From: an uncultured Alphaproteobacteria bacterium
GTDB taxonomy: Bacteria; Pseudomonadota; Alphaproteobacteria; Acetobacterales; Acetobacteraceae
Reading direction: 5' to 3'
Length of the DNA: 64,000 nt
NCBI GenBank assembly: GCA_963804495.1
Contig: CAWDQN010000010.1
Span: 258,265 to 322,264, forward strand
This document shows, piece by piece, positions 1 through 64,000 of this stretch; positions within the stretch are counted from its first letter, which is position 1, and each line of letters starts with the position of its first letter. The notes beneath the pieces are model-generated. The model was not told the origin of the DNA and did no database searches. It saw only the letters and a list, made by a program, of their open reading frames with translations. The translations under genes and the position numbers were made by a program.

Positions 1-165
1 TGGATCGTCCGTGCGAGCGCCGATGTGAGGATGAAGCAAAAGAAGATCGACAAGAACCTTGATACGCGTCTGAACGCGCCGCGCCCCCTGTGCGGAACGG
101 GCCTCGATGTATTCAAGGATGGCATCGAGCTCGGCAAGAGCCTGAAGAGTATAGCGAAGCCTCAC
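1..165 (-). CDS. RelE/ParE family toxin (3' end beyond window edge)
   Basis: Not in ORF track; manual translation from GTG at 165: MRLRYTLQALAELDAILEYIEARSAQGARRVQTRIKVLVDLLLLHPHIGARTDDP, typical ParE N-terminus; GTGA overlap with upstream antitoxin stop. Confidence 0.85.
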   Translation of the reverse strand, partial: MRLRYTLQALAELDAILEYIEARSAQGARRVQTRIKVLVDLLLLHPHIGARTDDP

Positions 166-395
166 AAGCCGTATTTGCTCCACACGGCCCGCACCTGCGC
201 GTCAGTCGCAAATTCGTCACGGGCAGCGGCGGCTTTTGAGGCTGCAATCGAGGCGCGTTCATCGCTGGAAAGCTCAACCGGCACTGTCTCGTCATCCGTT
301 CCGGCAAGCCGGAGAACAACGCGGGCGATGTCGTCCTGAGCGTCCGGCGGGAGGCCACGCGCCGCTTCAAGTGCTTGTTCGAGAAGTCTTGTCAT
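162..395 (-). CDS. Putative antitoxin (addiction module protein) cognate to the ParE toxin
   Basis: 77 aa MTRLLEQALEAARGLPPDAQDDIARVVLRL...FATDAQVRAVWSKYGL; translationally coupled to toxin; ATG at 395 preferred over ORF-track start 449. Confidence 0.8.
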   Translation of the reverse strand: MTRLLEQALEAARGLPPDAQDDIARVVLRLAGTDDETVPVELSSDERASIAASKAAAARDEFATDAQVRAVWSKYGL

Positions 396-481
396 GGAGT
401 GATGATAACACGCCAGGCCAAAAAACCAAGCAGGGCGCGGTGACTCCATCTTGCGGAAAGTCGACCGCTCCGCGCGGCGGC

Positions 482-509
482 TGGTCGCACAACGCGCTTT
501 ATGGAAAGT
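482..509 (+). other. dif/pdif-like XerCD recombination site
   Basis: TGGTCGCACAA-CGCGCT-TTATGGAAAGT fits 11-6-11 dif layout; right arm resembles XerD arm TTATG(T/G)AAA(A/G)T, left arm resembles GTCGCATAA with one change; lies between two accessory modules. Confidence 0.55.
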
Positions 510-515
510 CAGGCC

Positions 516-1802
516 TTATGCGGATATCCCGCCATAGAGCCGTGCCGCCTCCGCAATCAGAGCGTCGAGCATCATAATGATCTTGGACGTATCATAGCTC
601 CCCGTTCTCAGGCTCTCGTCAGTCTGCCCCACAAAATGTCGCGCATAGGATTCCTTGTGCTCCAACGCGCCCTGCCAAGCGTCCACATCTTTTTTGTAAT
701 TGCTCCAGATTACTCTGGCTGGCGGATAACCGTTTAGTTTGAGGTCAAGATAGCACTCAATGGCGGCAGCGCGCCCGTTAATGTCGCAGTTGCTCAAGCC
801 TTCCGGCCCGAGCGCCGGAAACCGCCGCAACTCGTCAATGTCAGGCAGAAGCATCGAACGCATATTCCATGGCATTTTGAGGTCTTGGAGTTTGCGGTAA
901 GCATCCACACCCTCGGCGTCGTTATCGAGCAAAAAAAGCACCTTGTTCTGAATGTCGATCCTAACAAGGCCTTCAGCGAATTTGACCAGGTTGCCCGTTC
1001 CCCAGAAATGATGACGTTCATCGCCGTCGATAAACCGGAAGAAGTCGGCGACATCGGACCGCAGAATGTGGAGCGCCCGTCGAAGTATGCGGGCGTCTGA
1101 CGCGCCTTCCGTTGCAACTAGAATTGCTTGCTCACGTCGGGCGCCAGCACAAAACGCCTCACGATCAACCCAGCCTGCGTTTACGATTGGCCCGAATTGC
1201 CACACAACTTCTGCGTCGGCATTCTCGGGATTTAGGGCAAAGATTTGCAGCATCGATGACGGACTGAGAATGCATAGCTTTGCCGAAAGATAGCTGCTTT
1301 CAGACCAATAAAAATCTGATTTATCGGCCCAAGGAAGGCGAGAAAAGTCGCCGGCATGAGCGGCAAATCTGCCTTGTGCGACTGTAGCGCGGTCCGGAGT
1401 ATCCCTCTCAATGTATTCACTATTCAGGCTCGCCAGCGGATAGCGATTGGCAAGATCACAAAATTCTTCGAAAGTCAGCGGAAGCAACCCCTCTTCGCCA
1501 AAGCCGTATGTGGCGGCCTCGTCGAGAGCGTCTTGGTATTCTGCTTGCACCAAATCCAGAGTATGGCCCAGTACGTGCAGCCGCGGCAGCACCCGCGATA
1601 ATGGCCGCACAAACGCCAGCTCGTGTTCTGCTAGGTCGGCTTCCTCCTCCGGGTTCTCCTCATAGTATTTATAGTCTATTGCGCCGCTACGCCGCCGCGT
1701 TAAATCTGCCTCTTGAAATATGAACCCGTAGTCATTGCCCATGTTATTTTTGGCATAATCAAGGGAGACACCGCTTATCTCAAATGTTATCCCGGTTCCC
1801 AT
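516..1802 (-). CDS. HEPN/Toprim-associated N-terminal domain + TOPRIM domain protein (candidate defence nuclease)
   Basis: N-term MGTGITFEISGVSLDYAKN resembles proteins annotated HEPN/Toprim-associated; C-term half has TOPRIM acidic motifs VATEGASD and LLDNDAEG; visibly lower GC than the core genes. Confidence 0.7.
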   Translation of the reverse strand: MGTGITFEISGVSLDYAKNNMGNDYGFIFQEADLTRRRSGAIDYKYYEENPEEEADLAEHELAFVRPLSRVLPRLHVLGHTLDLVQAEYQDALDEAATYGFGEEGLLPLTFEEFCDLANRYPLASLNSEYIERDTPDRATVAQGRFAAHAGDFSRLPWADKSDFYWSESSYLSAKLCILSPSSMLQIFALNPENADAEVVWQFGPIVNAGWVDREAFCAGARREQAILVATEGASDARILRRALHILRSDVADFFRFIDGDERHHFWGTGNLVKFAEGLVRIDIQNKVLFLLDNDAEGVDAYRKLQDLKMPWNMRSMLLPDIDELRRFPALGPEGLSNCDINGRAAAIECYLDLKLNGYPPARVIWSNYKKDVDAWQGALEHKESYARHFVGQTDESLRTGSYDTSKIIMMLDALIAEAARLYGGISA

Positions 1803-1850
1803 AGCTCTCAGTTCCGACAGCAAGAATAAATAGAAGGATAATCGGATTTT

Positions 1851-2396
1851 TCATGCCACCAATCGCGAAATCGTGCTGTGGCTGACATTATACGATCTGG
1901 CGATCTCCCGCATAGGCTCGCCCGCATCACGGCGACGTAGCGCCTCCTTGATCTGGTGCGGCGTCATCTTCGGCGGGCGGCCCATCTTCACGCCCTTGGC
2001 GATGGCGCGCTTGCGGCCTTCGCCGGTGCGGGCGCGGATCAGCTCCCGCTCGAACTCGGCCAGCCCCCCCAGCACGGTAAGCATGAGGCGGCCGTGGGCG
2101 GTCGTGGTGTCGGCCCAGGTGTCGCCGAGGGAGCGGAAGCCGGCCTTCTTGGCGGCGATGCTGGCAAGCGTGTTGAGAAGGTCGCGGGTCGAGCGAGCCA
2201 GGCGGTCGAGCCGCGTGACCATCAGCACGTCATCGGCGTCGAGCTGGTTGAGCGCGCGCCGGAGCTGGCTGCGGTCGGTCTTGGCTCCGCTCGCCACCTC
2301 GCGGAACACCTGGCGCGCGCCCGCCGCCCGGAGCTGGCGCACCTGGGCGTCAACGCTCTGGCCGTCCGTCGAGACGCGCGCATACCCGTAAATCAT
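1851..2396 (-). CDS. Serine recombinase (resolvase/invertase family) with C-terminal HTH
   Basis: MIYGYARVST catalytic Ser motif, VTRLDRLARS, LAEFERELIRART..G, C-terminal HTH (REIARSYNVSHSTISR). Confidence 0.95.
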   Translation of the reverse strand: MIYGYARVSTDGQSVDAQVRQLRAAGARQVFREVASGAKTDRSQLRRALNQLDADDVLMVTRLDRLARSTRDLLNTLASIAAKKAGFRSLGDTWADTTTAHGRLMLTVLGGLAEFERELIRARTGEGRKRAIAKGVKMGRPPKMTPHQIKEALRRRDAGEPMREIARSYNVSHSTISRLVA

Positions 2397-2400
2397 GAGT

Positions 2401-2475
2401 TCGTTATGCACCTAGTTTCTGCAACGGAAAAGCCCTTAAATTTCAAGGCTCCGTTTTTGGTTCATAATTTTTGAG
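2401..2475. promoter_or_regulatory. Putative res site / resolvase promoter region
   Basis: AT-rich tract directly upstream of the resolvase (GTTTCTGCAACGGAAAA...CCGTTTTTGGTTCATAA); position typical of res sites. Confidence 0.4.
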
Positions 2476-2980
2476 TATTGGGACCATGACGGCATCGTCC
2501 TGGGTTAGCCCTTTGGATTCGCAAAGCCTTGTTCTGGTTGGCTTGTTCGCTCATCCCCAAAGTTGCCGTTTGATGGACGACTGCGGGTTGGACATATCCA
2601 GCGGACATCCACGAACCGCTTCCAGGAATAAATTCTGGATACGCGTAAAGAATGGTCACATGAGCACTCGATGACAAACCTCCTTTCACAACATTGGCAC
2701 GGGTGTATGGGTCAACGCCCCTCAGAGGCTCACCGACAGCACTCCTGGCAACGGTTCGCAATTTGTCCACAGAAGCGAAACACGAAACAACCCGCCTGAT
2801 CCGCTGACGTTCGGTCGAGTGGCGTGGATCAGCTTACGTCACGTCCGCATCGCGATGCCCTCCGCCTTTCCGTCGCCAACCTTCAACGCGTCCCTATCCC
2901 TCCGACCCCGCATATCGAGGCACGCACGCTTTCTGAATCTCCCTTGCTACCTGCTCCCGGTTGTAGTAGGAATATAATCC

Positions 2981-3583
2981 ATGAACGCCCAGCCCCACCC
3001 CGCCACCCCCAACCTCGCCCCAGCCTTCGGTGGTACCAGCGTCGGCGTCATCCTCCGCAATCTCGCCGCCCTCATCGCCCGCCGCTTCCTGAACGATCCG
3101 CTTCTCGCCGTCCTCATCATCCCCCTGTGGCGGCACCTCACCCGCGCCGCCGCCCGCCTCGACCGCCTGCGCGCCCGCCTCGCCGCCGGTCCCATCCCGC
3201 CGCCAAGGCCCCGCGCCAGCAACCACAGCGGCCCCCGTCGCCGCTCACCCTTTCCCACCACCAGCGCCTGGCTGATCCGTGCCCTCGGCGCCGAGGCCGC
3301 CGCCTGCGCCGCCCAACTGCAGGCGCTGCTGGCCGATCCCGCCGCCGCCGACCTCCTCGCCTGCACCGCCGCCCGCCGCACCCTTGCCCCCATCCGCCGC
3401 ATGCTCGGCCTCCCGCCCGCGCACCCACCCCGCCCCATCATCCCCGCATGCGTCGCCCCCGCGCCGCGACACCGGCCGCCGCCCCGGCCGGCCCCGATCC
3501 CGCACCACCCCACGATCGACCCGCGTCCCACCGCAAGCCGCCGCCCCTGGTGGCTGCCGCCGCCCCGCCTGCGCTCCGGCTGA
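2981..3583 (+). CDS. Hypothetical Pro/Arg/Ala-rich protein
   Basis: 200 aa ORF with ATG after AT-rich leader and strong C bias; amphipathic segment LWRHLTRAAARLDRLRARLAAG; no family recognised with certainty. Confidence 0.55.
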   Translation: MNAQPHPATPNLAPAFGGTSVGVILRNLAALIARRFLNDPLLAVLIIPLWRHLTRAAARLDRLRARLAAGPIPPPRPRASNHSGPRRRSPFPTTSAWLIRALGAEAAACAAQLQALLADPAAADLLACTAARRTLAPIRRMLGLPPAHPPRPIIPACVAPAPRHRPPPRPAPIPHHPTIDPRPTASRRPWWLPPPRLRSG

Positions 3584-3940
3584 CCCGGCCTCCCGCCCAT
3601 CGCCCTGCAACCTCCTGCCGTCCCGCTCCGGGCGTCGTCCCCCCGCGCCCGCGTTCCCGTCGGTGCCGTCGAGCCCGGTTGCCACCCGGCGGTGATGGTC
3701 ATGGCCAATGAATGGTGAACCGCCGCGGAGATCACCCTGCCGCGACCGGGATAACCGGAATCCCGCGAGCTGAGCGCGCCGCCCAACCCGATGCCCGGCC
3801 GCAGCTTGTGACCGCCGCCCCGGCGATCCGCGGCGGCGTTTCCGTCATTCGGGGTTCCCTCCGTCGTCGCGTTGCCTATGCTGCGCAGGATCACCGGTCC
3901 CTGGAAGCCCCGGGCCTTGGAACTGAGCGAAGTACAGAGC

Positions 3941-5344
3941 ATGACAGCCACCGACCCCGCCCTGATGTCGGCCGAGGAACTCCTGGCCCACTACGCCCGC
4001 CGCGCTCTCAGTCCCGTGGAGGTGCTGAAGGCCGTGACCGAGCAAATCGCCCGCCTCAACCCCGAGATCAACGCCTTCGCCGTGCTCAACCCCCGCAGCC
4101 TGGAGGCCGCCGGCGAAAGCGAGGCGCGCTGGCGCGCGGGCCGCCCGCGCGGCACGTTGGACGGTGTGCCGGTGACGGTGAAAGACCTGATCGACCTGGC
4201 CGGATTCCCCACCCGCCGCGGCTCGCGCCTGACCGATCCCGCGCCGGTGGAAGACGACGCCCCCCTGGTGCTCGGCTTGAAGGAGCAGGGCGCGGTGGTG
4301 ATCGGCAAAACCACCACCACCGAGTTCGGCTGGAAAGCCCCGGGCGACTGCCCGCTGCACGGCATCACCCGCAACCCATGGAACAAGCTGCACACCCCGG
4401 GCGGCTCCTCGGCCGGCGCCGGTGCCGCCGCCGCGGCCGGATTCGGGCCGCTGCATGTCGGCACCGACGGCGGCGGCTCCATCCGCATCCCCGCCGCCTG
4501 GTGCGGCGTGGTCGGCCTGAAGCCGACCTTCGGGCGGGTGCCGATGTGGCCGCTCGGCGCCTTCGCCCCGGTGGCGGTCGCCGGACCGATCACGCGCACC
4601 GTGCGCGACGCCGCCCTGATGCTGTCCGCCATCGCCCGCTTCGACCTGCGCGACCCGTTCTGCCTGCCCCCCGAGTCGCACGGCGACCGCGACTGGCGCG
4701 CCGGCATCGAAGACGGGGTCGCCGAAATGCGCGTCGCGGTGCTGCGCCGCCCCGGCTTCGACGCCCCGGTGGACTGGGAAGGCATCGCCGCTGTCGAACA
4801 GGCGGCCCAACTGCTTACCGAAGCCGGTGCCGAGGTCGAGGAAGTCGACCCCGAACTGCCCGACACGCGGGCGATCTTCTCCCGCTTCTGGGGCGCGGCG
4901 CTGGCGCGCCTGGTCAGCACTTTCCCCGAATCACGGCGCCACATGCTCGACCCCGGCCTGCTGCAGGTGGCGGCGGCGAGCGAAGGCATCCCGGCCACCG
5001 CCCTGATCGAAATGGAGGGCCTGCGCATCGAGGCCGCGCACGCCATGGCCCGGCTGCACCAGCGCTACGACCTGGTGTTGTCGCCCTGCGTGCCCGGCCT
5101 GGCGCCGCTGGCCGACGCGCCGGTCGGCGATCCGGTGGAGGCGCTGTGGACGGGCTGGGCCGCCTGGACCTTCGCGTTCAACCTCACCCGCCAGCCAGCC
5201 ATCGCGGTGCCGATGGGGTTCGCCGGCAACGGGCTCCCGCGCGCGGTGCAGATCGCCGCGGCACTGTATCGCGACGATCTGGTGCTGCGGGCGGCGCGCA
5301 CACTGGAGGTCGCGGAGGCTTTCACCACGCCCGATCTGGACTGA
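3941..5344 (+). CDS. Amidase signature family protein
   Basis: GVPVTVKD (Lys), TPGGSSAGAG, GTDGGGSIRIPAAWCG Ser-cisSer-Lys triad motifs; start set at MTATDPALM. Confidence 0.93.
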   Translation: MTATDPALMSAEELLAHYARRALSPVEVLKAVTEQIARLNPEINAFAVLNPRSLEAAGESEARWRAGRPRGTLDGVPVTVKDLIDLAGFPTRRGSRLTDPAPVEDDAPLVLGLKEQGAVVIGKTTTTEFGWKAPGDCPLHGITRNPWNKLHTPGGSSAGAGAAAAAGFGPLHVGTDGGGSIRIPAAWCGVVGLKPTFGRVPMWPLGAFAPVAVAGPITRTVRDAALMLSAIARFDLRDPFCLPPESHGDRDWRAGIEDGVAEMRVAVLRRPGFDAPVDWEGIAAVEQAAQLLTEAGAEVEEVDPELPDTRAIFSRFWGAALARLVSTFPESRRHMLDPGLLQVAAASEGIPATALIEMEGLRIEAAHAMARLHQRYDLVLSPCVPGLAPLADAPVGDPVEALWTGWAAWTFAFNLTRQPAIAVPMGFAGNGLPRAVQIAAALYRDDLVLRAARTLEVAEAFTTPDLD

Positions 5345-5370
5345 GCGGACACTGGGGCGGCAACAAAAAG

Positions 5371-5428
5371 TAAGAAAGGCCAGGGCTCTGCCCTGGACCC
5401 GCAAGGGGACGGCGGTCCCCTTGACCCC
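5371..5428 (+). repeat. REP-like double-hairpin repeat (family copy 1)
   Basis: TAAGAAAGG-CCAGGGC tct GCCCTGG-ACCCG-CAAGGGGAC ggcg GTCCCCTTG-ACCCC. Confidence 0.85.
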
Positions 5429-6191
5429 GCTCCTTTTCTTGGCGCTCGCTCTGCTGGCGCCGGTGCGGGGGCTTGCCGACTACGGCATGGTTTCGCCGGA
5501 TGCGATCGATTACGGCCACCTGGTGTTCCAGAACGACGGCGATACCGTCTACGACCGGCGGTCGTCCATCGGCGGTGCCCAGGGCTACACCGTTTCGGTG
5601 GGCACCGGCGTGACCCGGTGGTGGGACTGCGTGGTCGAACTCGGCTACGACCACGCCCCGGCCGGCGACCAGCCGTCACGCATCACGCAGGCGGTGATCG
5701 AAAGCACATTCGAACTGAGCAAGCCGGGCGAAGCCTTCGTCGATTCCAGCCTGTACGTCGAATACGGCCAGACCGTCATGCACAGCAATGTCCCCGGCGC
5801 CAACGAGTTCACCATCGGTCCGGCGATCGGCAAGGACATCGGCCCCACCACCCACACGCTGAACCTGTTCGTCACAAGGCTGCTGGGGCCGGACCAGTAC
5901 AAAACCGGGCTGGATGTCAGCTATGCCTGGCAAAGCCGCTGGAACGTCTGGGCACCGCTGTCGCCGGCGATCGAGGCCTACGGTGAGGCAGGCACGCTGG
6001 GCCACCTGCCGCGCTTCTCGCAGCAGCAACTGCTCGTCGGGCCGGTGCTGCTCGGCTCCTTCGGCTTCGAGGACCTTGGCCTGAGCGGCGCGGGGGAATT
6101 CAAATACGAACTCGGCTGGTTGTTCGGCGCCACCCCGGCCACCGCCGGCGGCACGCTGCGCTGGCATCTGGAAGTGGAAATCCCGTTCTGA
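5421..6191 (+). CDS. Exported hypothetical protein, probable outer-membrane beta-barrel
   Basis: Hydrophobic signal-like N-term, alternating beta-strand pattern, C-terminal aromatic residue (LEVEIPF); start uncertain (TTG inside repeat). Confidence 0.65.
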   Translation: MTPLLFLALALLAPVRGLADYGMVSPDAIDYGHLVFQNDGDTVYDRRSSIGGAQGYTVSVGTGVTRWWDCVVELGYDHAPAGDQPSRITQAVIESTFELSKPGEAFVDSSLYVEYGQTVMHSNVPGANEFTIGPAIGKDIGPTTHTLNLFVTRLLGPDQYKTGLDVSYAWQSRWNVWAPLSPAIEAYGEAGTLGHLPRFSQQQLLVGPVLLGSFGFEDLGLSGAGEFKYELGWLFGATPATAGGTLRWHLEVEIPF

Positions 6192-6288
6192 GTCGGCGGA
6201 TGGGTTTGGTCTGCGCGATCGCGCATGGATTTGCGGGTCCTTGCAGACAATGATGGCATATACAAATCGGCCCCGACCGGACCCCGCC

Positions 6289-6882
6289 ATGCACCTGCGC
6301 CCCGCCTTCACCGAAACCGATCCCGCCCGGATCGCCGGCCTGATCGCCGCCAATCCGTTCGGCCTGCTCGTGACTCAGGGGCCGAACTTCGTGGAAGCCT
6401 CGCATCTGCCGTTTGTTTTGAGCCATGACAATGACGTCCTGGTCCTGGCAGGCCACCTCGCCGCCGGCAACGCCCAATGCGCTTCCTTTGCGGGCGGCCC
6501 GGCGCTGGCGGTGTTCAGCGGGCCGCATGCCTATATCTCGCCCGGCTGGTACCGCAGCCAACCGGCGGTGCCGACCTGGGACTATGCAGCCGTGCATGTG
6601 CATGGCCACCTCGAACCCCTGGACGGCGCGGCGCTGGCGGACATGATGCGCGCGGCCTCGCGCGACGATCCCGGCGGGTTCGATATGGATGCGCTGGAGC
6701 CGCGCTACCGCGACGCCATGATAAACGCCGTCCGCGGCTTCCGGCTGCGTGCCGAGCGGATCGAGGCGCAATGGAAAATGAGCCAGAACCGCAGCAGCGC
6801 CGACCGCGAAGGCGTCATCGCGGCGCTGCGGGCGCGCGGCGAGCACGCGGTGGCCGATCTGGTGGCGGCGACCCTGTCCTGA
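6289..6882 (+). CDS. PaiB family FMN/heme-binding split-barrel protein (negative transcriptional regulator family)
   Basis: MHLRPAF..., ASHLPF, GHLAAGN, FSGPHAYISPGWY, VPTWDYAAVHVHG, WKMSQNRS motifs. Confidence 0.9.
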   Translation: MHLRPAFTETDPARIAGLIAANPFGLLVTQGPNFVEASHLPFVLSHDNDVLVLAGHLAAGNAQCASFAGGPALAVFSGPHAYISPGWYRSQPAVPTWDYAAVHVHGHLEPLDGAALADMMRAASRDDPGGFDMDALEPRYRDAMINAVRGFRLRAERIEAQWKMSQNRSSADREGVIAALRARGEHAVADLVAATLS

Positions 6883-6888
6883 CGCTGC

Positions 6889-7494
6889 TCAGACGGCCGT
6901 GAAGTTGCCGTCGGGCTGGCGAAGGGCCAGCACACCGGTGCGCACATCGAAATGCGCCCCGTGCAGCAGCAGGCTTCCATCCGCCACCCGCTCGGCGATC
7001 CAGGGGAAGGTGAGAAGGTTCTCCAGCGACATCTCGATGCCGGCATACTCGGTCGCCAGCTGCGGGTCGGAAGGCGGGTTGGCCAGAACCCGCTCGCGGG
7101 CGCGCGCGGCGGTGCGGATCCAGGGACCGACGAACTCGCCGACCGGGGGCGGCACGCCCTCCAGCAAGGCGCGGATGCCGCCACACAGCCCGTGGCCGAG
7201 CACGATCAGATGGCGCACCTGCAGACCGAGCACACCGAATTCCAGCCCGGCGCTGGTGCCATGGCAACCGCCGTCGGGTGCGTAGGGCGGTACCAGATTG
7301 GCGACATTGCGCAGGACAAACATCTCCCCCGGCCTGGCGTCGAACACCATCGCCGGGTCCACCCGGCTGTCGGCGCAGGCGATAACCATGGCCTGCGGGC
7401 GCTGGCCGCGCTCGGCCAGGTCCTCGAACAGGCGGCGCCGCTCGGGCCAGGCGGTGGCGCGGAAACGGCGGTAGCCGGCGATCAGATCGTCCAT
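6889..7494 (-). CDS. Beta-class carbonic anhydrase
   Basis: ACADSRV, RNVANLVP, GHGLCGG zinc-ligand motifs. Confidence 0.95.
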   Translation of the reverse strand: MDDLIAGYRRFRATAWPERRRLFEDLAERGQRPQAMVIACADSRVDPAMVFDARPGEMFVLRNVANLVPPYAPDGGCHGTSAGLEFGVLGLQVRHLIVLGHGLCGGIRALLEGVPPPVGEFVGPWIRTAARARERVLANPPSDPQLATEYAGIEMSLENLLTFPWIAERVADGSLLLHGAHFDVRTGVLALRQPDGNFTAV

Positions 7495-7528
7495 GCGGAT
7501 GTGCCGCGGGCCGCGACGCTGGAGGGTG

Positions 7529-7732
7529 TCAGAAACCCTCGCGCTCGAGGCGCTTGCGCTCCATTTTGCGGGCGCGGCGGACAGCCTCGGCGGCCTCGCG
7601 GGCGCGGCGTTCGGAGGGCTTTTCGTAATGACGGCGCAGCTTCATTTCCCGGAAGATACCTTCCCGCTGCATCTTCTTTTTGAGCGCCTTGAGCGCCTGG
7701 TCGACATTGTTGTCGCGAACGAGAACTTGCAC
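7529..7732 (-). CDS. rpsU: 30S ribosomal protein S21
   Basis: [41 protein letters not shown]; GTG start at 7732 within the longer track ORF. Confidence 0.98.
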
Positions 7733-7819
7733 TTGGCCGCCTACTCCTCTTGCCTGTGTGCCCCGACCATCGGGGCACGAAAAATAGGCCGGGGCGCCTG
7801 CCCCGACCGGAAGGGGGGC

Positions 7820-7848
7820 GCTATAACACGCCATCCGCCCCTCGCCAA
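7820..7848 (-). promoter_or_regulatory. Putative sigma70 promoter of rpsU
   Basis: Minus strand TTGGCG-N17-TATAGC about 90 bp upstream of rpsU. Confidence 0.5.
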
Positions 7849-7904
7849 CGCGCATCTGCACCCAATCTGGGGTTGAGCTCGCACCCGCCCAAGGAGCCCG
7901 CCGC

Positions 7905-8453
7905 ATGGCCATCCTGAAGATTGCCCGCATGGGCCACCCGGTGCTGCTGCAGCGCGCCGAGCCGGTCGCCGATTCCACCGCCCCGGAGATTCGGCAACTG
8001 GTGCGGGACATGATCGAGACCCTGGAGGACGCCGGCGCAGCGGGGCTGGCGGCGCCGCAGGTGCACGTGCCCTTGCGGCTGTTCATCTTCCGGGTGAACG
8101 CCGGGCGCAGCAGCGGCGATGCGCATGACCGTGCGGTGGGTAACACTGTGGTGATCAACCCGGACATCGAGCCGGTGGGCGAGGATGCCCATTTGCAGTG
8201 GGAGGGCTGCCTGTCGATCCCCGGTCTGCGCGCCGCGGTGCCGCGCCACTGGCGCATCCGCTACCATGGCGTGGACACTGAGGGGGCATCGGTGGGCGGC
8301 GAGGTCACCGGGTTTCATGCCCGCGTGGTGCAGCACGAATACGATCATCTGGACGGGATTCTTTACCCCATGCGCATGACCGATTTCCGCCTGTTCGGCT
8401 TCACCGAGGAACTGGCGCGGGCCAGGCAGCAGAGTGACGGAGGCGGGTCGTGA
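7905..8453 (+). CDS. def: Peptide deformylase
   Basis: [23 protein letters not shown] motifs. Confidence 0.97.
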
Positions 8454-9079
8454 TCGCGCCGCCGGAACGTTCGGCCGAGCGCGACGCCGCCCTGCTGGCG
8501 ATGCTGCCGTATGTGGGGCGGTTCGGCTGGACCACGGTCGCGCTGCGGCGCGGGCTACGCGACGCCGGCGCCGATCCGGGCGATGCCGAATTGTTGTTCC
8601 CGGGGGGCACGGCGGCGCTGGTGGAGGCCTGGATCGACCTGGAGGACCGCGAGATGGCGGCGGCGATGGCCGCGCGCGACCTGTCCGGGTTGCGCCTGCC
8701 CGAGCGGGTGCGGCTGGCGGTGGCGCTGCGCTTCGAACTGGCGCGGCCGCATCGCGCTGCGGTGCGCCGGGCCGCCAGCGTGCTGGCGCTGCCGCGCAAC
8801 GCCGGGCTGGCGATGCGGTCGCTGGCGCGCACGGTGGATGCGATCTGGCACGCCGCGGGCGACCGGTCGGCCGATTTTGCATGGTACACCAAGCGGTTTA
8901 TTCTTGCCGCCATCTACGCGTCCAGCCTGTTGTTCTGGCTGCGTGATGACAGCGGCGACGACGCGGCGACGCTGGCATTCCTCGATCGCCGGCTGGCGGA
9001 TCATGCGCGGTTTCACAAGGCGCAGCGTCGGTGCAGCGAACGTGTGTCGCGCTGTCTGCCGGGGGAGGCGGCGGCGTGA
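8450..9079 (+). CDS. COQ9 family ubiquinone biosynthesis protein
   Basis: GWT..AL, IWHAAGDRSADFAWYTKR, FLDRRL motifs; divergent from rpsU as usual for this family; GTGA overlap with def. Confidence 0.92.
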   Translation: MIAPPERSAERDAALLAMLPYVGRFGWTTVALRRGLRDAGADPGDAELLFPGGTAALVEAWIDLEDREMAAAMAARDLSGLRLPERVRLAVALRFELARPHRAAVRRAASVLALPRNAGLAMRSLARTVDAIWHAAGDRSADFAWYTKRFILAAIYASSLLFWLRDDSGDDAATLAFLDRRLADHARFHKAQRRCSERVSRCLPGEAAA

Positions 9080-9200
9080 AGCCCGGTCTGGGCGCGGGGC
9101 CGTGGGCGTGCCGCCCGCGGCAATTCCCATCCCCGAGCTCGTGCTGCTAAGCTGACCAAGGGCGATCACGCCGCAGCGATGTGAAACCAAACGGGCGAGT

Positions 9201-10124
9201 ATGCCACGGGTCCGCATTACCCACACCACCGAGTACCAGTATGCCGTGCCGGTGCGGTTCACCACCCACAGGTTGATGCTGCGCCCCCGCGACTCGCATG
9301 ATCTGCGTCTGCTCAGCGCTACCCTCGGTATCGCCCCGCGGGCATCGGGCACGCGCTGGGCGCATGATGTGTTCGGCAATTCGGTCTGCACGCTGGAGTG
9401 GGATGCGACCCTGGCGGCCGACGCGCTGCGCCTCGTTTCGATCCTCGACCTGGAGCATTTCCCGGCGGCGGCTGAACTGCCGCACGAGTCGCTCGATCCG
9501 GTGGCGGCGACCTACCCGTTCAGTTATGCCGCCGAGGAATTTCCCGATCTGGCGCGGCTGCTGGAGCGCCACCATCCCGATCCGGAACGGAATGTCGACA
9601 CCTGGGCGCGGCACTTCCTGCGCCGGGGGGTGGCGACCTCGACGCTCGACTTGCTGGCGGCGATGACGCGGGCGATTAAGTCCGACTTCCGCTACGCCGC
9701 GCGCGATGCCGAGGGCACCAACCCGCCGGTTGCCACTTTGGCGACGCGGCAGGGGGCCTGCCGCGATTTCGCTTTGCTGATGATGGAAGCATGCCGCTCG
9801 CTCGGCCTCGCCGCGAAATTCGTCAGCGGATACCTGTACGACGAGGCGCTGGTGGACAGCGCCGAGCCGGTGGTGGGCGGCGGCGAGACGCATGCCTGGT
9901 GCGCCATCTACTTGCCCGGGGCGGGCTGGGTGGAGTTCGACCCGACCAATGGGCTGGTGGCGGGACGCAACCTGATCCGGGTGTGCATGGCGCGCACACC
10001 CGAACAGGCGGTGCCGGTGGCGGGCGGGTATATCGGCAGGCCGGGCGACTTCCTGGGCCTGGCCGTCGACGTGCAGGTGGCGGTGGGGCAGGCGGCGGCG
10101 GACGAGGCGCAGTTCGCTTGCTGA
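9201..10124 (+). CDS. Transglutaminase-like protein with bacterial transglutaminase N-terminal domain
   Basis: HTTEYQY...LMLRPRDSHDL N-term; catalytic triad GACRDFA / THAW / EFDPTN. Confidence 0.92.
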   Translation: MPRVRITHTTEYQYAVPVRFTTHRLMLRPRDSHDLRLLSATLGIAPRASGTRWAHDVFGNSVCTLEWDATLAADALRLVSILDLEHFPAAAELPHESLDPVAATYPFSYAAEEFPDLARLLERHHPDPERNVDTWARHFLRRGVATSTLDLLAAMTRAIKSDFRYAARDAEGTNPPVATLATRQGACRDFALLMMEACRSLGLAAKFVSGYLYDEALVDSAEPVVGGGETHAWCAIYLPGAGWVEFDPTNGLVAGRNLIRVCMARTPEQAVPVAGGYIGRPGDFLGLAVDVQVAVGQAAADEAQFAC

Positions 10125-10159
10125 CAAGTGTGTCGGCCGCAAGGGGGCCGGTACCAGCT

Positions 10160-10195
10160 TGTCGGAAAGGCGACCGGGTTGTCCCCGACATAACG
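10160..10195 (+). promoter_or_regulatory. NifA-like upstream activator sequence(s)
   Basis: TGTCG-GAAAGG-CGACC (10160-10175) and TGT-N10-ACG (10180-10195), each one mismatch from TGT-N10-ACA, about 110 bp upstream of the -12 element. Confidence 0.5.
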
Positions 10196-10257
10196 ATCCC
10201 CTGTCGGCCGCGCGCGCTGCGGCGCATCACCCTGTTGAAATACGGTCTTTCGTGATG

Positions 10258-10273
10258 TGGCCCGCGCCTTGCT
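10258..10273 (+). promoter_or_regulatory. Sigma54 (-24/-12) promoter
   Basis: TGGCCCGCGCCTTGCT vs consensus TGGCACGRNNNTTGCW; GG and GC separated by exactly 10 nt. Confidence 0.75.
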
Positions 10274-10409
10274 TTGTCCCTGGCGACCAGTGTCGCGAGG
10301 CGGCCTGCCCCGCGACGAGCAGCGAGAATTGCGGCCCGGCGCCCGTGGGAGCGGTCGGGTGCGATGACGCATGGGCGGATCGATCAGGCGCAACGACAGG
10401 AGCACGCCA

Positions 10410-11303
10410 GTGAGCAACGTGACGTTTTCATCCCCCGTGATGGCGAAGGACGTGACCGTTTACGCCGTCGCCGGCGACCGCGGGACCATCCTTGCGGTGG
10501 CCAAGGCGCATAAGATCCCGATCCCGTTCGATTGCCAGGACGGCGAGTGCGGCTCGTGCCTGGTGGAGGTGAAGCATCTTTCCCCGGCGCAGAAATGCGG
10601 CATCGCGCTGACGGAGAAGGAGAAAGAAGTCCTTCGCCAGCTTGGCAAGATCACCAAGCAGGAAATCGAGGACGCCGAAGTCAACGACATGCCGCCGCGC
10701 TACCGGCTGGCCTGCCAGTGTTTCATTCGCAACGAGGACATTCTGGTGTCCTTCGAGGGCGACCAGACCCTGCCGGCCAAGCCGCCATACCTCTCGAAGG
10801 CAGCGAAGATCTTCAAGGGCGGTCTGGAGATCGGCTCGGTAGAGGAATTCTTCGGCTATGCCGTCAAGGTCGAGGAGGATGCGGCGATCCATTTCGACGA
10901 GTTGGCCAGCGCCATGGAGCAGGTCGGCAACCAGGAGGTGGCGAAGCTGTTCGCGCAGCTCGCGGCGTTCTCGCGTTTGCATCTGGCCGAGGCAAAGCGG
11001 CGGGCGGGTTCGATCGATACCACGAAGTATGTTCCGCCCGACTATGTGTGGCCCGACCATGTGACGCCGGAGCGGACGGCGCTATGGGCCGGCGATCCGT
11101 CGCTGTCGCGGCTGGACGCATTGCGGGCGGCGCTGCAGGGCGAGCGCCGGGGGTACGAATTCTACTATTCCGTCTCCGGCACCTCGACCAATGCCGAGAT
11201 CATCGCGGCGGCGAAGGAGTTCGTCGAAGAGGAAGCCGAGCACGTCAAGGTGCTGGAAGCCTGGATCACCCGCGAGGAATGGCAGCGCAAGACGCACGCC
11301 TAA
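10410..11303 (+). CDS. FeSII (Shethna protein II)-like [2Fe-2S] ferredoxin fused to a rubrerythrin/ferritin-like domain
   Basis: N-term FSSPVM..V.AVAG.R.T.L.VA...IP.DCQDGECGSCLV...LTEKE..VL..GK...MPPRYRLACQ...EDILV.F.G matches recalled Azotobacter FeSII sequence; C-term four-helix pattern VEEDA / FSRLH / GERRG / EEEAEH; AGGAG before GTG start. Confidence 0.85.
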   Translation: MSNVTFSSPVMAKDVTVYAVAGDRGTILAVAKAHKIPIPFDCQDGECGSCLVEVKHLSPAQKCGIALTEKEKEVLRQLGKITKQEIEDAEVNDMPPRYRLACQCFIRNEDILVSFEGDQTLPAKPPYLSKAAKIFKGGLEIGSVEEFFGYAVKVEEDAAIHFDELASAMEQVGNQEVAKLFAQLAAFSRLHLAEAKRRAGSIDTTKYVPPDYVWPDHVTPERTALWAGDPSLSRLDALRAALQGERRGYEFYYSVSGTSTNAEIIAAAKEFVEEEAEHVKVLEAWITREEWQRKTHA

Positions 11304-11310
11304 GGAATGC

Positions 11311-11381
11311 GGTGCAGGGGGCAGTTCCAGTCGCGCGACGGCGCGCTGGGCCGGGCCAGGGCAGCGCCCTGGCCTTGCTTT
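11311..11381 (-). repeat. REP-like repeat, long variant (copy 2)
   Basis: GGGCCAGGGC agc GCCCTGGCCTTGCTTT plus GTCGCGCGACGGCGCGCT module; between convergent genes. Confidence 0.75.
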
Positions 11382-11396
11382 GATCAACCGGTCCGC

Positions 11397-12188
11397 CTAG
11401 CGGTTCTGAGCGAGGGTCACCGACGGTGTGATGACCCGTGGCAGACCGGCGAGGCTTCGCCCCGTTACCCGAATGGCGGTCACCCGAAGGCTGGTCACCG
11501 GCGCGGCGGCGACGGCAGAAGCGGGCGGTGGTGCGAGCGGGGGCGTCCCCGCCACCCAGACGCGGATTCCCGGCACCCCGCGTGCCGGCCCGATTGCCTG
11601 GCGGATGACCGGCGCAGCCGGTTCGGCGAGCCCGTGCCAGGTGGCAAACACCGCCTCCCGGTAGGGGGTGCCCAGCCAGGGGGTGGCGGAATGGTAGTCC
11701 GCCACCGCCGTCTCCCAGTTGCCCGCGCGGTCGTGCAACTCGATCAGGAAGCGGGCCGCATAGGCGGCGTTCGCGGTCGGGTCGAAGGCCTCCTCGAGGG
11801 TGGCGAAGGCCGCCGGATGGTACATCAGGTTGATCTGGAAACAGCCCACGTCGATCGAACGGCTGCCTTCCCGCTGGGCGGCGGCGACATAGGCGACCGC
11901 TTCGTCCCGCGACTCGAAGATATGGTCCTCGCCTTCGCGGTTCACCGTCCATGGCCACGGCAGCACGCCGCCGGTCTGCGCGTCCCAACGCCCACTCTCG
12001 CGCTTGCCGATGGCCAGCAGCAGTCCTGGCGGAATGCCGGCGGCATGTTCGACGATCGCAGCCTGGTCGCGACAGGCTTCGCCGGCGCCGGCATAGGCAA
12101 GGCCCGGCAAGGTGGCGAGCGGGGCGAGGCCTAGCATCAGCGCCATTCGAACCGGCGCGGCAGTGGAGCCGCCGGACTGAACGCCCAT
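11397..12188 (-). CDS. Lytic transglycosylase (SLT domain)
   Basis: AIGKRESG catalytic Glu, PWPWTVN, IDVGCFQIN, AVADYHS motifs; N-terminal signal. Confidence 0.9.
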   Translation of the reverse strand: MGVQSGGSTAAPVRMALMLGLAPLATLPGLAYAGAGEACRDQAAIVEHAAGIPPGLLLAIGKRESGRWDAQTGGVLPWPWTVNREGEDHIFESRDEAVAYVAAAQREGSRSIDVGCFQINLMYHPAAFATLEEAFDPTANAAYAARFLIELHDRAGNWETAVADYHSATPWLGTPYREAVFATWHGLAEPAAPVIRQAIGPARGVPGIRVWVAGTPPLAPPPASAVAAAPVTSLRVTAIRVTGRSLAGLPRVITPSVTLAQNR

Positions 12189-12211
12189 GAAGGTCTCGGC
12201 CTTCGGGTTCG

Positions 12212-13978
12212 TTATTGCGTGAAGTGGGCCGGCGGTGCCAGGGCCAGCTGCAGGAAGGTTTGCAGCGCGGCCTGGATGTGTTTACCGTCATTGGCTTCGA
12301 TGTAGTCGGCGGGAGCCGAGGCGCATTGCTGAAGGTTGTAGGGGATCGAATTGGCAGCGGTCGCTGCCGCCTGGACGATTTCAGCCGCCGGCGGGTTCGG
12401 CGCATCCGTTCCCAGATACCACGTGTTCATGAGCGAATAATAGGGCGTGTAAAGCACATAGATGGCGTAGCCCATGTTCTTGAACGTGGTGCAAGAACTC
12501 GGGTTGAAGGCCGACATGACCCGGCTAGAGGGGTCCTGCAGACCGTCGGTCACGATGATTAGCGCCTTGCGCGGCGCGGAGGCGTTCACGCCATTGCCGG
12601 CCGCGGTCAACTGGCCCGCGAGGTCGCCCATAATGGTCGGGAAGTCGGTTTCGCCGCCATTGGCGCCGACGTATGGCTGGATCCCCTGCTCCGAACCGGA
12701 ATACGGCAGGGTGAGCGAGGGCGGGGTGCCCACGGCGGCCTGTGCGTTCGCCCAGATATTCGGATCGGTCGAGGCGGTCGCGGCACCGCCGCCCGTCGGA
12801 TAGACCGGCGTGAGAATGTCGGCGAACCAGTAGATCCCGAGGCCCAAATTGTTGATCGACAGGTTGTCCTGTTGCATCGACGAAATCAGCATGTTCACGG
12901 CTGATTTGACTAGGTCGAACCGTAGGGTGACCGGGGATGAGGCATTTACTCCGGTCAGTGTGCTTCTTGCCACCGCGAAAAAGTCCTGGCCGGAGCCGGC
13001 CGCGCTGGTGGTGTCGAAATGGCAGGCGAAAGCGCAGGGCGGCCCGGCGCTGACGGGATATCCATTGTATGTGTTTTGCGTGGTCGGCAGCGTCGGGAGC
13101 ACCACCGCGTGGCAGGCAGGCCCCGGGTTATTTCCGGTTACGGGAAAGGCCGGGAAGGATATGCCGTCTGCGGTTAGCGGCCCGATAGGACAGGTATTGG
13201 TTCCGTCACTGACGTAGCTGTAGCCGCTGCCGCTGCAGCCGTAAACGCTGTAGCTCTGTTGCGATACGTCATTTACCGAAGTATTGAAATACTTATAGTT
13301 CGATTGCGTACTAACCAAACTTCCGGACTGGCTCCAGGTGGAGCAGGAGGTACTGCTACTGCCTGCCTTGGTGCAGTAATAAGCGCCGGTGTCCGCGCAG
13401 GCCGTCAGTTCCTGCATAGTCTGGATGTCGCTGGGCAGGGCCGCGATTTCCATCGAGCCGGAATTGTCCAGCAGAACATAGACGTTCAGATAGGGCGCGG
13501 TAACCGGCGTATCCACCACCGAGGTGCTGCAGAGCGGAATGGACGTAATGCCCACCAGTCCACCGAGATACGGGGTATAGGTGGCACAGTACGTGAGCGT
13601 GGCTGTGAAGGCGGTGACGTTGCCGTTCGTCGTGACGGCCGAGACGTTGACGGTGACGGGGAGTTGCACGGTGACGTTGTTGATGGTGCCGGACTGGGCC
13701 GCGAACCGTTGCTGGCCCGCCGGCACGCCGTCGGCGTCGGCGGTTGTGGTGGTGGTTGCGGCGCCGCTTTCCCAGGCTTGTGCCGCCGTGACCGCGGCGG
13801 TCAGTGCGCCCGCATCTGCCGCCAGGTCGAGCTTGGTTTTCGCGGCCGTGATGCCACCGAAATCGATCGCCAGCGCCACGAGCATCATCATCGGCACAAT
13901 GGCCAACCCGTACACCATGGCGGTGGCACCGCGGCGGTCGGTGGTGATTTTCAGAAGCGATGGGCGTTTCAAGGCCAA
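12212..13978 (-). CDS. tadG: TadG-like pilus protein with vWA domain and Cys-rich insertion
   Basis: DRRGATAMVYG prepilin-like site, TM helix, LLDNSGSM MIDAS motif, IIVTDG. Confidence 0.85.
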   Translation of the reverse strand: MALKRPSLLKITTDRRGATAMVYGLAIVPMMMLVALAIDFGGITAAKTKLDLAADAGALTAAVTAAQAWESGAATTTTTADADGVPAGQQRFAAQSGTINNVTVQLPVTVNVSAVTTNGNVTAFTATLTYCATYTPYLGGLVGITSIPLCSTSVVDTPVTAPYLNVYVLLDNSGSMEIAALPSDIQTMQELTACADTGAYYCTKAGSSSTSCSTWSQSGSLVSTQSNYKYFNTSVNDVSQQSYSVYGCSGSGYSYVSDGTNTCPIGPLTADGISFPAFPVTGNNPGPACHAVVLPTLPTTQNTYNGYPVSAGPPCAFACHFDTTSAAGSGQDFFAVARSTLTGVNASSPVTLRFDLVKSAVNMLISSMQQDNLSINNLGLGIYWFADILTPVYPTGGGAATASTDPNIWANAQAAVGTPPSLTLPYSGSEQGIQPYVGANGGETDFPTIMGDLAGQLTAAGNGVNASAPRKALIIVTDGLQDPSSRVMSAFNPSSCTTFKNMGYAIYVLYTPYYSLMNTWYLGTDAPNPPAAEIVQAAATAANSIPYNLQQCASAPADYIEANDGKHIQAALQTFLQLALAPPAHFTQ

Positions 13979-14000
13979 TGTCCTCCGGCGCCGGTTGCGG

Positions 14001-14774
14001 TTACGTTACGTTGTTGTCGGTCGTCGCCGCCGGGTAGCCAGGGCACAGGACGGTGGCGTCGTTCGATCCTGTGATCAAATAATACTGGAACCAATCGGTG
14101 ACCAGACCGATGCGCGGCGAGAAATAGGCAGTCCTAGTCATGACGATGTTGTTCTTGACGTAGCTAAAGAACAGAGGATGGAACGTATAGGTTACGTCGA
14201 CGACCAGAATGGGCTCGGGACTGAAGGCATCGGTTGCCAGCGTGGTCGGCGTGATGTTGGACGCATCGGGAACGGCGGTGAGGGTGCCGCAGGGCCGGAT
14301 TGTCCCCGCCGTTCCCTGGTAGGAGCCGCTCCAGGCAACATTGGCGTTGTAGGTGCAGCCGCTGGTGCAACCGGCCTGGGTCGGCGTCATGACCACTGAT
14401 GTAATGACCACGCCGAACGATGCCGCCGGTGCCGTCAATGTGTCCGGCAGATAGGCATAGATGGCCGATGCGGCCGTCGTTGCGTCGGCCAGGTCGAGAA
14501 TATTGGTGTTTTGCGGGGTCGCCGCCATCGCCGTGGCGATCTGGTCGATGGCCAGCGCCGCCATGTTGACCCGCTGCCAGGCCAGAAAGCCGGTGGTCAG
14601 GTCATACAGGCCGGTGAAGGCCGCGATCAGGAGCGGGGCAATGATGGCGAATTCGAGCGCCGCAAGCCCTTCGCGCGCGCGCAGCAACCGGCTTGCGCGC
14701 TGTCCGGCCAAACGGATGCGGGCCCGAAGATCGCGGAGTGCCGACTTTTTGTCGGGTCCGGCATGGCGTGGCAT
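14001..14774 (-). CDS. TadE/TadF-like pseudopilin
   Basis: REGLAALEFAIIAP G/xxxxEF pseudopilin motif. Confidence 0.85.
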   Translation of the reverse strand: MPRHAGPDKKSALRDLRARIRLAGQRASRLLRAREGLAALEFAIIAPLLIAAFTGLYDLTTGFLAWQRVNMAALAIDQIATAMAATPQNTNILDLADATTAASAIYAYLPDTLTAPAASFGVVITSVVMTPTQAGCTSGCTYNANVAWSGSYQGTAGTIRPCGTLTAVPDASNITPTTLATDAFSPEPILVVDVTYTFHPLFFSYVKNNIVMTRTAYFSPRIGLVTDWFQYYLITGSNDATVLCPGYPAATTDNNVT

Positions 14775-14782
14775 TGGCGCTC

Positions 14783-15259
14783 CTAGAATTCGTTCCGGTA
14801 GGCCGCCGTGCCGACCAGAAACTGCACGTTCAACGGCCAGTTCAGGATGCCTGGGGTGTAGTAGGCCTGCATCAGCACCAGGCTGCCGCTGGTGCCCGGG
14901 TTCACCGTGGGAGTGGGATTTTGTTGGAGCTGCTGGGCGGTGAGCGGCGGGGCTTGGAAATTCTGGACCGGCTGCAGGGTCACCACGATGTTGCCACAGG
15001 GCAGGAAACCAGCGAGGTAATGGCAGAAAAGACTGGATTGGAACGCGGCCTGCGCGGTTCCGCTGGCGATCGATTGTTGTCCGGTCAGCAACTGCCGCGC
15101 CGTTTGCTTGACGGCGTAGTCCAGCGCCGTTTGCGCGTACAGCAGGAAGCCGAGCTGGAACACCAGCATGAGCATGCCAACAAAGGACATGCCGATCAGG
15201 CCGAATTCGATCGCCACGGTTCCGGCCTTCGCCGGTCGCCTGTGCCCCGGCGCGCTCAT
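14783..15259 (-). CDS. tadE: TadE-like pseudopilin
   Basis: KAGTVAIEFGLIG motif, ALDYAVKQTARQLLTG, C-term YRNEF. Confidence 0.88.
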   Translation of the reverse strand: MSAPGHRRPAKAGTVAIEFGLIGMSFVGMLMLVFQLGFLLYAQTALDYAVKQTARQLLTGQQSIASGTAQAAFQSSLFCHYLAGFLPCGNIVVTLQPVQNFQAPPLTAQQLQQNPTPTVNPGTSGSLVLMQAYYTPGILNWPLNVQFLVGTAAYRNEF

Positions 15260-16188
15260 CGCAGGGCGAATGCCTGCACCACCCGCACTCCCGCCGGGCC
15301 GGCGACCACGACGAAAATGCAGGGCAGGATGAACAGGATCATCGGGATGGTCAGCAGCACGGGAATCTTCGCAGCCCTTGCCTCGTAGCGCGTCAGCATC
15401 GTCTGCCGCAGCTCGGCGGCCAGGGTGCGCAGCGCCAGCGTCAGCGGGGTGCCGTATTTCAGGCTTTGCGCCAGCGTGCCGCCAAGGCGGACCATGGATT
15501 CGAGCCCGGTGCGTTTGCCCATATTGACCAGGGCCTGGCGCCGGTCGGCCAGGATCTTCATCTCGTTGGCGGTCACCCGCAGTTCGTTGGCGGTGGCTCT
15601 GGCGCCGTCCTGACCCTCCTCGGCCACCCGCTCCATCCCCGCTTCGAGCGCCAGACCGGCTTCGGCACAGATGATCAGCAGGTCGAGTGCCACCGGCAGG
15701 CCGGCCTCCACAGCCTTGAGGTAACGCGCGCGGATCCGGCGCACGATGACATCCGGCGCCAGCAGCCCGATGATCGCGCTGATCACCATGATCAGCAGGG
15801 GCGAGCTCTGCGAGCCCATGACGGTCAGGAAGATCCAGGCCAGCGCCGGCAGGCCGAAGAACAAAACGATCTTGGCGCCGACGAACAGCGCCAGCGCGGC
15901 GCCGGTGCGCTGGCCGGCGGCTTCCATCGTCTGCTCGAGGTCCTCGATGGCCTTTCGCGAGAGCAGGCCGCTGCGCAGGACGCTGCGGCCGATGCCGCCG
16001 AGCACGCGGGTCCAGGCGGGGAGTGGCTCGGAGGCGATGCCCGTGTCCACGCCCGCAATGTGGCGGACCGACCGGATGCGCGCCTCGGCGCGTTCGGTCC
16101 GTGCGGCGACCAGCAGCAAAAGCATGCCCGCGACCAAGCAGAACAGGGACACTCCCAGCCCCACCTGCCAGGCGGCCACACCGCTCAC
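15256..16188 (-). CDS. tadC: Tad inner-membrane platform protein TadC (T2SS F family)
   Basis: LPVALDLLIICAEAGLALE, QSLKYGTPL, AAKIPVLLTIPMILFILP. Confidence 0.93.
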   Translation of the reverse strand: MSGVAAWQVGLGVSLFCLVAGMLLLLVAARTERAEARIRSVRHIAGVDTGIASEPLPAWTRVLGGIGRSVLRSGLLSRKAIEDLEQTMEAAGQRTGAALALFVGAKIVLFFGLPALAWIFLTVMGSQSSPLLIMVISAIIGLLAPDVIVRRIRARYLKAVEAGLPVALDLLIICAEAGLALEAGMERVAEEGQDGARATANELRVTANEMKILADRRQALVNMGKRTGLESMVRLGGTLAQSLKYGTPLTLALRTLAAELRQTMLTRYEARAAKIPVLLTIPMILFILPCIFVVVAGPAGVRVVQAFALR

Positions 16189-17143
16189 GACACGCTCTTT
16201 TTAATGATCGCGTGCATCGACGCGAATCCCATGGCCAGCAGGAGAATGCCGGCCAACAGGATGTGCTTGCCCATCGTGGTCGTGACCAGCACGGTCAGAT
16301 AGTCGGGGCTGATGATCAGCAGCGCGCCGGCGGCCACGAAGGGCAGGCAGCCCAGCACCCACATGGTCAGGCGTGCCTCCGAGGCCAGCGCGATCGCCCG
16401 CTGCTTCACGGCGACGCGCTTGCGCACGACATCGGCCAGGTTTTCCAGCGTCTCGGCCAGGCTGCCGCCGGACTGGCTTTGCAGCGTCAGCGCCACCGCG
16501 AAGAAACGATATTCGATCAGCGTGCTGCGCCGTGCCAGCCTGGCGATCGCCTCCGGCAGCGAGGCGCCGACCCTGATCTCGTCATTCAGCCGTCGGAACT
16601 CGGCCGAGGTTGGCCACTGGCCCTCCTCGCTGACCACCCGCAGGGCGTCCTGAACGGTAATGCCGGCGCGAACCGAGCGGTTGATCATCGACAGGGCGTC
16701 GGGCAATTGCGTGTAGAGGATGCTGGCACGGCGACTGAGAAAGACCCCGAAGATCGCGCGCGCGATCAGGAACCAGACCACCGGCAGCGTGATCCAGATG
16801 ATCGGGCCGATAAAGAAACTGGCCAGCCCGTCCACCGCGACCGCCACCGCCACGGTCAGGGGCACGATCACCCACCAGGGCATCGGGTAGAGATCGGGTC
16901 GCTCGGTGTCGATGCCCAGGATGGCCAGCACGCGCGCCGACAGGCCTGCCTTGCCCTCGCGCTCTGTCCAAGGGCGGCGCAGGGTGACAACGGGTGCTGA
17001 CGGCGGCGTATAGGCGAGGACGATGTCGGACACCCGCCGGCTGTGGGCGCGCGCCCGCCGGTCCGATACGAACAGCCAGACGCCGCCGGCCGCCAGGGCA
17101 GCGCCCGCGGCCAGCGTCAGCACCAGCGGGTCGAGTCCGGCGC

Positions 17144-17147
<4 letters not shown>
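16185..17147 (-). CDS. tadB: Tad inner-membrane platform protein TadB
   Basis: QLPDALSMINRSVRAG, QSGGSLAETLENLA, ASEARLT; probable TTG start at 17147 overlapping the natural tadA stop; appears fused to tadA in the ORF track. Confidence 0.88.
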
Positions 17148-18553
<1,406 letters not shown>

Positions 18554-18557
<4 letters not shown>

Positions 18558-19699
18558 GCCGGCGCGCGTCGGCGCAAGCCAAGCCAGGACCGCGCCGTCT
18601 CGGTTTTTTGCGGCAGCATTTCACCGGCGAGCCCGGCAATCGCCGTCTGGAACGGGCCGCGCTGGCGGACCGCCGGCTCGCCGAAGGTCTGTGCCGATTT
18701 CATCTGCTTTGGCAGCCAGGGAATGACCACATCCACCTCGCCGCCCAGACCGTCGACGACTTGCTTCTTGGACAGCGAGCCCGGGGCGCCGACATGGTTG
18801 AGCACCACCAGAGGGCGCGACGCCTGTTTTGGCCCGCGCGGCAGGCGGAGATGGCGCAGCGTGTCGCGCAGCGAGGCCAGGGTGGGATCCATCACCAGCA
18901 CCCGCACATGGGTCAGCTCGCGCAACTCGTCGTTGAGCGGCGTCGGGTAGCGCGGCAGATCGACGACGACGAAATTGAATCGGTTGCACAGGATCGAGGT
19001 GAGGTGAGGGATCGCGCCCTCAACGGCGGCGACCGGGGCATCGAGCGGTTCCTCGGCGGCGAGCAGGTGCAACCGGTCGCTGATCGCCGGCGAGGAGCGC
19101 TCGGCAAACAGCACGTCGACGCGCCCCGGGTTTTCCAGCGCCGCTCGCAGGCCGCCACCGGCGGTCGCGGAGAGCATCAGGGCGGTGGTGCCGGTGTGCA
19201 GGTCGGCATCGAACAGCAGGATGTGGTGGCGCGAGCGATCGGCGAGCTGGGCCGCCAGGTTGACCGCGACCGTGGTGGCGCCGACGCCGCCGCGTACCCC
19301 GGTGACGGTGACGATGCGCCCGCCGCGGGCGGGCGCGGGGCTGTTGCCGGTCAGCGTGGGCACCAGGCTGCGGGCGATGATCTCGCGATTGAGCGGTTTG
19401 TAGAGATACTCCTGCACCCCCAGGCCGCGAACGACCTGGCGATAGAACCCCACGTCCTGGACCTCGCCGATGACGAAGACCCGCACGCCCGGCTCGACGT
19501 AGAAGGAGAGGTCGTCGAGCGCGCCGAGCGGATCGCTCTCGCCGGAAACATCGACCAGAAGGGCGGCGATCGGGGTGGTGAGACGCTGCAGCCCGGCGCG
19601 CGCCTGGGCGATGCCGCCGGCACGGAATTCGGCGGTTGGCCCCAAAACCGGGGCGAGGACATCAGTCAGGATGGCGAGAAGTCTCACGGTCGCGGGCAT
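18554..19699 (-). CDS. cpaE: CpaE/TadZ receiver-like + ParA/MinD-like protein
   Basis: Degenerate Walker A GVRGGVGATT, DADLHTG, VVVDLP; N-terminal receiver-like region. Confidence 0.9.
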
Positions 19700-19777
19700 A
19701 GGCAATCAGCGGCAGCCGTGCCGCGCGGCCGGTTTCATCCGGGACGGGGCCCGGCTGAAGCAGCGGCTCGCTGGTCA

Positions 19778-20098
19778 TTATTGGGTCTCCGCCGCGGCCG
19801 CGCCAGATGACGGGGTGGCCGGGATGGGGCCGACGCTCGGCGTGGTCAGCGGTTTGACATGGTCGGTCAGCAACCGGTGCACCGCTGCCGCCGACAGCGC
19901 GCCGGGGCTGCCCTCATCGCCGACGCCCTGCACGAGATGCTGCTGGTCGGCCACCGAGGCAGCCAGGTTGGCGTCGTTGACATTCTCCGCCCGCCATGTT
20001 CCCGGGCGCTGGAACGGATCATCCCAGCCAGCGCAGCCTGCCGCTCCGAGCAGGAGGGCGAGGCAGGCGCATCGCCGGAAGTCTCGTGCGAGCGGCAT
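19778..20098 (-). CDS. Small pilus lipoprotein (CpaD/RcpB-like position)
   Basis: Lipobox LLLGAAGC; between secretin and cpaE. Confidence 0.7.
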   Translation of the reverse strand: MPLARDFRRCACLALLLGAAGCAGWDDPFQRPGTWRAENVNDANLAASVADQQHLVQGVGDEGSPGALSAAAVHRLLTDHVKPLTTPSVGPIPATPSSGAAAAETQ

Positions 20099-20122
20099 GG
20101 CGAATGTTCCCTTTTGGTTCAT

Positions 20123-22597
20123 TCAGTGCAGGATGAAACCGGCACCGACGGGCACGTCGTTCGGACCGAGGCGGCCGCCCGGTCCCAGGGCGGCGGCGGT
20201 CGGCGCGACGACCGTGCCCGGGCCGGTGCCCATTGCCCGTTGGCGGTTGAACAGCACCCGGTCCACGTCGGCGGCCGGAACGAAACCGTCGGTCGGCAAG
20301 CGGAGCTGGCTGGGCGAACCCACCGGGTTAACGATGTACGGGGTCACCACGATCACCAGTTCATCCTGGTCGCGTTTGTAGAGATCGGACTTGAACAGGG
20401 CGCCCAGCACGGGAATCTCGCCGGCGTAGGGAACTGCCCGCGAGTTCATGCTGTTGTCCGAGTCCAACAGGCCGGCGATGGCGAAGCTCTGTCCTGACCC
20501 GAGTTCCACCGTGGTATCGGCTCGGCGCACGGTGAGCGCCGGAATGGTGACGGTGGAGGTGCCGCCGAGGATGCTGTAGCCGATCGGCACCGACACCGCG
20601 CCGGTGGTGGTCAGTTCGCTGACCTCGGGGTGCACATGCAGGCTGATTCGGCCATCCGACAACACCGTTGGCACGAAGGCCAGCGAGATGCCGTACTGCT
20701 TGAACGCCACGGTGATGGTGCTGGTGCCGCCGTTGCCCGAGCCGGCGACCGGGATCGGGAATTCGCCGCCGGCGAGGAAACTGGCGGTCTCGCCGCTGCG
20801 GGCGGTGAGGTTCGGCTCGGCCAGCAAGGTGATGAGCTGATCCTGGGCGAGCAGATCGAGCACGGTATTGATCGAGCTGGTGCCGTCGTTGAAACCGGCG
20901 CCAATGGTGTTCGGCGGGTTGGCCCCCGAGCCAAGACCATCGATGATGGCGGCGGCCACGTTCCAGTGGCCGAAATTGGCCAGTGCCGTCCAGTTAATGC
21001 CGAGCTGGCGGGTGATCTGGCGCGAGATTTCGGCGATCCGGACCCGCAGGGTGACCTGGACGGAGGAGGGGATGGTGGTCCGATTGTCGATCGTTGCTTT
21101 GTCGCCGGCATAGGAGCGCGCGGTTGCGACCACCTGATGGGCGGCGGCCGGGTTGGCGACCTGCCCGCCCACCAGCAGCCCATCGGGCGTGGCTGAGAAC
21201 TGCACGTTGGCGCCCGGCACCGCGCGCTGCACCGACGCGGCCGCCTCGCTGGCGGCGTACGAGGACGGCTGGACCACGACATCGTATTGCGCGAGCGTGT
21301 TGCCGGCCTCGTCGAGGGCGGCAACGGTGCTGTGCCCGGGTCCCAGGCCGAAGACGAAAATCGTATTATGACTGGCCGGCCGGACCTCGACGACTTTCGG
21401 ATCGGCGGCAAACAGGCTGGCGATGGTGCCCCGGATGCGCAGGACACGCCCGGTGCCGACCTCGATCACGGTGGACCGGGGAGCGGCATCGAAGGGGACC
21501 GGGCTGGGCGCGGCGGACGCGGTGCCGGAACCGGGCGCCGCGCCGGCGGCGCCGGTGCCCGGGGTGGCAGCGGTGGTGGCCGGGGCCGAACGCGGCGGGG
21601 TGCCGGTTACGACCAGACCGCCGCCGGGCGCTGCCGTTGCTGCTCCGACAGCGTCAGGTGCTGCAGGCGTGGTGGCTGCGGCAACCAAGTCCGGCGTAGC
21701 GGTCGAGGGGACGATGGTTGCTGGCAGAGTTGTTGTTGTTGCCAGGGTCGTTGGTGCCAGGGTCGTTGGCGACAGGGTCGTTGGCGACTGGGGGGGCGGC
21801 GGCAGGGGAGCGGTCGCGGCGGTTGCCACGACGGTCGGGGGGGCAGCGTTCGCCGGGACATAAGGAACTGTCGCGGTGGGCGAGACATACGGAGCCGCGG
21901 CGCTTGCCGAAACGGTGGCAGGCGCGGCGGCTTCCGTCACGTGGTCCGGGGTGGCGGTGGCCGGGCCTCGATCGGGCGCAGCGGCGGTCGCAATGCGCTC
22001 AGGCGCGGGGACAGAGGGGGCGGGCCCGGGATCTGCGGCGGCTGCGCCGACAGGATCGAGCACATCGAGCAGCAGCCGGTTGCCCAGCCGCCCCGGCCGC
22101 ACCTGCACGCCTGGAACCAGCGACAACTCGGCCGCACCCGCGGCGACGGTCAGCGCCCGCACATTGCGTGGCGGCTTCGCCCCGGCCAGCGGGTCGGCAC
22201 CGGAAAATCGCACGGTGAGCCGGTCGCCGGCACGGTCCATGGTCCATGTCGCCCCCGGGGGAAGGTCGAAGACCACCCGCCCGTAACCAGGGTGGTCGCC
22301 GGTGCGCACCAGCGCGGTTGGTACGGCTCCCGCGGCGGATTGGGCCGCAGGCTGCCCGCTGCCGCGGGTGGCGACCGGCGGCTGCGACGCTGGCGCGAGA
22401 GACGCTGGCGCGAGAGACGCTGGCGCGAGAGACGCTGGCGCGAGAGACGGGGGCACAAGGGACGTGGGCGCGAGGGCAGAGGCGGCGGTGACTGCCGGGG
22501 CCGGGCTCGGCGGCGTTATGTCCGCATGGGCCGGGCGAATCCCCGGGGCGAATGCCAGCAGAACGGCGGCCAGAAGTGCCGGGGAGGTCGGTGCCAT
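20123..22597 (-). CDS. cpaC: CpaC/RcpA secretin with long N-terminal extension
   Basis: ADPKVVEV pil_N domain, VTLRVRIAE, LAEPNLTARSGETASFLAGGEFPIP, KQYGISL.F.P, IPVLGALFKS, ELVIVVTP. Confidence 0.93.
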   Translation of the reverse strand: MAPTSPALLAAVLLAFAPGIRPAHADITPPSPAPAVTAASALAPTSLVPPSLAPASLAPASLAPASLAPASQPPVATRGSGQPAAQSAAGAVPTALVRTGDHPGYGRVVFDLPPGATWTMDRAGDRLTVRFSGADPLAGAKPPRNVRALTVAAGAAELSLVPGVQVRPGRLGNRLLLDVLDPVGAAAADPGPAPSVPAPERIATAAAPDRGPATATPDHVTEAAAPATVSASAAAPYVSPTATVPYVPANAAPPTVVATAATAPLPPPPQSPTTLSPTTLAPTTLATTTTLPATIVPSTATPDLVAAATTPAAPDAVGAATAAPGGGLVVTGTPPRSAPATTAATPGTGAAGAAPGSGTASAAPSPVPFDAAPRSTVIEVGTGRVLRIRGTIASLFAADPKVVEVRPASHNTIFVFGLGPGHSTVAALDEAGNTLAQYDVVVQPSSYAASEAAASVQRAVPGANVQFSATPDGLLVGGQVANPAAAHQVVATARSYAGDKATIDNRTTIPSSVQVTLRVRIAEISRQITRQLGINWTALANFGHWNVAAAIIDGLGSGANPPNTIGAGFNDGTSSINTVLDLLAQDQLITLLAEPNLTARSGETASFLAGGEFPIPVAGSGNGGTSTITVAFKQYGISLAFVPTVLSDGRISLHVHPEVSELTTTGAVSVPIGYSILGGTSTVTIPALTVRRADTTVELGSGQSFAIAGLLDSDNSMNSRAVPYAGEIPVLGALFKSDLYKRDQDELVIVVTPYIVNPVGSPSQLRLPTDGFVPAADVDRVLFNRQRAMGTGPGTVVAPTAAALGPGGRLGPNDVPVGAGFILH
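21741..21785 (-). repeat. Three 15-bp in-frame tandem units encoding PTTL(S/A)
   Basis: G(C/A)CAGGGTCGTTGG(T/C) x3 inside cpaC. Confidence 0.85.
22386..22445 (-). repeat. Four perfect 15-bp in-frame tandem units encoding SLAPA
   Basis: GACGCTGGCGCGAGA x4 inside cpaC. Confidence 0.95.
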
Positions 22598-23487
22598 CAG
22601 AACTTGACCTCTTCAACGTCCTTGGCCCCGTGGTGCACCCGGATGGTGGTCGCGGCCTTGCCGCCGGTGCGGTCGCGCAGGGCGGGGGACACGTCACCGC
22701 TCCAGGCAATCGGGGCCGACTCGGGCGGTGTCGGCGCGGTGCTCGCGTCATTATCCGTCGCTGGCTGGTCGTCGGCCGCCGAGCGCACGACGAGGGCCAG
22801 CCGCCCCAGCCGGGTGGCGATGGCGATGCGCGCGGCGTCGTAGGAGCTCGCTTCGAGGGTGACGGTGCGGTTGGTGTTGCCGGCGGCTCCCGGGTTCGCC
22901 TGCGCGCCCTGGCCGCCCTGGACGAGTTGCTGATCGACCGCGATCACCCGGAGGTTGGTCAACACGGTTTCGCCGGAGATGCGGCGGTCGATCGGCTGGT
23001 CCTTGTCGTCCATCGACTGCGTCAGAAGCAGATCGACACGGTCGCCCGGCCAGATCAGCCCGGCGGTGCCGCTGACCGAGTCGACGCCGACGGTCACGGC
23101 CCGCATGCCGGTGCCGAGCACCGCGGCGAGGAACCCTCGGTCACCAGGCGACAGGACATCGCCGGCCACGATCGGCTCATTGGGGTTGAGGCTGCGGCAA
23201 ATCATGGCGCCGCGCAGGGCCGTGCGGGCCGCGATACTGTCCGGATAGCTGCCCGGCACCGGTTTCGTGGCATCGACATCCGCCGCGGTGACATCTTCCA
23301 TCACCATCAGGTTGCCGGCGCGCAGGGCGCGCGCGGCGACCAGAATATGCATCCTCGGAACCGGCGGCGGCGGCGGCGGGGCAACAACCTCTTGCACCGG
23401 TGCGGGTCTTTGGGATGCGATCAGGGCAATGGCAATGCCACAGAGTCCCACGAGACCAAGCAGTACGGCCATGACTCGGAGGAACAT
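22597..23487 (-). CDS. cpaB: Flp pilus assembly protein CpaB/RcpC
   Basis: N-term TM, SAF-like VAARALRAG, GMRAVTVGVDSVSGTAGLIWPGDRVD, VIAVDQ. Confidence 0.93.
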   Translation of the reverse strand: MFLRVMAVLLGLVGLCGIAIALIASQRPAPVQEVVAPPPPPPVPRMHILVAARALRAGNLMVMEDVTAADVDATKPVPGSYPDSIAARTALRGAMICRSLNPNEPIVAGDVLSPGDRGFLAAVLGTGMRAVTVGVDSVSGTAGLIWPGDRVDLLLTQSMDDKDQPIDRRISGETVLTNLRVIAVDQQLVQGGQGAQANPGAAGNTNRTVTLEASSYDAARIAIATRLGRLALVVRSAADDQPATDNDASTAPTPPESAPIAWSGDVSPALRDRTGGKAATTIRVHHGAKDVEEVKF

Positions 23488-23493
23488 GACGAC

Positions 23494-24006
23494 CTACCCG
23501 GACAAAGTGTGAACGATAATCGGAAGCGCGCCCCCGGCAATCGCGACGGCGTAAGGCAGCGGCCCGCGCCTGTGCACACGCCACGCCTCGGCTTTGAGCG
23601 CGCGGGCCAGAAGACCGCGGCGCGGTCCGGGACGGGGACGCTGCACGAGATAAGGCAGCACAAGATACAGTAGCGCCAGCACGCCGCCGGCGATAGCCAC
23701 GGATAGGACGAAAGCGATAACGCTGGACGGCGGCAGAACCAGCGCGACGGCAGGGATGAGTTTCACGTCACCACCGCCGATAAAGCCCCGCAACCAAAGA
23801 CCACCCAGAATGGTGAGCAGCAGGGCGGCGACGCCGAACCCGGCAATGACCTTGCCATCCTGCACACGCAATATCAGGCCGGCGACGGCAAGACAGGCTG
23901 GTATCCAGTTCGGAATGGTCCGGGCGGCGGCATCATGCAGAGCGGCGGCAACAATCAGCCCGGCGGCCAGCAACATCAAAGCAAGCGAAGCGAGCTGAGC
24001 CGTCAT
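23494..24006 (-). CDS. cpaA: Prepilin peptidase CpaA/TadV (A24 family)
   Basis: AALHD...RTIPNW, GGGDVKL, LPYAVAI motifs; the track ORF extends spuriously through flp. Confidence 0.92.
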   Translation of the reverse strand: MTAQLASLALMLLAAGLIVAAALHDAAARTIPNWIPACLAVAGLILRVQDGKVIAGFGVAALLLTILGGLWLRGFIGGGDVKLIPAVALVLPPSSVIAFVLSVAIAGGVLALLYLVLPYLVQRPRPGPRRGLLARALKAEAWRVHRRGPLPYAVAIAGGALPIIVHTLSG

Positions 24007-24104
24007 GCTGTCAGCCTCGGTCGGGGAGACGGGGCATGATGGCAGACCGCGCGGGCTTATGTCCTGCCGCTCTGCCGGTTCCATCATGCCGCCGGTGCGA
24101 GGGA

Positions 24105-24284
24105 TTACAGTTCCGAGGCGATCTTGCTGAAGGTCGAGGAGAGGCCGGTGCCGACCGCGGTGACCGCGGCGATGATGACAACGGCGATCAGGGCCGCGAT
24201 CAGCCCGTACTCCAATGCGGTGACGCCGCGACGATCGGTCTTGAGGCGAAGCATCAGGTAGGAGAGAGCGTTGAGCATGTTCAT
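24105..24284 (-). CDS. flp: Flp family type IVb pilin
   Basis: DRRG/VTALEYGLIAALIAVVII...TF..IA..L Flp motif. Confidence 0.96.
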   Translation of the reverse strand: MNMLNALSYLMLRLKTDRRGVTALEYGLIAALIAVVIIAAVTAVGTGLSSTFSKIASEL

Positions 24285-24443
24285 TGCACCTTCTGGCGTT
24301 GGGTTGGACATTGCGCACCGTAGCCGCGACGCCACCCGTCTGTTGTGGATGAGGAAGGCCGGCTCGTTGGTGGGCGTAACCGTCTCGCCTGCCCGACGAC
24401 GTGTCTATTAAAAGACATTTCTCTCGCGCGTCAAGGGAAAACT

Positions 24444-24458
24444 TTAACCATTGGTTGA
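24444..24458. promoter_or_regulatory. CtrA-box-like element upstream of flp
   Basis: TTAA-CCATTGG-TTGA (TTAA-N7-TTAA with one mismatch; contains TTAACCAT) 160 bp upstream of the pilin start. Confidence 0.5.
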
Positions 24459-24961
24459 TAGGTGGCGCGAAATTTTTCCCTCGGCGCCACCCGCCCGGTT
24501 CGTCCCGCGGTCCGGCACGTCAACGAACGGTCTTAAATTTTGCTGTCTTTGCCGACACCTATCGGTTTTTGTGGCCGTTTCACGTCAGTTCATGTGGCGA
24601 TCGAAGCGGCGTGCACTGGAAAAATCGACACATCGCGCAATCAGAGAAAAATCCCAAAAATATGGCCATGCCTCTTTATAATTACGACACCTCAATCCCG
24701 TCACAAGTCCATCCAAGTTACAGGCAGCAAAGCGACGACATCGCCGCCGCCAACCAGCGGCCGCCGCCGGTCGCAACTATCACGTAAGCTATTCCTCCCG
24801 TGAGGTGTTTTTTGCATACCGACGTAAACAAATCGTTATCATAGCCGGAACATCATGGTGATGTCTGGACTTTCCGCATTCAGTCCAGGCACCGCCATCC
24901 GCCGGTGCGCACATCCACGGCTCTTGCCGGCGGCGGATCAGGTGGCGGACCTGCCGCGGGC

Positions 24962-25669
24962 CTATTGCGGCGGTTGCGCCGGAACCGCGGCGGCCTGGGC
25001 GGCCCCGTTGAGCCGCAAACGCTCGCGGGTCAGGGCCAACGTCGCCTTGACCTGCGGGGAGCCGTCGGTGCGATCGAGATCCTGCAGCATCGACAGCGCC
25101 ACATCGGTCTCGCCGCTGAGGGCCATGACCAGGGCCAGGTTATTGCGGGTCGGAACGTCTTGCGGATGGTGCGCCAGCGCCTGACGGAGCACGTCGGCGG
25201 CACCGCTCAGATCGCCCTGCTGTGCCAGCACCACGCCCTTGCCGTTCAGCGCTTCCACGCTGTCGGGATGGCGCCACAGGATCTGTTGATAGACATCGCC
25301 GGCATCGGCCAGCCGGCCGGATTTCATGGCCAGGCGTCCGACCTCGAGGGCGAAGGGAAGATCGTCGCCGCGCGCGGCAAGGGCGGCCTTGGCCGCTGTT
25401 ATGCCCTGGTCCACCTGCCCGGCGGCGATCAGGCCGGTGGCTTGCGCCAACGGGTCCGCCGGCGGCGCCGCCCGCTGCAACGGCTGTCCCTGCATGATCG
25501 CGGCGGCATTGGCCGTGTCGCCGGCTGCCTGCAGCGCCTCGGCAAGCCGTAGCCGGGTGCTGTCGCTGACGGTCTGGTTGGGCGTGTTTGCTGATGCACA
25601 GCCGGTCAGGGCCGCAACCAGGGCAATGGCGGCCATCCTGAAGGGATGGGCTCGGGGATGGCTGTCCAT
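24962..25669 (-). CDS. TPR lipoprotein, TadD-like pilotin
   Basis: Lipobox LVAALTGC; TPR repeats (EALNGKGVVLAQQG, RNNLALVMALSG). Confidence 0.8.
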   Translation of the reverse strand: MDSHPRAHPFRMAAIALVAALTGCASANTPNQTVSDSTRLRLAEALQAAGDTANAAAIMQGQPLQRAAPPADPLAQATGLIAAGQVDQGITAAKAALAARGDDLPFALEVGRLAMKSGRLADAGDVYQQILWRHPDSVEALNGKGVVLAQQGDLSGAADVLRQALAHHPQDVPTRNNLALVMALSGETDVALSMLQDLDRTDGSPQVKATLALTRERLRLNGAAQAAAVPAQPPQ

Positions 25670-26070
25670 GGACGGGCGCGCCTCGACGACGTGGGTGCAG
25701 AGTCGCGGCACAGTAGCACGATGTGGCCGGTGCGTTGTCAATGAAAGCATGTCGCCAGAACGTCATCCGCTGAACGACCCGAGCGCCGTGCTGCGACGCA
25801 GATGCGGGTTACCGGGCCCGGGGCACCGCTGCGGCCGGAAGGCCTGCCTCAGGCGGCCAGCAAGCGCCCGGCGGGATGGTTCGACAATGCAAGGCCAGGT
25901 CGCCACATCCGCCGCCGCCTTGCGAGACCATTGTAAGAAGGCCAAACTCTTTGCCATGACAGCGATCGGATCTGACCGTCCGGCGACCTGAGGCAGTCGA
26001 TCAGCCTGGTGTTGTTGCGGTTGGAGACGCTGAGGCCGCGTGCGCCGCCGAGCGGGCAGAAGGAGGCGGT

Positions 26071-27360
26071 TTGGATCACTCGCAGGACAAGCAGCTTCGG
26101 CCGGCGCCGCGCCTGCGTGCCGCGCCCTGGCTGGGCAGTCTGTCACGGGCCGATTGGCTGAATCACGATCGTATCCTTGCCTGGAGCGGCATCCTTCTGG
26201 TTCTGGAGGTTGCGTTCCTTGGTTTCATGGTGCTGTGGCACCATGGTGCTTTTTTCCCAATCGATCCGCCGACCTCGACCGACTTCGTCAGTTTTTATGC
26301 CGCCGGGAGGCTTGCTTTGGCGGGCACGCCGGCGCTGGCCTATGATCAGGCGGCGCATGCGGCGGCGGAGGCGGCGGCCACCGCGGCGGGGATTGAGTAC
26401 CGGTTCTTTTTCTACCCGCCGGTCTATTTGTTGTGGTGTGCGCCGCTGGCGCTGCTGCCGTATATGGTCGGGTTCGTGTTGTTCCAGTCGGTCACTCTCG
26501 TGGCTTGGCTGCTGGTTATGCGTCGCATCCTGCAGGCGCAGGGCTGGGCCTGGTGCGTGCCGGTGCTGGCGTTCCCGTCGGTTTTCTGGGCACTCGGGCA
26601 GGGGCAGAATTCGTTTCTGACCGCCGCCCTCATGGGCGCCATGACGCTGCTGCTCGACCAGCGGCCGGCCGCGGCGGGCGTGGCCCTTGGCATGCTTTGC
26701 TACAAGCCGCATCTGGCGCTGCTGGCGCCGGTGGCGCTCGCCGCCGGCGGGCGCTGGCGGAGCTTCGCCGCCGCTGCGGTGACAGTGGCGGCTTTGGTGG
26801 GCCTGTCGGTCGCGCTGTTCGGCGTGCAGACCTGGCGCGACTATCTGACGGCGATGGCCGGATCGCAGGCGGTCTACGAGACCGGGCGGATCAATCTGGC
26901 CGGGTTCGTGACGCCGTATGGCGCGGCGCGCGTGCTTGGCGCCGGGGCCGGCGCGGCACAGGCGCTGCAAGCTGTTGCGACCATTCTGGTGATGGTGCTG
27001 GTCGGCTGGATTTGGCGGCGCGACCCGCGGCCGCCGGTGCGCTCGGCGGCGCTGGCTTCAGGCATTCTGCTGAGTGTGCCGCTGGCGCTGGTGTACGATC
27101 TGGTTTTGACCACGGTGGCGATGGCCTGGCTGGTCCGGCAGGGCCGCAGCAGCGGGTTTGCGGCGTGGGAGAAACTGGCGCTGTTTTTTTGCTACGTGGT
27201 GGCGCTGGTGGCGCGCCACCTCGGCGAGACGGCGCATATCCCGCTCGGGCCACTGGCGCCGGCCGCGCTGCTGGCGGTGTGCGTGATGCGCACGCTGCGG
27301 GGCCCGGTCGCGCCCGGCGAAGGTCGGCTTGCAGATGCGGGGCCACGCGGTTCCTTGTGA
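26071..27360 (+). CDS. GT87/DUF2029-like polytopic membrane glycosyltransferase (GT-C fold)
   Basis: DFVSFYAAG, FFYPP, GQNSFL, YKPHL, VYDL motifs; many TM helices. Confidence 0.85.
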   Translation: MDHSQDKQLRPAPRLRAAPWLGSLSRADWLNHDRILAWSGILLVLEVAFLGFMVLWHHGAFFPIDPPTSTDFVSFYAAGRLALAGTPALAYDQAAHAAAEAAATAAGIEYRFFFYPPVYLLWCAPLALLPYMVGFVLFQSVTLVAWLLVMRRILQAQGWAWCVPVLAFPSVFWALGQGQNSFLTAALMGAMTLLLDQRPAAAGVALGMLCYKPHLALLAPVALAAGGRWRSFAAAAVTVAALVGLSVALFGVQTWRDYLTAMAGSQAVYETGRINLAGFVTPYGAARVLGAGAGAAQALQAVATILVMVLVGWIWRRDPRPPVRSAALASGILLSVPLALVYDLVLTTVAMAWLVRQGRSSGFAAWEKLALFFCYVVALVARHLGETAHIPLGPLAPAALLAVCVMRTLRGPVAPGEGRLADAGPRGSL

Positions 27361-27674
27361 TCGGCCATGCCCGGTGATAGACCGCCGGCCGCGCGGCGGC
27401 ACAAATTGCATGTTGCGCCGCGTCGAACCAGCCGGAGAGCGCCGCATCCCGCAGAAGGTGGCGAATGAGCGATTGCATGCGTGGCGCATTGGAGGCCGCT
27501 GTTGTTGGTCAACAACGATGACAAGATTGACGCCGGGGATTGGACTGGCGGGTCGCATCGGACATCTTCACTCCTTGCCCCGCCGCATCCTCCATGCCCG
27601 ACGGCGCTGAGCCGCCGCCGGCTGGCTCGCGGACCGGTGCCGAGACCAGGGGGGCGGATGTGACCGGGGAGACC

Positions 27675-28829
27675 ATGATGACGGATCAATCCGCCCCCGC
27701 GCGGTCGCTCAAGAGCCGCATGCAGCTTTGGATTTGGGGTGTGCTGCACCCGCAGGTCTTGCTCCGGCGGGCGATTGCGGGCGTGTATTCGGCGGAATTC
27801 GCCAGGGAGCGGGTTGGCGACCTCGAGGATCGGCTGAGCCGGGACATCGCCGAACTTCGGTGGGGAAGCGAGGAGACGGTTCGCGCCTTGCGCCGGCAGG
27901 GCGAAAGCCAGACCGCCGCGGACGAGGCTTTGCGTGACCGGGTCGATAGCCTGATGACCTTGGCGACGCCGATCCCACGGCGGCTGGCGGCGCTCAGCGC
28001 AGATGTTGCGGCGCTGGCGGAGAATGTCGGCACCCTGAGGAAATCGCTCGACGAGCAGATGCGCGCGGTCCGGGCCGAGATCATGTTTCAGCAGCGGCGG
28101 CTGACCCGTCTGGCGCTGCCGGTCGCAGTGAAACCGCTCGAGCAAACCGCTGCCGAGGTGGTGGATCAACGACTGGAATTGCTGTATGCGGCCTTGGCGG
28201 ATGTGTTCCGCGGCGCGCGCGAAGACATCAAGCAGCGGCTGGAGATTTATCTCGATCCGCTGCGGCTTGCCGGCGCTGGTCAGCCGGACAAGCCGATCCT
28301 GGACATCGGCTGCGGCCGTGGCGAATTTCTGCAACTGCTGAACGAGAACAGCCTGCACGGCTATGGTGTCGACAGCAGCACGATCATGGTCGAACACTGT
28401 GCGTCGTATGGTCTTGATGCCCGCCACGCGGATTTTCTGGCGCATCTGCACGGCATCGAAGACGCGTCCCGCAGCGCGGTGACCGCTTTCCACGTGCTCG
28501 AGCATCTGCCGTTCGGCAGCCTGGTCGATTTCCTCGATGAAGCGCTGCGGGTGCTGATCCCCGGCGGTCTGCTGATTCTGGAGACGCCCAATCCCGAGAC
28601 GATACGGGTTGGCGCGACGACATTTTACGACGATCCGACGCATCGCAATCCGCTGCTGCCGGAGATGCTCCGGTTCATCGTGCAGCATCGCGGATTTGCC
28701 GAGGTCGAAATTCTCCGGCTGCATCCGTTTCCCGAGGGGCTACTGCAGGAACCGACGGCAGATGTGGCGGCACTGAACGAAATGCTGTTCGGGCCGCAGG
28801 ATTTTGCCATTGTTGGACGGCGGCCCTGA
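27675..28829 (+). CDS. Class I SAM methyltransferase with N-terminal coiled coil
   Basis: LDIGCGRGE, FHVLEHL, VLIPGG..ILETPNP, FYDDPTH; heptad-rich N-term; start set at MMTDQ. Confidence 0.85.
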   Translation: MMTDQSAPARSLKSRMQLWIWGVLHPQVLLRRAIAGVYSAEFARERVGDLEDRLSRDIAELRWGSEETVRALRRQGESQTAADEALRDRVDSLMTLATPIPRRLAALSADVAALAENVGTLRKSLDEQMRAVRAEIMFQQRRLTRLALPVAVKPLEQTAAEVVDQRLELLYAALADVFRGAREDIKQRLEIYLDPLRLAGAGQPDKPILDIGCGRGEFLQLLNENSLHGYGVDSSTIMVEHCASYGLDARHADFLAHLHGIEDASRSAVTAFHVLEHLPFGSLVDFLDEALRVLIPGGLLILETPNPETIRVGATTFYDDPTHRNPLLPEMLRFIVQHRGFAEVEILRLHPFPEGLLQEPTADVAALNEMLFGPQDFAIVGRRP

Positions 28830-28865
28830 CGGGGCTTTGGTCCCTGAAACCCGTTCTTATATTAT

Positions 28866-28925
28866 GGGGTCCAGGGGCCTCTCGGCCCCTGGCGGGTCCA
28901 GGGCAGAGCCCTGGCCTTTCCTTCC
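28866..28925 (-). repeat. REP-like repeat (copy 3)
   Basis: GGGGTCCAGGGGCC tctc GGCCCCTGG CGGGTCCAGGGC aga GCCCTGGCCTTTCCTTCC; abuts the mlaF stop codon. Confidence 0.9.
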
Positions 28926-29699
28926 TTACCGCCGCAACTCCATCTGGATCGGCCCCTGATGGCGGCCATGGGTAAACTGGTCCACCACCGCGTTGCCGCA
29001 GTCCATCAGTTCCGTCGCCCGGCCTTCCCACACGATGCGGCCCCGGTAGATCATCGCCGCGCGGTCGCCGATGCGCCGCGCGCTTGCCATGTCGTGGGTG
29101 ATCGCCACCGCCGTGCTGCCAAGGCGCTTGACGCAATCGACGATCAGATTGTCGATCACCGCCCCCATGATCGGGTCCAGCCCGGTGGTGGGTTCGTCAA
29201 AGAAAAGAATATCCGGCTGGGCGGCGATAGCGCGGGCCAGCGCCACCCGCTTCTGCATGCCGCCCGACAGTTCCGACGGCCACAGACTGCCTACCGACGC
29301 GGCCAGCCCGACTTGGGCCAGGACGTCCTCGGCGCGGGCGCGGGCGTGGCGGCGGTCGACCTTGTGCTGCGCGAGCAGGCCGAAGGCCACGTTCTCCCAA
29401 ACCGGCAGGCTGTCGAACAGGGCGCCGTTCTGAAACAGCATGCCGATGCGCGCGCGTACCAGTTCGGCGGCGCGACGGTCCATCCGCAGTACGTCGTGGC
29501 CGTCGATTTCGATGCTGCCGGAGTCAGGCTCGATCAGGCCGAGCACGCATTTCAGCAGCACCGACTTGCCGGTGCCGGAGCCGCCGATCACCACCATGGA
29601 CGTGCGCGGCGCGATGTCGAGATCGACGCCGTCGAGCACGACCTTGTCGCCGAACGCCTTGCACAGGCCGCGGATGCGAATTTTGGGCGTATCGCTCAT
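28926..29699 (-). CDS. mlaF: MlaF-like ABC ATP-binding protein
   Basis: GGSGTGKS, LSGGMQKRVALARA, FFDEPTTGLDP. Confidence 0.93.
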   Translation of the reverse strand: MSDTPKIRIRGLCKAFGDKVVLDGVDLDIAPRTSMVVIGGSGTGKSVLLKCVLGLIEPDSGSIEIDGHDVLRMDRRAAELVRARIGMLFQNGALFDSLPVWENVAFGLLAQHKVDRRHARARAEDVLAQVGLAASVGSLWPSELSGGMQKRVALARAIAAQPDILFFDEPTTGLDPIMGAVIDNLIVDCVKRLGSTAVAITHDMASARRIGDRAAMIYRGRIVWEGRATELMDCGNAVVDQFTHGRHQGPIQMELRR

Positions 29700-29718
29700 A
29701 GGGCGCGGCGCGTGCGGG

Positions 29719-30504
29719 TCATCTGGCGAAGAACAGTTCGGTCAGCACATAGTCGAAGGCGAGAATGAGCACGGAGGCCGATACCACCGCGTTGGTGGTC
29801 GCGGCCCCCACGCCCTGGGCACCGCCGCGGCTGTTGAAGCCGTTGTAGCTGCCCATCAGCGCCACCAGGAACCCGAACACCGCCGCCTTCACCAGCCCCG
29901 AGACGACATCGTCGGTGCGCACGAAGTCGAGCGTGTTGCTCAAATAGACTTCGGAATTATAGCCGAGCTTCACGGTGGCGATGACGAAGCCGCCCAGCAC
30001 GCCGAGGATGTCGGCCACCACCACCAACAGCGGCAGCGCCAGCAGCCCGCCGAGCAGGCGCGGCGTGATCAGATATTTCACCGGGTTGGTGGACAGGGTG
30101 CTGAGCGCGTCGATCTGGTCGGTGACGCGCATGGTGCCGAGCTCGGCGGCCATGGCGGCGCCCGCGCGTCCGGCCACCATCAGCCCGGCCAGCACCGGGC
30201 CGAGTTCGCGGGTGATCGACAGCACCACCAAATTGGCCACCGCGCTCTCGGCGTTGAAACGCGACAGGCCGGTGGCCGATTGCAGCGCCAGCACCATGCC
30301 GGTGAACACGGCCGTCAGCGCCACCACCGGCAGGCTGTAATAGCCGATGTCGAGAAACGAATGCAGGAACAGGCGTCCGTAAAACGGTGGCCGGGCGACG
30401 TGCGAAAGTCCGTCAAGACCGAACAGGGCGATGCTGCCGGTCAGCCGGCAGGCGCCCAGCAACGCGCGGCCGGTCGCCGCGACCGCATCGAGCAGGCAAT
30501 TCAC
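29719..30504 (-). CDS. mlaE: MlaE-like ABC permease
   Basis: RELGPVLAGLMVAGR, ELGTMRVTDQIDAL, GVGAATTNAVV. Confidence 0.95.
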   Translation of the reverse strand: MNCLLDAVAATGRALLGACRLTGSIALFGLDGLSHVARPPFYGRLFLHSFLDIGYYSLPVVALTAVFTGMVLALQSATGLSRFNAESAVANLVVLSITRELGPVLAGLMVAGRAGAAMAAELGTMRVTDQIDALSTLSTNPVKYLITPRLLGGLLALPLLVVVADILGVLGGFVIATVKLGYNSEVYLSNTLDFVRTDDVVSGLVKAAVFGFLVALMGSYNGFNSRGGAQGVGAATTNAVVSASVLILAFDYVLTELFFAR

Positions 30505-31655
30505 GCGCTGTAGGTCCGGGCGATCCGCGGGCTGAGGCCGGTGAGGATCTCGTAAGCATTGGTGCCCGCCGCCGCCGCAACGGCTTCCGGCGGGCAGCGC
30601 GGGCCCAGCAGCTCCAGCCAGTCGCCGGCGGCGAGCGCGGGATGGTCGGTGATGTCGCAGGTGGTCAGGTCCATGGACACACGGCCTACCAGCGCAACGG
30701 GGGGGCCGTCAAAATCCGGTGCGGCGGGCCAGACCGGCGGGGCGCCACTGGACAGCGCCCGGCGCCAGCCGTCGGCATAGCCGATGCCGAGCGTGGCGAT
30801 TCTTGTCGGGCGGGGCGCACGCCAGATGGCGTTGTAGCCGACGCTTTCGCCATCTGCGATGCCGCGGACTTGCAGGATGCGGGCGTGCAGCCGGGCCGCC
30901 ACCCGCATCGGGTTGGCGCCGCCCGGGGTGGGGTTGAGGCCGTACAGCGCAGCCCCCGGGCGGGCGAGATCGGAGGCGAATCGGGTGTCGAGGAACAGGC
31001 CGGATGAATTGGCGAGGCTGCGCGGGGCCGGCGGCAGCACGGCGCAGGCGGCGGCGAATCGTTGCAGTTGCGCGGCATTCGCCGGGTCGTCCGGGCGTTC
31101 CGAGGCGAGCAGATGGGAGAGAATGTACCGCACGTCGAGCCCGTCCAGCCGGTGCGGGTCGGCGGCGAGCACCGACAGGCCGGCGGGGTCCAGGCCGAGC
31201 CGGTTCATGCCGGTGTCGACATGCAGGAGCACCGGCAGGCGGCGGGCGAGGCGGCGGGCGAGCGCGGTCCAGCGGTCGATATCGGCGAGCGAGCCGAGCA
31301 CCGGGGTGATGTCGTGGGCGATATGGTCGCGCTCGCTGCCGGGCGGCGGGCCGTTCAGGGCGGCGAGCATGGCGCCCGGCAGCAGCGGGCGGAGCGCCTG
31401 GGCCTCGGTCAGATGGGCGGTGAAGAAATGACGGCATCCGGCCGCGTGCAAATACGGGGCGACCCTGGCCGCACCGAGACCGTAGGCGTCGGCCTTGACC
31501 ACAGCCGCAGCGGTGCCAGGGGCGGCGCGACGGCGCAGGTCCAGCCAATTGGCGGCGATGCCGGCGAGATCGACATGCAGGACGGCGGTGGCGAAAGACC
31601 CCTCCCCCGATCCCCGTCCCTCAAGGGAAGGGGGGGAAGGTTCTTCAGTCGCCAT
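30501..31655 (-). CDS. alr: Alanine racemase
   Basis: AVVKADAYG PLP-Lys motif, DTGMNRLG, RPGAALYG, IGYADG, GRVSMD. Confidence 0.96.
   Translation of the reverse strand: MATEEPSPPSLEGRGSGEGSFATAVLHVDLAGIAANWLDLRRRAAPGTAAAVVKADAYGLGAARVAPYLHAAGCRHFFTAHLTEAQALRPLLPGAMLAALNGPPPGSERDHIAHDITPVLGSLADIDRWTALARRLARRLPVLLHVDTGMNRLGLDPAGLSVLAADPHRLDGLDVRYILSHLLASERPDDPANAAQLQRFAAACAVLPPAPRSLANSSGLFLDTRFASDLARPGAALYGLNPTPGGANPMRVAARLHARILQVRGIADGESVGYNAIWRAPRPTRIATLGIGYADGWRRALSSGAPPVWPAAPDFDGPPVALVGRVSMDLTTCDITDHPALAAGDWLELLGPRCPPEAVAAAAGTNAYEILTGLSPRIARTYSA
31593..31646 (-). repeat. 54-bp imperfect palindrome in frame within the alr 5' end
   Basis: GAAGAACCTTCCCCCCCTTCCC-TTGA-GGGACGGGGATCGGGGGAGGGGTCTTTC, encodes EEPSPPSLEGRGSGEGSF. 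Confidence 0.8.
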
Positions 31656-33153
31656 CGTGGTGGAGGTCGAGGTCGGCGAACCGGGTGAACTCGCCCTCGA
31701 AGTAAAGATCGATCTTGCCGGTGGCGCCGTGCCGGTTTTTTTCGATCAGCAGCTCGGCGCGATTATGCACGCGCTCCATGTCGCGCTGCCATTTCTCTAC
31801 CACGGCGTGGAATTTTTCTTCGTTGTCGAAGCCAAGCTGCTTGGGCGCGCGCTGCTGCAGATAGTATTCGTCGCGGTAGACAAACGTCACCACGTCGGCG
31901 TCCTGCTCGATCGAGCCCGATTCGCGCAGATCCGACAGCAGCGGGCGCTTGTCTTCGCGGCTTTCCACCGCGCGCGACAGCTGCGACAGCGCCAGCACCG
32001 GCACCGACAGCTCCTTGGCGATGGCTTTCAGCCCCTGGGTGATCTGGCTGATTTCCAGCACCCGGTTTTCCGGCCGCGAGCCGGCGGACGGGCGCATGAG
32101 CTGCAGGTAGTCGACGACGATGAGCGACAACCCCTTGGTGCGCGCGAGGCGCCGGCAGCGGGTGCGCAGGGCCGAGAGCGTGATCGCCGGGCTGTCGTCG
32201 ATGTGCAGCGGCAGCGAGCCGATTTCACGCGATACCTGGACGAAGCGGTCGAAATCCTTCTGGCCGATGTCGCCGCGGCGGATGCGGTCGCCGGAGATGC
32301 GCGCCTCCTCGGCCAGCAGGCGGGTGGCGAGCTGCTCGGCGCTCATTTCCAGGGAGAAAATCGCGACCGAGCCGCGCGCCACCGCGTTCGGATCGGCGGC
32401 GCGGGCCTCGGCCTGGATGGCGCGGGCGGCGCCGAAGGCGATCTTGGTGGCCAGCGCCGTCTTGCCCATGCCGGGACGGCCGGCGAGGATCACCAGATCG
32501 GACGGGTGCAATCCGCCGGTTTTCTTATCGAGGTCGCGCAACCCGGTGGACAGGCCGGAGACGCCGCCGGAGCGGTGGAAGGCGCGCTCGGCGTTCTGGA
32601 TCGCGCCGGTCAGGGCCCGCTCGAAGGTGATGAAGCCGCCGTCGCTGACGCCGCGTTCGGCGAGGTTGAACAGTTCCTGCTCGGCGATTTCGATCTGTGC
32701 TCGTCCGTCCAGCTCGGTGCCGGCGCCGAAGGCGTTGTTGACCACCGTCTCGCCGATATCGATGAGCTGGCGGCGCAACCAGGCGTCGGTGATCGCCCTT
32801 CCGTACTCGCCGGCGTTGATGATGCCCACCATGGCGCCGAGCAGTTGCGCCAGGTAGGTGGTGCCGCCGACCTCGTCGAGCACGCCGGAATGCTCGAATT
32901 CGGCCTTCAGCGTGACCGCGTCGGCGAGCTGACCGGCCTCGATGCGCCGGGCGATGGCGGCGAAGATGCGGCCGTGAATGGGGTCGACGAAGTGCTCGGC
33001 GACGAGGAATTCGCTGACGCGCTCATAGGCCTTGTTGTTGGCCAGCAGAGCGCCGAGCAGCGCCTGCTCGGCCTGCTGGTTGGACGGCGGCATCCGCTGC
33101 GACAAGCCGAGCAGCGGGGACTGGGACTCGATTGTGTTCACCCTGGTGAGCAT
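31645..33153 (-). CDS. dnaB: Replicative DNA helicase
   Basis: AEQALLGALL, AGRPGMGKT, VDYLQL, LSQLSR, LRESGSIEQDAD; start could also be GTG 33141. Confidence 0.97.
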   Translation of the reverse strand: MLTRVNTIESQSPLLGLSQRMPPSNQQAEQALLGALLANNKAYERVSEFLVAEHFVDPIHGRIFAAIARRIEAGQLADAVTLKAEFEHSGVLDEVGGTTYLAQLLGAMVGIINAGEYGRAITDAWLRRQLIDIGETVVNNAFGAGTELDGRAQIEIAEQELFNLAERGVSDGGFITFERALTGAIQNAERAFHRSGGVSGLSTGLRDLDKKTGGLHPSDLVILAGRPGMGKTALATKIAFGAARAIQAEARAADPNAVARGSVAIFSLEMSAEQLATRLLAEEARISGDRIRRGDIGQKDFDRFVQVSREIGSLPLHIDDSPAITLSALRTRCRRLARTKGLSLIVVDYLQLMRPSAGSRPENRVLEISQITQGLKAIAKELSVPVLALSQLSRAVESREDKRPLLSDLRESGSIEQDADVVTFVYRDEYYLQQRAPKQLGFDNEEKFHAVVEKWQRDMERVHNRAELLIEKNRHGATGKIDLYFEGEFTRFADLDLHHDGD

Positions 33154-33189
33154 AGGCCGGATGCGGGCGGTAACCCAGAGGTCGCAGGG

Positions 33190-33198
33190 TGTGGATAA
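33190..33198 (-). promoter_or_regulatory. Perfect DnaA box upstream of dnaB
   Basis: TGTGGATAA (TTATCCACA on the minus strand). Confidence 0.6.
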
Positions 33199-33259
33199 CG
33201 GGGATAGGGGGGACATCCGGGGCTCCGCCCCGACCGCCTTGCTTAACCATTGAGGTCAA

Positions 33260-33328
33260 GGGGTCTGAGACCCGTCGCGCCGAAAGGCGCGCTGCGCGCT
33301 GGGGCGGGTCCGGGACAGAGCCCTGGCC
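33260..33328 (-). repeat. REP-like repeat, long variant (copy 4)
   Basis: GGGGTC...GTCGCGCCGAAAGGCGCGCTGCGCGCTGGGGCGGGTCCGGGACAGAGCCCTGGCC. Confidence 0.75.
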
Positions 33329-33333
33329 GTCGT

Positions 33334-34569
33334 TCAAGCAATTGCCCGCTTCCGCGCCAGCGCACGTTCCGCCTCGAACACATAATCCCGCGTCAGTGGC
33401 ACCGCCGCCTGATCGCGCGCCAGTTGAATCTGAAACACCATCTGCCCCTCGCGGCGGAACGTCAGCTCCGAGCCGGACAAATAGAACTCGAACATCCGAC
33501 AGAACCGCTCATCGTACAGCGCCGCGATGGTGTCGCGGTTGGCGGCGAAGCGACGGCGCCAGTGGCGCAGGGTCTCGGCGTAGTGCAGACGCAGGATTTC
33601 GATGTCGGTGGTGACCAGGCCCGCCTTCTCGATCGCTGGCAGCACTTCTGACAGCGCCGGGCAGTAGCCGCCCGGGAAGATGTATTTGGCCACCCACGGA
33701 TTGGTTCGGCAGGGCCCGGTCTGGTTGCCGATGGCGTGCAGCAAGGCCACGCCGTCGGGCGCGAGGCAGCGCTTCACCACATCGAAGAACCCACGGTAGT
33801 GAACGACGCCGACATGCTCGAACATGCCGACTGAGACGATGCGGTCGAAGCGCCGGTTCATGCTGCGGTAGTCCAGCAGCTCGAAACCGACCCGGTCGGA
33901 CAGGCCCTCGGCCGCGGCGCGCGCCTGCGCCTCGGCGAGCTGCTCGCGCGAGAGGGTGATGCCGGTGACGCGCGCGCCATAGTCGCGGGCGAGCGTCAGC
34001 GCCATGCCGCCCCAGCCGCTGCCGATGTCGAGCACCTCCAGGCCGGGCCGGTCGAGCAGCAGTTTGGCGGCAATGTGGCGCTTCTTGGCCGCCTGCGCTT
34101 CCTCCAGGGTTTCGTTGCCGGTGGGGAAATAGGCGCAGGAATATTGCCGGTCGCGGTCGAGGAACAGCGAATACAGCCGGCCGTTCAGGTCGTAATGGTG
34201 GGCGACATTGCGCTGGGCGCGCTTCGCCGGGTTGAACTGCGCCGTCCACCGGAGCAGCCAGCCGACGAATTCATGCAGGTTCATCAATTCCTGCTGCGAT
34301 CCCTCGGCGGCCCGGTTGCAGAGCATCAGGTCGATCACGTCGTAAATGCCGCAGCCGACCGGCACCAGCCCGCCCTCCATGTAGGCTTCGCCCAGGGCGA
34401 GGGCCGGGTTGAGGGCGATGCGGCGGACGGTGCGCTCGTCCTTGATGTCGATCCGGGCCTCGGGGCCGGGCGGGCCACCGTAGGTGGTCTGCCTGCCATC
34501 CGGCCATCTGATGGTCAGACGCCCGAGGACAATGAACCGGCGAAGCACACGATCCAGGACAGCGCGCAT
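33334..34569 (-). CDS. cfa: Cyclopropane-fatty-acyl-phospholipid synthase family methyltransferase
   Basis: NVAHHYDL, LDIGSGWGG, VSVGMFEHVG, KYIFPGG, HYAETL. Confidence 0.93.
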   Translation of the reverse strand: MRAVLDRVLRRFIVLGRLTIRWPDGRQTTYGGPPGPEARIDIKDERTVRRIALNPALALGEAYMEGGLVPVGCGIYDVIDLMLCNRAAEGSQQELMNLHEFVGWLLRWTAQFNPAKRAQRNVAHHYDLNGRLYSLFLDRDRQYSCAYFPTGNETLEEAQAAKKRHIAAKLLLDRPGLEVLDIGSGWGGMALTLARDYGARVTGITLSREQLAEAQARAAAEGLSDRVGFELLDYRSMNRRFDRIVSVGMFEHVGVVHYRGFFDVVKRCLAPDGVALLHAIGNQTGPCRTNPWVAKYIFPGGYCPALSEVLPAIEKAGLVTTDIEILRLHYAETLRHWRRRFAANRDTIAALYDERFCRMFEFYLSGSELTFRREGQMVFQIQLARDQAAVPLTRDYVFEAERALARKRAIA

Positions 34570-34706
34570 GGCTTCCCTCTTCCGCATCCCGCACAATGGT
34601 TGCGCAAGAAGTGGATTTGGAGCGCCTGCGATTTCAAGAGGCGGTGGCGATTAAGAAACGGCGCGACACCGCCCTGGCCCCGCGCGGAGGGGCTAGGACA
34701 GGGGGG

Positions 34707-35273
34707 TCAGGCCGGCTGTTCGGTCGGCGCCTCGAACAGGTCCTCGGCGCGGAGGATGTCTTCCTCGGGTTCCTCCACCGCGGTGACGCGCTCACCGCGG
34801 GCCTGCTTTGCGGCTTCCTCGGGGCTGCGCGCCACGTTGACGGTGACGGTGATCACCACCTCGGGATGCAGGACCACACGGACATCGGTCAGACCAAGCG
34901 TCTTGATCGGATGCTCCAGCACCACCTGCGCGCGGTTGATGCTCAGCCCGGCGGCGGTGCTGGCGTCGGCGATGTCGCGCGAACTGACCGAGCCATACAG
35001 GCTCCCGGACTCGCCGGCCTGGCGGATGATGATGACCGACAGACCGCCGACCCGCTCGGCGACGCGTTCGGCCTCCTCGCGGCGCTTAAGGTTCTGCGCC
35101 TCAAGCTGGGCGCGCTGCTGCTCGAATTTCGCCAGGTTGTCCTTGTTGGCGCGGATCGCTTTCTTCTGCGGCAGCAGGTAATTCCGGGCGAAGCCGGGCT
35201 TCACCTTCACCACCTCGCCCATCTGCCCGAGCTTGTCGACGCGCTGGAGCAGGATCAGTTCCACGGATGACAT
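34707..35273 (-). CDS. rplI: 50S ribosomal protein L9
   Basis: [22 protein letters not shown]; LYGSVS. Confidence 0.98.
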
Positions 35274-35286
35274 GGGGCGTGCTCCC

Positions 35287-35562
35287 TCAGGCCACGACGT
35301 AGGGCAGCAGGGCGAGGAAGCGGGCGCGCTTGATGGCGTTCGCCAGCTCGCGCTGCTTCTTGGCCGACACCGCGGTGATGCGGCTGGGGACGATCTTGCC
35401 GCGCTCGGACAGGAAGCGCGAGAGCAGGCGCACGTCCTTGTAATCGATCTTCGGCGCGCTCGGCCCGGAGAACGGGCAGGACTTGCGGCGGCGGTAGAAC
35501 GGCCGGCGGGCGCCGACCGCGGCGCGGCGGGCGGCCGGGTTCACATCGGATGAGTCGGACAT
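35287..35562 (-). CDS. rpsR: 30S ribosomal protein S18
   Basis: [26 protein letters not shown]...[12 protein letters not shown]. Confidence 0.98.
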
Positions 35563-35568
35563 GCTTGC

Positions 35569-36102
35569 TTAATCCTCCAGGCCGCGGAAGCCGCCGTCGT
35601 GGTCGCGCGGCATGCTGTCCTCGCGGGCGCGGAATTCCTCGCGGTCGTCGTAGCCGCGCTTGCGGCCGGACTCGAAGCGGCCAGCCGGCTTCGGACCGCG
35701 GAAGCTGCGTTCGCGATCGTCGGACTTGCGCGACAGGATGGCGCTCGCGGACTCCTCGATCGAATCTACCCGGATGGTCATGAAGCGCAGCACGTCTTCG
35801 TTCAGACGGAGCTGGCGTTCCATTTCCAGCACCGAGGCCGGAGAGGCGTCGATGCCGAGCAGCAGATAGTGGCCCTTGCGGTTCTTCTTGATCCGGTAAG
35901 CCAGGCTGCGCAGGCCCCAGTATTCGCGCTTTTTCACCGAGACGCTGGGGCGCGGGCCTTCGGGTTCGCCCTCGGCCGGCGGCGGTGGCGGCGCGATGCC
36001 CTTGTCGGCGTCGAGCTGGGCGCCGATGGCGTCGGCAATGGCCTCGACCTGCTGTTGCGTGACGTCATTCCGTGCGATGAACACGGTTTCATAGAGCGGC
36101 AT
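35569..36102 (-). CDS. rpsF: 30S ribosomal protein S6 with a Pro-rich insertion
   Basis: MPLYETVFIAR, EYWGLRSLAYRIKKNRKGHY, EDVLRF; ATG at 36102. Confidence 0.97.
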   Translation of the reverse strand: MPLYETVFIARNDVTQQQVEAIADAIGAQLDADKGIAPPPPPAEGEPEGPRPSVSVKKREYWGLRSLAYRIKKNRKGHYLLLGIDASPASVLEMERQLRLNEDVLRFMTIRVDSIEESASAILSRKSDDRERSFRGPKPAGRFESGRKRGYDDREEFRAREDSMPRDHDGGFRGLED

Positions 36103-36209
36103 GGGGTCTCCCTCTGGCTTGTCTCCGCCCCGGACCATCGGGTCCCGCGCCACCATTGGCGCGTGGGCATAGCCGGGAGAGGCCGTCTCCACCCGGCAGG
36201 GGAGGCGCG

Positions 36210-36238
36210 TGGATAACGATGGTTGCCGCCCTATGCAA
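36210..36238 (-). promoter_or_regulatory. Putative sigma70 promoter of rpsF
   Basis: Minus strand TTGCAT-N17-TATCCA. Confidence 0.45.
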
Positions 36239-36269
36239 GCCCTAAACTTGCCGAGCGCCGCGCCAACGG

Positions 36270-37092
36270 GGGATGGAAGCAAGGCCTTGGACTCAGGCGT
36301 CGCCTTGGCTCTGTCGTTGCGGTTTCTGAGGGACAGCGTGGGCGCGGGCTGGTAAGGGCGGCTCCGGTCTGGCATCGGGGCCGGAAAGAGGATGCGCGGA
36401 TGGTCCAGGGGTCGGCAACACAAGCTGGGATGGTGCCGGGTGCGCCGTGCCCGGCGATGCCGCGCCATCATCGGATGCACATCGCGCGCGCCGCCGCCTG
36501 GTGCGCGAAGGGGCGGAGCCGCGCGCCGTGGGGCAGGTCCTCGCCCGACGCTGGCTGCGCACGCTTTCGCTGTATTGCGTCGCCCTGGTGAGTTTCAGTT
36601 TCTCCCTCGGGCGGACGTCACCGGCGCCGTATTTCTTCCTGCAGGGCCAGGGTCCGTTTTCCGATCGCATCCCGGCGGTCTCGTGGTCGCTGGTCCTGGA
36701 GCGCTATTTCTATTTTTTCTTTCCTCTGCTGCTGGCGGTCGCGCTGGCCCTGGGCGGACCGCGTCTGCGCAGCGCCCGGGGCGGTGGCGGCGCCTGCCCT
36801 GGTGGCGATCATCGGCTGCGCCGCGGCGCGCATCGCCACCAGCTATGGCCTGCTGCCGGTGAGGTGAATTGAATCATGGCCACCGGTCAATCCCTTCCTG
36901 CGGCTGACAGCACTGCCCACGGTGTGCGCGCCGCCTGTGTGACCGACCCTTGGACGGCGACGACGGCGCGTGTCCTGTCGTCGCGCGTGCGGCCACGGGT
37001 GATCCTCAGGCTGCGTCGCCGGCGCCTGGCTTGCCTACCGCCTGGTGGAACGGCCGTTCCTGGCGTTGCGTGGCCGCCTCGTTCCGGGCTGA
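36270..37092 (+). pseudogene. Decayed acyltransferase family 3 (OafA-like) gene
   Basis: Fragments in different frames: RRWLRTLSLY, FFLQ, VSWSLVLERYFYFFFPLL and C-terminal AWLAYRLVERPFLALR; much shorter than an intact gene; boundaries approximate. Confidence 0.7.
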
Positions 37093-37197
37093 TGTTGATG
37101 CTGCCCTGGGCGGCGGAGATTGACAGGGGAGCGGGGCGAAGCTACGCCGCGCGCCCAACCCGCTTCCCTCCTCTCCGATCCGGGAACCTGACGCAGA

Positions 37198-38154
37198 ATG
37201 GCTATTCACGCCTTCATTTTCCCGGGCCAGGGTAGCCAGGCCGTCGGCATGGGACGCGACCTCGCCGCCGCCTTCGCGCCCGCGCGCGAGGTGTTCGAGG
37301 CGGTCGACGAGACGCTGAAACAGAAGCTGTCCAAGCTGATGTTCGAGGGGCCGGGCGAGGACCTCACACTGACGGAGAACACCCAGCCGGCGCTGCTGGC
37401 GCATTCGCTCGCGGTGCTGCGGGTGTTGGAGCGGGAGGGCGGGATTTGTCTGGCCGACCGCGCGGTGGTGGTGGCGGGGCATTCGCTCGGCGAATACACC
37501 GCCCTGGCGGCGGCCGGGGCGTTCACCCCGGCGCAGGCGGCGGCGCTGCTGCGGCTGCGCGGGCGGGCGATGCAGAAGGCGGTGCCGGCCGGGGCGGGCG
37601 CCATGGCGGCCCTGCTCGGCGTTGAGATGGAGTTGGCACGCGCGATCTGCGCGGAGGCCGCCGAAGGGCCGGACGGGCGCCAGGTGGTCGAGCCGGCCAA
37701 TGACAACGGCGGCGGGCAGGTGGTGATTTCCGGCGACAAGGCGGCGGTGGATCGCGCCATTGAGGTGGCCAAGAGCAAAGGGGTGCGGCGGGCCATGCTG
37801 CTGCCGGTTTCCGCGCCCTTCCATTGTGCCCTGATGGCGCCGGCGGCCGACGCCATGGCTGAGGCACTGGAAAATTCGCCCCCGGCGGCGCCGCTGGTGC
37901 CGGTGGTGACCAATGTCTCGGCCGCCAAGGCGAGCGACCCGGCCGAGATCGCCCGTTTGCTGGTCGAGCAGGTGACCGCCACCGTACGTTGGCGCGAATG
38001 CGTGCAGGCCATGGTCGGGCTGGGGGTGGACAGTTTCGTCGAACTCGGTGCCGGCAGGGTACTGTCCGGTCTGGTGCGGCGCATTTCTCCCGATGCCGCC
38101 GCAACGTCGGCCGGCACGCCGGCCGAAATCGAGCAATTGCTGAAATTCCTGTAA
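37198..38154 (+). CDS. fabD: Malonyl-CoA:ACP transacylase
   Basis: FPGQGSQ, TQPAL, GHSLGEY, VSAPFH. Confidence 0.97.
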   Translation: MAIHAFIFPGQGSQAVGMGRDLAAAFAPAREVFEAVDETLKQKLSKLMFEGPGEDLTLTENTQPALLAHSLAVLRVLEREGGICLADRAVVVAGHSLGEYTALAAAGAFTPAQAAALLRLRGRAMQKAVPAGAGAMAALLGVEMELARAICAEAAEGPDGRQVVEPANDNGGGQVVISGDKAAVDRAIEVAKSKGVRRAMLLPVSAPFHCALMAPAADAMAEALENSPPAAPLVPVVTNVSAAKASDPAEIARLLVEQVTATVRWRECVQAMVGLGVDSFVELGAGRVLSGLVRRISPDAAATSAGTPAEIEQLLKFL

Positions 38155-38167
38155 CGGGAGCGCCGTT

Positions 38168-38917
38168 ATGTTCCGGTTGGACGGCAAGACGGCCCTGGTG
38201 ACCGGCGCTTCGGGCGGCATCGGCGCGGCGATCGCGCGCACGCTGCATGCGCAGGGGGCGGCGGTGGCGCTGTCGGGCACTCGGCGCGAGGCGCTGGAGG
38301 CGCTGGCGGCGGAATTGGGCGAGCGCGCGCCAGGGAGAGCGCATGTCTGCCCTGCCGATTTGCGCGACCCGGCGGCGCCGGAGGCGCTGGTGGCGGCCGC
38401 CGAGGCGGCGGCGGGACCGCTCGCCATCCTGGTCAACAATGCCGGCTTCACCCGCGACATGCTGGCGCTGCGCATGAAGGACGAAGACTGGCAGGCGGTG
38501 CTGGATGTCGATCTGACGGCGCCGTTCCGGCTGGCGCGCTCGGCCCTGAAGGGAATGGTTCGCCGGCGGGCCGGGCGGATCGTATCGATTTCGTCCATTG
38601 TCGGCAGCACCGGCAATGCGGGGCAGGCGAACTATGCCGCCGCCAAGGCGGGGCTGGCCGGCATGACCAAGGCGCTGGCGCAGGAAGTGGCCTCGCGCGG
38701 CATTACGGTGAACGTGGTGGCGCCCGGCTTCGTCGCGACGCCGATGACCGACGCGCTGTCGGATGCGCAGAAGGCCAAACTGGCCGAGACGATCCCGCTG
38801 GGCCGCCTCGGCCAGCCGGCGGACGTTGCGGCGGCGGTGGCCTATCTTGCCAGCGACGAGGCGGCCTGGGTGACCGGCGCGACGCTACATGTCAATGGCG
38901 GCATGGCGATGCTCTAA
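38168..38917 (+). CDS. fabG: 3-oxoacyl-ACP reductase
   Basis: TGASGGIG, NNAG, NYAAAKAG, VAPGF. Confidence 0.96.
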   Translation: MFRLDGKTALVTGASGGIGAAIARTLHAQGAAVALSGTRREALEALAAELGERAPGRAHVCPADLRDPAAPEALVAAAEAAAGPLAILVNNAGFTRDMLALRMKDEDWQAVLDVDLTAPFRLARSALKGMVRRRAGRIVSISSIVGSTGNAGQANYAAAKAGLAGMTKALAQEVASRGITVNVVAPGFVATPMTDALSDAQKAKLAETIPLGRLGQPADVAAAVAYLASDEAAWVTGATLHVNGGMAML

Positions 38918-39167
38918 GTGGGTGCCGTGCGGGGATTCGTCCGGTTGGCGCCTGTGACAAATCCATGCTAATCGGCGCCCGCCTTCGTCCGGGGCGGGTG
39001 CGCGGCGCCGGTGTGGTCTGCCGTGACGGGTCTGTCCCGCCGGCCAGGCCGGTCCGGCGAACGGGCCAGGATGGTGGCCAGAGTGAACGAGAGACGGCCG
39101 GGACGCGAGACGCGCCCGGACGTGAGACGCATAGACCAGGAACCGGCAGGCAGGAGTTAAATTTCCG

Positions 39168-39407
39168 ATGAGCGAGATCGCCGACAAGGTGAAGAAGATC
39201 GTGGTGGAGCACCTCGGGGTGGAAGAGGCCAAGGTCACCCCGGAGGCGTCGTTCATCGACGACCTGGGCGCGGACAGCCTCGACACGGTTGAACTGGTGA
39301 TGGCCTTCGAGGAAGCCTTCGGGGTCGAGATCCCGGAAGATGCGGCCGAGAAGATCGGCACCGTGAAGGATGCCATCGACTATATCGAGAAGCAGAAGGC
39401 CGCCTGA
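39168..39407 (+). CDS. acpP: Acyl carrier protein
   Basis: [18 protein letters not shown]. Confidence 0.99.
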
Positions 39408-39438
39408 GCCGGTACTGCGCGGGAAACAACGGGCAAGG

Positions 39439-40710
39439 ATGGCAGCGATGCGGCGCGTGGTGGTAACGGGCATGGGCATCGCCTGCCCCCTTGGCTTGGG
39501 GGTCGGGCACGTCTGGAAGCGCCTGGTTGAGGGCGAGTCGGGCATCAGCGCCATCCAGTCGTTCGACGTGAAGGACCTGCCGGCGAAGGTGGCCGGCCAG
39601 ATTCCTCTGGGACCGAAGACCGAAAACAAGCTGGACATCGGCGAGTGGGTGCCGGTGAAAGACCAGCGCAAGATGGACCGGTTCATCCAGTACGCGCTGG
39701 TTGCCGCCACCGAGGCGGTGGAGGATTCCGGATGGACTCCCCGGAGCGAAGAGGACCGCTGCGCCACCGGGGTGATGATCGGCAGCGGCATCGGCGGGCT
39801 GGAGACGATCTACGAGGCGTCCATTCTGGTGCACGAGGGACGGATCCGGCGGCTGTCGCCGTTCTTCATCCCCTCCGCCCTGATTAACCTCGCGTCGGGC
39901 CATGTTTCCATCAAGTTCGGTTTCAAAGGACCGAACCACAGCGTGGTGACTGCCTGCGCCAGCGGCGTGCACGCCGTCGGCGACGCGGCACGGCTGATCG
40001 CGCTCGGCGATGCCGAGGTGATGGTGGCCGGCGGGGCCGAATCGGCGGTCAATATTCTGGGCATTGCCGGGTTCTGCGCCTCGCGGGCGCTGTCGACCGG
40101 GTTCAACGAGACACCGACCAGGGCATCGCGTCCCTGGGACCGCGACCGCGACGGCTTCGTCATGGGTGAGGGCTCGGGTGTGCTGGTGCTGGAGGAGTAC
40201 GAGCACGCCACGAAGCGCGGCGCCAAGATTTACGCTGAGGTGTGCGGCTATGGCATGTCCGGCGATGCGCACCACATCACCGCCCCGGCGGATGGCCACG
40301 AGGGTGCCTACCGTGCCATGGCCGCGGCCTTGCGCAATGGCCGCATCTCGCCGGACCAGATCCAGTATGTGAACGCCCACGGCACGTCGACGCCGCTCGG
40401 CGACGACCTGGAGTTGGAGGCGGTGGAGCGGCTGTTCGGCGATGCCGCGGGCGGGATCGCGATGTCGTCCACCAAGTCGGCGACCGGGCATTTGCTGGGG
40501 GCGGCCGGTGCGATCGAGGCGATTTTCTCGGTGCTTGCGGTGCGTGACAATGTGGCGCCGCCGACGCTGAACCTGGACAACCCCAGCCGCGAGAGCCCGA
40601 TTGACCGGGTGGCGCATACGGCGCAGGAGCGGCGGATCGAGGTGGCGCTGTCGAATAGTTTTGGCTTTGGCGGGACGAACGCGTCGATTCTGTTCCGGAA
40701 GGCTGGTTAA
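39439..40710 (+). CDS. fabF: 3-oxoacyl-ACP synthase II
   Basis: RRVVVTG, VTACASG, NAHGTST, GHLLGAAG, NSFGFGG. Confidence 0.97.
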   Translation: MAAMRRVVVTGMGIACPLGLGVGHVWKRLVEGESGISAIQSFDVKDLPAKVAGQIPLGPKTENKLDIGEWVPVKDQRKMDRFIQYALVAATEAVEDSGWTPRSEEDRCATGVMIGSGIGGLETIYEASILVHEGRIRRLSPFFIPSALINLASGHVSIKFGFKGPNHSVVTACASGVHAVGDAARLIALGDAEVMVAGGAESAVNILGIAGFCASRALSTGFNETPTRASRPWDRDRDGFVMGEGSGVLVLEEYEHATKRGAKIYAEVCGYGMSGDAHHITAPADGHEGAYRAMAAALRNGRISPDQIQYVNAHGTSTPLGDDLELEAVERLFGDAAGGIAMSSTKSATGHLLGAAGAIEAIFSVLAVRDNVAPPTLNLDNPSRESPIDRVAHTAQERRIEVALSNSFGFGGTNASILFRKAG

Positions 40711-40731
40711 CTAGTCCAGGACTTAAAAAAC

Positions 40732-40794
40732 GGGTTCCAAGGGCCTCCCGGCCCTTGGCGGGTCCAGGGCAGAGCCCTGGCCTTGCTTTCTTGC
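40732..40794 (-). repeat. REP-like repeat (copy 5)
   Basis: GGGTTCCAAGGGCC tccc GGCCCTTGG CGGGTCCAGGGC aga GCCCTGGCCTTGCTTTCTTGC; abuts the cysK stop codon. Confidence 0.9.
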
Positions 40795-41817
40795 TTACAT
40801 CCCCGCGAACAAAGGCGTGCTCAGGTAGCGCTCGGCAAAGCTAGGCGCGATCGAAACGATCAGCTTCCCGGCGTTCGCCGGATCGCGCGCCAGTGTCAGC
40901 GCGGCATGCAACGCGGCGCCTGAGGAGATGCCGATCGGCAGTCCTTCCTCGCGGGCGCTGCGCCGTGCCGCGGCGATGGCGTCGCGCTCGGACACCCGCA
41001 CCACCTCGTCCATCAGCCCCATTTCGAGCACGCTCGGCTGGAAGCCGGGGCCGATGCCCTGCACCCCGTGTGGCCCGGCCTCGTCGCCGGACAGCACCGC
41101 GCTCTCGGCCGGTTCGATCAGCACGATTCGCAAGCCAGGGCGGCGGGGCTTGAGCGCGCGGGCGATGCCGGTCAGCGTGCCGCCGGTGCCGGAGCCGCCG
41201 ACCACGATGTCCACCCGCCCGCCGGTGTCGGTCCAGATTTCCTCGGCGGTGGTGGCGGCGTGGATGTCGGGATTGGCCGGGTTGTCGAACTGGCGCGGCA
41301 TCCAGGCGCCCGGCGTGCTGGCGAGGATCGACTCGGCGCGGGCGATGGCGCCGGCCATGCCTTGCCGCGCCGGGGTGAGCTGCACGTCCGCCCCCATCAG
41401 GCGCAGCATCTTGCGCCGCTCGGCCGAGGCGCCCTCCGGCATGGTGACAATCAGCCGGTAGCCCTTGGCGGCGGCGACGAAGGCCAGCGCGATGCCGGTG
41501 TTGCCCGACGTCGGTTCAACAAGGACAGATCGGTCGGCGGCGATCAACCCTTGCGCCTCGGCGCGCTCGACCATGGCCAGGCCGATGCGGTCCTTGACCG
41601 AGCCGAGCGGGTTAAAGAACTCAAGTTTCAGAGCGACTTCGGCGACGAGCTTGTCCTCGGCCGAAATACGCGGAATGCCGACCAGCGGCGTGGCGCCGAT
41701 CGTCTCCAGGATGCTGCGGTGCATGCGGCCGCGCGCCGGGGTGGCGGCGGGGGAAACTTGTGCCGGCGAGAGGGCGGCACGGGTGACATTTCTGACCATA
41801 AGGGATGTTTTTACCAC
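40795..41817 (-). CDS. cysK: Cysteine synthase A (O-acetylserine sulfhydrylase)
   Basis: FNPLGSVKDRIG, EPTSGNTG, GSGTGGT, QGIGPG, ERYLST; exact start uncertain. Confidence 0.95.
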   Translation of the reverse strand: MVKTSLMVRNVTRAALSPAQVSPAATPARGRMHRSILETIGATPLVGIPRISAEDKLVAEVALKLEFFNPLGSVKDRIGLAMVERAEAQGLIAADRSVLVEPTSGNTGIALAFVAAAKGYRLIVTMPEGASAERRKMLRLMGADVQLTPARQGMAGAIARAESILASTPGAWMPRQFDNPANPDIHAATTAEEIWTDTGGRVDIVVGGSGTGGTLTGIARALKPRRPGLRIVLIEPAESAVLSGDEAGPHGVQGIGPGFQPSVLEMGLMDEVVRVSERDAIAAARRSAREEGLPIGISSGAALHAALTLARDPANAGKLIVSIAPSFAERYLSTPLFAGM

Positions 41818-41881
41818 AAGACGGGTGTATCACGAAGGGTAAACGTGATTTCATGTCGGCGCGCCAGAGGAGAACAACAAT

Positions 41882-42334
41882 ATGCTGATCCGACGGGACC
41901 GGGGAATGCTGGCGGTGACCGTGATGCTCAACGTCGCCTTCCATGGCGGCCGGACGGCTACGGTCAGCGCGGCGGAGATCGCCGACCGGTTGGGGCTGGC
42001 GCGAAGGGGTATGGAGCCGCTGCTGCAAGGGCTGTCGCGGGCGGGCCTGCTGGAGAGCGTGCGCGGCCCGCGCGGCGGCTACCGTCTGGGCCGGCCGCGG
42101 CGCGACATCAAAGTGTCCGATGTCGTCGCGGTGGCGGTGAGCGAGGGCGAGGTCGAACCGAGCGAAGGCCCGTCCGGCCGGCTGCAGGAGAAGGTGGTGG
42201 ATTCGCTGTGGGCGGAACTGGAGGCGGCGGCGCGCGACCGGCTGGCGTCGCTGACGCTCGACGACCTGTTGCGCCGCGCTGCCGCCGCCGGCCTGCGCCG
42301 GCCGACCAGCGAGCCGATCACCTTCGCCATCTGA
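41882..42334 (+). CDS. Rrf2 family regulator without Fe-S cysteines (CymR-like)
   Basis: EPLLQGLSRAGLLESVRGPRGGYRL winged HTH; no Cys; ends PITFAI; divergent from cysK. Confidence 0.9.
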   Translation: MLIRRDRGMLAVTVMLNVAFHGGRTATVSAAEIADRLGLARRGMEPLLQGLSRAGLLESVRGPRGGYRLGRPRRDIKVSDVVAVAVSEGEVEPSEGPSGRLQEKVVDSLWAELEAAARDRLASLTLDDLLRRAAAAGLRRPTSEPITFAI

Positions 42335-42399
42335 GCGCCGCGGAGGGCCAATGCCAATGTCTGTGGCCAGGCGTTCGGCCGTTCTGCTAGAACCACGTG

Positions 42400-43429
42400 A
42401 TGAAGATGCGAATAGCTCTGAAGGCCGCGGCGGCGGCGCTGTTGCTGGCGGTCGGAATCGGCGGCCGGCCAGCGGCGGCGCAGGACAGCTTGCTGAACGT
42501 TTCCTATGACCCGACCAGAGAGCTTTATCGCGAGCTGAACCGCGCCTTTGCAACGGTCTGGCAGAAACAGACCGGACGCAGCATCATGGTGAACGCCTCG
42601 CATGGCGGTTCGGGAGCCCAGGCGCGGGCGGTGCTGGATGGGTTGCAGGCTGACGTGGTGACGCTGGCGCTGGCCTCTGATATCGATGCGTTGGCGGCGC
42701 GGGGGCTGGTGGCGAAGGACTGGCAGGCGCGGCTGCCGGAAGGTTCCACCCCGTATACCAGTACAGATCGTCTTCCTGGTGCGCAGCGGCAATCCGAAGG
42801 CGATCCGGGACTGGCCGGACTTGGTGCGGCCTGGGGTGAAAGTGATCACCCCCAATCCGAAGACGTTGGGTGGCGCGCGCTGGAACTATCTGGCGGCACT
42901 GGGCTGGGCGCTGCGCCAGCCGGGCGGCAGCGAGGCGAGCGGCGAGGCCTATCTGCGGCGCCTGTTCGCGCGGGTGCCGGTGCTGGACACCGGCGCCCGC
43001 GGCGCCACCAACACTTTCGTGCAGCGCGGCCTGGGCGATGTACTGCTGGCCTGGGAGAACGAGGCGCTGCTGGCGCGCGACGAGCTGGGCGCGGACCGGT
43101 TCGAGATCGTCTATCCCTCGGTGACGGTGCGCGCCGACCCGCCGGTGGCGGTGGTCGATGCGGTGGTGGACAAGCGCGGCAGCCGGGCGGCGGCGGATGC
43201 GTATCTACGCTTCCTGTATACGCCGGAGGGCCAGGAGATCGCGGCGCGGCACCATTACCGCCCGCGTGACCCCGCGGTGGCGGCGCGCTATGCTGGCACC
43301 TTCCCGCCGGTGCCCACCTTTGGCATCGATTTGTTCGGTGGCTGGGCGGACGCGCAGGCGCGGCACTTCGCCGATGGCGGGGTGTTCGATCAAGTGACGG
43401 CCCCACAGGTGACGGCCCCGGCGAATTAG
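42400..43429 (+). pseudogene. sbp: Sulfate-binding periplasmic protein with apparent +1 frameshift at about 42765
   Basis: [28 protein letters not shown] then [11 protein letters not shown]...NPKT.GGARWNY in the next frame (ACC AGT ACA G ATC GTC); may be a sequencing error. Confidence 0.85.
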
Positions 43430-43439
43430 GCGGCGTCGC

Positions 43440-44270
43440 ATGACCCAATCGTTCCTTCGCCCAAACCCGCTGCCAGGGTTCGGGCCAGCCTTCGGGCTGA
43501 CCTTGGCCTGGGTGTCGCTGATCGTGCTGATCCCGCTGGCCGCCCTGGTGCTGCGGCCCTGGTCGATCGGGGTCGCCGGGGTGCTGGCCTCGGTCGGGTC
43601 GCCGCGAGTGCTAGCCGCCCTGCAGCTCAGCTTCGGTGCCTCGCTGGCGGCGGCGGCCATCAACGTGCCGCTGGGACTGCTGGTGGCCTTGGTGCTGGTG
43701 CGCGGCCGCTTTCCTGGACGTGCGCTGGCCGACGCGCTGGTGGACCTGCCCTTCGCCCTGCCGACGGCGGTGGCCGGCATCGCTCTGACCACGCTGTATG
43801 CGCCCAACGGCTGGATCGGCCGCCTGTTTGCCCCGTTCGGGGTGGTGCTGGCCTATGCCATGCCGGGGATCATGGTGGCGCTGGTGTTCGCGGGCCTGCC
43901 CTATGTGGTGCGCACCGTGCAGCCGGTGCTGATGGACCTGCCGGCCGAGCTGGAGGAGGCGGCGGCGACGCTGGGCGCCCGCCCGCACCAGATTCTGACG
44001 CGGGTGGTGCTGCCGGCGATCCTGCCCGCCCTGCTCACCGGTTTCGCCATGGCCTTCGCGCGTGCCGTGGGGGAATACGGATCGGTGATTTTCATCGCCG
44101 GCAACATGCCGGGGCTGACCGAAATCGCGCCGTTGCTGATCGTGATCCGGCTGGAACAGTTCGACTATTCCGGCGCCGCCGTGCTGGCGCTGGCGATGCT
44201 GGCGCTGTCGTTCCTGATGCTGGGGGCGGTGAATCTGCTGCAACAGCGCCTGGCACGGACAGGACGATGA
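43440..44270 (+). CDS. cysT: Sulfate ABC permease CysT
   Basis: [36 protein letters not shown]. Confidence 0.94.
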
Positions 44271-45100
44271 GCGCGCGGGTTCCTGCGGCGCCCATGGCCG
44301 CCGTGCTGGTGGCCCTGGCGGCGCTGGCCTTGCTGGTGCTGCTGCCGCTCGCCGCCCTGTTCGCCGAGGTGCTGCCGCAGGGCGCCGGGCAGGCACTTTC
44401 GGTGTTCGAGGATCCCGACTCGCTTGCGGCGATCCGCCTGACTCTCCTGGTCGCCGCCATCAGCGTGCCGGTGAACACAGTGGGCGGGCTGGCGGCGTCG
44501 TGGTGCATCGCCCGTTTTCACTTTGCCGGGCGCGGTCTGCTGTTGACCTTCATCGAACTGCCGCTGAGCGTCTCGCCGGTGATTTCCGGTCTCGTCTGGG
44601 TGCTGTTGTTCGGGGCGCAGGGCTGGCTCGCGCCGGCGGTGGAATGGGCCGGCGTGCAGGTGATCTTCGCCACGCCCGGGCTGGTGCTGGCAACGCTGTT
44701 CGTGACCTTTCCGTTCGTGGTTCGCCAGCTGGTGCCGCTCATGCAGGCGCAGGGCAGCGACGAGGAGGAGGCGGCGCTGACCCTGGGGGCGGGGCCGTGG
44801 GCGATGTTCTGGCATGTGACGCTGCCGAATGTGCGGTGGGCACTGCTGCAGGGGGTGCTGCTGCTGAATGCGCGGGCGATGGGAGAATTCGGCGCGGTAT
44901 CGGTGGTCTCGGGCCGCATCCGCGGGCAGACGTTGACCATGCCGCTGCAGATCGAGGCGCTGTACAACGATTTCCAGGCGCCGGCCGCGTTCGCCATGGC
45001 GGGGCTGCTGGCGCTGCTGGCCCTGGTTACGCTGGCGGCCAGGGCGGGGCTGGAGTGGCGCACGCGCCGGGGGACGGACTCGCCGACGGCGCCCGCATGA
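44267..45100 (+). CDS. cysW: Sulfate ABC permease CysW
   Basis: [37 protein letters not shown]. Confidence 0.94.
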
Positions 45101-46131
45101 GCCTCGCGCTGCAAGGGATTTTCAAGCAGTTTGGCGCGACGCCGGCGCTGCATGGGGTGGATCTGACGGCGGCAGAGGGCGAGTTCCTGGCCCTGCTGGG
45201 CCCGTCCGGGTCCGGCAAAACGACGCTGCTGCGTATGATCGCCGGGCTGGAGACGGCCGAATCGGGGCGGGTGCTGATCGGCGGCGCCGACATGGCCGGG
45301 GTGCCGGCGCGGTCGCGTGGGGTCGGGTTCGTGTTCCAGCACTATGCGCTGTTCCGCCACATGACGGTGGCCGACAACATTGCCTTCGGCCTGCGCGTGC
45401 GTCCGCGGGGGCAAAGGCCAAGTCGGGCGGCGATCCGGGCGCGGGTGGCCGACCTGCTGGCGCTGGTGCAGATGCCCGAGCTGGGCGGGCGGTATCCCGA
45501 CCAGTTGTCCGGCGGGCAGCGCCAGCGGGTGGCGCTGGCGCGGGCGCTGGCGATCGAGCCGCGGGTGCTGCTGCTGGACGAGCCGTTCGGGGCGCTGGAC
45601 GCGGCGGTGCGGCGCGATCTGCGCCGCTGGCTGCGCGAGCTGCACAACCGCACCGGCCTCACCACGGTGATGGTGACGCATGACCAGGCCGAGGCGCTGG
45701 AGGTGGCTGACCGGGTGGCGATCCTGCGCGCCGGCCGGGTGGAGCAGGTGGACACGCCGGCAGGGCTGTGGGCATCGCCGTGCAGCGCATTCGTGTTCCG
45801 TTTCATCGGCGAGGCGGTGGAACTGCCCTGCACGGTGCGCGACGGCCTCGCCCGGTTCGGCATCGCCGGCGTGCCGGACCAGCCCTGCGCGCTGCCGGAC
45901 GGGGCCGCTCTTGCCATGCTGCGGCCGCACGAGATCGGGCTCGCGGCGGCAGATGGGGCGGCGGATGTGCGGGTGCGCGCGGTGTTGGCGGCCGGGCCGG
46001 CGGTGCGGGTGGAGGTGCTGGCCGGCGCGCAGGCGGTCGAGGTGCTGCTGCCGCCCGGTGTGGCACCGCCCGCGGTGGGCAGCGTCTGCCGGCTTGATCT
46101 GCGGGCGGCCCGGTTTTACCCGCGCAGTTGA
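45097..46131 (+). CDS. cysA: Sulfate ABC ATP-binding protein CysA
   Basis: [37 protein letters not shown]; ATGA overlap with cysW. Confidence 0.95.
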
Positions 46132-46139
46132 ACTGCCGA

Positions 46140-46168
46140 CTGTCATCGAAGCTTAATAAAACTGCAAT
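46140..46168 (+). promoter_or_regulatory. Pho box-like array upstream of pstS
   Basis: CTGTCAT-N4-GCTTAAT-N4-CTGCAAT with 11-bp periodicity. Confidence 0.6.
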
Positions 46169-46237
46169 CTGAATTACCCCATGAACGCCTAGGGTCCGGC
46201 CGCGAATACGGATGACCGGTCGAGTTGGTCGGTGCTT

Positions 46238-46274
46238 CCCGTGCCCGATGCGACCCGTGCCCGATGCGACCCGT
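46238..46274 (+). repeat. 16-bp tandem duplication in the pstS leader
   Basis: CCCGTGCCCGATGCGA x2 plus partial third unit. Confidence 0.85.
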
Positions 46275-46315
46275 ACCTGGTGCGTCCGGGTGCCATCGCG
46301 ATCCAAGGAGGGATC

Positions 46316-47347
46316 ATGAAGCTTGTTTCCGCGGCGCTCGCCATTTCCCTGGCGGCGTTTACTGTCGGCGCGCAGGCGCAGCAGATCACCGGCGCCGGCG
46401 CCACGTTCCCGGCCCCGGTCTATGCCAAATGGGGCGAGGCCGCGAAGGCTGCCACCGGCCTGGAGCTGAACTATCAGGCGATCGGCTCGGGCGGCGGGCA
46501 GAACCAGATCATCAACCGCACCGTCGATTTCGGCGCCTCCGACGCGCCGGTGGACACGGCGAAGCTGGAGCAGAACCATCTGCTGCAGTTCCCGACTGTG
46601 ATGGGCGCGGTGGTGCCGATCGTGAACCTGCCCGGCATCGAGGCCAACCAGCTGAAGCTGCCCAGCGAATTGCTGGCCGATATCTACCTGGGCAAAATCG
46701 TGAAGTGGAACGATCCGCGGCTGGTCGAGGCCAATCGTGAGATCAAGCTTCCCAACCTGCCGGTCGCGCCGGTGTACCGCGCCGACGGGTCGGGCACCAC
46801 GTTTGTGTATACCTCGTATCTCTCGGCCGTGTCGCCCGATTGGAAGGCGCAGGTCGGGGCCAATACCAGCGTCAAATGGGCGACCGGCAATGGCGCCAAG
46901 GGCAATGACGGCGTGGCGGCGACGGTGAAGCAGGTGCGCGGCGCCATCGGCTATGTCGAATACGCCTATGCGAAACAGAACAAGCTGACCACGGTGCAAC
47001 TGCGCAACAAGGCCGGGCATTTCGTGGCGCCGACCATGGCCGCGTTCACCGAGGCGGCCAATGCCGGCGACTGGAAGAACGCGCCGAACTACGCGGTAAA
47101 CCTGATCGACACCGCCGGCGCCGAAGCCTGGCCGATCGTGTCGGCCACCTTCATCCTGCTGCCGAAGGACCCCAAGGACCCGGCCCGCAGCGCCAACGTG
47201 ATCAAGTTCTTTGACTTCGCCTACAAAAACGGCGGCGATGTCGCAAAGAACCTTGATTACATCGCTCTGCCGGAAGCCGTACAGGATGCGGTGCGCTCCT
47301 CCTGGCGGTCGCAGGTCAAAGGGCCGGACGGCGCGGCGATCTGGTAA
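46316..47347 (+). CDS. pstS: Phosphate ABC substrate-binding protein
   Basis: GAGATFPAP, IGSGGG, DFGASD, RADGSGTT, IGYVEY; AGGAGG SD. Confidence 0.97.
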   Translation: MKLVSAALAISLAAFTVGAQAQQITGAGATFPAPVYAKWGEAAKAATGLELNYQAIGSGGGQNQIINRTVDFGASDAPVDTAKLEQNHLLQFPTVMGAVVPIVNLPGIEANQLKLPSELLADIYLGKIVKWNDPRLVEANREIKLPNLPVAPVYRADGSGTTFVYTSYLSAVSPDWKAQVGANTSVKWATGNGAKGNDGVAATVKQVRGAIGYVEYAYAKQNKLTTVQLRNKAGHFVAPTMAAFTEAANAGDWKNAPNYAVNLIDTAGAEAWPIVSATFILLPKDPKDPARSANVIKFFDFAYKNGGDVAKNLDYIALPEAVQDAVRSSWRSQVKGPDGAAIW

Positions 47348-47378
47348 GCGGCGCGTCTGCACCAAGACTGGTTTGCGA

Positions 47379-47402
47379 GGGAGGCGCCCGCCGGCGCCTC
47401 CC
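47379..47402 (+). terminator. GC-rich hairpin between pstS and pstC (stabiliser or partial terminator)
   Basis: GGGAGGCGCC-cgcc-GGCGCCTCCC, no U tract. Confidence 0.55.
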
Positions 47403-47431
47403 GCCTTGTCATCCCATCGGGGAACGACTTC

Positions 47432-48394
47432 GTGTCCGACGCCGCCGCTGTTTTTCCGCTTCTTGCCACCGGTTCCCGTGCCGCCTCGTTCGGCGACCGG
47501 CTGTTTGCCTTTTTTGCAACCTGCGCCGGCCTGTTCGTGCTGGTGCTGCTGGGTGCGATCATCGTCTCGCTGTTCATCGGCGGGCTGCCGAGCTTTCGCG
47601 CCTTCGGGCCGTATTTCCTGGTCGATACCGACTGGGACCCGGTGCAGGAAGTGTTCGGTGCCGGTGTGCCGGTGTTCGGCACCCTGGTCACCTCATTCCT
47701 GGCGTTGCTGATCGCGGTGCCGCTGGCCTTCGGCATCGCCTTCTACCTGACCGAAATCGCGCCCGCTTGGTTCCGCCGTCCCGTGGGCACGGCGATCGAG
47801 TTGCTCGCGGCGGTGCCATCGATCATTTACGGCATGTGGGGGTTTTTCGTTATCGTGCCGGTCATGGCCGATTACGTGCAGCCCTTCCTGACCGACTGGC
47901 TGGGCGACGTGCCTGCAATCGGCTTCCTGTTTCAGGGCGCGCCCTTCGGCACCGGTATCCTGACCGCGGCCCTGGTTCTGGCGGTGATGATCATCCCCTT
48001 TATCGCCGCCACCATGCGCGACGTGTTCAACACAGTGCCTGCGGTGTTCAAGGAATCCGCCTACGGCGTCGGCTGCACCACCTGGGAGGTGATGCGCAGC
48101 ATCGTCATTCCCTACACGCGCGCATCTGTGGTCGGCGGCATCATGCTGGGACTGGGGCGCGCGCTGGGCGAGACCATGGCGGTGACCTTCGTGATCGGCA
48201 ACACCAACCGCATCACCACATCGCTGTTCGGTCCGGGCAACACCATTGCCTCGATCGTGGCGCTTGAATTTCCCGAAAGCCACGCCGGCAGCCTGAAGCT
48301 GTCGTCGCTGCTCGCGCTGGGGTTCATCCTGTTCGTGATATCCTTCATCGTGCTGGCGATTTCGCGCCTGCTGCTGCGCCCGAGGTCGGCATGA
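47432..48394 (+). CDS. pstC: Phosphate ABC permease PstC
   Basis: [24 protein letters not shown]. Confidence 0.96.
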
Positions 48395-49278
48395 GCACCG
48401 CCATGATGTCGCACACCGGTCCGACGCGCGACGCGCGGGTGGCGGACCTGCTGTCGCGCCGGCGCAAGCGGTCCGACCGGGCGGTGCAGGCTTTGTGCGT
48501 CGCCGCGACGGTGATCGGCCTGGCCTTGCTGGCCTCCATTCTGTTCACCTTGCTCTGGCGCGGCGTCGGCGCGCTGGGTTTGCACGTGTTCACCACCAGC
48601 ACGCTGCCGCCCGGGTCGAACGGCGGATTGCTGAATGCGATTGTCGGCAGCCTGATCCAGACGCTGGTCGGCACCGCGATCGGCACGCCGATCGGGCTGA
48701 TGGTGGGCACCTATCTGTCCGAATATGCCCGCACCTCGGCGCTGGGCAACGCGGTGCGCTTTGTTTCCGACGTGCTGCTGTCCGCACCGTCCATTCTGGT
48801 CGGGCTGTTTGTTTACACCATTCTGGTGGAGCCGTTCGGCGGCTTCTCGGGCATCGCCGGCTGCGTGGCGCTGGCGGTGATCGTGGTGCCGATCGTGGTG
48901 CGCACCACCGAGGACATGCTGCGGCTGATTCCCACCGAGCTGCGCGAGGCGGCGGTGGCGGTGGGGGCGCCGAAATGGCGGGTGATCGTGCTGATCTGCT
49001 ACCGCGCGGCACTGGACGGCATCGCCACCGGCGTGCTGCTGGCGGTGGCGCGGGTGGCCGGCGAGACGGCGCCGTTGCTGTTTACCTCGCTCGGCAACCT
49101 GAACTGGTCGCTCAGCCTGACCCAGCCGATGTCGAGCCTGCCGGTGACGATCTACCAGTATGCCGGATCGGCCTTCGATGACTGGGTCGATCTGGCCTGG
49201 GCCGGGGCGCTGCTGATCACCTTCGGGGTGCTGGCGCTGAACATCGTCGCCCGGGTGGTCTTGCGGCCGCGTAGCTAA
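48391..49278 (+). CDS. pstA: Phosphate ABC permease PstA
   Basis: [28 protein letters not shown]. Confidence 0.96.
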
Positions 49279-49319
49279 GAAACGGAGCACGGACAGCCGT
49301 CGCCCGGAGAATTGGAACC

Positions 49320-50150
49320 ATGAGCGAGACCATGAACGACACCGAACAATCTCCGGCCATCGCCGAGATGCAGGCGCGCTCAAGCGAAACCCTGAATGCG
49401 GCGCGCATTTCCATTCGCGGCGTCGATTTCTTCTACGGCACCAACAAGGCGCTGAAGGGCATCGATCTCGACCTGCCGGAACGCCAGGTGACCGGCATGA
49501 TCGGCCCGTCGGGCTGCGGCAAATCGACGCTGCTGCGGGTGCTGAACCGGATGTACGACCTCTACCCGGGGCAGCGCGCCCTGGGCGAGGTGCTGATGGA
49601 CGGGGTGAATATCCTCGACCCCGGCATCGATCTGAACCAGTTGCGCAGCCGGGTGGGCATGGTGTTCCAGAAACCCACGCCATTCCCGATGACGATTTAC
49701 GAGAACATCGCCTTTGGCGTGAAGCTGCACGAGCGGCTGTCGAAGGCGGAAATGGACGAGCGGGTGGAATGGTCGCTGACCCGCGCGGCTTTGTGGGACG
49801 AGGCGAAGGACCGGCTCAGCACCTCCGCCATGGGTCTGTCGGGCGGGCAGCAGCAGCGGCTGTGCATCGCCCGCACCATCGCGGTGCGGCCGGAGGTGAT
49901 CCTGCTGGATGAGCCGACGAGCGCCCTCGACCCGATCAGCACGCTGAAGATCGAGGAACTGATCGACGAGCTGAAGCGGGACTTCACCATCGCCATCGTC
50001 ACCCACAACATGCAGCAGGCCGCCCGCTGCGCTGACCAGGTGGCTTTTTTCTACCTGGGTGAGATGGTCGAGGTGGGAACGGCGACGCATATGTTCACCG
50101 CGCCACGCGAGAAGCGAACGCAGGAATACATCACCGGCCGGTTCGGCTGA
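49320..50150 (+). CDS. pstB: Phosphate ABC ATP-binding protein
   Basis: [38 protein letters not shown]. Confidence 0.97.
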
Positions 50151-50170
50151 GCGGCGGAGAGGGGAATTGC

Positions 50171-50890
50171 ATGTCCGACCTGGCGGAGCACATCGTGAAA
50201 AGCTTCGAGGCTGAGCTGACCCGCTTGCGGGCGCTGATGACGGACATGGGCGGCCTGGTCGAGCGCCAGGTCGTGCTGGCCTGCGATGCGGTGCTGAGCG
50301 GCGACGCCGACGCCGCCAGCCAGGCGGTGCAGGCCGATGTGCAGGTGGACGCGCTGGAGCGCGAGGCCGAGCAATTCGTCATCCGGCTGCTGGCCCTGCG
50401 CCAGCCGATGGCGCAAGATTTGCGACAGATCGTCGCGGCGCTGAAGATTACCGGTGAGCTGGAACGCATCGGCGACTACGCCAAGAACGTGGCCAAGCGC
50501 AGCATCGTGCTGGACCAGTTCAACATCCCGACACCGCTGAGCGGCATCGCCCACATGTCGCGCCTGGTGCAGGAAAACCTTAAGGCCGTGATCGACGCGT
50601 TTGGCGAGAACGACGCTGACAAGGCCATGGAGGTGTGGCGCTCGGACGAGGGGATCGACGATATCTACAACGCGCTGTTCCGCGAGCTGGTGACCTACAT
50701 GATGGAGGACCCGCGCAACATCACGCCCTGCACGCATCTGCTGTTCGTCGCCAAGAACCTCGAACGGATCGGCGACCACGCCACCAATATCGCCGAAATG
50801 GTCTACTACGCGGTGAAGGGCGAGCCGATGCCGCAAGGCCGGCCGAAGGGCGACAGCTCGGCCTACGCCTCGGGCAGACCAAGCGAATAG
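50171..50890 (+). CDS. phoU: Phosphate signalling protein PhoU
   Basis: RQPMAQDLR, ELERIGDYAKN, LERIGDHATNIAE. Confidence 0.97.
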   Translation: MSDLAEHIVKSFEAELTRLRALMTDMGGLVERQVVLACDAVLSGDADAASQAVQADVQVDALEREAEQFVIRLLALRQPMAQDLRQIVAALKITGELERIGDYAKNVAKRSIVLDQFNIPTPLSGIAHMSRLVQENLKAVIDAFGENDADKAMEVWRSDEGIDDIYNALFRELVTYMMEDPRNITPCTHLLFVAKNLERIGDHATNIAEMVYYAVKGEPMPQGRPKGDSSAYASGRPSE

Positions 50891-50900
50891 AGGACGCACA

Positions 50901-51608
50901 ATGTCGGACAATGGAACGCGCCCGCTGGTGCTGGTGGTCGAGGACGAGGCGGCGCTGGCGACGATGCTGCGCTACAACCTCGAGAAACAGGGATTCCGGG
51001 TGGACGAGGCGGGGGACGGGCAGGAGGCGCTGACCCGGATCAGCGAGGCGCCGCCCGATCTGGTGCTGCTGGACTGGATGCTGCCGGTGATGTCGGGCAT
51101 TGAAGTGTGCCGCCAGATCCGCCGGCGTCAGGACACCCGCGACCTGCCGGTGATCATGGTGACGGCGCGCACCGACGATCAGGACGCGGTGCGCGGCCTG
51201 AACACCGGCGCGGATGACTACATCACCAAGCCGTTCAACATGGAGGCGCTGCTGGCGCGCATGCGCGCGCTGCTGCGCCGGGCCGGCGGCGTGGCCTCCA
51301 AAGGCACGTTGAGCTTTCACGACATTTCGCTCGACCAGTCGGCCCACCGGGTGACCCGCAACGGGCGCGCCGTCCACCTGGGGCCGACCGAATACCGGCT
51401 GCTGGAATTCTTCCTGCAGCACCCGCGCCGGGTGTTCTCGCGCGAGGAAGTGCTGGATGCGGTCTGGGGGCCGGATATTCACGTCGAGCCGCGAACCGTG
51501 GACGTGCATATCCGGCGGCTGCGCAAGGCGATCAATGGCGACGGCGAACTGGATGTGGTGCGGACGGTTCGTGCCGCCGGGTATGGGTTGGATACCGAGC
51601 CGGTTTAG
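50901..51608 (+). CDS. phoB: Phosphate regulon response regulator
   Basis: VEDE, LLDWMLP, GADDYITKPF, HLGPTEYRLL, RTVDVHI.RLRK. Confidence 0.96.
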   Translation: MSDNGTRPLVLVVEDEAALATMLRYNLEKQGFRVDEAGDGQEALTRISEAPPDLVLLDWMLPVMSGIEVCRQIRRRQDTRDLPVIMVTARTDDQDAVRGLNTGADDYITKPFNMEALLARMRALLRRAGGVASKGTLSFHDISLDQSAHRVTRNGRAVHLGPTEYRLLEFFLQHPRRVFSREEVLDAVWGPDIHVEPRTVDVHIRRLRKAINGDGELDVVRTVRAAGYGLDTEPV

Positions 51609-51616
51609 AAAAAAAC

Positions 51617-51691
51617 AAGGCCAGGGTCGGCCCTGGAGCCACCCCAGCGCAGCGCGCTTTCCGGCGCGACAGGGCGGTGGCCCCCTGGACC
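51617..51691 (+). repeat. REP-like repeat, long variant (copy 6)
   Basis: AAGGCCAGGG tcgg CCCTGGAGCCACCCCAGCGCAGCGCGCTTTCCGGCGCGAC...CCCCTGGACC just after the phoB stop. Confidence 0.8.
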
Positions 51692-52127
51692 AAGCTACTT
51701 AAGGCGGGGAGGGTACGTGCGGTGCCTTTCAGCGCGGAGAGGGGCTTGGGCGGAGTTTATGACGGCACCGAGGGCAGGGTTTTTACCTCCGCTGATGCTG
51801 GCATCTGGTTGCAGCGCCGGGGCGACGGGTTCCTGCCAGCGCACGGTGACGGCGGCAGAGGCGGCGATCCGGGTCTGCCCGGCCATGACGATCCACATGG
51901 CAGCTCTCACCCGGCGGAGTTGGGCCGGCGGACGGTGCGGCGGTGCGGGTGCATGTGGGTTCCTCCGGGGTTGAATTATCCAGTCTAGCCGCCGATCGTT
52001 CTACGGTGATGACGGTTGCGCGTCAGCGACGTGACAGCACGCGCGGCCCCCTGCTCGACCTCGCCACGGCGTCGTCGCATCATGGGGCGCGGGGCGCGAT
52101 GCGCCGCACTTGCCGAAAGGAGATGCC

Positions 52128-53561
52128 ATGTACCCCGACGTGCAGCTGTTCATCGATGGCGCATGGACGCCGAGTGCCGGCGGCAAAACGCTGGATGTAC
52201 TGAACCCGGCGACCGGGGAGGTGCTGGGCAGGCTGGCGCATGCGGAGCGGCCGGACCTCGACCGTGCGCTGGCGGCGGCGGAACGCGGCTTCCAAGCCTG
52301 GCGGAAGGTGTCGGCCTATGAGCGCAGCAAGGTGATGCGTCGCGCCGCCGGGCTGATCCGCGAGCGGTTGGACAGCATCGCCCGGCTGCTGACGCGCGAG
52401 CAGGGCAAGCCGCTGGCCGAGGCCAAAGGTGAAACCCTGGTCGCTGCCGACGTGATCGAGTGGTTCGCCGAGGAAGCCCGGCGCGCCTATGGACGGGTGA
52501 TTCCGGCTCGTGCCGAGGGCGTGTATCAGCTGGTCATCAAGGAGCCGGTGGGGGTGGTGGCGGCGTTCACGCCGTGGAATTTCCCGATCAACCAGGCGGT
52601 GCGGAAAATCTCGGCAGGGCTCGCCGCGGGCTGCGCGGTGATCCTGAAGGGGCCGGAGGAGACGCCGGCCGCTTGTGCGGAGCTGGTGCGCGCCTATGCC
52701 GATGCGGGCGTGCCGGCGGGGGTGGTGCAGTTGGTGTTCGGGGTGCCGGCGGAGATTTCCGAGTATCTGATCCCGCACTCCGTGGTGAAGAAGATTTCGT
52801 TCACCGGCTCGACGGTGGTGGGCAAGCACCTGGCGGCGCTGGCCGGCGCGCATATGAAGCGGGTGACGATGGAGCTGGGCGGGCACGCGCCGGCGATCGT
52901 GTTCGACGATGCCGACATCGCCTCAGCCGCGAAGATTCTGGCCGCCAACAAGTTCCGCAATGCCGGGCAGGTGTGCATCGCGCCGACGCGGTTTCTGGTG
53001 CAGGAGGCGGTGTATGAAGATTTCGTCGCCCGCTTCGTCGAGCTGGCGAAGCGGGTGAAAGTGGGCGACGGGCTGGAGCCGGACACCACGATGGGGCCGC
53101 TCGCCAATGCAAGGCGCATCACCGCCATGGAAGGTTTCGTGCAGGACGCGGTGCAGAAGGGCGCGGAGGTGAAGACCGGCGGCAAGCGCATCGGCAACAA
53201 GGGCAATTTCTTCGAGCCGACGGTGCTCACCAACATCACCCGTGAGATGCGGGTGATGAACGAGGAGCCGTTCGGGCCGCTCGCCCTGATGGTGCCGTTC
53301 AGCAGTTTTGACGACGTGGTGGCGGAGGCGAACCGGCTGCCGTACGGGCTGGCATCCTATGCCTATACGAGCTCGGCGAAGACGGCGAATGCGATCGCGG
53401 CTGCTGTCGAGGCCGGCATGATGTCGATCAACCACCATGGGCTGGCGCTGCCCGAGGTGCCGTTCGGCGGCATCAAGGATTCGGGCTATGGGTCCGAGGG
53501 TGGCAGCGAGGCGATCGAGGGCTATCTCAACACCAAGTTCGTCACCCAAGCGAGTTTGTAA
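52128..53561 (+). CDS. NAD(P)-dependent succinate-semialdehyde dehydrogenase family aldehyde dehydrogenase
   Basis: FTPWNFP, SFTGST, MELGG (Glu), GQVCIA (Cys), EEPFGP, PFGG.K.SG.G.EG. Confidence 0.92.
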
Positions 53562-53565
53562 GGCC

Positions 53566-53662
53566 GGGTTCCAAGGGTTTATCGCCCTTGGTGGGGTTCA
53601 GGGGCGATGCCGTCGCGCCGAAGGCGGGCTGCGCGCGGGGTGGGGTGCGGGGCGACGCCCCG
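53566..53662 (-). repeat. REP-like repeat, diverged long variant (copy 7)
   Basis: GGGTTCCAAGGG...CCCTTGG TGGGGTTCAGGGGC...GTCGCGCCGAAGGCGGGCTGCGCGC; between convergent genes. Confidence 0.65.
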
Positions 53663-53663
53663 G

Positions 53664-54800
53664 CTACTTCATGCGTTGCCCAAGTTGCCAAACGTTTGCG
53701 ACTTGCAGATCGGCGTCCAGCACGACAAAATCGGCAGGGCAGTTTGGTTCGATGCGACCGCGGTCCGCGAGTTCGATCGCGCGGGCCGGGGTGCGGGTGG
53801 CCATGCGCAGTGCCGCGTCGAGCGGCAGGCCGGCGAGGTGGACCGCGTTCCGCACGGCGTCCGCCATGGTCAGGTGCGCGCCGGCCAGGGTGCCGGCGTC
53901 GTTCACCAGTCTGCCGTTGTGCAGATGGATGCGTTCGCCGTTCAGGCTGAAGCTGGTGTGGTCCGAGGCGGCGGTGGGCATTGCGTCTGAGACGAACAGC
54001 AGCGCGTCGGCTCCTTTGGCGGCGAAGGCGATGCGCAGGCTGGCGTGATGCACGTGGTGGCCATCGACGATAATGCCGGCGAAGGTCTCAGCGCGGTCCA
54101 GCGCGGCGCCGACCGCGCCGGGCGCGCGCGGCACGAAGCCGGACATCGCATTGTAGAGATGCGTGAACCCTGAGATGCCGGCGGCCAGTCCGGCGATGGC
54201 TTGGTCGTAGCTGGCGTCGGTGTGACCGGCGAACACGGTCGCGCCTGTGTCGCGCAGACGGCGGATGTTCGCGGGCGGGACCGTTTCGGGCGCGAGGGTG
54301 ATCAGCAGAGCGCCGGGAAATGGTGTGCACAGCAGCGCCAGATCGTCGTCGCTCATGGCGGCGATGGCGGCGGCCGGATGGATGCCGCGGCGGGCGGCGG
54401 CGATGAACGGACCTTCGAGGTGCAGCCCGGCGATTCCCGGTATGCCATCGGCGAGGGCGGTGCGCGCGGCGGCGAGGGCGGCGCGCAGGTGCGCCCGCGT
54501 ACCGCTGATCAGCGTTGGCAGCAGGGTGGTGGTGCCGGCGTGAGCGTGCGCGGCGGCGATGCATTGCAGCGTGGCGGCATCTGCGGTGTCGTTGAACAGC
54601 ACGCCGCCGCCGCCGTTGACCTGCAGATCGACGAATCCTGGCGCCAGCACATGATCCTCCGGCAGTTCGATGCCGTCGGCGCCGGGCGGAACGGCATGTC
54701 GTGGCACGACGGCGGCGATGCGGGCGCCATCGAACAGCACGGCGCGGTCGTGCAGCAGGTCGGTGCCATCGAACAGGCGGGATGCGCGCAGGGCCTTCAT
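53664..54800 (-). CDS. nagA: N-acetylglucosamine-6-phosphate deacetylase
   Basis: PGFVDLQVNG, HLEGPF, GHT, THLYNAM, DGHH, VSDAM, LAGA.LT. Confidence 0.95.
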   Translation of the reverse strand: MKALRASRLFDGTDLLHDRAVLFDGARIAAVVPRHAVPPGADGIELPEDHVLAPGFVDLQVNGGGGVLFNDTADAATLQCIAAAHAHAGTTTLLPTLISGTRAHLRAALAAARTALADGIPGIAGLHLEGPFIAAARRGIHPAAAIAAMSDDDLALLCTPFPGALLITLAPETVPPANIRRLRDTGATVFAGHTDASYDQAIAGLAAGISGFTHLYNAMSGFVPRAPGAVGAALDRAETFAGIIVDGHHVHHASLRIAFAAKGADALLFVSDAMPTAASDHTSFSLNGERIHLHNGRLVNDAGTLAGAHLTMADAVRNAVHLAGLPLDAALRMATRTPARAIELADRGRIEPNCPADFVVLDADLQVANVWQLGQRMK

Positions 54801-55714
54801 GCGCTGATTTCGGCCAGCGCCGCGTGCAGATGCGAATGATGCTTTACAAGTAACGACTCAGCCTGGCCCCGATCCAGGCCGTGCAGGATCAGCACCGCGG
54901 TTTTCACCCGCCCGCCGGCGGCATCGAGGGCGGCGCGGGCCGAGGTGTCGTCGGTGCCGGTGAGGTCCTGCAGCATGCGCATTGCGCGCTGGCGCAGCTT
55001 GGCGTTGCGCGCGTTCATATCGACCATCAGGCCGCGATGGATGCGTCCCAGGCGCACCATGACAAGGGTGGAGAACAGGTTCAGCACGGTTTTTTGCGCA
55101 GTGCCGGCCTTCATCCGCGTCGATCCGGCGATCGCCTCGGCGCCGGTTTCGACCAGGATCGGGCAGGCGGCGGCGGCCAGCAGGGCGCCGCCGGGGCTGT
55201 TGGCGATGCCGATGGTGAGCGCGCCGCGGCGGGCACATTCGGCAATGACCGTGGTGGTGTAAGGCGTCGAGCCGCTGGCGGCGATGCCGATGGCGACATC
55301 GTCGGCGCCGATGGCGTGGGCGGCCACGTCCTGCAGCGCGGCGGCGTGGTCGTCTTCGGCATTCTCGATGGAGCGGGTGAACGCTGCGGCGCCGCCGGCC
55401 ATCAGCAGAACAAGCCTGTCCTCGGGCCAGTCGAAGGTGGGCGGCAACTCGGCGCCGTCTTGCACGCCGATGCGTCCGGAGGTGCCGGCGCCGGCGTAGA
55501 TCAGGCGGCCGCCGCGGGCGAGTCGCGGCAGGGCGGCCCCGGCGGCGGCCTCGATGGCGGGAAGGGAAGGGCCGACCGCGGCGACGGCCGCCAGCTGGCC
55601 CTCCCACAATGCTTGCAGAACTTCGCCGGCGGGCCAACGGTCGAGGTCGCGCAGGCGTGGGTTGATGGTTTCGGTGGCCGGCAGGGCGGGCCCGGGTGGA
55701 TCGGAAGTCTGCAT
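54797..55714 (-). CDS. murQ: N-acetylmuramic acid 6-phosphate etherase
   Basis: TETINPR, GAGTSGRIG, DGAELPPTF, ENAEDD, GSTRMKAGTAQK.VLN. Confidence 0.94.
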   Translation of the reverse strand: MQTSDPPGPALPATETINPRLRDLDRWPAGEVLQALWEGQLAAVAAVGPSLPAIEAAAGAALPRLARGGRLIYAGAGTSGRIGVQDGAELPPTFDWPEDRLVLLMAGGAAAFTRSIENAEDDHAAALQDVAAHAIGADDVAIGIAASGSTPYTTTVIAECARRGALTIGIANSPGGALLAAAACPILVETGAEAIAGSTRMKAGTAQKTVLNLFSTLVMVRLGRIHRGLMVDMNARNAKLRQRAMRMLQDLTGTDDTSARAALDAAGGRVKTAVLILHGLDRGQAESLLVKHHSHLHAALAEISA

Positions 55715-55940
55715 GATCTGCCTTTATCTTTTCGAACTCGATGGACCGGCGACGCGGCGCCCGGCGGCGCCGGCGCGTACCTTCACAGCATTGCGTTTCT
55801 TCTCCCGGCGGCAAAGAATTCTTTTGCGCCCACCGAAAGCCGCTGATAGGAGGCGGTGTCTTCATGACACGGATTGGAATTGTCCGCGATTTGCGGCAGA
55901 CCGCTCACCTGCAGTCCACAGCGGAAAGGAACAGGACCGC

Positions 55941-56210
55941 ATGTCGAAAGCCTTTATCGCCCAGGTCATCCAGGAGTCGGCCGGCCTGACCGGGACGGCG
56001 TCGAATCGTGCCGCGGGCGACCTGATGGGCGCGATCGTCAAGGAGCTGAAGAAGAACGGACGGTTTACCCTGCCGAGCTTCGGCACCTTCGTCGTGCGCA
56101 AGACCAAGGCGCGCAAGGCGCTCAATCCGCGCACCGGTGAGGCGATCAAGGTCAAGGCGGGCAAGACCGTGCGGTTCAAGGCGTCGCCGACCCTGAAGAA
56201 AGCGGTCTGA
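55941..56210 (+). CDS. HU family DNA-binding protein (divergent paralog)
   Basis: FGTF, RKALNPRTGEAI, VRFKAS..LK.AV; atypical N-term MSKAFIAQ. Confidence 0.92.
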   Translation: MSKAFIAQVIQESAGLTGTASNRAAGDLMGAIVKELKKNGRFTLPSFGTFVVRKTKARKALNPRTGEAIKVKAGKTVRFKASPTLKKAV

Positions 56211-56449
56211 AGCCAGCGCCGCGGTGCCGGGCCCGGATGGATCCAGGTCCGGCGCGCCCGGTGCGGCACCGCCATTGCGGGCCGCGCGCGTTCACTGCAA
56301 CGGACACGCCTCCGTCATAACGAAGGAAAGCGACCGTCGCCGCGCCAGTCCGCTTGCCGGGCCGGACGGGCATGGTCGAATGTGCGCTCATCGGGCCGAG
56401 TAACGGCGAGGGTGATGCGATGAGCGACGGACTCCTGCCTCCCACCGCT

Positions 56450-56659
56450 CCGGGCGATGTGGCGCCGTTCTGGCTGGTGCACTGCCTGCAACGGGTGCCG
56501 GTCCGGGCGGGGCGGCATTGCGCCCAGCCGAACCTGCGCCGCTTCGGGATGGAGGGGGCGGTGCGGGCCTCTCTTGCGCTCTTTCACACCCATGCCGATA
56601 TCGATGGTCTTGTCGCTGCCTTGTTGCGGGTGCTTTTGGCTCGGCCGGCGACGGGGTGA
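56450..56659 (+). pseudogene. C-terminal remnant of a SufS-type cysteine desulfurase
   Basis: VRAGRHCAQPNLRRFGMEGAVRASLALFHTHADIDGLVAAL matches the SufS C-terminus (RAGHHCA); the rest of the gene is missing. Confidence 0.75.
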
Positions 56660-56690
56660 CGCGCCAGATTCCGCGCCAGATTCCGCGCCA
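56659..56690 (+). repeat. 12-bp tandem repeat upstream of cysE
   Basis: GCGCCAGATTCC x2 plus partial GCGCCAGA. Confidence 0.8.
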
Positions 56691-56708
56691 GACAAGGGGA
56701 GACGCGAC

Positions 56709-57578
56709 ATGCCGCGACCGCAACTGGGCCATCTGACCGTCATCTCGCGCGATGACGACCAGGTGCGCCAGTTTACCGATGCGATGTGGGCACGGCTGCG
56801 GCGCGAGGCCGAAGACGCCTATGAGCGTGCGCCCATGCTCGCACCACTGTTTCTCGATTCCATCATCAACCAGCCCAGTTTCGAATCGGCGGTGTTCCAC
56901 CGGGTGGGCGCAAGGCTGAAGAACGACGTGATCTCGCTGCCGCTGATCATCCGCGCCTTCCACCAGGCGCTGGAAGCGGAGCCGGACATTTCCATGGCGC
57001 TGCGCGCCGACATCACCGCGGTCTATGAGCGCGACCCGGCCTGCGAGCGGTTCATCGAGCCCTTTTTGTATTTCAAGGGGTTCCATGCCATCCAGGCGCA
57101 CCGGCTGACGCATTGGCTGTGGAACAGCGGTAACCGCGATTTTGCCCTGTATTTACAAAGCCGCTCCTCGGAAGTGTTTCAAACCGACATCCATCCGGCG
57201 GCGCGGCTTGGCCGCGGGCTGTTCCTCGACCATGCCACGGGACTGGTGGTGGGCGAGACGGCGGTGATCGAGGACGATGTGTCGATGCTGCAGGACGTGA
57301 CCCTGGGCGGCTCCGGCAAGGAAACCGGCGACCGCCACCCGAAAGTGCGCCGGGGTGCGATGATCGGCGCCGGGGCGAAGGTGCTCGGCAATCTCGAGGT
57401 GGGCGAGAATGCCCGCATCGCGGCGGGCTCGGTGGTGCTGCGGCCGGTGCCCGCGCATACCACGGTCGCCGGGGTGCCGGCGCGGGTGGTGCGCACCGCC
57501 ACCCCCGACGAGCCCTCGCGCACGATGGACCAGATCCTCAGCGATCTGTCCTATGAGGCATTCGCCTACACGATCTGA
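56709..57578 (+). CDS. cysE: Serine O-acetyltransferase
   Basis: RDPAC, KGFHAIQAHR, DIHPAA, LDHATG, RHPK, AGSVV hexapeptide repeats; ends FAYTI. Confidence 0.95.
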   Translation: MPRPQLGHLTVISRDDDQVRQFTDAMWARLRREAEDAYERAPMLAPLFLDSIINQPSFESAVFHRVGARLKNDVISLPLIIRAFHQALEAEPDISMALRADITAVYERDPACERFIEPFLYFKGFHAIQAHRLTHWLWNSGNRDFALYLQSRSSEVFQTDIHPAARLGRGLFLDHATGLVVGETAVIEDDVSMLQDVTLGGSGKETGDRHPKVRRGAMIGAGAKVLGNLEVGENARIAAGSVVLRPVPAHTTVAGVPARVVRTATPDEPSRTMDQILSDLSYEAFAYTI

Positions 57579-57616
57579 CCCAGCCTGATCCCTTTGTCCG
57601 CCTCCCGGCCCGCCAG

Positions 57617-57648
57617 AAAAAAGCGGCGGCGCCCCTGCGGGCGCCGCC
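57617..57648. terminator. Intrinsic terminator-like hairpin after cysE
   Basis: A6 tract then GGCGGCGCCC-ctgc-GGGCGCCGCC. Confidence 0.55.
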
Positions 57649-58066
57649 AAGGTCAGGGGAGGAAACCGCTCAGGCCCGCGGGACGGCGGGCGCTGCGCCG
57701 GAAAGAGAACAACACGGTTCTGCCATAGGCGCAAGTGATTTTGAAATTCAACGGTTAAATACCGTATATATAATTTTCCGGACAGGCTGCTCACGCGGGG
57801 CGCCGCATCCGAGCTTCGTGAGCGAAGGCGACCACAGGCCGTCGCGCCGATGCAACCCTGCCGGGGCGCGACAGCCTGTGAAGGGCCTGATAAACACCTA
57901 CATACGCCAAGGATCGGCTGATCGCCGCCACGCCGTGCTCACCTGTGTGTTTGCCTGCCGCGGCCGCCTGACCGGAGCCGGTATGGTTGACATGCCGGCG
58001 CCATCACTCACGTCTTGGCGAGCTGTCCATGTCGGACCGTTGCAATTGAATTGGAGACAGCCGGAA

Positions 58067-59287
58067 ATGAGGGACCCTGTGCGGGCGTCCAGGTTTGACG
58101 TGGCGTTCGCAGGCATGGGCCTGGCGAACGCCCTGGCCGCCGTGCGGGTGGCCAAGTTACGGCCGGAATTGCACATTGCCGGCTTCGACACCCACCCCTC
58201 GGTGGGGGCCGGCCGCACCTGGTCGTTCTTCGCCACCGACGTGACGCCAGCGCAACTGGCCTGGCTGCGGCCGCTGCTGCGCCGGGAATGGCCGGCCTAC
58301 GAAGTGCGCTTCCCTGGCTTCCGGCGAGTTGTGCCGACACCGGTTTGCACACTTTCCGGTCCCGCGCTGGGCAGCGCGCTGACCGGCCTGACCCACGCCG
58401 CGGACATCGCCGAGGTCTCGCCCGACCGGCTGACGCTGGCCGACGGCAGTTCCGTCGCCGCCCGCGCGGTGCTGGACGGGCGCGGGGCGCGGCCCTCCAG
58501 CGCGTTCCGCTGCGGCTGGCAGAAATTCCTCGGCCAGGAGCTGCGGCTGAGCGCGCCGCACGGGTTGCACCACCCGATCCTGATGGACGCACGGGTGGAG
58601 CAGCTCGACGGGTTCCGCTTCATCTATGTGCTGCCGTTCGGCCCTGACCGGTTGCTGGTCGAGGACACCTGCTACAGCGACACCCCGGAGCTGTCGCATG
58701 CGCGGGCGCGGGCGGAAATCGCCGCCTACGTCGCCGCCCATGGCTGGCACGTGGCCGAGTGGCTGTCGGAGGAGCATGGCGTGCTGCCGGTGATCCTGGA
58801 CGGCGATATCAACGCGTTTTGGGCGGAGGTCGGGCCGGTGCCGCCGCTCGGCATGCGGGCCGGATTGTTTCACCCGGTGACCGGTTACTCACTGCCGTCA
58901 GCGGTCGCGCTGGCCGATGCGGTGGCGGCGGCGCTGCCGGCACGGCCGGACTCGCTGCGGCGCCTGATCGAGGCGCGGGCGCGGGCCACCTGGCAGGCCC
59001 AGGGCTTCTATCGGGTGCTCAACCGCATGCTGTTCCTGGCCGGCAACTCGCATCAGCGCTGGCGGGTTTTCGCCCGCTTTTTCCACCTGCCGCAGCCGCT
59101 GATCGAGAGGTTCTTCGCCGGCCGCAGCACCGCCCTCGACCGCATGCGGCTGGTGAGCGGCAAGCCGCCGGTGCCGTTTTTCTCGGCGCTGCGCTGTATC
59201 CCGTCCTCCGGTCAGGGCGAGCTGATCACGCCGCCGTGGCGGCCGGGGCCGGGAAGGGTCAGTCCTGAGATACGGGTGGACGGTTGA
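58067..59287 (+). CDS. crtY: Lycopene beta-cyclase
   Basis: AGMGLANALAA FAD motif, HTWSF-like RTWSFF, QKFLGQE, PILMDA, EDT.YS, HPVTGYSLP, FYRVLNRMLF, GKPPVP. Confidence 0.93.
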   Translation: MRDPVRASRFDVAFAGMGLANALAAVRVAKLRPELHIAGFDTHPSVGAGRTWSFFATDVTPAQLAWLRPLLRREWPAYEVRFPGFRRVVPTPVCTLSGPALGSALTGLTHAADIAEVSPDRLTLADGSSVAARAVLDGRGARPSSAFRCGWQKFLGQELRLSAPHGLHHPILMDARVEQLDGFRFIYVLPFGPDRLLVEDTCYSDTPELSHARARAEIAAYVAAHGWHVAEWLSEEHGVLPVILDGDINAFWAEVGPVPPLGMRAGLFHPVTGYSLPSAVALADAVAAALPARPDSLRRLIEARARATWQAQGFYRVLNRMLFLAGNSHQRWRVFARFFHLPQPLIERFFAGRSTALDRMRLVSGKPPVPFFSALRCIPSSGQGELITPPWRPGPGRVSPEIRVDG

Positions 59288-59741
59288 GGCTGCGCAACTG
59301 CGCCCGCAGTTTGCGCAGCGGCGGGGCGTAGAGGAAGCCGAACGAGACCGCCCCTTCCCTGGTATGCACGGCGTGGTGCAGGTGGTGGGCGGCCACCAGA
59401 TGGGCGAGATAGCCGCTGCGCGGGGTGAAGGGCGGCGGCAAGCGGCGGTGCACCAGCACCTCGTGCATGGTGAAATAGGCAATGCCGTAGGCGGTGACCC
59501 CGCAGGCGATGGCGGTGACATACGGCAGCAACTGGCCGATGGCGAACAGGGCAATCGCGATCAGCGAGAAGACCAGCACGTAGCGGTCGTTGCGCTCGAA
59601 CGGTCCGGTGCGCGGCCGGTGATGCGATTCGTGCCAGCCCCACCCCGAACCATGCATGACCCAGCGATGCATCGCCCAGGCGAATACCTCCATGCCCACG
59701 AAGGCGGTGGCTGCAAGCGCGATGTTCAGGAGCGCGTTCAT
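59259..59741 (-). CDS. crtZ: Beta-carotene hydroxylase
   Basis: ME..AW.MHRWVMHG.GWGWHESHH, FERND, HEVLVH, HHLHH, VSFGFL His boxes. Confidence 0.95.
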   Translation of the reverse strand: MNALLNIALAATAFVGMEVFAWAMHRWVMHGSGWGWHESHHRPRTGPFERNDRYVLVFSLIAIALFAIGQLLPYVTAIACGVTAYGIAYFTMHEVLVHRRLPPPFTPRSGYLAHLVAAHHLHHAVHTREGAVSFGFLYAPPLRKLRAQLRSLNRPPVSQD

Positions 59742-59806
59742 GGTTTGAGTCTTTGATGGGGCGGGATACGGGACCGCTCCACAGGTGCAGCCGGTTGCGG
59801 TCTGCG

Positions 59807-60883
59807 TCAAGCATGCATCCAGCGCCGGTCGATGTGATCCTTCCAGAACCAGGCCAGCCGGCCCGACAACACGATGCCGTTCCGCCAGGCCACGGCCCTT
59901 CGGTCGCCAAGGCTGAGGATGACCAGCGCATCGCGTTGCGGGCGCCAGCGCCGCAGGGGCTGCCCGGCGAGGGTGCGGCGCAGATTGGCGGCCAGCATCC
60001 GGCCGGCACGCACCGCCCAGACGCCGGCCTTGGGACGGGGATCGCCCTGCAGCGACGCGCAGTCGCCGGCGGCGAAGACGCGCGGGTCGGACAGGCTGCG
60101 CAGCGTGGAGTCCACCCTGACGCAACCGGCCGCGTCGCAGGCCAGGCCGCAGGCGGCGAGGAAATCCGGTCCCACCACGCCGGTGGCCCAGAGTGTGTCC
60201 GCCACCTCGAGCACCCGCCCATCGGACAGGGGCAGGCGGCGATCCTGCATCGGGCCGGCCTCCACCCCGCCGATCCAGTCCACCCCGGCCGCTTGCAGTG
60301 CCCGGCGCACCACCGCGCGCGCCTGGGCTGGCGCGCCGGGAATGGGCATCGCCTCCCGCCCGATGAGGATGATGTGGGCAAGCTCGCGCAGCCGCTGCGC
60401 CAGCGCGAGCGCCAGTTCGGTGCCGCCGGCGCCGGCGCCGACCACGGCGATCCGGTCGCCGGGGGTGAGCCGGGCCTCCAGTGCCGCGAGATGGGCCAGG
60501 AAGCGCCCGATCGGCTTGACCGGGACGCCGCCGCCCGCCGGCATGGCGGGACGGCCGCCGACATCGATGGACAGCAGGTCGAAGCCCAGCGGCGGGCGCC
60601 CGTGAAAGCCCAGGGTGCCGGCGGCGAGGTCGATGCTCCGGGCTTCGGCCAGCACCAGGCGCGCACCGGCGGCGGCGGCGAGCGGGGTGCAATCGATATG
60701 GGCGTCATGGAACCCGTCGTCGCCCCGCAGCAGGCCGGGCAGCATGCCGGAGTAAGGGGTGTGCGACTCTCGCGTAACGAGGGTCAGGCGCGCGCCGTCG
60801 ATGCGGTGCCGGGCGGCATGGCGCAGCACTTCCACATGGGCGTGGCCGGCGCCGAGCAGCACGAGGTGGGTGGAGACGCGCAT
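59807..60883 (-). CDS. FAD/NAD(P)-dependent oxidoreductase resembling the N-terminal module of SelD fusions (NDH-2/AIF-like)
   Basis: LVLLGAGHAH, YSGMLPG, LSIDVG, VVGAGAGGTE, VFAAGDCA, KAGVWAVR, WKDHIDRRW; no SelD domain follows. Confidence 0.85.
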   Translation of the reverse strand: MRVSTHLVLLGAGHAHVEVLRHAARHRIDGARLTLVTRESHTPYSGMLPGLLRGDDGFHDAHIDCTPLAAAAGARLVLAEARSIDLAAGTLGFHGRPPLGFDLLSIDVGGRPAMPAGGGVPVKPIGRFLAHLAALEARLTPGDRIAVVGAGAGGTELALALAQRLRELAHIILIGREAMPIPGAPAQARAVVRRALQAAGVDWIGGVEAGPMQDRRLPLSDGRVLEVADTLWATGVVGPDFLAACGLACDAAGCVRVDSTLRSLSDPRVFAAGDCASLQGDPRPKAGVWAVRAGRMLAANLRRTLAGQPLRRWRPQRDALVILSLGDRRAVAWRNGIVLSGRLAWFWKDHIDRRWMHA

Positions 60884-60965
60884 GGATGGGTGCCTCCGGC
60901 GACGGTCAGGAACCAGGGCCAGGTGCTCTGCTCCTGCTCCCTGTGGTGACACGTGTCTACAGTCG

Positions 60966-60993
60966 CGGGGTCCAGGCAGAGCCCTGGCCTTGC
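60966..60993 (-). repeat. Truncated REP-like repeat (copy 8)
   Basis: GCGGGGTCCAGGCAGAGCCCTGGCCTTGC. Confidence 0.7.
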
Positions 60994-61079
60994 TGACGGG
61001 CGGCGCGGTCCGCGGAGCGGGACTTGGCCAGCCGGACGTGCCGGGCCGGGGGGCGAGTGAACATGTGGAGGGTATAAGG

Positions 61080-61559
61080 ATGATCGATAGGCGCCGCGTG
61101 AGCAGTCGTGCCGGCCGTGTGCTTGCCGTGGTGATGGCGCTGGCCGCACCGACAGTCGCCGCTCAATCGCCCGCTGGGCCCACGTCGCCGGACGACGGCA
61201 ATGGTGCGGCTCCGAACCACCGGCAGCATCGCGGGGGGCAATCGCCCGGGCAGAAAAGACCGGCGGCGCTGCCGGAGGTGAAGGTCACGCCGGATCCCTG
61301 GCCGCGGCTGGATCCGGGAGCGGTATTTTGCCAAACCGCGGAGGATTTGCGCCAGCATCTTGCCGTCGTGGCGGCGCGTCTGGACGGCAACGGCGGCAGC
61401 GTGGCCGAGCCGGCCGGATGCCGACTGATCAGGGCGCCGACGGCGGTGGCGGTGCTGGCGCGCGAAGCTCCCGGACGGACCCAGGTGCGCATGTCCGGCG
61501 CGTCGGCCGAGACCGGATGGACCGATGCGTTCCTGCCGGACAAGGGTGGCAGGCCATGA
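61080..61559 (+). CDS. Exported hypothetical protein
   Basis: Signal-like N-term (RVLAVVMALAAPTVAAQ); small domain PWPRLDPGAVFCQT...GC..., GWTDAFLP with a Cys pair. Confidence 0.7.
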   Translation: MIDRRRVSSRAGRVLAVVMALAAPTVAAQSPAGPTSPDDGNGAAPNHRQHRGGQSPGQKRPAALPEVKVTPDPWPRLDPGAVFCQTAEDLRQHLAVVAARLDGNGGSVAEPAGCRLIRAPTAVAVLAREAPGRTQVRMSGASAETGWTDAFLPDKGGRP

Positions 61560-61571
61560 GAGTTGTCTGTG

Positions 61572-61922
61572 TCAGCGAGCGGGAATGTTGGCGGCAAAAA
61601 CGGTAAATAGCAAACCAATTATCATGACAATGATCGAGGCCATAAACCACCTCAGCGTCTTTTTGTATTCAACGAGCAAAGAATCTCTGACCTGAATGGC
61701 CCGCCACAAGGTAATGATTTCTAGAAATATTGCGCACAATATGATTGTTTCCGCCAAGGCGGATGGCAGCGTCCAATCTCCCACGGCTTCCAAACTCCAG
61801 TATTTGACGAACAACAACGAGAAGCTGATGAATAAGGTGATGGCGGTGATGATCCCTCCCCGATAGCCAGCCGGAAGCTCGTCCTCGACCTTGCCTTTCG
61901 GCGGTTCTGGGCTTGGGTTCAT
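61572..61922 (-). CDS. Small low-GC membrane protein (three predicted TM helices)
   Basis: GYRGGIITAITLFISFSLLF..., three hydrophobic segments; markedly AT-richer than flanks. Confidence 0.7.
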   Translation of the reverse strand: MNPSPEPPKGKVEDELPAGYRGGIITAITLFISFSLLFVKYWSLEAVGDWTLPSALAETIILCAIFLEIITLWRAIQVRDSLLVEYKKTLRWFMASIIVMIIGLLFTVFAANIPAR

Positions 61923-61983
61923 CCGATACATCCTTCCGTCAGACCCGCGTTTCAGCGGGCGGTGTCGTTCGCGGACGAGACGT

Positions 61984-63189
61984 TCAGCCGAGCGGTGCCG
62001 AGCCGGGCCGGCGCAACCGGATGCACCCCCAGGCAATCGCCAGCCCTGCGGCGAGCAATCCAAGCGACAGCAGCGGTTGCAGCACGACGCGCGCCACCGC
62101 GATGGTGGTGAGCGTCACCAGGGCGGCAAGCCCCGCCATCGCCAGGATCGCGGTCACATCCACCACCGTCTCCAGCACCGGCACCACACTGACCAGAACG
62201 GCGAGCGGCCGGACCATCAGCACCAGCCCCACCAGGCACAGCAGGAAGCCGGCGAGTCGCAATGCCCAGGCCACGCCGCGCGCCGCCGCGCGTTCGGCGC
62301 TGACCATGGCGGCCGCACTCGCCACGCCATCCGTGGCGAGCGCCAGCATGCGTCCGTCCGGCGCCGCGAATGCGGCGAGCCGGTCGCCCTGCTGGCCGGC
62401 GATGACGCTCGCGCTGCCGGCCAGGGTCGCGACGAAGCTCACCCGCACATCGCCGACAGCCGGTTGCTGCGGGTCCCGGGCGCGGGTGGGGCCGGAGTCG
62501 CCGTGCTGCCAGCCGGGCGGCAGCGGCGCCGTTTCGGGCAGCAGGACCGGCGCGGTTGGCGCCAGGAGGTCGAGCACCGCCGCGTCGAGATGGTAGGGAC
62601 CCAGCCGCACATCGAGCGCGTCGCTGGTGAGGCCGGCGAGCGGCAGCGGCGGGTTTGCATGGCCGGCGCGGGCGCGGAACGGGCCGGAGTTGATCGCCCG
62701 GTCGGACCAGGTTTTCCGGTACTCATACGTCGTCTGGGTGGTGCTGCCGCCGCCGAGCGATTTCTCCGTCGTGCTGGTCGCGTGCTCCTCCCATTGGAAC
62801 ATCTCGACCCGGCGCTGCAGCCGCACCGCATCCGCGGCGATGACGCCGAACAACGGGTCGCGCGCCGGCGCCGCGGCGGCCAGGCTGCCGGTCAGGTGCA
62901 CCAGCCTGGCTTGCAGCGCCGGGTCGATGCGGGCGGCAGGCGCCTCGACGACCAACCGCGCGGCCAGATCCAGGCTGCCCAGCGCCGCGACCTCGGTGCC
63001 TTCGTTCCAGGACAGCAGCGCGACCGCGGCGCCGACCAGCAGCATGCCGATGACCGAGGCGATGAGGCTGTCGCGAAGCCGCTCCAGCCAGCTGCGCGAG
63101 GTGACGGTGCTGACCTGGTCAGGGGTGGCGCTGTCCGCGCCGCCGGCTGGATCGGCGGAGCCAGGCGGCGTCGTGTCGATGTCGGACAT
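61984..63189 (-). CDS. TMEM43/LUMA family protein
   Basis: SWLERLRDS, LLSWNEG, LVHLTG, LQRRVEMFQWEE, YEYRKTWS, C-terminal TM helices. Confidence 0.88.
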   Translation of the reverse strand: MSDIDTTPPGSADPAGGADSATPDQVSTVTSRSWLERLRDSLIASVIGMLLVGAAVALLSWNEGTEVAALGSLDLAARLVVEAPAARIDPALQARLVHLTGSLAAAAPARDPLFGVIAADAVRLQRRVEMFQWEEHATSTTEKSLGGGSTTQTTYEYRKTWSDRAINSGPFRARAGHANPPLPLAGLTSDALDVRLGPYHLDAAVLDLLAPTAPVLLPETAPLPPGWQHGDSGPTRARDPQQPAVGDVRVSFVATLAGSASVIAGQQGDRLAAFAAPDGRMLALATDGVASAAAMVSAERAAARGVAWALRLAGFLLCLVGLVLMVRPLAVLVSVVPVLETVVDVTAILAMAGLAALVTLTTIAVARVVLQPLLSLGLLAAGLAIAWGCIRLRRPGSAPLG

Positions 63190-63253
63190 CGGAACGTTTT
63201 TCCGGTTGCGGGGTTTGCAGTCCGTTCGGCACCGACCCGCCGGCGCGGGCGCC

Positions 63254-64000
63254 TCAGGCCAGAAACAGCAGCCAGCCGAGCGAGCCGGTGCCGGCGACGA
63301 GGCAGTAATAACCGAATGGGTTGAGCGCCCAGTCCTCATGTTCGCGGAAATACCGCATCAGGAACCAGGTGGACAGAAATGCGGTGGTGCCGGCCACCGC
63401 GGCCGCCGCTGCCGACAGTGCGAACACGCCGGGCGCGACCTGTGCGTGCAGCAGTTTCGGCACCTCCAGCACGGTCGCGCCGATAATAACCGGCGTGGCG
63501 ATCAGGAACGAGAACCGGGCGCTGCCCTCGTGGTCGATGCCGCGCAGCAGGCCGCCGACGATGGTGGCGCCGGAGCGCGAAATGCCGGGCAGCAGCGCGC
63601 CGCACTGCCAGATGCCGATGATCAACGCATCGCGCGCGGTCAGGGTGGCGAGCGGGCGGGTGCCGAGGGCGCGCAGCCGCTCGCCGACCAGCAGCAGAAA
63701 CCCGTTCACGATCAGGAAGCTCGCCGCCACCAGCGGGGAGGCGAACAGGCCGCGCACGAATTTCTCCAGGGCGAAGCCGACGAGGACGGCGGGGATTGTG
63801 GCGATGACGATCAGCACGAAGGACAGCCTGGCATCGTTGACCGACTGGTCGGAGCCGAAGCCGAAGACGCCGCGGGCGAGCCCCCACCAGTCGCGCCAGA
63901 AATAGGCGATCAGTGCCGTGGCCGTGCCGGCGTGCAGCATGACCAGGAACGGCAGGAACGAAGGCGAGCGCTGATCGAGGTTCCAGTGCAGCAGCGCCGG
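63254..64000 (-). CDS. uppP: Undecaprenyl-diphosphate phosphatase (5' end beyond window)
   Basis: HAGT..AL..YF..D, Q..ALLPGISRSGAT, ARFSFLIA.P. Confidence 0.95.
   Translation of the reverse strand, partial: PALLHWNLDQRSPSFLPFLVMLHAGTATALIAYFWRDWWGLARGVFGFGSDQSVNDARLSFVLIVIATIPAVLVGFALEKFVRGLFASPLVAASFLIVNGFLLLVGERLRALGTRPLATLTARDALIIGIWQCGALLPGISRSGATIVGGLLRGIDHEGSARFSFLIATPVIIGATVLEVPKLLHAQVAPGVFALSAAAAAVAGTTAFLSTWFLMRYFREHEDWALNPFGYYCLVAGTGSLGWLLFLA

Follow-up and report, generated by a model that had tools for sequence, protein, structure and literature searches.

The left end of the window, by which we mean the whole 64,000-nucleotide stretch of contig C10 that was analyzed, falls within an island of 4.26 kb between trmJ and an amidase gene, a chromosomal setting that is syntenic with the main chromosome of relatives. 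Synteny with same-genus genomes places the left bound of this island at window position −1392, where the TrmJ-type methyltransferase gene has its 3′ end, and the right bound at 2871. The GC content is ~55% over the first ~2.4 kb of the window and ~68% elsewhere. From left to right, the island contains a frameshifted remnant of a trypsin-like protease gene, a ParE-family toxin gene and its partner ORF, a dif-like site, a HEPN/Toprim gene, a serine resolvase gene, and a tail of 0.4 kb (Table 1). The site occupies a gap of 120 bp within a line of minus-strand genes, which in their own reading direction follow the order resolvase, HEPN/Toprim, site, small ORF, and toxin.

Table 1. Features of the island that lie in the window, with the evidence for each.
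Feature	Position in window	Strand	Basis
ParE/RelE-family toxin gene, 5′ part in window	1-183; full gene C10:258133-258447, 104 aa	-	PF05016 ParE_toxin, E = 8.7e-6
Small 77-aa ORF immediately upstream of the toxin gene, XerC-arm side	162-395	-	ORF list
Accessory XerC/XerD-type recombination site (predicted), 28 bp	482-509	+	Arms-only score and class consensus
HEPN/Toprim cargo gene	516-1823; alternative ATG start 1802	-	PF18871 HEPN_Toprim_N, E = 2.4e-54
Small serine recombinase gene, resolvase/invertase type, 186 aa	1851-2411	-	PF00239, E = 3.6e-40, and resolvase HTH
Conserved region upstream of the resolvase gene, with palindrome CCTTAAATTTCAAGG at 2433-2447	2412-2467	-	Homology with the C12 copy
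Low-GC island tail to the right boundary	2468-2871		G010 synteny resumes at 2871; GC profile

The HEPN/Toprim gene begins 27 bp after the resolvase stop codon, and its product is a candidate anti-phage effector. An exact-protein look-up returned it on a sole other contig, which belongs to the same strain. The small ORF beside the toxin gene, presumed to encode the antitoxin, has no match in Pfam or NCBIfam. Together with the toxin gene, which extends past the left edge of the window, it shows 79% DNA identity to a Defluviicoccus plasmid pair annotated as a hypothetical protein and a RelE/ParE toxin. The plasmid relatives differ from one part of the island to the next, coming from Sinorhizobium and Aeromonas for HEPN/Toprim, from Acidiphilium for the resolvase, and from Defluviicoccus for the ParE pair. 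No dif-like site was found at the examined plasmid loci of Defluviicoccus (toxin–antitoxin) and Sinorhizobium (HEPN/Toprim). Left of the window, at C10:256933-257942 (16933-17942 of locus L001), the low-GC trypsin-like serine protease gene is split over two overlapping frames and is probably a pseudogene; it likewise has no Pfam or NCBIfam match.

On the site's other side, the sequence upstream of the resolvase gene, palindrome included, marks a probable res site and/or promoter–operator of the resolvase, and a 102-aa ORF at 2462-2770 has no family match. The island contains no tyrosine recombinase gene, and neither a Tn3 transposase nor terminal inverted repeats were found at it, nor any convincing terminal repeats or target duplications. 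An 11-bp direct repeat, TCCGCCTTTCC, at the two island edges (window −1370 to −1360 and 2861-2871) is borderline, with E about 0.03 in a small search, and could be a target duplication or chance. A repeat of ~0.7-0.8 kb with ~15 copies in the genome at 83-90% identity (window 2874-3650) starts exactly at the right boundary of the island. It holds a 200-aa proline/arginine-rich ORF (2981-3583) and is also found at the syntenic place in the related genome G010. Window 3685-3749 may be what an old insertion left behind of a trmJ copy that had been duplicated or displaced.

The site has an 11-6-11 layout, with a left (XerC-type) arm TGGTCGCACAA at 482-492, a spacer CGCGCT at 493-498, and a right (XerD-type) arm TTATGGAAAGT at 499-509. 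A preliminary description of this DNA had quoted the same site and placed it 7 bp from the stop codon of the TOPRIM gene and 87 bp from the antitoxin start, the ATG of the small ORF at 395; the sequence, when re-read, agrees, and both distances are confirmed. We scored candidate sites with an arms-only weight matrix, which was trained on the dif sites of the family and leaves out the spacer. In a scan of the 4.15 Mb genome, the best score (35.5 bits) belongs to the chromosomal dif at C3:137707 and the second (31.7 bits) to the window site, followed by a third-best match of 23.1 bits and a remainder of at most 16.8 bits. The short pattern proposed in the preliminary description for a genome-wide scan, (G/T)CGCAYAA-N6-TTATG, has the window site as its sole exact match in the genome. 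E. coli dif used as a query gave nothing useful, its best matches having 5-6 mismatches.

The arms of the window site recur at the same spacing in just one other place in the genome, C3:137707, to which they are identical at 19 of 22 positions. They also fit the consensus of Acetobacteraceae (301 genomes), and the spacer length of 6 bp lies in the range of dif-type sites (6-8 bp). No promoter or terminator motif was found around the site. The third-best match, CCGCCGAA AGGAGA TTATGGAAC on the minus strand at C10:151475, lies in DNA of normal GC content with no resolvase gene nearby and may be an old scar or chance. Two sequences resembling a XerC arm were rejected as sites: CCGCATAA at window 516-523 overlaps the HEPN/Toprim stop codon, is partly coding, and has the wrong orientation, and TCGTATAA at the 3′ end of the resolvase gene merely encodes the conserved helix-turn-helix. 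There is no second site of at least 8 bits in the island, and none was found in the 18 kb left of the island or in the equivalent stretches of relatives. The nearest other candidate site is 107 kb from the window site.

The best-scoring sequence of the genome, TTGTCGCAGAA GATATA TTATGGAAACT at C3:137707, is the dif of the chromosome. It fits exactly the dif form of the clade, (T/C)CGCA(G/T)AA-NNNATA-TTATGGAAA, which occurs about once per genome and was matched in 33 of 41 relatives and in 164 of 301 Acetobacteraceae genomes. The window site and this dif share their arms and differ in their spacers (CGCGCT versus GATATA). Because GC skew was too noisy for placement of the terminus, we used the polarity of KOPS (GGGNAGGG). 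This polarity flips within ~14 kb of C3:137707 (~138-152 kb of contig C3), with 23 forward and 5 reverse motifs on the left side and almost all motifs reverse on the right. KOPS are forward on both sides of the window site, and no flip occurs at its contig position, C10:258746. In genome G003, the syntenic trmJ locus and a canonical dif lie 1.2 Mb apart on a single contig of 3.28 Mb, and no dif-like site is present at the syntenic position downstream of trmJ in G010, G003, G005, or G001. The absence of a KOPS flip at the window site and the synteny with G003 together indicate that this site is the dif of neither the chromosome nor a secondary replicon. The genome encodes one XerC-type and one XerD-type recombinase, both full length, with profile scores under the NCBIfam strict cut-offs: the gene at C16:74266-75114 scores best as XerD (294.5 bits), and that at C7:123115-123999 scores best as XerC (289 bits).

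Our survey of the family revealed a second class of sites, which have a GC-rich spacer often ending in GCT and include the window site. The class consensus, drawn from 46 sites, is nnG(C/T)CGCA(G/T)AA-SSSGCT-TTATGGAAA(G/A)TC, or, in short form, ..CGCA[G/T]AA-SSSGCT-TTATGGAAAGTC. None of the 46 has a spacer ending in ATA, as in the chromosomal dif. Bases 28-29 (T and C), which lie outside the weight matrix, are conserved in the class and present in the window site, and the C at position 9 of its left arm is found in 1 of the 46 sites. The variants of the right arm covary only partly with the host's own dif.

Sites of this class are linked to a partner that the preliminary description had overlooked, namely, the serine resolvase gene. 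When loci were ascertained by the site, 10 of the 18 fetched, including the window locus, contained a homologue of the resolvase gene that lies on the XerD-arm side, at a distance of 0.2-3.6 kb, and reads towards the site. Conversely, among 41 family loci picked solely because they contain a close homologue of the resolvase, 17 showed a site of at least 15 bits downstream in the same orientation. In 80 loci from GTDB genomes, a set that overlaps in part with the 41, we counted 32 downstream-convergent matches (26 loci) versus 4, 8, and 2 in the other classes of position and orientation, with a chance expectation of ~0.25 matches per class. Removal of duplicates left 46 distinct sites of at least 20 bits at 42 loci, and in every case the resolvase gene is convergent with the site. 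About half of the close resolvase homologues, including the copy on contig C12 of this genome, have no detectable site. The hosts are soil alphaproteobacteria, among them Acetobacteraceae, Rhizomicrobium, Xanthobacteraceae, Methylocystaceae, Stellaceae, and others; on plasmids, for example, pACRY04, the layout differs.

Units are homologous to one another only in the ~29-bp site and across the resolvase gene plus ~60-100 bp on its upstream side, and the cargo in between is unrelated. The flanks of 10 sites likewise share nothing beyond ~29 bp. The window locus and locus L024 have ~70 bp upstream of the resolvase gene in common, and within the genome, window 1864-2467 is 92% identical to the C12 copy, the repeat ending at 2467. 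This C12 copy belongs to a second resolvase module (C12:136338-139500; gene at C12:136394, 95% protein identity), in which the gene is followed by ~2 kb of cargo at 43-49% GC, and a decayed third copy is found at C3:326731-327026. In another genome (G051), two unit copies, L021 and L022, have upstream of the resolvase gene a shared gene for a Fic-domain protein, with the motif HPFxDGNGR as read off the DNA; some units therefore reach beyond the res region of the resolvase.

The units have a regular architecture. The cargo genes are on the strand of the resolvase gene and begin 0-30 bp past its stop codon, and the last cargo stop codon precedes the site by a median of 26 bp, compared to 7 bp at the window locus. 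The mean GC content is 53.5% inside the outermost site and 65.0% outside it, with a step of at least 5 points in 36 of the 42 loci and a reversed step in none (p = 2e-8); at the window site, GC is low on both sides, unlike at most loci of the class. At some loci there are 2-5 sites, which have differing spacers and, almost without exception, direct orientation. Direct flanking or arrayed sites are seen at L118, L140, L145, and L156, as well as at L173, and matches upstream of the resolvase gene comprise 8 direct versus 2 inverted. Locus L145 is a tandem of two units, each with resolvase gene, cargo, and site. Three dif-like sites, one of them inverted, crowd into ~85 bp upstream of the resolvase unit in L173 (5002-5085), in what looks like a worn, multiply used docking point.

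The 46 cargo ORFs that we examined are highly diverse and rich in defense families. These include SIR2-like proteins (3), Drt2 (2e-129), NsnA/B, AriA, OLD and GajA-like ATPases, GmrSD, PD-T4-2, RiboL-PSP and MAE_28990 HEPN proteins, and a CapP-like peptidase, in addition to HEPN/Toprim in the window. The position that HEPN/Toprim occupies as cargo in the window is taken elsewhere by SIR2, Drt2, AriA, OLD, GmrSD, and similar genes.

Comparison of related loci shows that recombination end-points coincide with these sites. Loci L140 and L143 represent the same locus in two genomes and are 98% identical, with L140 containing an extra low-GC segment of 1,049 bp between two direct sites. L143 has a single, hybrid site, in which the flank, left arm, and spacer bases 1-4 come from site 2 of L140, and the last spacer base, right arm, and flank come from site 1; a crossover inside the 6-bp spacer follows from this structure. 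Loci L122 and L129 have the resolvase gene's 5′ part in common, and also everything outward from the site, but the cargo in between differs. The Acidiphilium plasmid pair L089 and L181 shares the resolvase gene as well as a stretch of 1.5 kb that begins 1 bp before the site, and the segment between them differs. The cassette gain and loss that the preliminary description had proposed to look for among related strains is thus borne out in related loci, where differences end exactly at such sites. It could not be followed at the window's own locus, where the empty-site comparison failed because G010 and G003 carry other DNA, in the form of unrelated stretches of 1.7-2.2 kb with no dif-like site. 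The reciprocal comparison of the G010 and G003 elements with this genome (G000) gave synteny breaks only. The G010 element (L016, G010:C34), which lies at such a break, joins DNA that is found on two contigs of G000 (C16:71653 and C3:510200), and its C16 breakpoint is 2.6 kb from the XerD-type gene.

Taken together, we consider it reasonably probable that the window site is a genuine accessory site of the host recombinases, presumably XerC and XerD, and that it closes a resolvase-anchored defense cassette. The sequence comparisons themselves establish that the site is real and belongs to the class, that it is linked to the resolvase gene and lies at a boundary, that the units carry defense cargo, and that crossovers have taken place at such sites in related loci. 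Read on the minus strand, such a unit would consist of the res site or promoter, the serine resolvase gene, one defense gene (HEPN/Toprim), and the site as its distal end. With XerC and XerD bound to its two arms, the site would undergo strand exchange, within the spacer, with a compatible-spacer partner on another DNA molecule, for example, a plasmid, a circular cassette, or a further copy of the unit. The outcome at the site would be insertion, loss, or replacement of genes, and a second crossover in the conserved resolvase gene or its res site would swap the cargo between two anchors. The foreign, GC-rich spacer would bar recombination with the chromosomal dif. Because the site is located mid-replichore, the reaction would be expected to be FtsK-independent and XerC-first, by analogy to cer/psi sites and IMEX. 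The constant presence of a serine recombinase gene is unaccounted for by a purely Xer-driven model.

The window copy is solitary and has no partner with the same spacer, and it is probably a quiescent docking site or a scar between the HEPN/Toprim unit and an older module represented by the ParE pair and the protease remnant. The preliminary reading of this position as a junction of two cargo modules is fair, as low-GC foreign DNA flanks the site on both sides. Its further proposal, that the site ends a XerCD-shuffled cassette array, survives as far as a Xer-type junction amid defense and toxin–antitoxin genes is concerned, with arrays of 2-5 sites found at other loci, but the island itself has a single site. 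Nor does an array continue to the left of the window, as had been anticipated, since the island measures only 4.26 kb and has no second site. More tentatively, soil alphaproteobacteria may carry a gene-capture platform in which a resolvase gene is followed by compact, mostly anti-phage cassettes, each closed by a GC-spacer dif mimic, with host XerCD moving the cassettes mid-chromosome in an integron-like manner and the window site serving as one docking point; we rate this broader proposal as possible, at somewhat under an even chance.

Alternative explanations for the site differ in whether it is a site at all, which replicon it serves, and which enzyme acts on it. An accidental likeness to dif in an intergenic spacer has practically no probability. 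The short pattern with one mismatch does turn up in 13 of 100 shuffles of the window and is weak evidence alone, but the window site ranks second in the genome, 8.6 bits over the third-best match, the reversed genome contains nothing scoring at least 20 bits, and the same class of site adjoins the same gene at 42 loci. We likewise consider it extremely unlikely that the site serves as dif, for dimer resolution, on a chromid or secondary replicon of which contig C10 is part. Secondary replicons of multireplicon alphaproteobacteria, those of Azospirillum among them, do have dif sites of a motif particular to them, and both types of site are reported for two chromosomes of A. brasilense (10.64898/2026.09.14.751567); the same-arm, different-spacer sites on different contigs of the present genome would be in keeping with such an arrangement. 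Such an assignment is already contradicted by the KOPS polarity, which is unchanged across the window site and flips near the C3 site, by the shared contig of the trmJ locus and canonical dif in G003, and by the position of the site inside a foreign island of 4.3 kb, and relatives have no site at the syntenic position. It is also very unlikely that the site bounds a set of Acinetobacter-type pdif modules, in which alternating inverted XerC/D and XerD/C sites shuffle single modules. The 11-6-11 core anatomy is the same, toxin–antitoxin genes are common in dif modules (PMC13141974), and pACRY04 has a weak inverted second site (13.5 bits) across its resolvase gene. Against these stand the single site of the island, the predominance of direct sites and arrays at related loci, and a context that is chromosomal rather than that of a Rep_3/OrfX plasmid. 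The analogy to Acinetobacter drawn in the preliminary description accordingly fails in its plasmid context and in its alternating layout, the sites of relatives proving almost all direct when their orientation was checked.

Two other possibilities accept the class and its partner gene and assign the site a different role. It is improbable that the linked serine resolvase, and not XerCD, acts on the site as the outer crossover of a cassette or invertible segment, the resemblance to dif being likeness only. The tight linkage to the resolvase gene in a fixed orientation at 42 loci speaks for it, and the L140/L143 crossover (spacer positions 4-6), taken alone, fits both recombinase types. However, both arms, TTATGGAAA included, copy the family-specific chromosomal dif and are asymmetric, in contrast to the inverted half-sites bound by a resolvase dimer. 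Moreover, the region upstream of the resolvase gene, which contains the resolvase's own palindrome, has no related sequence, the island offers no inverted partner, and many resolvase copies have no such site. We also hold it unlikely that the site is a plasmid multimer-resolution site of the cer/psi kind, which arrived with a fragment of a stability region (resolvase plus ParE toxin–antitoxin) and is now inert, with no cassette traffic. For every part of the island, the nearest relatives in the database are plasmid-borne, Acidiphilium plasmids have dif-like sites with GC spacers near related resolvase genes, and a resolvase with ParDE represents typical plasmid stability functions, as in the par region of RK2. 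Yet cer and psi, which act on plasmid dimers, depend on accessory sequences of ~180-200 bp next to the XerC arm, whereas nothing is conserved past ~29 bp in the present class, such that no accessory sequences of this type are visible. The sites also abut cargo stop codons and mark a GC boundary, they occur in direct arrays whose spacers differ, and they fall at the end-points of indels and swaps in chromosomes. Most examples are on contigs of megabase size.

Nearly all documented mobile modules bounded by Xer sites are, to our knowledge, either those of Acinetobacter plasmids or IMEX at the chromosomal dif, and we found no description in the literature of a defense unit made up of a resolvase gene and a dif mimic. 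The same host machinery appears here to serve a new layout, with single or direct sites mid-chromosome that are tied to a serine resolvase gene, and this layout apparently moves phage-defense genes among many uncultured soil alphaproteobacteria. If this is true, it would constitute an extra route for the spread of defense genes and account for one class of small, low-GC defense islets. It would also provide a search signature for new defense genes, consisting of a resolvase gene, 1-3 genes, and a dif mimic. The question raised is why a serine recombinase gene should always be attached to sites apparently made for tyrosine recombinases.

Several known systems share features with these units. 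Like the dif2 site of Vibrio cholerae and the sites of Azospirillum secondary replicons, the window site is a second site with the same arms and a differing, more GC-rich spacer, but those sites lie at a terminus with converging KOPS and serve dimer resolution, whereas the window site has no KOPS flip and sits in a foreign island. The sites cer and psi are XerCD core sites away from the terminus that function independently of FtsK and have spacers unlike that of dif. The present class resembles them in both location and spacer, and differs in having no conservation past ~29 bp and in marking the ends of cassettes in chromosomes.

The pdif sites of Acinetobacter consist of a XerC arm, a 6-bp spacer, and a XerD arm that mimic the host dif, with the XerD arm better conserved (PMC13141974). 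Their spacers vary and decide which sites recombine, and modules are replaced between related replicons; the dif modules, each of which has inversely oriented sites at its ends and which alternate as C and D modules, are found on Rep_3/OrfX plasmids and commonly have toxin–antitoxin genes as cargo (PMC13141974). The present units share the site anatomy, the logic of the spacer, and the small accessory modules, toxin–antitoxin pairs included. In contrast to pdif, the sites of the window class lie in chromosomes in direct orientation, often as single copies, and have a serine resolvase gene as their partner, and they occur in soil alphaproteobacteria with mainly phage-defense cargo.

IMEX, such as CTX-phi, VGJ-phi, and TLC-phi of V. 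cholerae and the gonococcal genetic island, have no tyrosine integrase of their own and rely on host XerCD. Integration leaves them between direct repeats of dif-like sites, tandem arrays can form, and the spacer governs the pathway. Use of host XerCD, as proposed here, would be a point in common, as are the direct arrays in related loci. The island itself has no tyrosine recombinase gene and a single site. However, IMEX integrate at the terminus dif, whereas the window site is mid-replichore on a contig other than that of dif (C3), its spacer shares nothing with that of the host dif, and the units are cassettes of 1-4 kb and not phages or large islands.

The res–resolvase modules of the Tn3 family, in which recombination at res yields mosaics, likewise combine a small serine resolvase gene, a res site upstream of it, and toxin–antitoxin or passenger genes beside it, but the island lacks a Tn3 transposase and terminal inverted repeats, and elements of the Tn3 family are not bounded by dif-like sites. 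Finally, the units recall integron cassettes in having a recombinase gene at one end followed by compact units, each closed by a site just past the stop codon, and sedentary integrons also store defense genes. This likeness is one of functional analogy only: in place of an IntI integrase, attI, and the folded, single-stranded attC of integrons, the window class has double-stranded dif mimics, on which host XerCD presumably act, and, next to them, a gene for a serine enzyme (PF00239).

Follow-up and report, generated by a model that had tools for sequence, protein, structure and literature searches.

A candidate stand-alone conflict nuclease of the HEPN/Toprim-NTD1 + Toprim family in a small low-GC insert of an uncultured Acetobacteraceae genome

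Near one edge of the stretch analysed here (64,000 nt of contig CAWDQN010000010.1, from an uncultured alphaproteobacterium; "the window" below) is a gene whose 428-aa product combines Toprim metal-binding motifs with a large N-terminal domain, in the setting of a toxin-antitoxin pair and a resolvase. An initial annotation, made from the DNA letters, took it for a single-gene defence system in which the N-terminal domain replaces the usual ATPase sensor. The question is what such a protein would do, and whether it could do so by itself. The reading favoured here, at a probability of roughly 0.55, is a stand-alone two-domain conflict or abortive-infection nuclease of the HEPN/Toprim-NTD1 + Toprim family, which arrived in a small mosaic mobile insert. 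Other roles are weighed below, where the evidence bearing on each is presented; each of them fits fewer of the known contexts than does a self-contained conflict nuclease.

A two-domain protein with intact catalytic residues and no ATPase

The coding sequence and its parts are as follows:

516..1802, minus strand: full coding sequence of the HEPN/Toprim-NTD1 + Toprim protein, 428 aa (stop codon 516-518)
1128..1802, minus strand: N-terminal domain, residues 1-225, Pfam PF18871 (HEPN_Toprim_N), acidic, mixed alpha/beta (by Pfam and AF2 secondary structure)
519..1127, minus strand: Toprim domain with C-terminal helical extension, residues 226-428 (by conserved motifs, weak Pfam matches, and hhalign)
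1107..1109, minus strand: codon for E232, predicted catalytic Toprim glutamate, in TEGASD (invariant in 58 sequences; aligned to the Glu of OLD "LVEG")
918..926, minus strand: codons for D293-N294-D295, predicted metal-binding DxD (invariant in 58 sequences; aligned to the OLD Toprim DxD)

The ORF is intact and full-length, with a product beginning MGTGITF. There is an in-frame TTG upstream, at 1823, but the first two residues (M1-G2) are conserved in at least 90% of family members, by an alignment of 58 diverse relatives with identities down to 27%; the ATG at 1802 is therefore taken as the start. Relatives align over the full length (alignments span residues 1-422) with identities of up to 88%, and all 16 of the positions invariant in the 58-sequence alignment are intact here.

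The N-terminal domain is matched end to end by PF18871, HEPN/Toprim N-terminal domain 1 (NTD1), with residues 1-225 covering profile positions 1-223 of 223 (E 2e-54, 185.1 bits, against a Pfam gathering cut-off of 25 bits). It is strongly acidic: residues 1-195 have a pI of 4.4 and a net charge of -18. Downstream of it, the Toprim motifs TEGASD (E232, G233, D236) and DNDAEG (D293, N294, D295, G298) are invariant at all seven positions in the 58 sequences, and the C-terminal region also has a conserved IECYLD (E349, D353), K383, and Y403.

Several domains that might have been expected are absent. The protein has no Pfam match to AAA_15, AAA_21, or SMC_N, its N-terminal half being accounted for by PF18871; true OLD and GajA proteins encoded near relatives at other loci do match ATPase models of this type. 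There is no HEPN match in Pfam either. Two R-x(4-6)-H strings do occur (R70-H76 and R238-H245), but the histidine of neither is conserved across the family alignment, and the protein is accordingly considered to lack a HEPN motif. The initial annotation had described an intact 428-aa ORF on this strand with the EGASD and DND motifs and a large acidic N-terminal domain, and had seen neither a HEPN RxxxxH motif nor an adjacent partner ATPase; all of this is borne out, the last point both for the window and, in the sense that no partner gene is conserved, for the family.

Its description of the protein as uncharacterised stands as regards experiment but not as regards classification. The protein belongs to a named Pfam family and a named NCBI family ("HEPN/Toprim-associated domain-containing protein"), sharing 60-88% identity over its full length with NCBI-named members and having the same architecture, length, and motifs as the PF18871 family. 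HEPN/Toprim-NTD1 was defined by Anantharaman, Makarova, Burroughs, Koonin and Aravind in 2013 (PMC3710099), in a survey that described the NTD1 + Toprim architecture, on computational grounds, as a conflict-system protein, and reported other fusions of NTD1, with an Mrr DNase and with HEPN RNases of two families. Region-restricted and length-filtered searches with the N-terminal domain recovered only Toprim-type members and fragments, and none of these published alternative fusions. Beyond the 2013 survey (PMC3710099), no paper naming the domain or family, and no report of an experimental test, was found in the literature searched. The family is large, with more than 1,000 clusters at 90% identity and 1,397 representatives at 50% identity, and uniform in length (typically 390-445 aa). 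Judged by its sequence, the protein is a fresh copy of this catalogued family, with no structural difference from other members. Searches of NCBIfam and PHROGs gave no useful match, and a check against the defence-system models of PADLOC-DB 2.0, which had been suggested for this candidate defence gene, came back empty at E values of up to 1.

The subtype of the Toprim domain was less straightforward to assign. None of the Pfam Toprim models is significant on the protein itself, PF20469 included, and weak matches among the 58 family members are divided between Toprim_2 (24 of 58), Toprim_4 (15), Toprim (9), and OLD-like_TOPRIM (PF20469; 7). DUF4435 (PF14491) matches neither the protein nor any of the 58 relatives. 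The family's C-terminal profile was compared by hhalign to reference alignments built from fetched genomes: OLD Toprim (n = 27), DnaG (n = 13), RecR (n = 14), and DUF4435/AriB-like (n = 5). OLD Toprim scored 37.6 (P 5e-5, although with a probability of only 68%), compared to 18.5 for DnaG, 17.4 for DUF4435, and 14.4 for RecR; the known families score no more than 20 in comparisons among themselves. The register of the OLD alignment places "LIvTEGsSD" on OLD "viLVEGxtE" and "ifDNDaeG" on OLD "itDxDxxxG". It is reasonable to regard this Toprim domain as closest to the OLD-family Toprim among the groups compared and, given the scores and motif register, to apply the label "OLD-type Toprim" (as the initial annotation had) to the catalytic domain. 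The protein as a whole is not a member of the OLD family, since the defining ABC ATPase is absent.

Structure prediction gives a single unit. The AF2 model, with the 58-sequence family alignment as input, is compact and confident (mean pLDDT 95.3, pTM 0.92); it begins with an NTD1 beta-hairpin, followed by helices and then by a Rossmann-like Toprim core and a long C-terminal helix, with NTD1 secondary structure at pLDDT above 90. A Foldseek search of the full-length model against PDB and BFVD gave nothing below E 0.01, just generic Rossmann-like and Toprim cores. The best PDB match had an E value of 0.017; the Toprim domain of M. tuberculosis topoisomerase I was found at a probability of 0.75, and no OLD structures were among the top 50 matches listed. 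The best BFVD matches, to phage DnaG-type Toprim domains (E 0.04-0.1), are only suggestive. No structural relative of NTD1 was detectable in either database, and neither the protein sequence nor the family profile has a sequence match in the PDB. The fold comparison proposed for both domains thus yields no significant neighbour for either, while profile comparison favours OLD for the Toprim domain only. With neither domain having a significant neighbour among solved structures, assignment of the Toprim fold rests on the motifs and the profile comparison.

The insert in this genome

The neighbourhood of the gene within the window includes:

1..2871, no strand assigned: the part within the window of a 4,263-bp low-GC insert (by synteny break and GC)
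1..183, minus strand: 5' part of a ParE-family toxin gene (PF05016; the full gene encodes 104 aa and continues to the left of the window, L014 14869-15183)
162..449, minus strand: ORF for a 95-aa putative antitoxin, overlapping the start of the ParE gene (no family match)
482..509, plus strand: 28-nt dif-like sequence of 11-6-11 layout, separating the Toprim gene from the toxin-antitoxin pair (no better than chance)
1851..2411, minus strand: small serine recombinase of the resolvase/invertase type, 186 aa (PF00239, E 4e-40; HTH_7)

The limits of the insert, 1,392 bp to the left of the window start and about window position 2871, are set by comparison to two genomes of the same genus, G010 and G003: synteny is broken at -1392/-1427 relative to the window, and resumes at 2871 in G010 and at 3933 in G003. 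The GC content is 53.3% for the Toprim gene and 56.5% for the insert, compared to 67.7% for the genome. One flank is a SpoU-type methyltransferase gene, and the other a conserved ORF for a Pro/Arg-rich product followed by an amidase gene. Between them the insert carries two overlapping ORFs without family matches, which are probably frameshifted; the ParE pair, with 80% DNA identity to a plasmid-borne RelE/ParE locus of Defluviicoccus; the Toprim gene; and the resolvase gene. No helicase gene is present, and no terminal inverted or direct repeats bounding the insert were found. G010 has an IS200-like Y1 transposase at the same spot, so for this genome a small insertion hotspot can be marked between the SpoU-type methyltransferase and amidase genes.

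Of the surroundings proposed initially, the patch of lower GC and the flanking toxin-antitoxin pair and resolvase are all found as described, but the dif-like site falls away. The 28-mer exists, with 7 of 28 positions mismatched to E. coli dif, but the same mismatch thresholds are passed at seven further sites of the 4.15-Mb genome. The contig-scale cumulative GC skew gives no terminus at this position, the insert contains no second dif-like site, and inspection by eye of 17 other loci found no similar site downstream of the gene. Searching the genome with a pattern taken from the site itself finds no second match, but this is a circular test.

The state of the insert suggests one alternative, that the gene is carried silently within a decaying mosaic and at present has no function in this genome. 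The insert is a patchwork lacking terminal repeats, and includes the two ORFs that have probably been frameshifted; a promoter and terminator scan gave nothing above shuffled expectation, with no convincing promoter upstream of the Toprim gene; and degraded copies exist elsewhere, one alphaproteobacterial copy being a fragment beside an HsdR gene. Such decay is at odds with a full-length ORF that keeps every invariant family position and is 88% identical over its whole length to its closest relatives, and we regard silence as quite improbable.

The resolvase gene, on the same strand and just 48 nt upstream, suggests another: that the protein carries out housekeeping DNA transactions for a mobile element, its Toprim domain acting in strand passage, nicking, or priming in support of recombination, replication, or transfer, perhaps by assisting the resolvase. 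Recombinases are found in some other contexts as well, and the nearest structural matches, all weak, are the Toprim domains of DnaG primases and topoisomerases. However, the resolvase is not a conserved neighbour, PF00239 being found in 2 of 145 neighbouring proteins; Pfam detects no zinc-binding, RNA-polymerase primase, or topoisomerase domain in the protein; and the Toprim profile is nearer to OLD nucleases than to DnaG or RecR. Copies found as an integron cassette and as an extra gene in a prophage (below) also argue for a self-contained accessory function. A housekeeping role therefore seems very doubtful, and a conflict nuclease carried as cargo remains the preferred reading.

Relatives on mobile elements and in defence islands

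The family is patchily distributed and rarer than other Toprim families, and the gene has been acquired horizontally. Homologs are found in 2 of 21 close relatives (one other of 20, at 34% identity), which suggests independent acquisition, and PF18871 is found in 2 of 401 alphaproteobacterial species genomes. For comparison, among 151 Pseudomonadota genomes DUF4435 is found in 5 and OLD-like Toprim in 34. The gene is on 53 of 72,556 plasmids, 22 of the 53 being conjugative, but in only one of 50,697 phage records, as a partial match.

As one ground for rejecting its reading, the initial annotation named a lack of enrichment of homologs by defence or mobile genes. The outcome favours the reading: all contexts open to judgement are mobile elements or defence islands. 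Several of them belong to the same spreading island, which leaves a tally of about 10 independent contexts, taken without a background rate.

One defence setting is in Rhizobiaceae. Six genomes share the order AbiEi-AbiEii, the Toprim gene after a 3-nt gap, and a gene for a 296-aa protein, and in five of these GajA-GajB is within 7 kb; PADLOC matches at these loci are strong (to E 1e-122 for AbiEii and E 1e-237 for GajB). In Salinicola, the order is a ParE pair, an OLD nuclease, an N6/N4 methylase, a ResIII helicase, and, after a 4-nt gap, the gene, all on a conjugative element with TrbL, a relaxase, and an integrase. A Bradyrhizobium copy is in an integrase-bounded island with AbiEii, CTD6-MC2-AAA_23, a helicase, and a PIN toxin-antitoxin pair, and a Vibrio copy in an integrase island with HetE-N and PIN-TPR-GreABC. 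The Methylobacterium copy is between a methylase and recombinases, and one on an E. coli IncX7 conjugative plasmid adjoins an AbiEii-family gene.

Two further copies stand on their own. In Aeromonas, a Mu-like prophage has it as an extra gene, on the opposite strand, with tape-measure and tail genes to either side. The Methylobacter copy is the first cassette in an integron on the chromosome, next to a divergent gene for the integron integrase (TIGR02249, 451 bits; cut-off 265); ahead of this copy is a GTTAGGC core (attI), and behind it a 71-nt attC-like element (GCCTAAC...GTTAGC). Copies carried as a cassette and as a prophage extra are a strong argument that the gene suffices by itself for whatever the protein does. 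No neighbour or partner gene is conserved across the contexts examined. Small ORFs of 94-103 aa in Vibrio and Aeromonas were considered as a possible conserved upstream partner, but have no significant family match and are absent from the other contexts examined.

Plasmids and conjugative elements are so prominent among these contexts that competition between mobile elements, or their maintenance, must be considered as a purpose other than defence against phage: the nuclease might destroy incoming rival elements (exclusion) or kill cells that have lost the element (addiction). Carriage on 53 plasmids and several conjugative elements would fit this, as would the toxin-antitoxin pair adjoining the gene in the window and the near absence of the gene from phage genomes. 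Against it, the gene has no conserved neighbour that could be a cognate antitoxin or immunity gene; copies are also found as the extra prophage gene and in chromosomal defence islands by AbiE and Gabija. Element competition is unlikely on balance, if the most plausible of the alternatives.

A set of conjugative elements in Alphaproteobacteria suggests a last possibility. Here, the gene follows genes for ParB_N, DUF7146-Toprim_3, and YAcAr, with DUF736, a Lit-type Peptidase_U49, and T5orf172 nearby. The combination of ParB_N, DUF7146-Toprim_3, YAcAr, and DUF736 is typical of the leading regions of transfer or of establishment regions, and these neighbours weigh against the conflict reading in being just as typical of anti-defence or establishment regions. 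The protein might on this basis be an anti-defence or establishment factor, acting early in the recipient as a nuclease or decoy that disables host immunity. The same region of these elements also has genes of defence type, though (the Lit-type Peptidase_U49 and T5orf172), other copies have AbiE and Gabija on either side, or belong to an integron or a prophage, and NTD1 itself is tied to toxin-type nucleases (PMC3710099). This is the least probable of the roles considered, and a conflict nuclease accommodates the same elements together with the remaining contexts.

How the protein might act

If the protein is a conflict nuclease, the C-terminal Toprim domain would be a Mg2+-dependent phosphodiesterase, probably of the two-metal kind, using E232 and D293/D295. 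The acidic NTD1, predicted to be tightly packed against it, may hold the Toprim domain inactive or untargeted until some cue of infection or invasion is sensed; NTD1 would then be the sensor or lock, and Toprim the effector. Once activated, the enzyme would cut host nucleic acid, that of the invader, or both, and the outcome might be growth arrest or abortive infection, protecting the clone or the mobile element that carries the gene, which would itself spread as accessory cargo. For the protein at hand, nuclease activity, substrate, gating by NTD1, and a defence phenotype are all inferred from family, motifs, and context.

AriB, P2 Old, and retron Eco2 suggest, by analogy, that tRNA or DNA would be the likely target. 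The immune Toprim effectors retron Eco2 and AriB cut tRNA (PMC12409363, PMC12916289), and P2 Old is reported to do so as well. Taken with the fusions of NTD1 to HEPN RNases, this puts RNA or tRNA at least level with DNA as a probable target.

Several known systems offer partial parallels. The OLD-family nucleases (P2 Old in class 1, GajA of Gabija in class 2, and retron-associated proteins in class 3) share a Toprim domain with the Glu and DxD motifs, and like the present family are found on mobile elements and within defence islands; P2 Old, too, functions as one gene. They differ in having an N-terminal ABC ATPase, to which NTD1 has no detectable relationship, and in their partners, with no UvrD-like or retron partner being found here. 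For Gabija in particular, the PADLOC GajA model gives no match to the protein (E up to 1), and the insert lacks a helicase to serve as GajB.

AriB, the DUF4435 Toprim tRNase of PARIS, resembles the present protein in being a Toprim effector without an ATPase domain of its own, in both cases presumably inactive until triggered, and tRNA cleavage is a plausible shared output. The sequences, however, are not close (no PF14491 match in 58 members, and an hhalign score of 17.4), and there is no AriA ATPase partner; regulation, if any, would here have to reside within the same polypeptide. That is also the arrangement in retron Eco2, a reverse transcriptase-Toprim fusion, which likewise joins a Toprim nuclease to a non-ATPase regulatory module in a single polypeptide. 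The Eco2 Toprim domain is caged by msDNA made by its own reverse transcriptase, and cuts tRNA after release; here, neither a reverse transcriptase nor a non-coding RNA is evident.

A more specific proposal, which we put forward tentatively, is that NTD1 is a structurally new, nucleotide-independent sensor, so that direct recognition of the cue and release of an OLD-type Toprim nuclease (a possible tRNase) would take place within one polypeptide. Were this the case, the family would represent a minimal Toprim immune module, compact enough to move as a lone integron cassette, and a third kind of control beside the ABC-ATPase switches of OLD, Gabija, and PARIS and the msDNA cages of retron Eco2.

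As a candidate phage-defence gene, a reasonable one, this member of a family described in 2013 should not surprise a specialist. What the present analysis adds is the affinity of its Toprim domain to that of OLD; a compact and confident model in which NTD1 is without structural neighbours; the limits of the insert in this genome, and the host context of ParE and resolvase genes there; and a set of defence and mobile contexts for the family that includes an integron cassette. These contexts also offer a choice of alleles: the copy between AbiE and Gabija, the integron cassette, the extra prophage gene, and the E. coli IncX plasmid copy. Should the family prove to be a working one-gene defence, it would mean that control of OLD-type Toprim effectors is possible with no ATPase, reverse transcriptase, or partner protein, and would provide a compact module, of about 430 aa, in which to study the gating of a nuclease by a sensor domain.

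The insertion site and its flanks

The left end of the 4,263-bp low-GC insert that holds the NTD1-Toprim gene is occupied by two ORFs, the longer with a signal-peptide-like start; neither has a match in Pfam or NCBIfam, and they may be a single frameshifted gene. To the right, window positions 2824-3711 have 78% GC, a strong skew of C over G, and long overlapping ORFs on both strands. One ORF inside this stretch has no family match, despite which its DNA is 83% conserved in G010, the closest relative, of the same genus and without the insert.

L014 (this genome's locus) 13669-14678, between 1.3 and 0.3 kb left of window position 1: ORFs of 208 aa and 149 aa that overlap in different reading frames
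Window 2981-3583, + strand: 200-aa Pro/Arg/Ala-rich ORF in the 78% GC stretch

In place of the 4.26-kb insert, G010 carries an IS200-like Y1 transposase at the syntenic spot (L039 10732-11265); the site, which is intergenic, is a hotspot of variable DNA. Further right, G010 has an extra 723-aa ORF, putatively chemoreceptor-like.

Other Toprim genes and family copies

This genome (G000) also encodes, outside the window, a separate OLD-like Toprim protein (PF20469, E 8.5e-14). In the alphaproteobacterial genome G287, a family member has become a pseudogene: a truncated NTD1 fragment, with a second fragment nearby. Immediately upstream of it is a stretch that, by eye, resembles the C-terminal part of a putative type I restriction HsdR gene.

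G000 contig C3:158957-159154: PF20469 match, in a 648-aa open frame
L045 (G287) 1498-2067: truncated NTD1 fragment, 189 aa
L031 (Methylobacterium sp. Leaf466) 9880-10000 and 11285-11400: repeat copies

The Leaf466 copies form an imperfect direct repeat of ~100 nt (…GGAATTGCG…CCTTCGTGACGTTGGTC…GATCGTACG…CCGAGG) on both sides of a family member, and could mark an insertion, either as a target that was duplicated or as a small gene present twice.

On the Methylobacter sp. chromosome (CP197401.1; L025 6814-9406), an integron has a 63%-identical family member as its first gene cassette. The divergently oriented gene next to this member encodes an integron integrase (TIGR02249, 451 bits), an attI core (GTTAGGC) lies ~60 nt upstream of the member, and an attC-like palindrome of ~71 nt follows its stop codon. 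Small downstream ORFs on the same strand look like further cassettes.

Association with defence genes

Two gene runs, each on one strand, place family members among defence genes:

L008 (Rhizobium wenxiniae) 8203-16004: AbiEi, AbiEii, NTD1-Toprim gene, 296-aa protein, GajA-GajB
L030 (Salinicola avicenniae) 3105-11287: ParE pair, OLD-family nuclease, N6/N4 methyltransferase, ResIII helicase, NTD1-Toprim gene

The R. wenxiniae layout, in which 3 nt separate AbiEii from the NTD1-Toprim gene, recurs in L002, L005, L006, L007, and L011, with GajA-GajB next in line in most of the six loci. The 296-aa protein encoded 3′ of the NTD1-Toprim gene, without a confident family but with a faint match to an ADP-ribosyltransferase (Tox-ART-HYD1), could be an additional defence candidate. 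The S. avicenniae run is tightly packed, with the NTD1-Toprim gene 4 nt beyond the 882-aa helicase; carried by a conjugative element, it may constitute a composite defence operon.

Follow-up and report, generated by a model that had tools for sequence, protein, structure and literature searches.

A fusion of an FeSII-type ferredoxin and a ferritin-like domain associated with nitrogen fixation

To our knowledge, FeSII is the only protein that reversibly locks nitrogenase in an oxygen-tolerant state, and the protein has so far been regarded as a small ferredoxin that stands alone and belongs to Azotobacter. FeSII is a homodimer that forms a ternary complex with the nitrogenase components in an O2-dependent manner. 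Rubrerythrins are di-iron peroxidases or O2 reductases that combine an FeS electron-transfer domain, i.e., the rubredoxin domain, with a ferritin-like domain, and the rubrerythrin RbrA is protective in cyanobacterial heterocysts. In FeSII, an insertion absent from other ferredoxins, the N-loop, forms the helices hN1 (residues 69–78) and hN2 (residues 84–91), and the salt bridges D44–K70 and E71–R99 constitute the redox switch (PMC11754109). The Fe protein is contacted by R72, N73, K76, E41 and E118, and the MoFe protein by K63 (to NifD) and R24; the C-terminal carboxylate of A122 sits over the [4Fe–4S] cluster of NifH, and in reduced FeSII, R92 from the other protomer holds this C-terminal tail (PMC11754109).

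The gene analysed here lies in a stretch of 64,000 nucleotides (the window) from an uncultured alphaproteobacterium of the family Acetobacteraceae. An open reading frame on the plus strand spans positions 10371–11303, and comparison with the fusion homologs, whose N-termini read M(S/A)NVTFSSP, fixed the conserved start codon as the GTG at 10410. The coding sequence (10410–11303, plus strand; stop codon at 11301–11303) encodes 297 amino acids and is preceded on the same strand by a Shine–Dalgarno sequence, AGGAG (10398–10402), 7 nt 5′ of the GTG, with the block GACAGGAGCACGCCAGTG kept in relatives. The earlier note on this DNA had read the product as an FeSII-like ferredoxin fused to a ferritin-like domain, and both Pfam and PDB sequence matches confirmed each half; in Pfam, residues 17–75 matched Fer2 (40.6 bits, cut-off 21), and a match to Rubrerythrin began at residue 146 (30 bits, cut-off 22.8). 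The segments on which that reading was based (FSSP, AVAG.R.T, CQDGECGSC, LTEKE..L..GK and MPP.YRLACQ) are real and nearly invariant among 112 fusion homologs. The joining of the two halves does not stem from misassembly: the same architecture, with a conserved linker, is common to more than 1000 proteins of 285–310 aa. Compared with its nearest relatives, from which it is separated by a dS of 0.4–0.6, the fusion gene shows a dN/dS of 0.04–0.08 overall and of about 0 in the N-domain, and it is under strong purifying selection. The literature searched described neither the fusion nor a ferritin-like partner of FeSII, and the fusion of these two domains is apparently undescribed in searchable papers.

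Residues 1–118 (10410–10763, plus strand) form an FeSII-type [2Fe–2S] ferredoxin domain according to the PDB match, alignment, AF2 model, tree and Foldseek search. In the PDB sequence search, residues 3–118 matched residues 3–118 of A. vinelandii FeSII without gaps (E 4.4e-35; entries 5FFI, 8RHO and 9CU0-2), at an identity of about 50–55%. The top Foldseek matches of the model were FeSII chains, the best being FeSII in the locked nitrogenase complex (9cu1_N, TMt 0.78), and in the tree the fusion N-domains form one very tight clade (support 100/99) among stand-alone FeSII-type ferredoxins. Tree, PDB sequence and fold therefore agree with the kinship to FeSII that had been proposed, rather than with a place among plant-type or FdxN ferredoxins. 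A generic ferredoxin was likewise rejected, since the NCBIfam matches to BenC, YfaE and plant ferredoxins were weak and sub-threshold and the PDB sequence and fold searches led to FeSII. The AF2 single-chain model, which is of low confidence for the N-domain and linker (mean pLDDT 69.6), predicts the N-loop helices hN1 (69–78) and hN2 (83–91), and residues 59–99 align with FeSII without gaps.

With the FeSII of A. vinelandii and A. beijerinckii (PDB 5FFI, 8RHO, 9CU0-2 and 9IEY), the fusion shares the four cysteines, the N-loop and both switch pairs. The cluster ligands C42, C47, C50 and C102 are invariant among the 112 fusion homologs, and the switch residues D44, K70, E71 and R99 are present in the sequence and all invariant in the family. 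The basic hN1 residues K72 and R76, R24 and the acidic residues D41 and D118 are also retained. The positions of the Fe-protein contacts are thus occupied by K72, E73, R76, D41 and D118, of which four are conservative, whereas the change from N73 to E is not. Among the positions of the MoFe-protein contacts, R24 is invariant, whereas position 63 varies among C, Y, H and S across the fusions. Relative to FeSII, the window protein further shows K53 → E, K63 → C and R92 → N, the last being N in 108 of the 112 fusions, and has an extra cysteine at position 104.

A more drastic difference concerns the C-terminus. FeSII has 122 aa and a free C-terminal carboxylate (A122), whereas the 297-aa fusion runs on into a linker and a domain of 154 residues. 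The linker (residues 119–143; 10764–10838, plus strand), in which T120, P122 and G137-G138 are nearly invariant and the AF2 pLDDT is low, occupies the place of the free ...EPGGA tail; stand-alone relatives end in ...FTGEPGGA. The crosslinking of nitrogenase in the Azotobacter manner, which the earlier note had tentatively extended to this protein, cannot be assumed, as both the free tail covering the NifH cluster and the latch R92 are absent from the fusion. Because the free tail is missing, any docking geometry must differ from that of Azotobacter FeSII, and, judged from its sequence, the fusion must depart in some respects from the FeSII mechanism.

Residues 144–297 (10839–11300, plus strand) form a ferritin-like four-helix bundle of the 2OH3/COG1633 type according to Pfam, the PDB match, AF2 and Foldseek. 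Residues 144–288 matched 2OH3 (COG1633) with an E value of 5e-17 in the PDB sequence search and a Foldseek TMt of 0.75. The four-helix pattern seen in the sequence at residues ~140–297 is borne out by AF2 helices at 144–171, 175–199, 234–258 and 262–295 (pLDDT about 85–90). The candidate di-metal ligands are E155, H191, E221 (or E194), E245, E275 (E274) and H278; E155, H191, E221, E245, E274/E275 and H278 are invariant in fused, downstream and stand-alone members, and Y252 is invariant in fused and stand-alone members. Helix B carries S188-x-x-H191 in place of the canonical ExxH, which leaves a di-iron site uncertain, although E155, E245 and E275-x-x-H278 are present and E221 or E194 may substitute for the helix-B Glu. 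The motifs E155, S188-x-x-H191, W214, P220-E221, E245, Y252 and E274-E275-x-x-H278 are shared with 2OH3, a structural-genomics entry from Magnetospirillum magnetotacticum, which is stand-alone and uncharacterised, whereas in the window protein a ferredoxin precedes this domain in the same chain. A more distant relative is 1VJX (TM1526), and the fold resemblance to ferritins, bacterioferritins and Dps-like proteins is weak (Foldseek TMt 0.5–0.65).

Like rubrerythrin and reverse rubrerythrin, the fusion combines a ferritin-like bundle with a small FeS domain for electron transfer. However, rubrerythrin has a rubredoxin domain and the ligands E, ExxH, E and ExxH, whereas the fusion has an FeSII-type [2Fe–2S] domain and lacks the first ExxH, and the sequence similarity between the two is marginal (30 bits). 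Pfam and NCBIfam found no rubredoxin-type Fe(Cys)4 domain, and beyond the ferredoxin domain the sequence contains no CxxC pair. This half scores above the cut-off of the Pfam Rubrerythrin model, but the name rubrerythrin first given to it is too specific: the rubredoxin domain and the helix-B ExxH are lacking, and the nearest relative is the 2OH3 family.

The upstream region carries elements of the kind found at nif genes. A −24/−12 promoter element of the sigma-54 type, TGGCCCGCGCCTTGCT (GG-N10-GC; 10258–10273, plus strand), is invariant in the nearest relatives. A putative NifA-type site, TGTCGGAAAGGCGACC (TGT-N10-ACC; 10160–10175, plus strand), lies 98 bp upstream of this promoter and is one base off the NifA consensus TGT-N10-ACA. 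It falls within a candidate enhancer region (10131–10207, plus strand) with TGTCGG half-sites at 10131, 10160 and 10202, the sequence blocks of which are invariant in the four nearest relatives. Upstream of related genes, TGG-N9-TGC was found in 63 of 80 cases versus 9.5% of random 400-nt windows, and the canonical TGT-N10-ACA in 38 of 80 versus 4.8% of random windows, with canonical pairs of promoter and NifA site in many relatives. As read from these motifs, the fusion family appears to be under nif-type control, mostly with a putative sigma-54 promoter and often with a NifA-type site.

Gene neighbourhoods point in the same direction, and a linkage to nifH-bearing genomes and nif clusters is common to FeSII and the fusion. 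Rhodopila, Terriglobia and Eremiobacterota carry the fused gene as part of a nif or fix cluster. In Rhodopila, nifA, nifB, fdxN, nifT, nifH and nifD lie on one side, and the nif block is followed by a yqeB-like gene, the gene for the nitrogenase-associated protein TIGR01616, the fusion and nifV, the end of the TIGR01616 gene overlapping the start of the fusion by 8 nt. In Eremiobacterota the order on a single strand is nifS, nifV, fixABCX, the fusion and a stand-alone ferritin-like gene, and in Terriglobia the fusion adjoins nifA and nifB. Of 80 loci, 51 have a second ferritin-like gene downstream of the fusion, and in some loci suf, nifS or nifU genes are neighbours. Methylocella silvestris BL2 and Xanthobacter autotrophicus possess split pairs, in which a ferredoxin gene is followed within 80–165 bp by a Rubrerythrin-domain gene. 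These pairs, annotated merely as ferredoxin and rubrerythrin-domain proteins, show the same two families, order and strand as the fusion but are two polypeptides, and their ferredoxin ends in a short free tail, PAGA or PAEA; most other stand-alone forms end in GEPGGA. In two other genomes, a single in-frame TGA separates the two reading frames. The FeSII-type and ferritin-like halves are thus a conserved two-part module, either fused or adjacent. Azotobacter-like FeSII genes were found next to nifHDK, draT and a SIR2-like gene, on contigs each of which stops right after.

The occurrence of the fusion among diazotrophs was mapped as the earlier note had proposed, and it tracks nifH. A nifH over the cut-off is present in 45 of 50 fusion-bearing genomes and a nifH cut by contig ends in 2 more, i.e., 47/50 carry nitrogenase in this sense, and nifH is absent from 3. 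The result that would have spoken against the earlier note, a lack of nitrogenase in most carriers, was thus not obtained. Among 401 evenly chosen Alphaproteobacteria (9 nifH+ and 392 nifH−), the FeSII-type domain was found in 7/9 nifH+ versus 0/392 nifH− genomes (Fisher, 1e-13), and close ferritin-like relatives (at least 36% identity) in 9/9 versus 1/392. FeSII-type domains therefore occur in most of the sampled alphaproteobacterial diazotrophs and travel with a specific ferritin-like, candidate di-metal protein. Both halves form one polypeptide, under what appears to be nif-type control, in a family that is large and extremely conserved. A specific tie to alternative nitrogenases was rejected as a general rule, as an AnfG/VnfG gene is present in just 13 of 50 fusion genomes. 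Nor is the trait family-wide in the host's order, where the window's genome alone among 251 sampled carries the fusion (1/251). The distribution is therefore patchy, and joint transfer with nif genes has probably shaped it.

Because the pairing occurs almost only in nitrogen-fixing bacteria, the fusion is probably a second kind of nitrogenase O2 guard. In this reading, to which we assign a probability of about 0.5, it is an accessory of the nitrogen-fixation regulon that likely guards nitrogenase from O2 via a redox-coupled di-metal domain and an FeSII-type switch. The observed basis comprises the identities of both domains, the conserved cluster, switch and candidate ligands, the linkage to nifH, to nif/fix clusters and to sigma-54/NifA-type elements, and strong purifying selection. 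We infer that the C-domain contains metal and reacts with O2 or H2O2, that electrons pass from one centre to the other and that the protein binds nitrogenase, and it is reasonable to suppose that the fusion is coupled to O2 or peroxide sensing. O2 or H2O2 entering the cell would react at the di-metal centre of the C-domain. By analogy with the electron flow from the rubredoxin domain in rubrerythrin, this centre would then take electrons from the [2Fe–2S] cluster of the N-domain, either intramolecularly or between the subunits of a dimer, and the oxidant would be consumed. The same event would oxidise the FeSII-type domain, and the D44–K70/E71–R99 switch would release the N-loop, so that hN1, with K72 and R76, could dock on the nitrogenase Fe protein.

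Several observations count against the O2-guard reading: R92, K53, K63, N73 and the free tail of the Azotobacter binding mode are changed or lost, helix B has SxxH, the AF2 confidence for the N-domain and linker is low, 3 fusion genomes are without nifH, the host copy is distant from nif genes, the host upstream site ends in ACC instead of ACA, and the host assembly has a frameshifted vnfD and yielded neither Mo nifDK nor a nifB core. Whether further components help to release the FeSII complex was left open in the structural work (PMC11754109). It may tentatively be suggested that the ferritin-like protein is a missing partner of the FeSII switch, sensing O2 or H2O2, setting the redox state of the FeSII-type cluster and so controlling formation and release of a protective nitrogenase complex, and that it is fused here, with a different Fe-protein geometry and possibly also serving V-nitrogenase. 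The fusion is a concrete candidate for answering two questions left by the structural papers, namely by what route the FeSII cluster loses and regains its electrons in vivo and whether other components are involved. FeSII has also been discussed as an aid to nitrogenase expression in crops (PMC11754109), and for such engineering the fusion represents a second, possibly self-contained oxygen-guard design.

A rather unlikely but serious alternative to the O2 guard is a pure scavenger, analogous to a 'reverse rubrerythrin', in which the [2Fe–2S] cluster, supplied by FixABCX, a ferredoxin or a flavodoxin, would feed a di-metal centre that reduces O2 or H2O2, and nitrogenase would never be bound. 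The order of an FeS electron-transfer domain and a ferritin-like domain would parallel the rubrerythrins, the C-terminal tail and R92 of the FeSII–NifH lock are lost, the Eremiobacterota fusion is, by its gene order, apparently co-transcribed with the electron supplier fixABCX, and the second ferritin-like gene downstream is frequent. However, all 112 homologs keep the FeSII-specific N-loop, its switch residues and the basic residues of hN1 unchanged, and the N-domain dN/dS is about 0, which means more constraint than is usual for a simple electron shuttle. Helix B without ExxH also speaks against a scavenger, as does the 2OH3 family, for which we know of no peroxidase or oxidase activity.

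Canonical FeSII conformational protection, with the ferritin-like domain as an oligomerisation or scaffold module without redox chemistry of its own, appears improbable. The eight invariant C-domain positions E155, H191, E221, E245, Y252, E274, E275 and H278 resemble metal ligands or their partners and would therefore be unneeded in a passive scaffold, and the free C-terminus, central in Azotobacter, is absent, even though the N-domain is near FeSII in sequence and predicted fold, retains R24, D41, D44, K70, E71, K72, R76, R99 and D118, and is strongly linked to nif. Equally doubtful, if not slightly more so, is iron handling, in which the ferritin-like domain would store or donate Fe for building or repair of nitrogenase clusters and the [2Fe–2S] cluster would reduce and release it. 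Bfd reduces and releases the iron of bacterioferritin and would be a precedent, the fold has the weak likeness to ferritin-type proteins described above (TMt 0.5–0.65), and suf, nifS or nifU adjoin the gene in some loci; yet there is no sign of a cage-forming ferritin, the nearest relatives (2OH3, 1VJX) being small bundle proteins, and an FeSII type of ferredoxin with an N-loop would be left unexplained.

In the host genome, the fusion gene lies among housekeeping and pilus genes, and the absence of nif genes from the window, already stated in the earlier note, was confirmed. The genome was checked for nitrogenase, as the earlier note had suggested. In the assembly, which is 92% complete, the only nitrogenase cluster is of the V type, and its vnfD carries a +2 frameshift; Mo nifDK and a nifB core were not found in the assembly, and vnfH, vnfG, vnfK, nifEN, a NifA-like gene (on contig C2) and a VnfA-like gene are present. 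That the host copy is a leftover, or recruited to a non-nitrogenase role while diazotrophy is possibly being lost, would fit its housekeeping and pilus neighbours, the frameshifted vnfD and the missing nifB core and Mo nifDK but is very improbable, given that the gene is intact with all ligands kept (dN/dS 0.04–0.08 at dS 0.4–0.6), its sigma-54 promoter and upstream repeats are conserved, the vnf, nifEN, NifA-like and VnfA-like genes listed above are present, the frameshift may be a sequencing error, and the host nif cluster may simply be missing from the data because the assembly is 92% complete. The host is a phototroph, and a second, stand-alone FeSII-type gene is located in its photosynthesis cluster. 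A photosynthesis link, with an FeSII-type ferredoxin as donor to di-iron enzymes, was considered and rejected: the neighbour of that gene is bchE, a radical-SAM enzyme according to NCBIfam, rather than acsF, which would be a di-iron cyclase, and the fusion also occurs in the non-phototrophic Methylocystis and Methylocapsa.

A single long frame on the + strand of the window (10371-11303) encodes the fusion protein P0001, whose start is the GTG at 10410, a position conserved across relatives (N-terminus M(S/A)NVTFSSP in the homologs) and preceded 7 nt upstream by a Shine-Dalgarno-like AGGAG on the + strand. The 297-residue protein matches Pfam Fer2 (residues 17-75) and Rubrerythrin (from residue 146) over the curated cut-offs, while NCBIfam has no model for either half and returned weak sub-threshold ferredoxin matches. 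In a search of all PDB sequences, A. vinelandii FeSII pairs with P0001 over residues 3-118 of both proteins with zero gaps (E 4.4e-35), the A. beijerinckii FeSII aligns equally well, and residues 144-288 match 2OH3 (E 5e-17), a structural-genomics entry named solely 'COG1633 uncharacterised conserved protein' (PDB 2OH3). An AF2 model (mean pLDDT 69.6) is good in the C-domain (~85-90) and, because the alignment is shallow, poor in the N-domain and linker; it predicts helices at 69-78 and 83-91, the places of the FeSII N-loop helices hN1 and hN2, and four long C-domain helices (144-171, 175-199, 234-258 and 262-295). The top Foldseek match of this model is 9cu1_N, FeSII in the locked nitrogenase complex (TMt 0.78), followed by other FeSII chains, 2OH3 (TMt 0.75), 1VJX and, weakly, ferritins and bacterioferritins. 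The fusion reported in the earlier note is thus correct to the base.

Residue roles assigned in FeSII by Franke et al. 2025 (PMC11754109) were compared in 112 fusion homologs together with 19 stand-alone relatives. In the 112 fusions the cluster cysteines C42, C47, C50 and C102 are invariant, as are the FeSII switch pairs D44-K70 and E71-R99 and residue R24, and the acidic residues at 41 and 118 are kept. The hN1 positions 72 and 76, which salt-bridge to NifH in FeSII (PMC11754109), remain basic, with K72 and R76 in place of the R72 and K76 of Azotobacter. In contrast, N73 and K53 are changed to E, R92 is changed to N, and K63, a NifD contact in FeSII (PMC11754109), is variably C, Y, H or S. 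In FeSII, R92 is the latch for the partner protomer's free C-terminal carboxylate (A122), which in the Azotobacter complex lies directly above the NifH [4Fe–4S] cluster (PMC11754109). The stand-alone relatives, including the paralog in the own genome, mostly terminate in ...FTGEPGGA, whereas in the fusion this tail is replaced by a conserved linker (T120, P122, G137-G138) into the second domain. Since the fusion lacks the free C-terminal tail, one of the mechanistic features that define FeSII, P0001 is not classed as 'an FeSII' but as a variant that has the FeSII domain as its base. Maximum-likelihood analysis groups the fusion N-domains in one clade (support 100/99) whose internal branches are very short and which is placed among the stand-alone FeSII-type ferredoxins of Alphaproteobacteria, suggesting that the fusion arose once. 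The N-domain therefore aligns and clusters with FeSII, rather than being the generic plant-type or FdxN ferredoxin considered in the earlier note.

The C-domain was aligned across the 112 fused domains, 17 downstream paralogs, 32 diverse stand-alone representatives and 2OH3, in which F147, A151, E155, M169, F181, H191, W214, P220, E221, L238, A241, E245, Y252, A268, F271, E274, E275, H278, V279, L282 and W285 are invariant or nearly so. The candidate ligands, two His and four Glu, are as many as a di-metal carboxylate site usually has, but they are arranged unusually: on helix B, S188-x-x-H191 stands in place of ExxH, and the carboxylate absent there may be supplied by E194 or by the invariant P220-E221, with which a short crossover helix begins. 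The earlier assignment of this half as rubrerythrin/ferritin-like holds for its ferritin-like part, given 2OH3 and the four helices; P0001 falls outside a strict definition of rubrerythrin because it has no rubredoxin domain. The nearest C-domain relatives carry no assigned function. Neither the fusion nor a ferritin-like partner was mentioned in the literature searched by full text or in the FeSII structural and review papers that were read; the FeSII domain is known, and its fusion to a ferritin-like domain may be new.

More than 1000 proteins with the architecture and length of P0001 were found by word-indexed search, the most specific names given to them being '2Fe-2S cluster-binding protein' and 'rubrerythrin/ferredoxin'. 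An exhaustive search of 50%-identity representatives resolved the full-length family into essentially two clusters, and the family is unusually conserved. Relatives are encoded at 305 loci of species-representative genomes, the best 80 of which belong to Rhodopila, Methylocystis, Methylocapsa, Rhodomicrobium, Rhodoplanes, Rhodopseudomonas, Rhodoblastus, photosynthetic Bradyrhizobium, Telmatospirillum, Azospirillaceae and some Terriglobia and Eremiobacterota MAGs, with bogs and wet soils as the source of many of these hosts. The fusion genomes do not mostly lack nitrogenase, as the earlier note had considered: nifH is present in 47 of 50 (45 over the curated cut-off, two clipped by contig ends), and three have none. 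In an unbiased control, an even sample of 401 alphaproteobacterial species with nifH in nine, the FeSII-type domain, fused or free, occurs in 7/9 nifH+ genomes (five of the seven nifH+ genera) versus 0/392 nifH- genomes (Fisher 1e-13). Close C-domain relatives (at least 36% identity) occur in 9/9 nifH+ genomes versus one nifH- genome of this sample, and more distant members of the ferritin-like family are found in non-diazotrophs as well. Within the host's order the fusion is present in 1/251 sampled genomes, namely its own, so that the distribution is patchy, which would fit a gene transferred along with nif genes. Terriglobia MAGs (loci L077, L086, L090) and Vulcanimicrobiaceae / Ca. Velthaea MAGs (L041, L059) encode fusions that share 71-78% identity with those of Alphaproteobacteria; the Acidobacteriota and Eremiobacterota MAG fusions lie inside nif or fix clusters of MAGs that are also nifH+, which suggests either an accessory gene transferred together with nif genes or mis-binned MAGs. 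Methylocapsa palsarum NE2 carries two fusion copies on different scaffolds of one genome (L054, L063).

Among the best 80 of the 305 loci, nif or fix genes lie within 10 kb of the fusion in 18, and a stand-alone C-domain paralog (43-53% identical) follows 50-320 bp downstream on the same strand in 51. In four Rhodopila genomes a yqeB-like gene, TIGR01616 ('nitrogenase-associated protein') and the fusion share a strand, the end of TIGR01616 overlapping the fusion start by 8 nt; nifA, nifB, fdxN, an LRV protein gene, nifT, nifH and nifD stand directly upstream on the opposite strand, and nifV lies downstream. Eremiobacterota MAGs carry nifS, nifV, fixA, fixB, fixC, fixX, the fusion and a stand-alone ferritin-like gene, in that order and on one strand, and in Terriglobia MAGs the fusion adjoins nifA and nifB. 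The module is split in Methylocella silvestris BL2 and Xanthobacter autotrophicus, where genes for an FeSII-type ferredoxin (121-122 aa) and then a Rubrerythrin-domain protein (158-163 aa) are 80-165 bp apart. In two further genomes (G285:C1:689046-689861 and G281:C1:464390-465208), both frames are contiguous and in frame with one TGA between them, 51-53% identical to the fusion over residues 2-288; they could represent a stage between the split and the fused state, or else reflect read-through or a sequencing effect. In about 12 genomes the fusion is accompanied by a split pair or a free FeSII, in many cases a few kb away from nifH. An FeSII that shares 83% identity with that of Azotobacter adjoins nifHDK, draT and a SIR2-like gene, and every contig stops just past it. 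By the Rosetta-stone argument, halves that are fused here and split neighbours there act together.

The same 80 loci were scanned upstream. A sigma-54 −24/−12 element (TGG-N9-TGC) lies within 400 nt in 63/80 versus 9.5% of random windows, and a canonical NifA site (TGT-N10-ACA) is present in 38/80 versus 4.8%, commonly ~100 bp upstream of the sigma-54 promoter; loci with neither element include ones with the fusion gene inside a nif or fix operon. In the window, the sigma-54-type promoter element TGGCCCGCGCCTTGCT (10258-10273, + strand) is invariant in the four nearest relatives, and a candidate UAS, TGTCGGAAAGGCGACC (TGT-N10-ACC), lies 98 bp upstream of it, surrounded by further conserved TGTCGG half-sites; its exact sequence, one base from consensus, is not canonical. 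The own genome encodes a NifA-like protein on contig C2, and a second sigma-54 activator adjoins its vnf genes.

The two domains belong together and are linked to genomes with nitrogenase, to nif/fix clusters and to nif-type promoters, and the cluster ligands, switch residues and full candidate di-metal ligand set are conserved at the sequence level. P0001 is proposed to be a nitrogen-fixation accessory (probability about 0.85), probably with a role in oxygen protection. Even odds are given to a combined mechanism in which the di-metal centre would react with O2 or H2O2, using electrons from the [2Fe–2S] cluster, by analogy with rubrerythrins, whose electrons come from their rubredoxin domain. 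The reaction would clear oxidant in nitrogen-fixing cells and would also make the redox state of the FeSII-type switch depend directly on how much oxidant is present; once oxidised, the switch may dock on the Fe protein via hN1. With no free C-terminal tail in the fusion, any complex that it forms with nitrogenase must differ from the Azotobacter one. Less likely, P0001 is a pure scavenger that never binds nitrogenase; the loss of the free tail and of the latch R92 speaks for this reading, the retained switch pairs and basic hN1 positions against it. Smaller shares go to canonical FeSII action with a passive second domain, set against a tethered tail and a conserved candidate metal site, and to iron handling, for which the weak ferritin matches speak.

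A relic in the own genome is likewise given a smaller share: Mo nifDK and the nifB radical-SAM core were not found in the 92%-complete assembly, so that either the nif cluster may be absent from the assembly or diazotrophy may be eroding. The fusion gene itself is undamaged, and its dN/dS (0.04-0.08 in comparison with relatives at dS 0.4-0.6, ~0 in the N-domain) indicates strong purifying selection. A vanadium nitrogenase cluster (C12:76672-89260, L015) carries vnfH (444 bits), vnfD, vnfG (over cut-off), vnfK (855 bits), nifE, nifN and a nifX-like gene, with an ArsC-like nitrogenase-associated protein beside vnfH. Its vnfD is split across two frames at model position 221/222; the junction near C12:86230, CAGCAG[G]TAC[C]TGGGAC, looks by eye, against the VnfD model reading, to hold two extra bases, owing either to a genuine +2 frameshift or to an error in the assembly. 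A third NifH-like gene (C15:159122-159925, + strand) scores 371 bits to the nifH model, below cut-off and well above BchL/BchX, with weak NifD/K-like genes downstream; similar NifH-like genes (370-404 bits) occur in several fusion-bearing genomes, and the C15 gene may belong to a nitrogenase-like (NFL) system, e.g., of the methylthio-alkane reductase type.

A survey of the window's genes bore out the earlier statement that no nif genes lie within its 64,000 nt. The fusion's neighbours there encode an amidase, an FMN-binding protein, carbonic anhydrase, peptide deformylase, COQ9-like and transglutaminase-like proteins, a lytic transglycosylase and Tad pilus components. The Tad/Flp pilus-type run (12212-23487, − strand) is unrelated to the fusion; its TadE/G-like 588-aa Ser/Thr-rich protein and a TadE-like protein were identified by Pfam and the rest by eye. 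Outside the window, the own genome encodes a second FeSII-type ferredoxin, stand-alone and 122 aa long (C14:121848-122213 = L014:13848-14213, − strand), which is 52-54% identical to the fusion N-domain and retains both R92 and the ...FTGEPGGA tail. Its gene belongs to a photosynthesis gene cluster, where it directly follows bchE and bchJ, with bchX, crtD and the puf genes nearby, and the bchE-bchJ-ferredoxin order is identical in Rhodovastum atsumiense; this ferredoxin could serve O2-sensitive, nitrogenase-like or radical-SAM bacteriochlorophyll enzymes.

Follow-up and report, generated by a model that had tools for sequence, protein, structure and literature searches.

A conserved CysE-like tail on a cysK-linked Rrf2 protein suggests a CymR-like sulfur switch in Alphaproteobacteria

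Introduction

A regulatory gene that lies beside cysK, and whose product ends in a peptide resembling the C-terminus of serine acetyltransferase, raises the question of whether that product could be a partner of CysK and whether CysK could be the sensor through which it reads sulfur status. The question arises from one alphaproteobacterial locus, contained in a stretch of 64,000 nucleotides (referred to below as the window) that also encodes a CysE.

In the CysE–CysK cysteine synthase complex, the carboxylate of the C-terminal isoleucine of CysE rests on the substrate loop of CysK, with the aromatic residue at position −2 held in a hydrophobic cleft. The toxin CdiA-CT(UPEC536) reportedly mimics the CysE tail, docks into CysK and competes with CysE. 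The peptide-binding site of CysK is being explored as a target for antibacterial adjuvants. To our knowledge, experimental proof of the CysK–CymR mechanism is limited to Bacillus and Staphylococcus, the cymR and cysK genes of Firmicutes are unlinked, and sulfur and cysteine sensing in Alphaproteobacteria is poorly defined. A literature search returned no paper on a CymR-like regulator in Alphaproteobacteria, an absence that is no proof.

In Staphylococcus aureus, crystal structures place the C-terminal decapeptides of both CysE (...DDYII) and CymR (...GYMFYI) in the CysK active site, where the carboxylate of the terminal isoleucine hydrogen-bonds to the substrate loop and the −2 aromatic residue occupies a hydrophobic channel that is conserved; exchanging one or the other of these residues for alanine abolishes binding to CysK, and exchanges elsewhere only weaken it (bioRxiv 10.1101/2024.09.19.614015). 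The native CysE tail of Mycobacterium tuberculosis, DFSI, has been crystallised in CysK1 (2Q3C; PMC9547175). From the letters of the window alone, an initial annotation had proposed a CymR-like CysK/Rrf2 switch for the present locus. As set out below, that proposal is supported by two conserved tail residues (the terminal isoleucine and the aromatic one at −2), by the proximity of the gene to cysK across the class and by the tendency of the two genes to be lost together.

Results and Discussion

An Rrf2-family protein is encoded opposite cysK

The rrf2 open reading frame occupies positions 41882..42334 of the plus strand, stop codon included, and its translation is a winged-helix regulator of the Rrf2 family, 150 residues long and free of cysteine, with the C-terminus ...RRPTSEPITFAI, that is, PITFAI. 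On the minus strand, at 40795..41724, lies cysK, encoding O-acetylserine sulfhydrylase A (TIGR01139, 396.5 bits for a cut-off of 350.95), the proposed partner and regulated target. The two genes are thus divergent, as the initial annotation had stated, and translation confirmed the endings it had read: PITFAI for the regulator and FAYTI for the CysE of the window.

We sought to place the protein within the Rrf2 superfamily, whose profiles it exceeded (PF02082, 87 bits, cut-off 30; TIGR00738, 82.8 bits, cut-off 73.3). The CymR equivalog NF047409 was missed both by this protein (61.1 bits for a cut-off of 195) and by ten diverse tail-bearing relatives, the best of which scored 114.7 bits. The IscR models were missed as well (TIGR02010, 65.2 bits, cut-off 207.55; PRK10857, 57.9 bits, cut-off 275), and the scores obtained with the RirA, NsrR and SUF regulator profiles were lower still than those for IscR. 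Among PDB sequences, the protein scored 46 bits with CymR (2y75) versus 66 bits with IscR (4cic). An alignment was made of 72 sequences picked by homology, and not by tail; the AlphaFold2 model built from this alignment (mean pLDDT 88, pTM 0.82) had the Rrf2 fold, with a winged helix-turn-helix and a dimerisation helix. All top Foldseek matches of the model were Rrf2 structures, IscR (4cic, 4hf0) and CymR (2y75, 3t8r) being equally close. In the same alignment, E45 and the wing residues RGPRGGY were invariant.

The absence of cysteine, on which the initial annotation had remarked, is true of this protein and of its genus, with 113 of the 120 close homologues free of it, but it is not a property of the wider family, in which many orthologues have one to three cysteines, none of them conserved and none forming part of an Fe–S ligand set. 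No conserved cysteine column and no Cys/His ligand set was found among the orthologues or in the 72-sequence alignment; with no conserved cysteine, Fe–S sensing is not to be expected. An IscR-like identity was considered and rejected on two grounds, namely that all cluster ligands are missing and that the equivalog scores lie below their cut-offs. The same genome encodes separate Rrf2 paralogues that do bear cysteines and that end in ...SVLERA and ...QIPLAE.

The best named match of the protein comes from Rhodovastum (80% identity), and its close homologues point to the Acetobacteraceae. In databases, members of the family are called simply "Rrf2 family" or, by transfer, iron-sulfur cluster assembly regulator, and NCBIfam holds no model specific to the cysK-linked, tail-bearing Rrf2 clade.

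The C-terminal tail is predicted to be free and its end is conserved

Residues 136–150 (AGLRRPTSEPITFAI; 42287..42331, plus strand) constitute the proposed plug of the CysK active site, anchored by F148 and I150. In the model, the last helix spans residues 126–135 and everything beyond it is coil, with a mean pLDDT of about 64 over the last ten residues; residues 136–150 are accordingly modelled as a flexible, free tail.

Conservation of the terminal isoleucine among cysK-linked Rrf2 orthologues had been set beforehand as a check on the initial annotation, and it was found in every set of sequences. The residue is present in all 120 close homologues listed (PITFAI, PISFAI and similar endings), in all 70 orthologues extracted from the same order (37–100% identity) and in all 79 full-length relatives from Azospirillum, Magnetospirillum, Stellaceae, Inquilinus, Kiloniella and others, while an [F/Y]-x-I ending closes the protein at 29 of 29 loci, one from each of 29 alphaproteobacterial families. 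Throughout these four sets, every full-length relative has phenylalanine or tyrosine at −2. In the 70 same-order orthologues, the −2 residue is phenylalanine, except for a tryptophan (W-x-I) in one partial, more distant relative. The tail stays invariant down to about 30% identity.

The alignment columns allowed the tail to be examined position by position. I150 is present in 72 of the 72 sequences, position 148 is phenylalanine in 69 and tyrosine in three, and position 146 is isoleucine or leucine. Across these sequences, positions 142–143 are among the most variable of the protein, with about 3 bits of entropy, and the stretch between G137 and the C-terminus is free of gaps. Such columns are what would be expected of a short docking peptide on a spacer fixed in length and free in sequence, and to judge from them the tail is under strong selection. 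The two positions conserved in the Rrf2 tail are exactly the two found essential in the S. aureus peptide scan.

A census of open reading frames was used to ask how often such an ending occurs in this genome (4.15 Mb, 16 contigs). The count is crude, being limited to 2,421 open reading frames with high third-position GC; 49 of them end in isoleucine and only four in [FYW]-x-Ile, namely the Rrf2 gene, two copies of cysE and a gene for an ATP-grasp-like protein. By this count, the tail is more than a chance ending. The fourth protein, an ATP-grasp ligase-like protein by its sequence (contig C9, 191030-192172, minus strand), ends in ...HERWVI and may be either a client of CysK or a coincidence.

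To look beyond the order, the best 150 representatives at 50% identity were taken from a library of 1.8 billion proteins; 85 of them end in isoleucine, mostly as D-F/Y-x-I. A phylogeny of 121 Rrf2 representatives, from which the tail had been removed beforehand, was built to see if the tail-bearing proteins and CymR fall into a single clade; it comprised 143 columns and left 64 of 118 inner branches unresolved. On this tree, only the clustering of the tail label was significant, none of 500 shuffles reaching it. Many of the apparently tail-less neighbours in the tree resemble truncated or frameshifted metagenomic gene calls. Because its similarity to Firmicute CymR does not exceed that to IscR, the protein could have acquired its tail by convergence with CymR, and details may differ.

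rrf2 and cysK form a module across the class

The linkage to cysK was examined at three scales. Within the order, 151 genomes were searched, full-length orthologues were found in about 120 and 70 loci were extracted. A divergent cysK lies within 5 kb at 64 of the 70, mostly 110–340 bp away; the other six orthologues are not beside cysK and yet keep the tail. A scan of species-representative genomes, with a 10-sequence alignment as the query, yielded 80 loci from Azospirillum, Magnetospirillum, Paramagnetospirillum, Stellaceae, Inquilinus, Kiloniella, Geminicoccaceae, Caenispirillum and other taxa. At 72 of these 80, cysK is directly downstream on the same strand, and 79 of the encoded proteins end in D-F/Y-x-I (30 in DFTI, 29 in DFSI), the sole exception being a gene cut by a contig end. 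Finally, in a class sample of 201 genomes, roughly one per family, the cysK-linked Rrf2 family is present in 93, and at 28 of the 29 loci from 29 families cysK adjoins rrf2. At 27 of these 28 linked loci, cysK comes after rrf2 and shares its strand; only one locus, in an Acetobacteraceae genome, is divergent.

Since the same-strand layout is found across the class and the divergent one only in Acetobacteraceae, the divergent layout is, as gene order indicates, a derived, Acetobacteraceae-specific rearrangement of a class-wide rrf2–cysK module. The linkage outlived this rearrangement and is kept in two gene arrangements. The CysK copies encoded beside the regulator are 61–83% identical to that of the window.

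Genomes lacking the regulator were also informative. The same-order search left 29 genomes without an orthologue match, of which one proved to be a contig-end truncation and 28 are truly without the regulator. In 25 of these 28, no CysK at least 59% identical to that of the window was found; the best matches, at 38–52% identity, point to other types of O-acetylserine sulfhydrylase. The remaining three keep this CysK type. Within the order, the regulator and this type of CysK thus appear mostly to have been lost together, in counts that are not phylogenetically independent.

Two further arrangements were noted. At most Rhodospirillales-type loci, rrf2 starts about 10–60 nt after a gene whose product ends in ...RG.GGFGSTG, like the C-terminal motif of dUTPase; the closeness of the two genes suggests a dut–rrf2–cysK transcription unit, the upstream gene apparently being dut. 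In one genus (L056:2468-5435 and L067:5001-8010), the genes form a cluster rrf2–cysK'–cysK–cysE, in which cysK' is a second, CysK-like gene about 40% identical.

A candidate operator lies between the two genes

The intergenic region between cysK and rrf2 contains a perfect inverted repeat, ATCACG-N9-CGTGAT, at 41829..41849, 32 nt before the rrf2 ATG, which we take as the candidate operator. In the 64-kb window this is the only match at ≤1 mismatch (0.19 expected), and in the whole genome it is the best site for TATCACG-N9-CGTGATA (13 of 14 positions). Orthologous intergenic regions hold related repeats with the consensus ATAnCACc-N9-cGTGGATa: CAC-N11-GTG occurs in 21 of 58 distinct regions, versus 1.6 ± 1.3 in shuffled ones (maximum 6). 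This palindrome of the common promoter region is conserved between genera and, the winged-helix residues being invariant as well, DNA binding appears therefore to be under selection. In the upstream regions of the Rhodospirillales-type rrf2–cysK loci, inspection by eye revealed no shared palindrome.

A search of the whole genome with TATCACG-N(8-10)-CGTGATA gave no second strong site; sites with 11–12 matches were equally frequent for all three spacers and are therefore background. Given this lack of a second strong operator, the regulon may be local, that is, it may comprise only cysK and rrf2.

CysK and CysE of the same genome

The closest solved structures to the CysK of the window include M. 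tuberculosis CysK1 (2q3b/2q3c/2q3d, 370 bits). In an alignment with that protein, EPTSGNTGIALA, which contains the TSGNT loop, and RQFDNPANP, which contains the Q-F motif, are conserved. Further pieces of cysK were found on contig C12: a copy of its 3' half only (34207-34701; residues 145-309, 97% identical) and a paralogue, 59–64% identical, that reads in two frames (68527-69451). These pieces may be remnants of a second cysK–rrf2 pair, because several genomes of the same genus (G151, G153 and G159) carry two pairs.

The cysE gene of the window, for serine acetyltransferase, probably spans 56709..57578 on the plus strand; its product, the proposed competitor for CysK, ends in ...YEAFAYTI. A second CysE, encoded on another contig of the genome, ends in ...AFSYTI, and its start matches the likely start MPRPQLGH at 56709. 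The cysE frame remains open for 95 codons further upstream (56424-56708).

We then compared the endings of CysE and of the regulator. CysE proteins of the same genus end in F[AST]YTI, FAWTI or SYSI, and alphaproteobacterial CysE outside the genus in DFAI, DYMI or DFQI; the other CysE homologues sampled are without a terminal isoleucine. In the regulator, the −3 residue is serine or threonine in this genus versus aspartate in most of the class. The D-F/Y-x-I ending shared by CysE and the Rrf2 tails of most of the class is consistent with a regulator that mimics the CysE tail. DFSI, the tetrapeptide of the M. tuberculosis CysE crystallised in CysK1, is itself the ending of 29 of the 80 alphaproteobacterial Rrf2 relatives.

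A proposed CysK-dependent switch and its alternatives

On this comparative evidence, we propose that the rrf2 product is a CymR-like, CysK-dependent repressor for which CysK is the sensor and O-acetylserine (OAS) the releasing signal; we would give this reading a probability of roughly 0.7. Its physical binding to CysK, its release by OAS, repression as the direction of control and competition by CysE are the elements that we infer.

In the proposed model, an Rrf2 dimer would bind the inverted repeat at 41829-41849 between cysK and rrf2, and its two free tails (residues 136–150) would enter CysK active sites, where Ile150 would rest its carboxylate on the TSGNT loop that binds substrate and F148 would occupy the hydrophobic channel beside it. 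With sulfur and cysteine plentiful, OAS would be low and CysK active sites free, a CysK–Rrf2 complex would form, and this complex would stabilise repression of cysK and rrf2 (here perhaps together with sbp-cysTWA). When sulfide becomes limiting, OAS would accumulate and displace the tail, the complex would fall apart and the genes would be derepressed. CysE, which has a similar tail (YTI), would compete for the same CysK site.

The tail could also dock into CysK with an output that is chiefly enzymatic, Rrf2 being a stoichiometric inhibitor or buffer of CysK, or a competitor of the CysE–CysK complex, and its DNA binding a constitutive, CysK-independent autoregulation. Tails derived from CymR and CysE do inhibit S. 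aureus CysK (IC50 180 nM), a single operon expresses both rrf2 and cysK in most of the class, so that their amounts would match, and only one strong operator was found in the genome. A transcription factor, however, is normally far rarer than CysK, too scarce to titrate it; RGPRGGY and E45 of the winged helix do not vary and the palindrome is conserved; and the role published for the complex, in B. subtilis as in S. aureus, is transcriptional. We therefore consider an enzymatic output unlikely.

Alternatively, the regulator could govern cysK by binding a small signal molecule itself (OAS, N-acetylserine, sulfide or persulfide), in which case F-x-I would serve some other end, for instance to pack the dimer, to mark the protein for degradation or to touch RNA polymerase. 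Direct sensing would be in keeping with the habit of most Rrf2 regulators, which sense their own signal. The similarity of the protein to CymR is, moreover, no higher than to IscR, and six orthologues keep the tail away from cysK. Against direct sensing stand the lack of a conserved Cys or His ligand set, a tail predicted to be free, at lower confidence, and not packed, and the fact that its conserved positions are exactly the two essential for CysK docking. Many members end in DFSI, the very peptide crystallised in CysK1, and the regulator and this CysK type were lost together, all of which leaves direct sensing little likelihood. That the protein is an ordinary, apo-IscR-like housekeeping paralogue, whose tail and cysK neighbourhood are functionless accidents, is very improbable: IscR-type proteins do score best in PDB and NCBIfam after the superfamily model, but all cluster ligands are missing, the genome has its own cysteine-bearing Rrf2 paralogues, and neither a tail invariant to about 30% identity nor cysK linkage in 28 of 29 families fits neutrality.

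Comparison with known CysK clients and Rrf2 proteins

The proposed switch resembles that of CymR–CysK in B. subtilis and S. aureus (NF047409; PDB 2y75, 3t8r/3t8t) in several respects. Both regulators are Rrf2 winged-helix dimers without an Fe–S cluster, and both have a free C-terminal tail ending in aromatic-x-Ile (...YMFYI in CymR, ...ITFAI here); cysK would be both partner and target, and OAS the expected releasing signal. The differences are equally clear. The alphaproteobacterial protein comes from another phylum, falls short of the CymR equivalog and resembles CymR no more than it resembles IscR; its gene is physically coupled to cysK, in an operon or divergently; its tail is CysE-like (D/S/T-F-x-I), without the Tyr-Met "plug" found in S. 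aureus CymR; it has no redox-sensing cysteine; and its regulon is apparently local, whereas that of CymR is global. The CymR–CysK principle is known, and what appears to be new is a distinct Rrf2 subfamily in another phylum, coupled to cysK, with a CysE-like tail and an apparently local regulon.

With the CysE–CysK complex of H. influenzae, Salmonella and M. tuberculosis, the alphaproteobacterial pair would share the docking principle, but here the tail belongs to a transcription factor, where CysE is the enzyme one step earlier in the pathway. CdiA-CT(UPEC536) offers a precedent only, as an unrelated protein with CysE-tail mimicry; it is a toxin tRNase delivered between cells, without a regulatory role. 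IscR in its apo form and other Rrf2 proteins (PDB 4cic, 4hf0, 4chu) are the best matches in sequence and fold, with an equivalent of E45 and a conserved RGPRGGY wing, but the three-Cys and His cluster ligands of IscR are missing in the alphaproteobacterial protein, and IscR is without a comparable conserved F-x-I C-terminus.

About half of the families of Alphaproteobacteria thus probably read their sulfur status in the way that Bacillus and Staphylococcus do. A broader claim, which we regard as possible though somewhat doubtful, is that the cysK-linked Rrf2 is the primary sulfur and cysteine sensor in roughly half of the families, with CysK as the actual OAS receptor and a three-way competition between regulator, CysE and CysK in which one active site would set enzyme activity, complex formation and transcription. 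If true, the tail would either be of ancient origin and common to the CymR-like proteins of Firmicutes, cyanobacteria and other groups, or have evolved more than once in imitation of the CysE tail; in both cases, the use of CysK as a signalling hub would be a principle general to bacteria and not a Firmicute curiosity. With the proposed switch, CysE-tail mimicry would be used for gene regulation well outside the Firmicutes, and a widespread class of natural ligands would be added to those proposed for CysK. The class-wide regulator is a concrete and easily tested candidate in Azospirillum, Magnetospirillum and acetic acid bacteria.

The sulfate transporter genes downstream of rrf2

The initial annotation had also placed rrf2 at the head of an sbp–cysTWA operon. 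Downstream of rrf2, on the plus strand, lie sbp for a sulfate-binding protein (42397..43429) and the sulfate ABC transporter genes cysT (43440..44270), cysW (44267..45100) and cysA (45097..46131), the start of cysW overlapping the stop of cysT and that of cysA the stop of cysW. The gap between rrf2 and sbp is 62 nt and holds no terminator-like site, so that cysTWA are possibly co-transcribed with rrf2. The arrangement is confined to some genomes of the same genus, and sbp itself is frameshifted in the present one.

The sbp gene appears as two overlapping open reading frames (42397..43269 and 42686..43429) split by a +1 frameshift near 42737. The frameshift consists of one extra base, CCG TAT ACC AGT ACA G ATC GTC, where the intact paralogue reads PYVSTIVF; that second, intact sbp lies on contig C15. 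Since the two halves share one frame in genomes of the same genus, the frameshift seems to be either a private pseudogene or an assembly error. Besides the present genome, only three loci, all from the genus, have the order rrf2–sbp–cysTWA.
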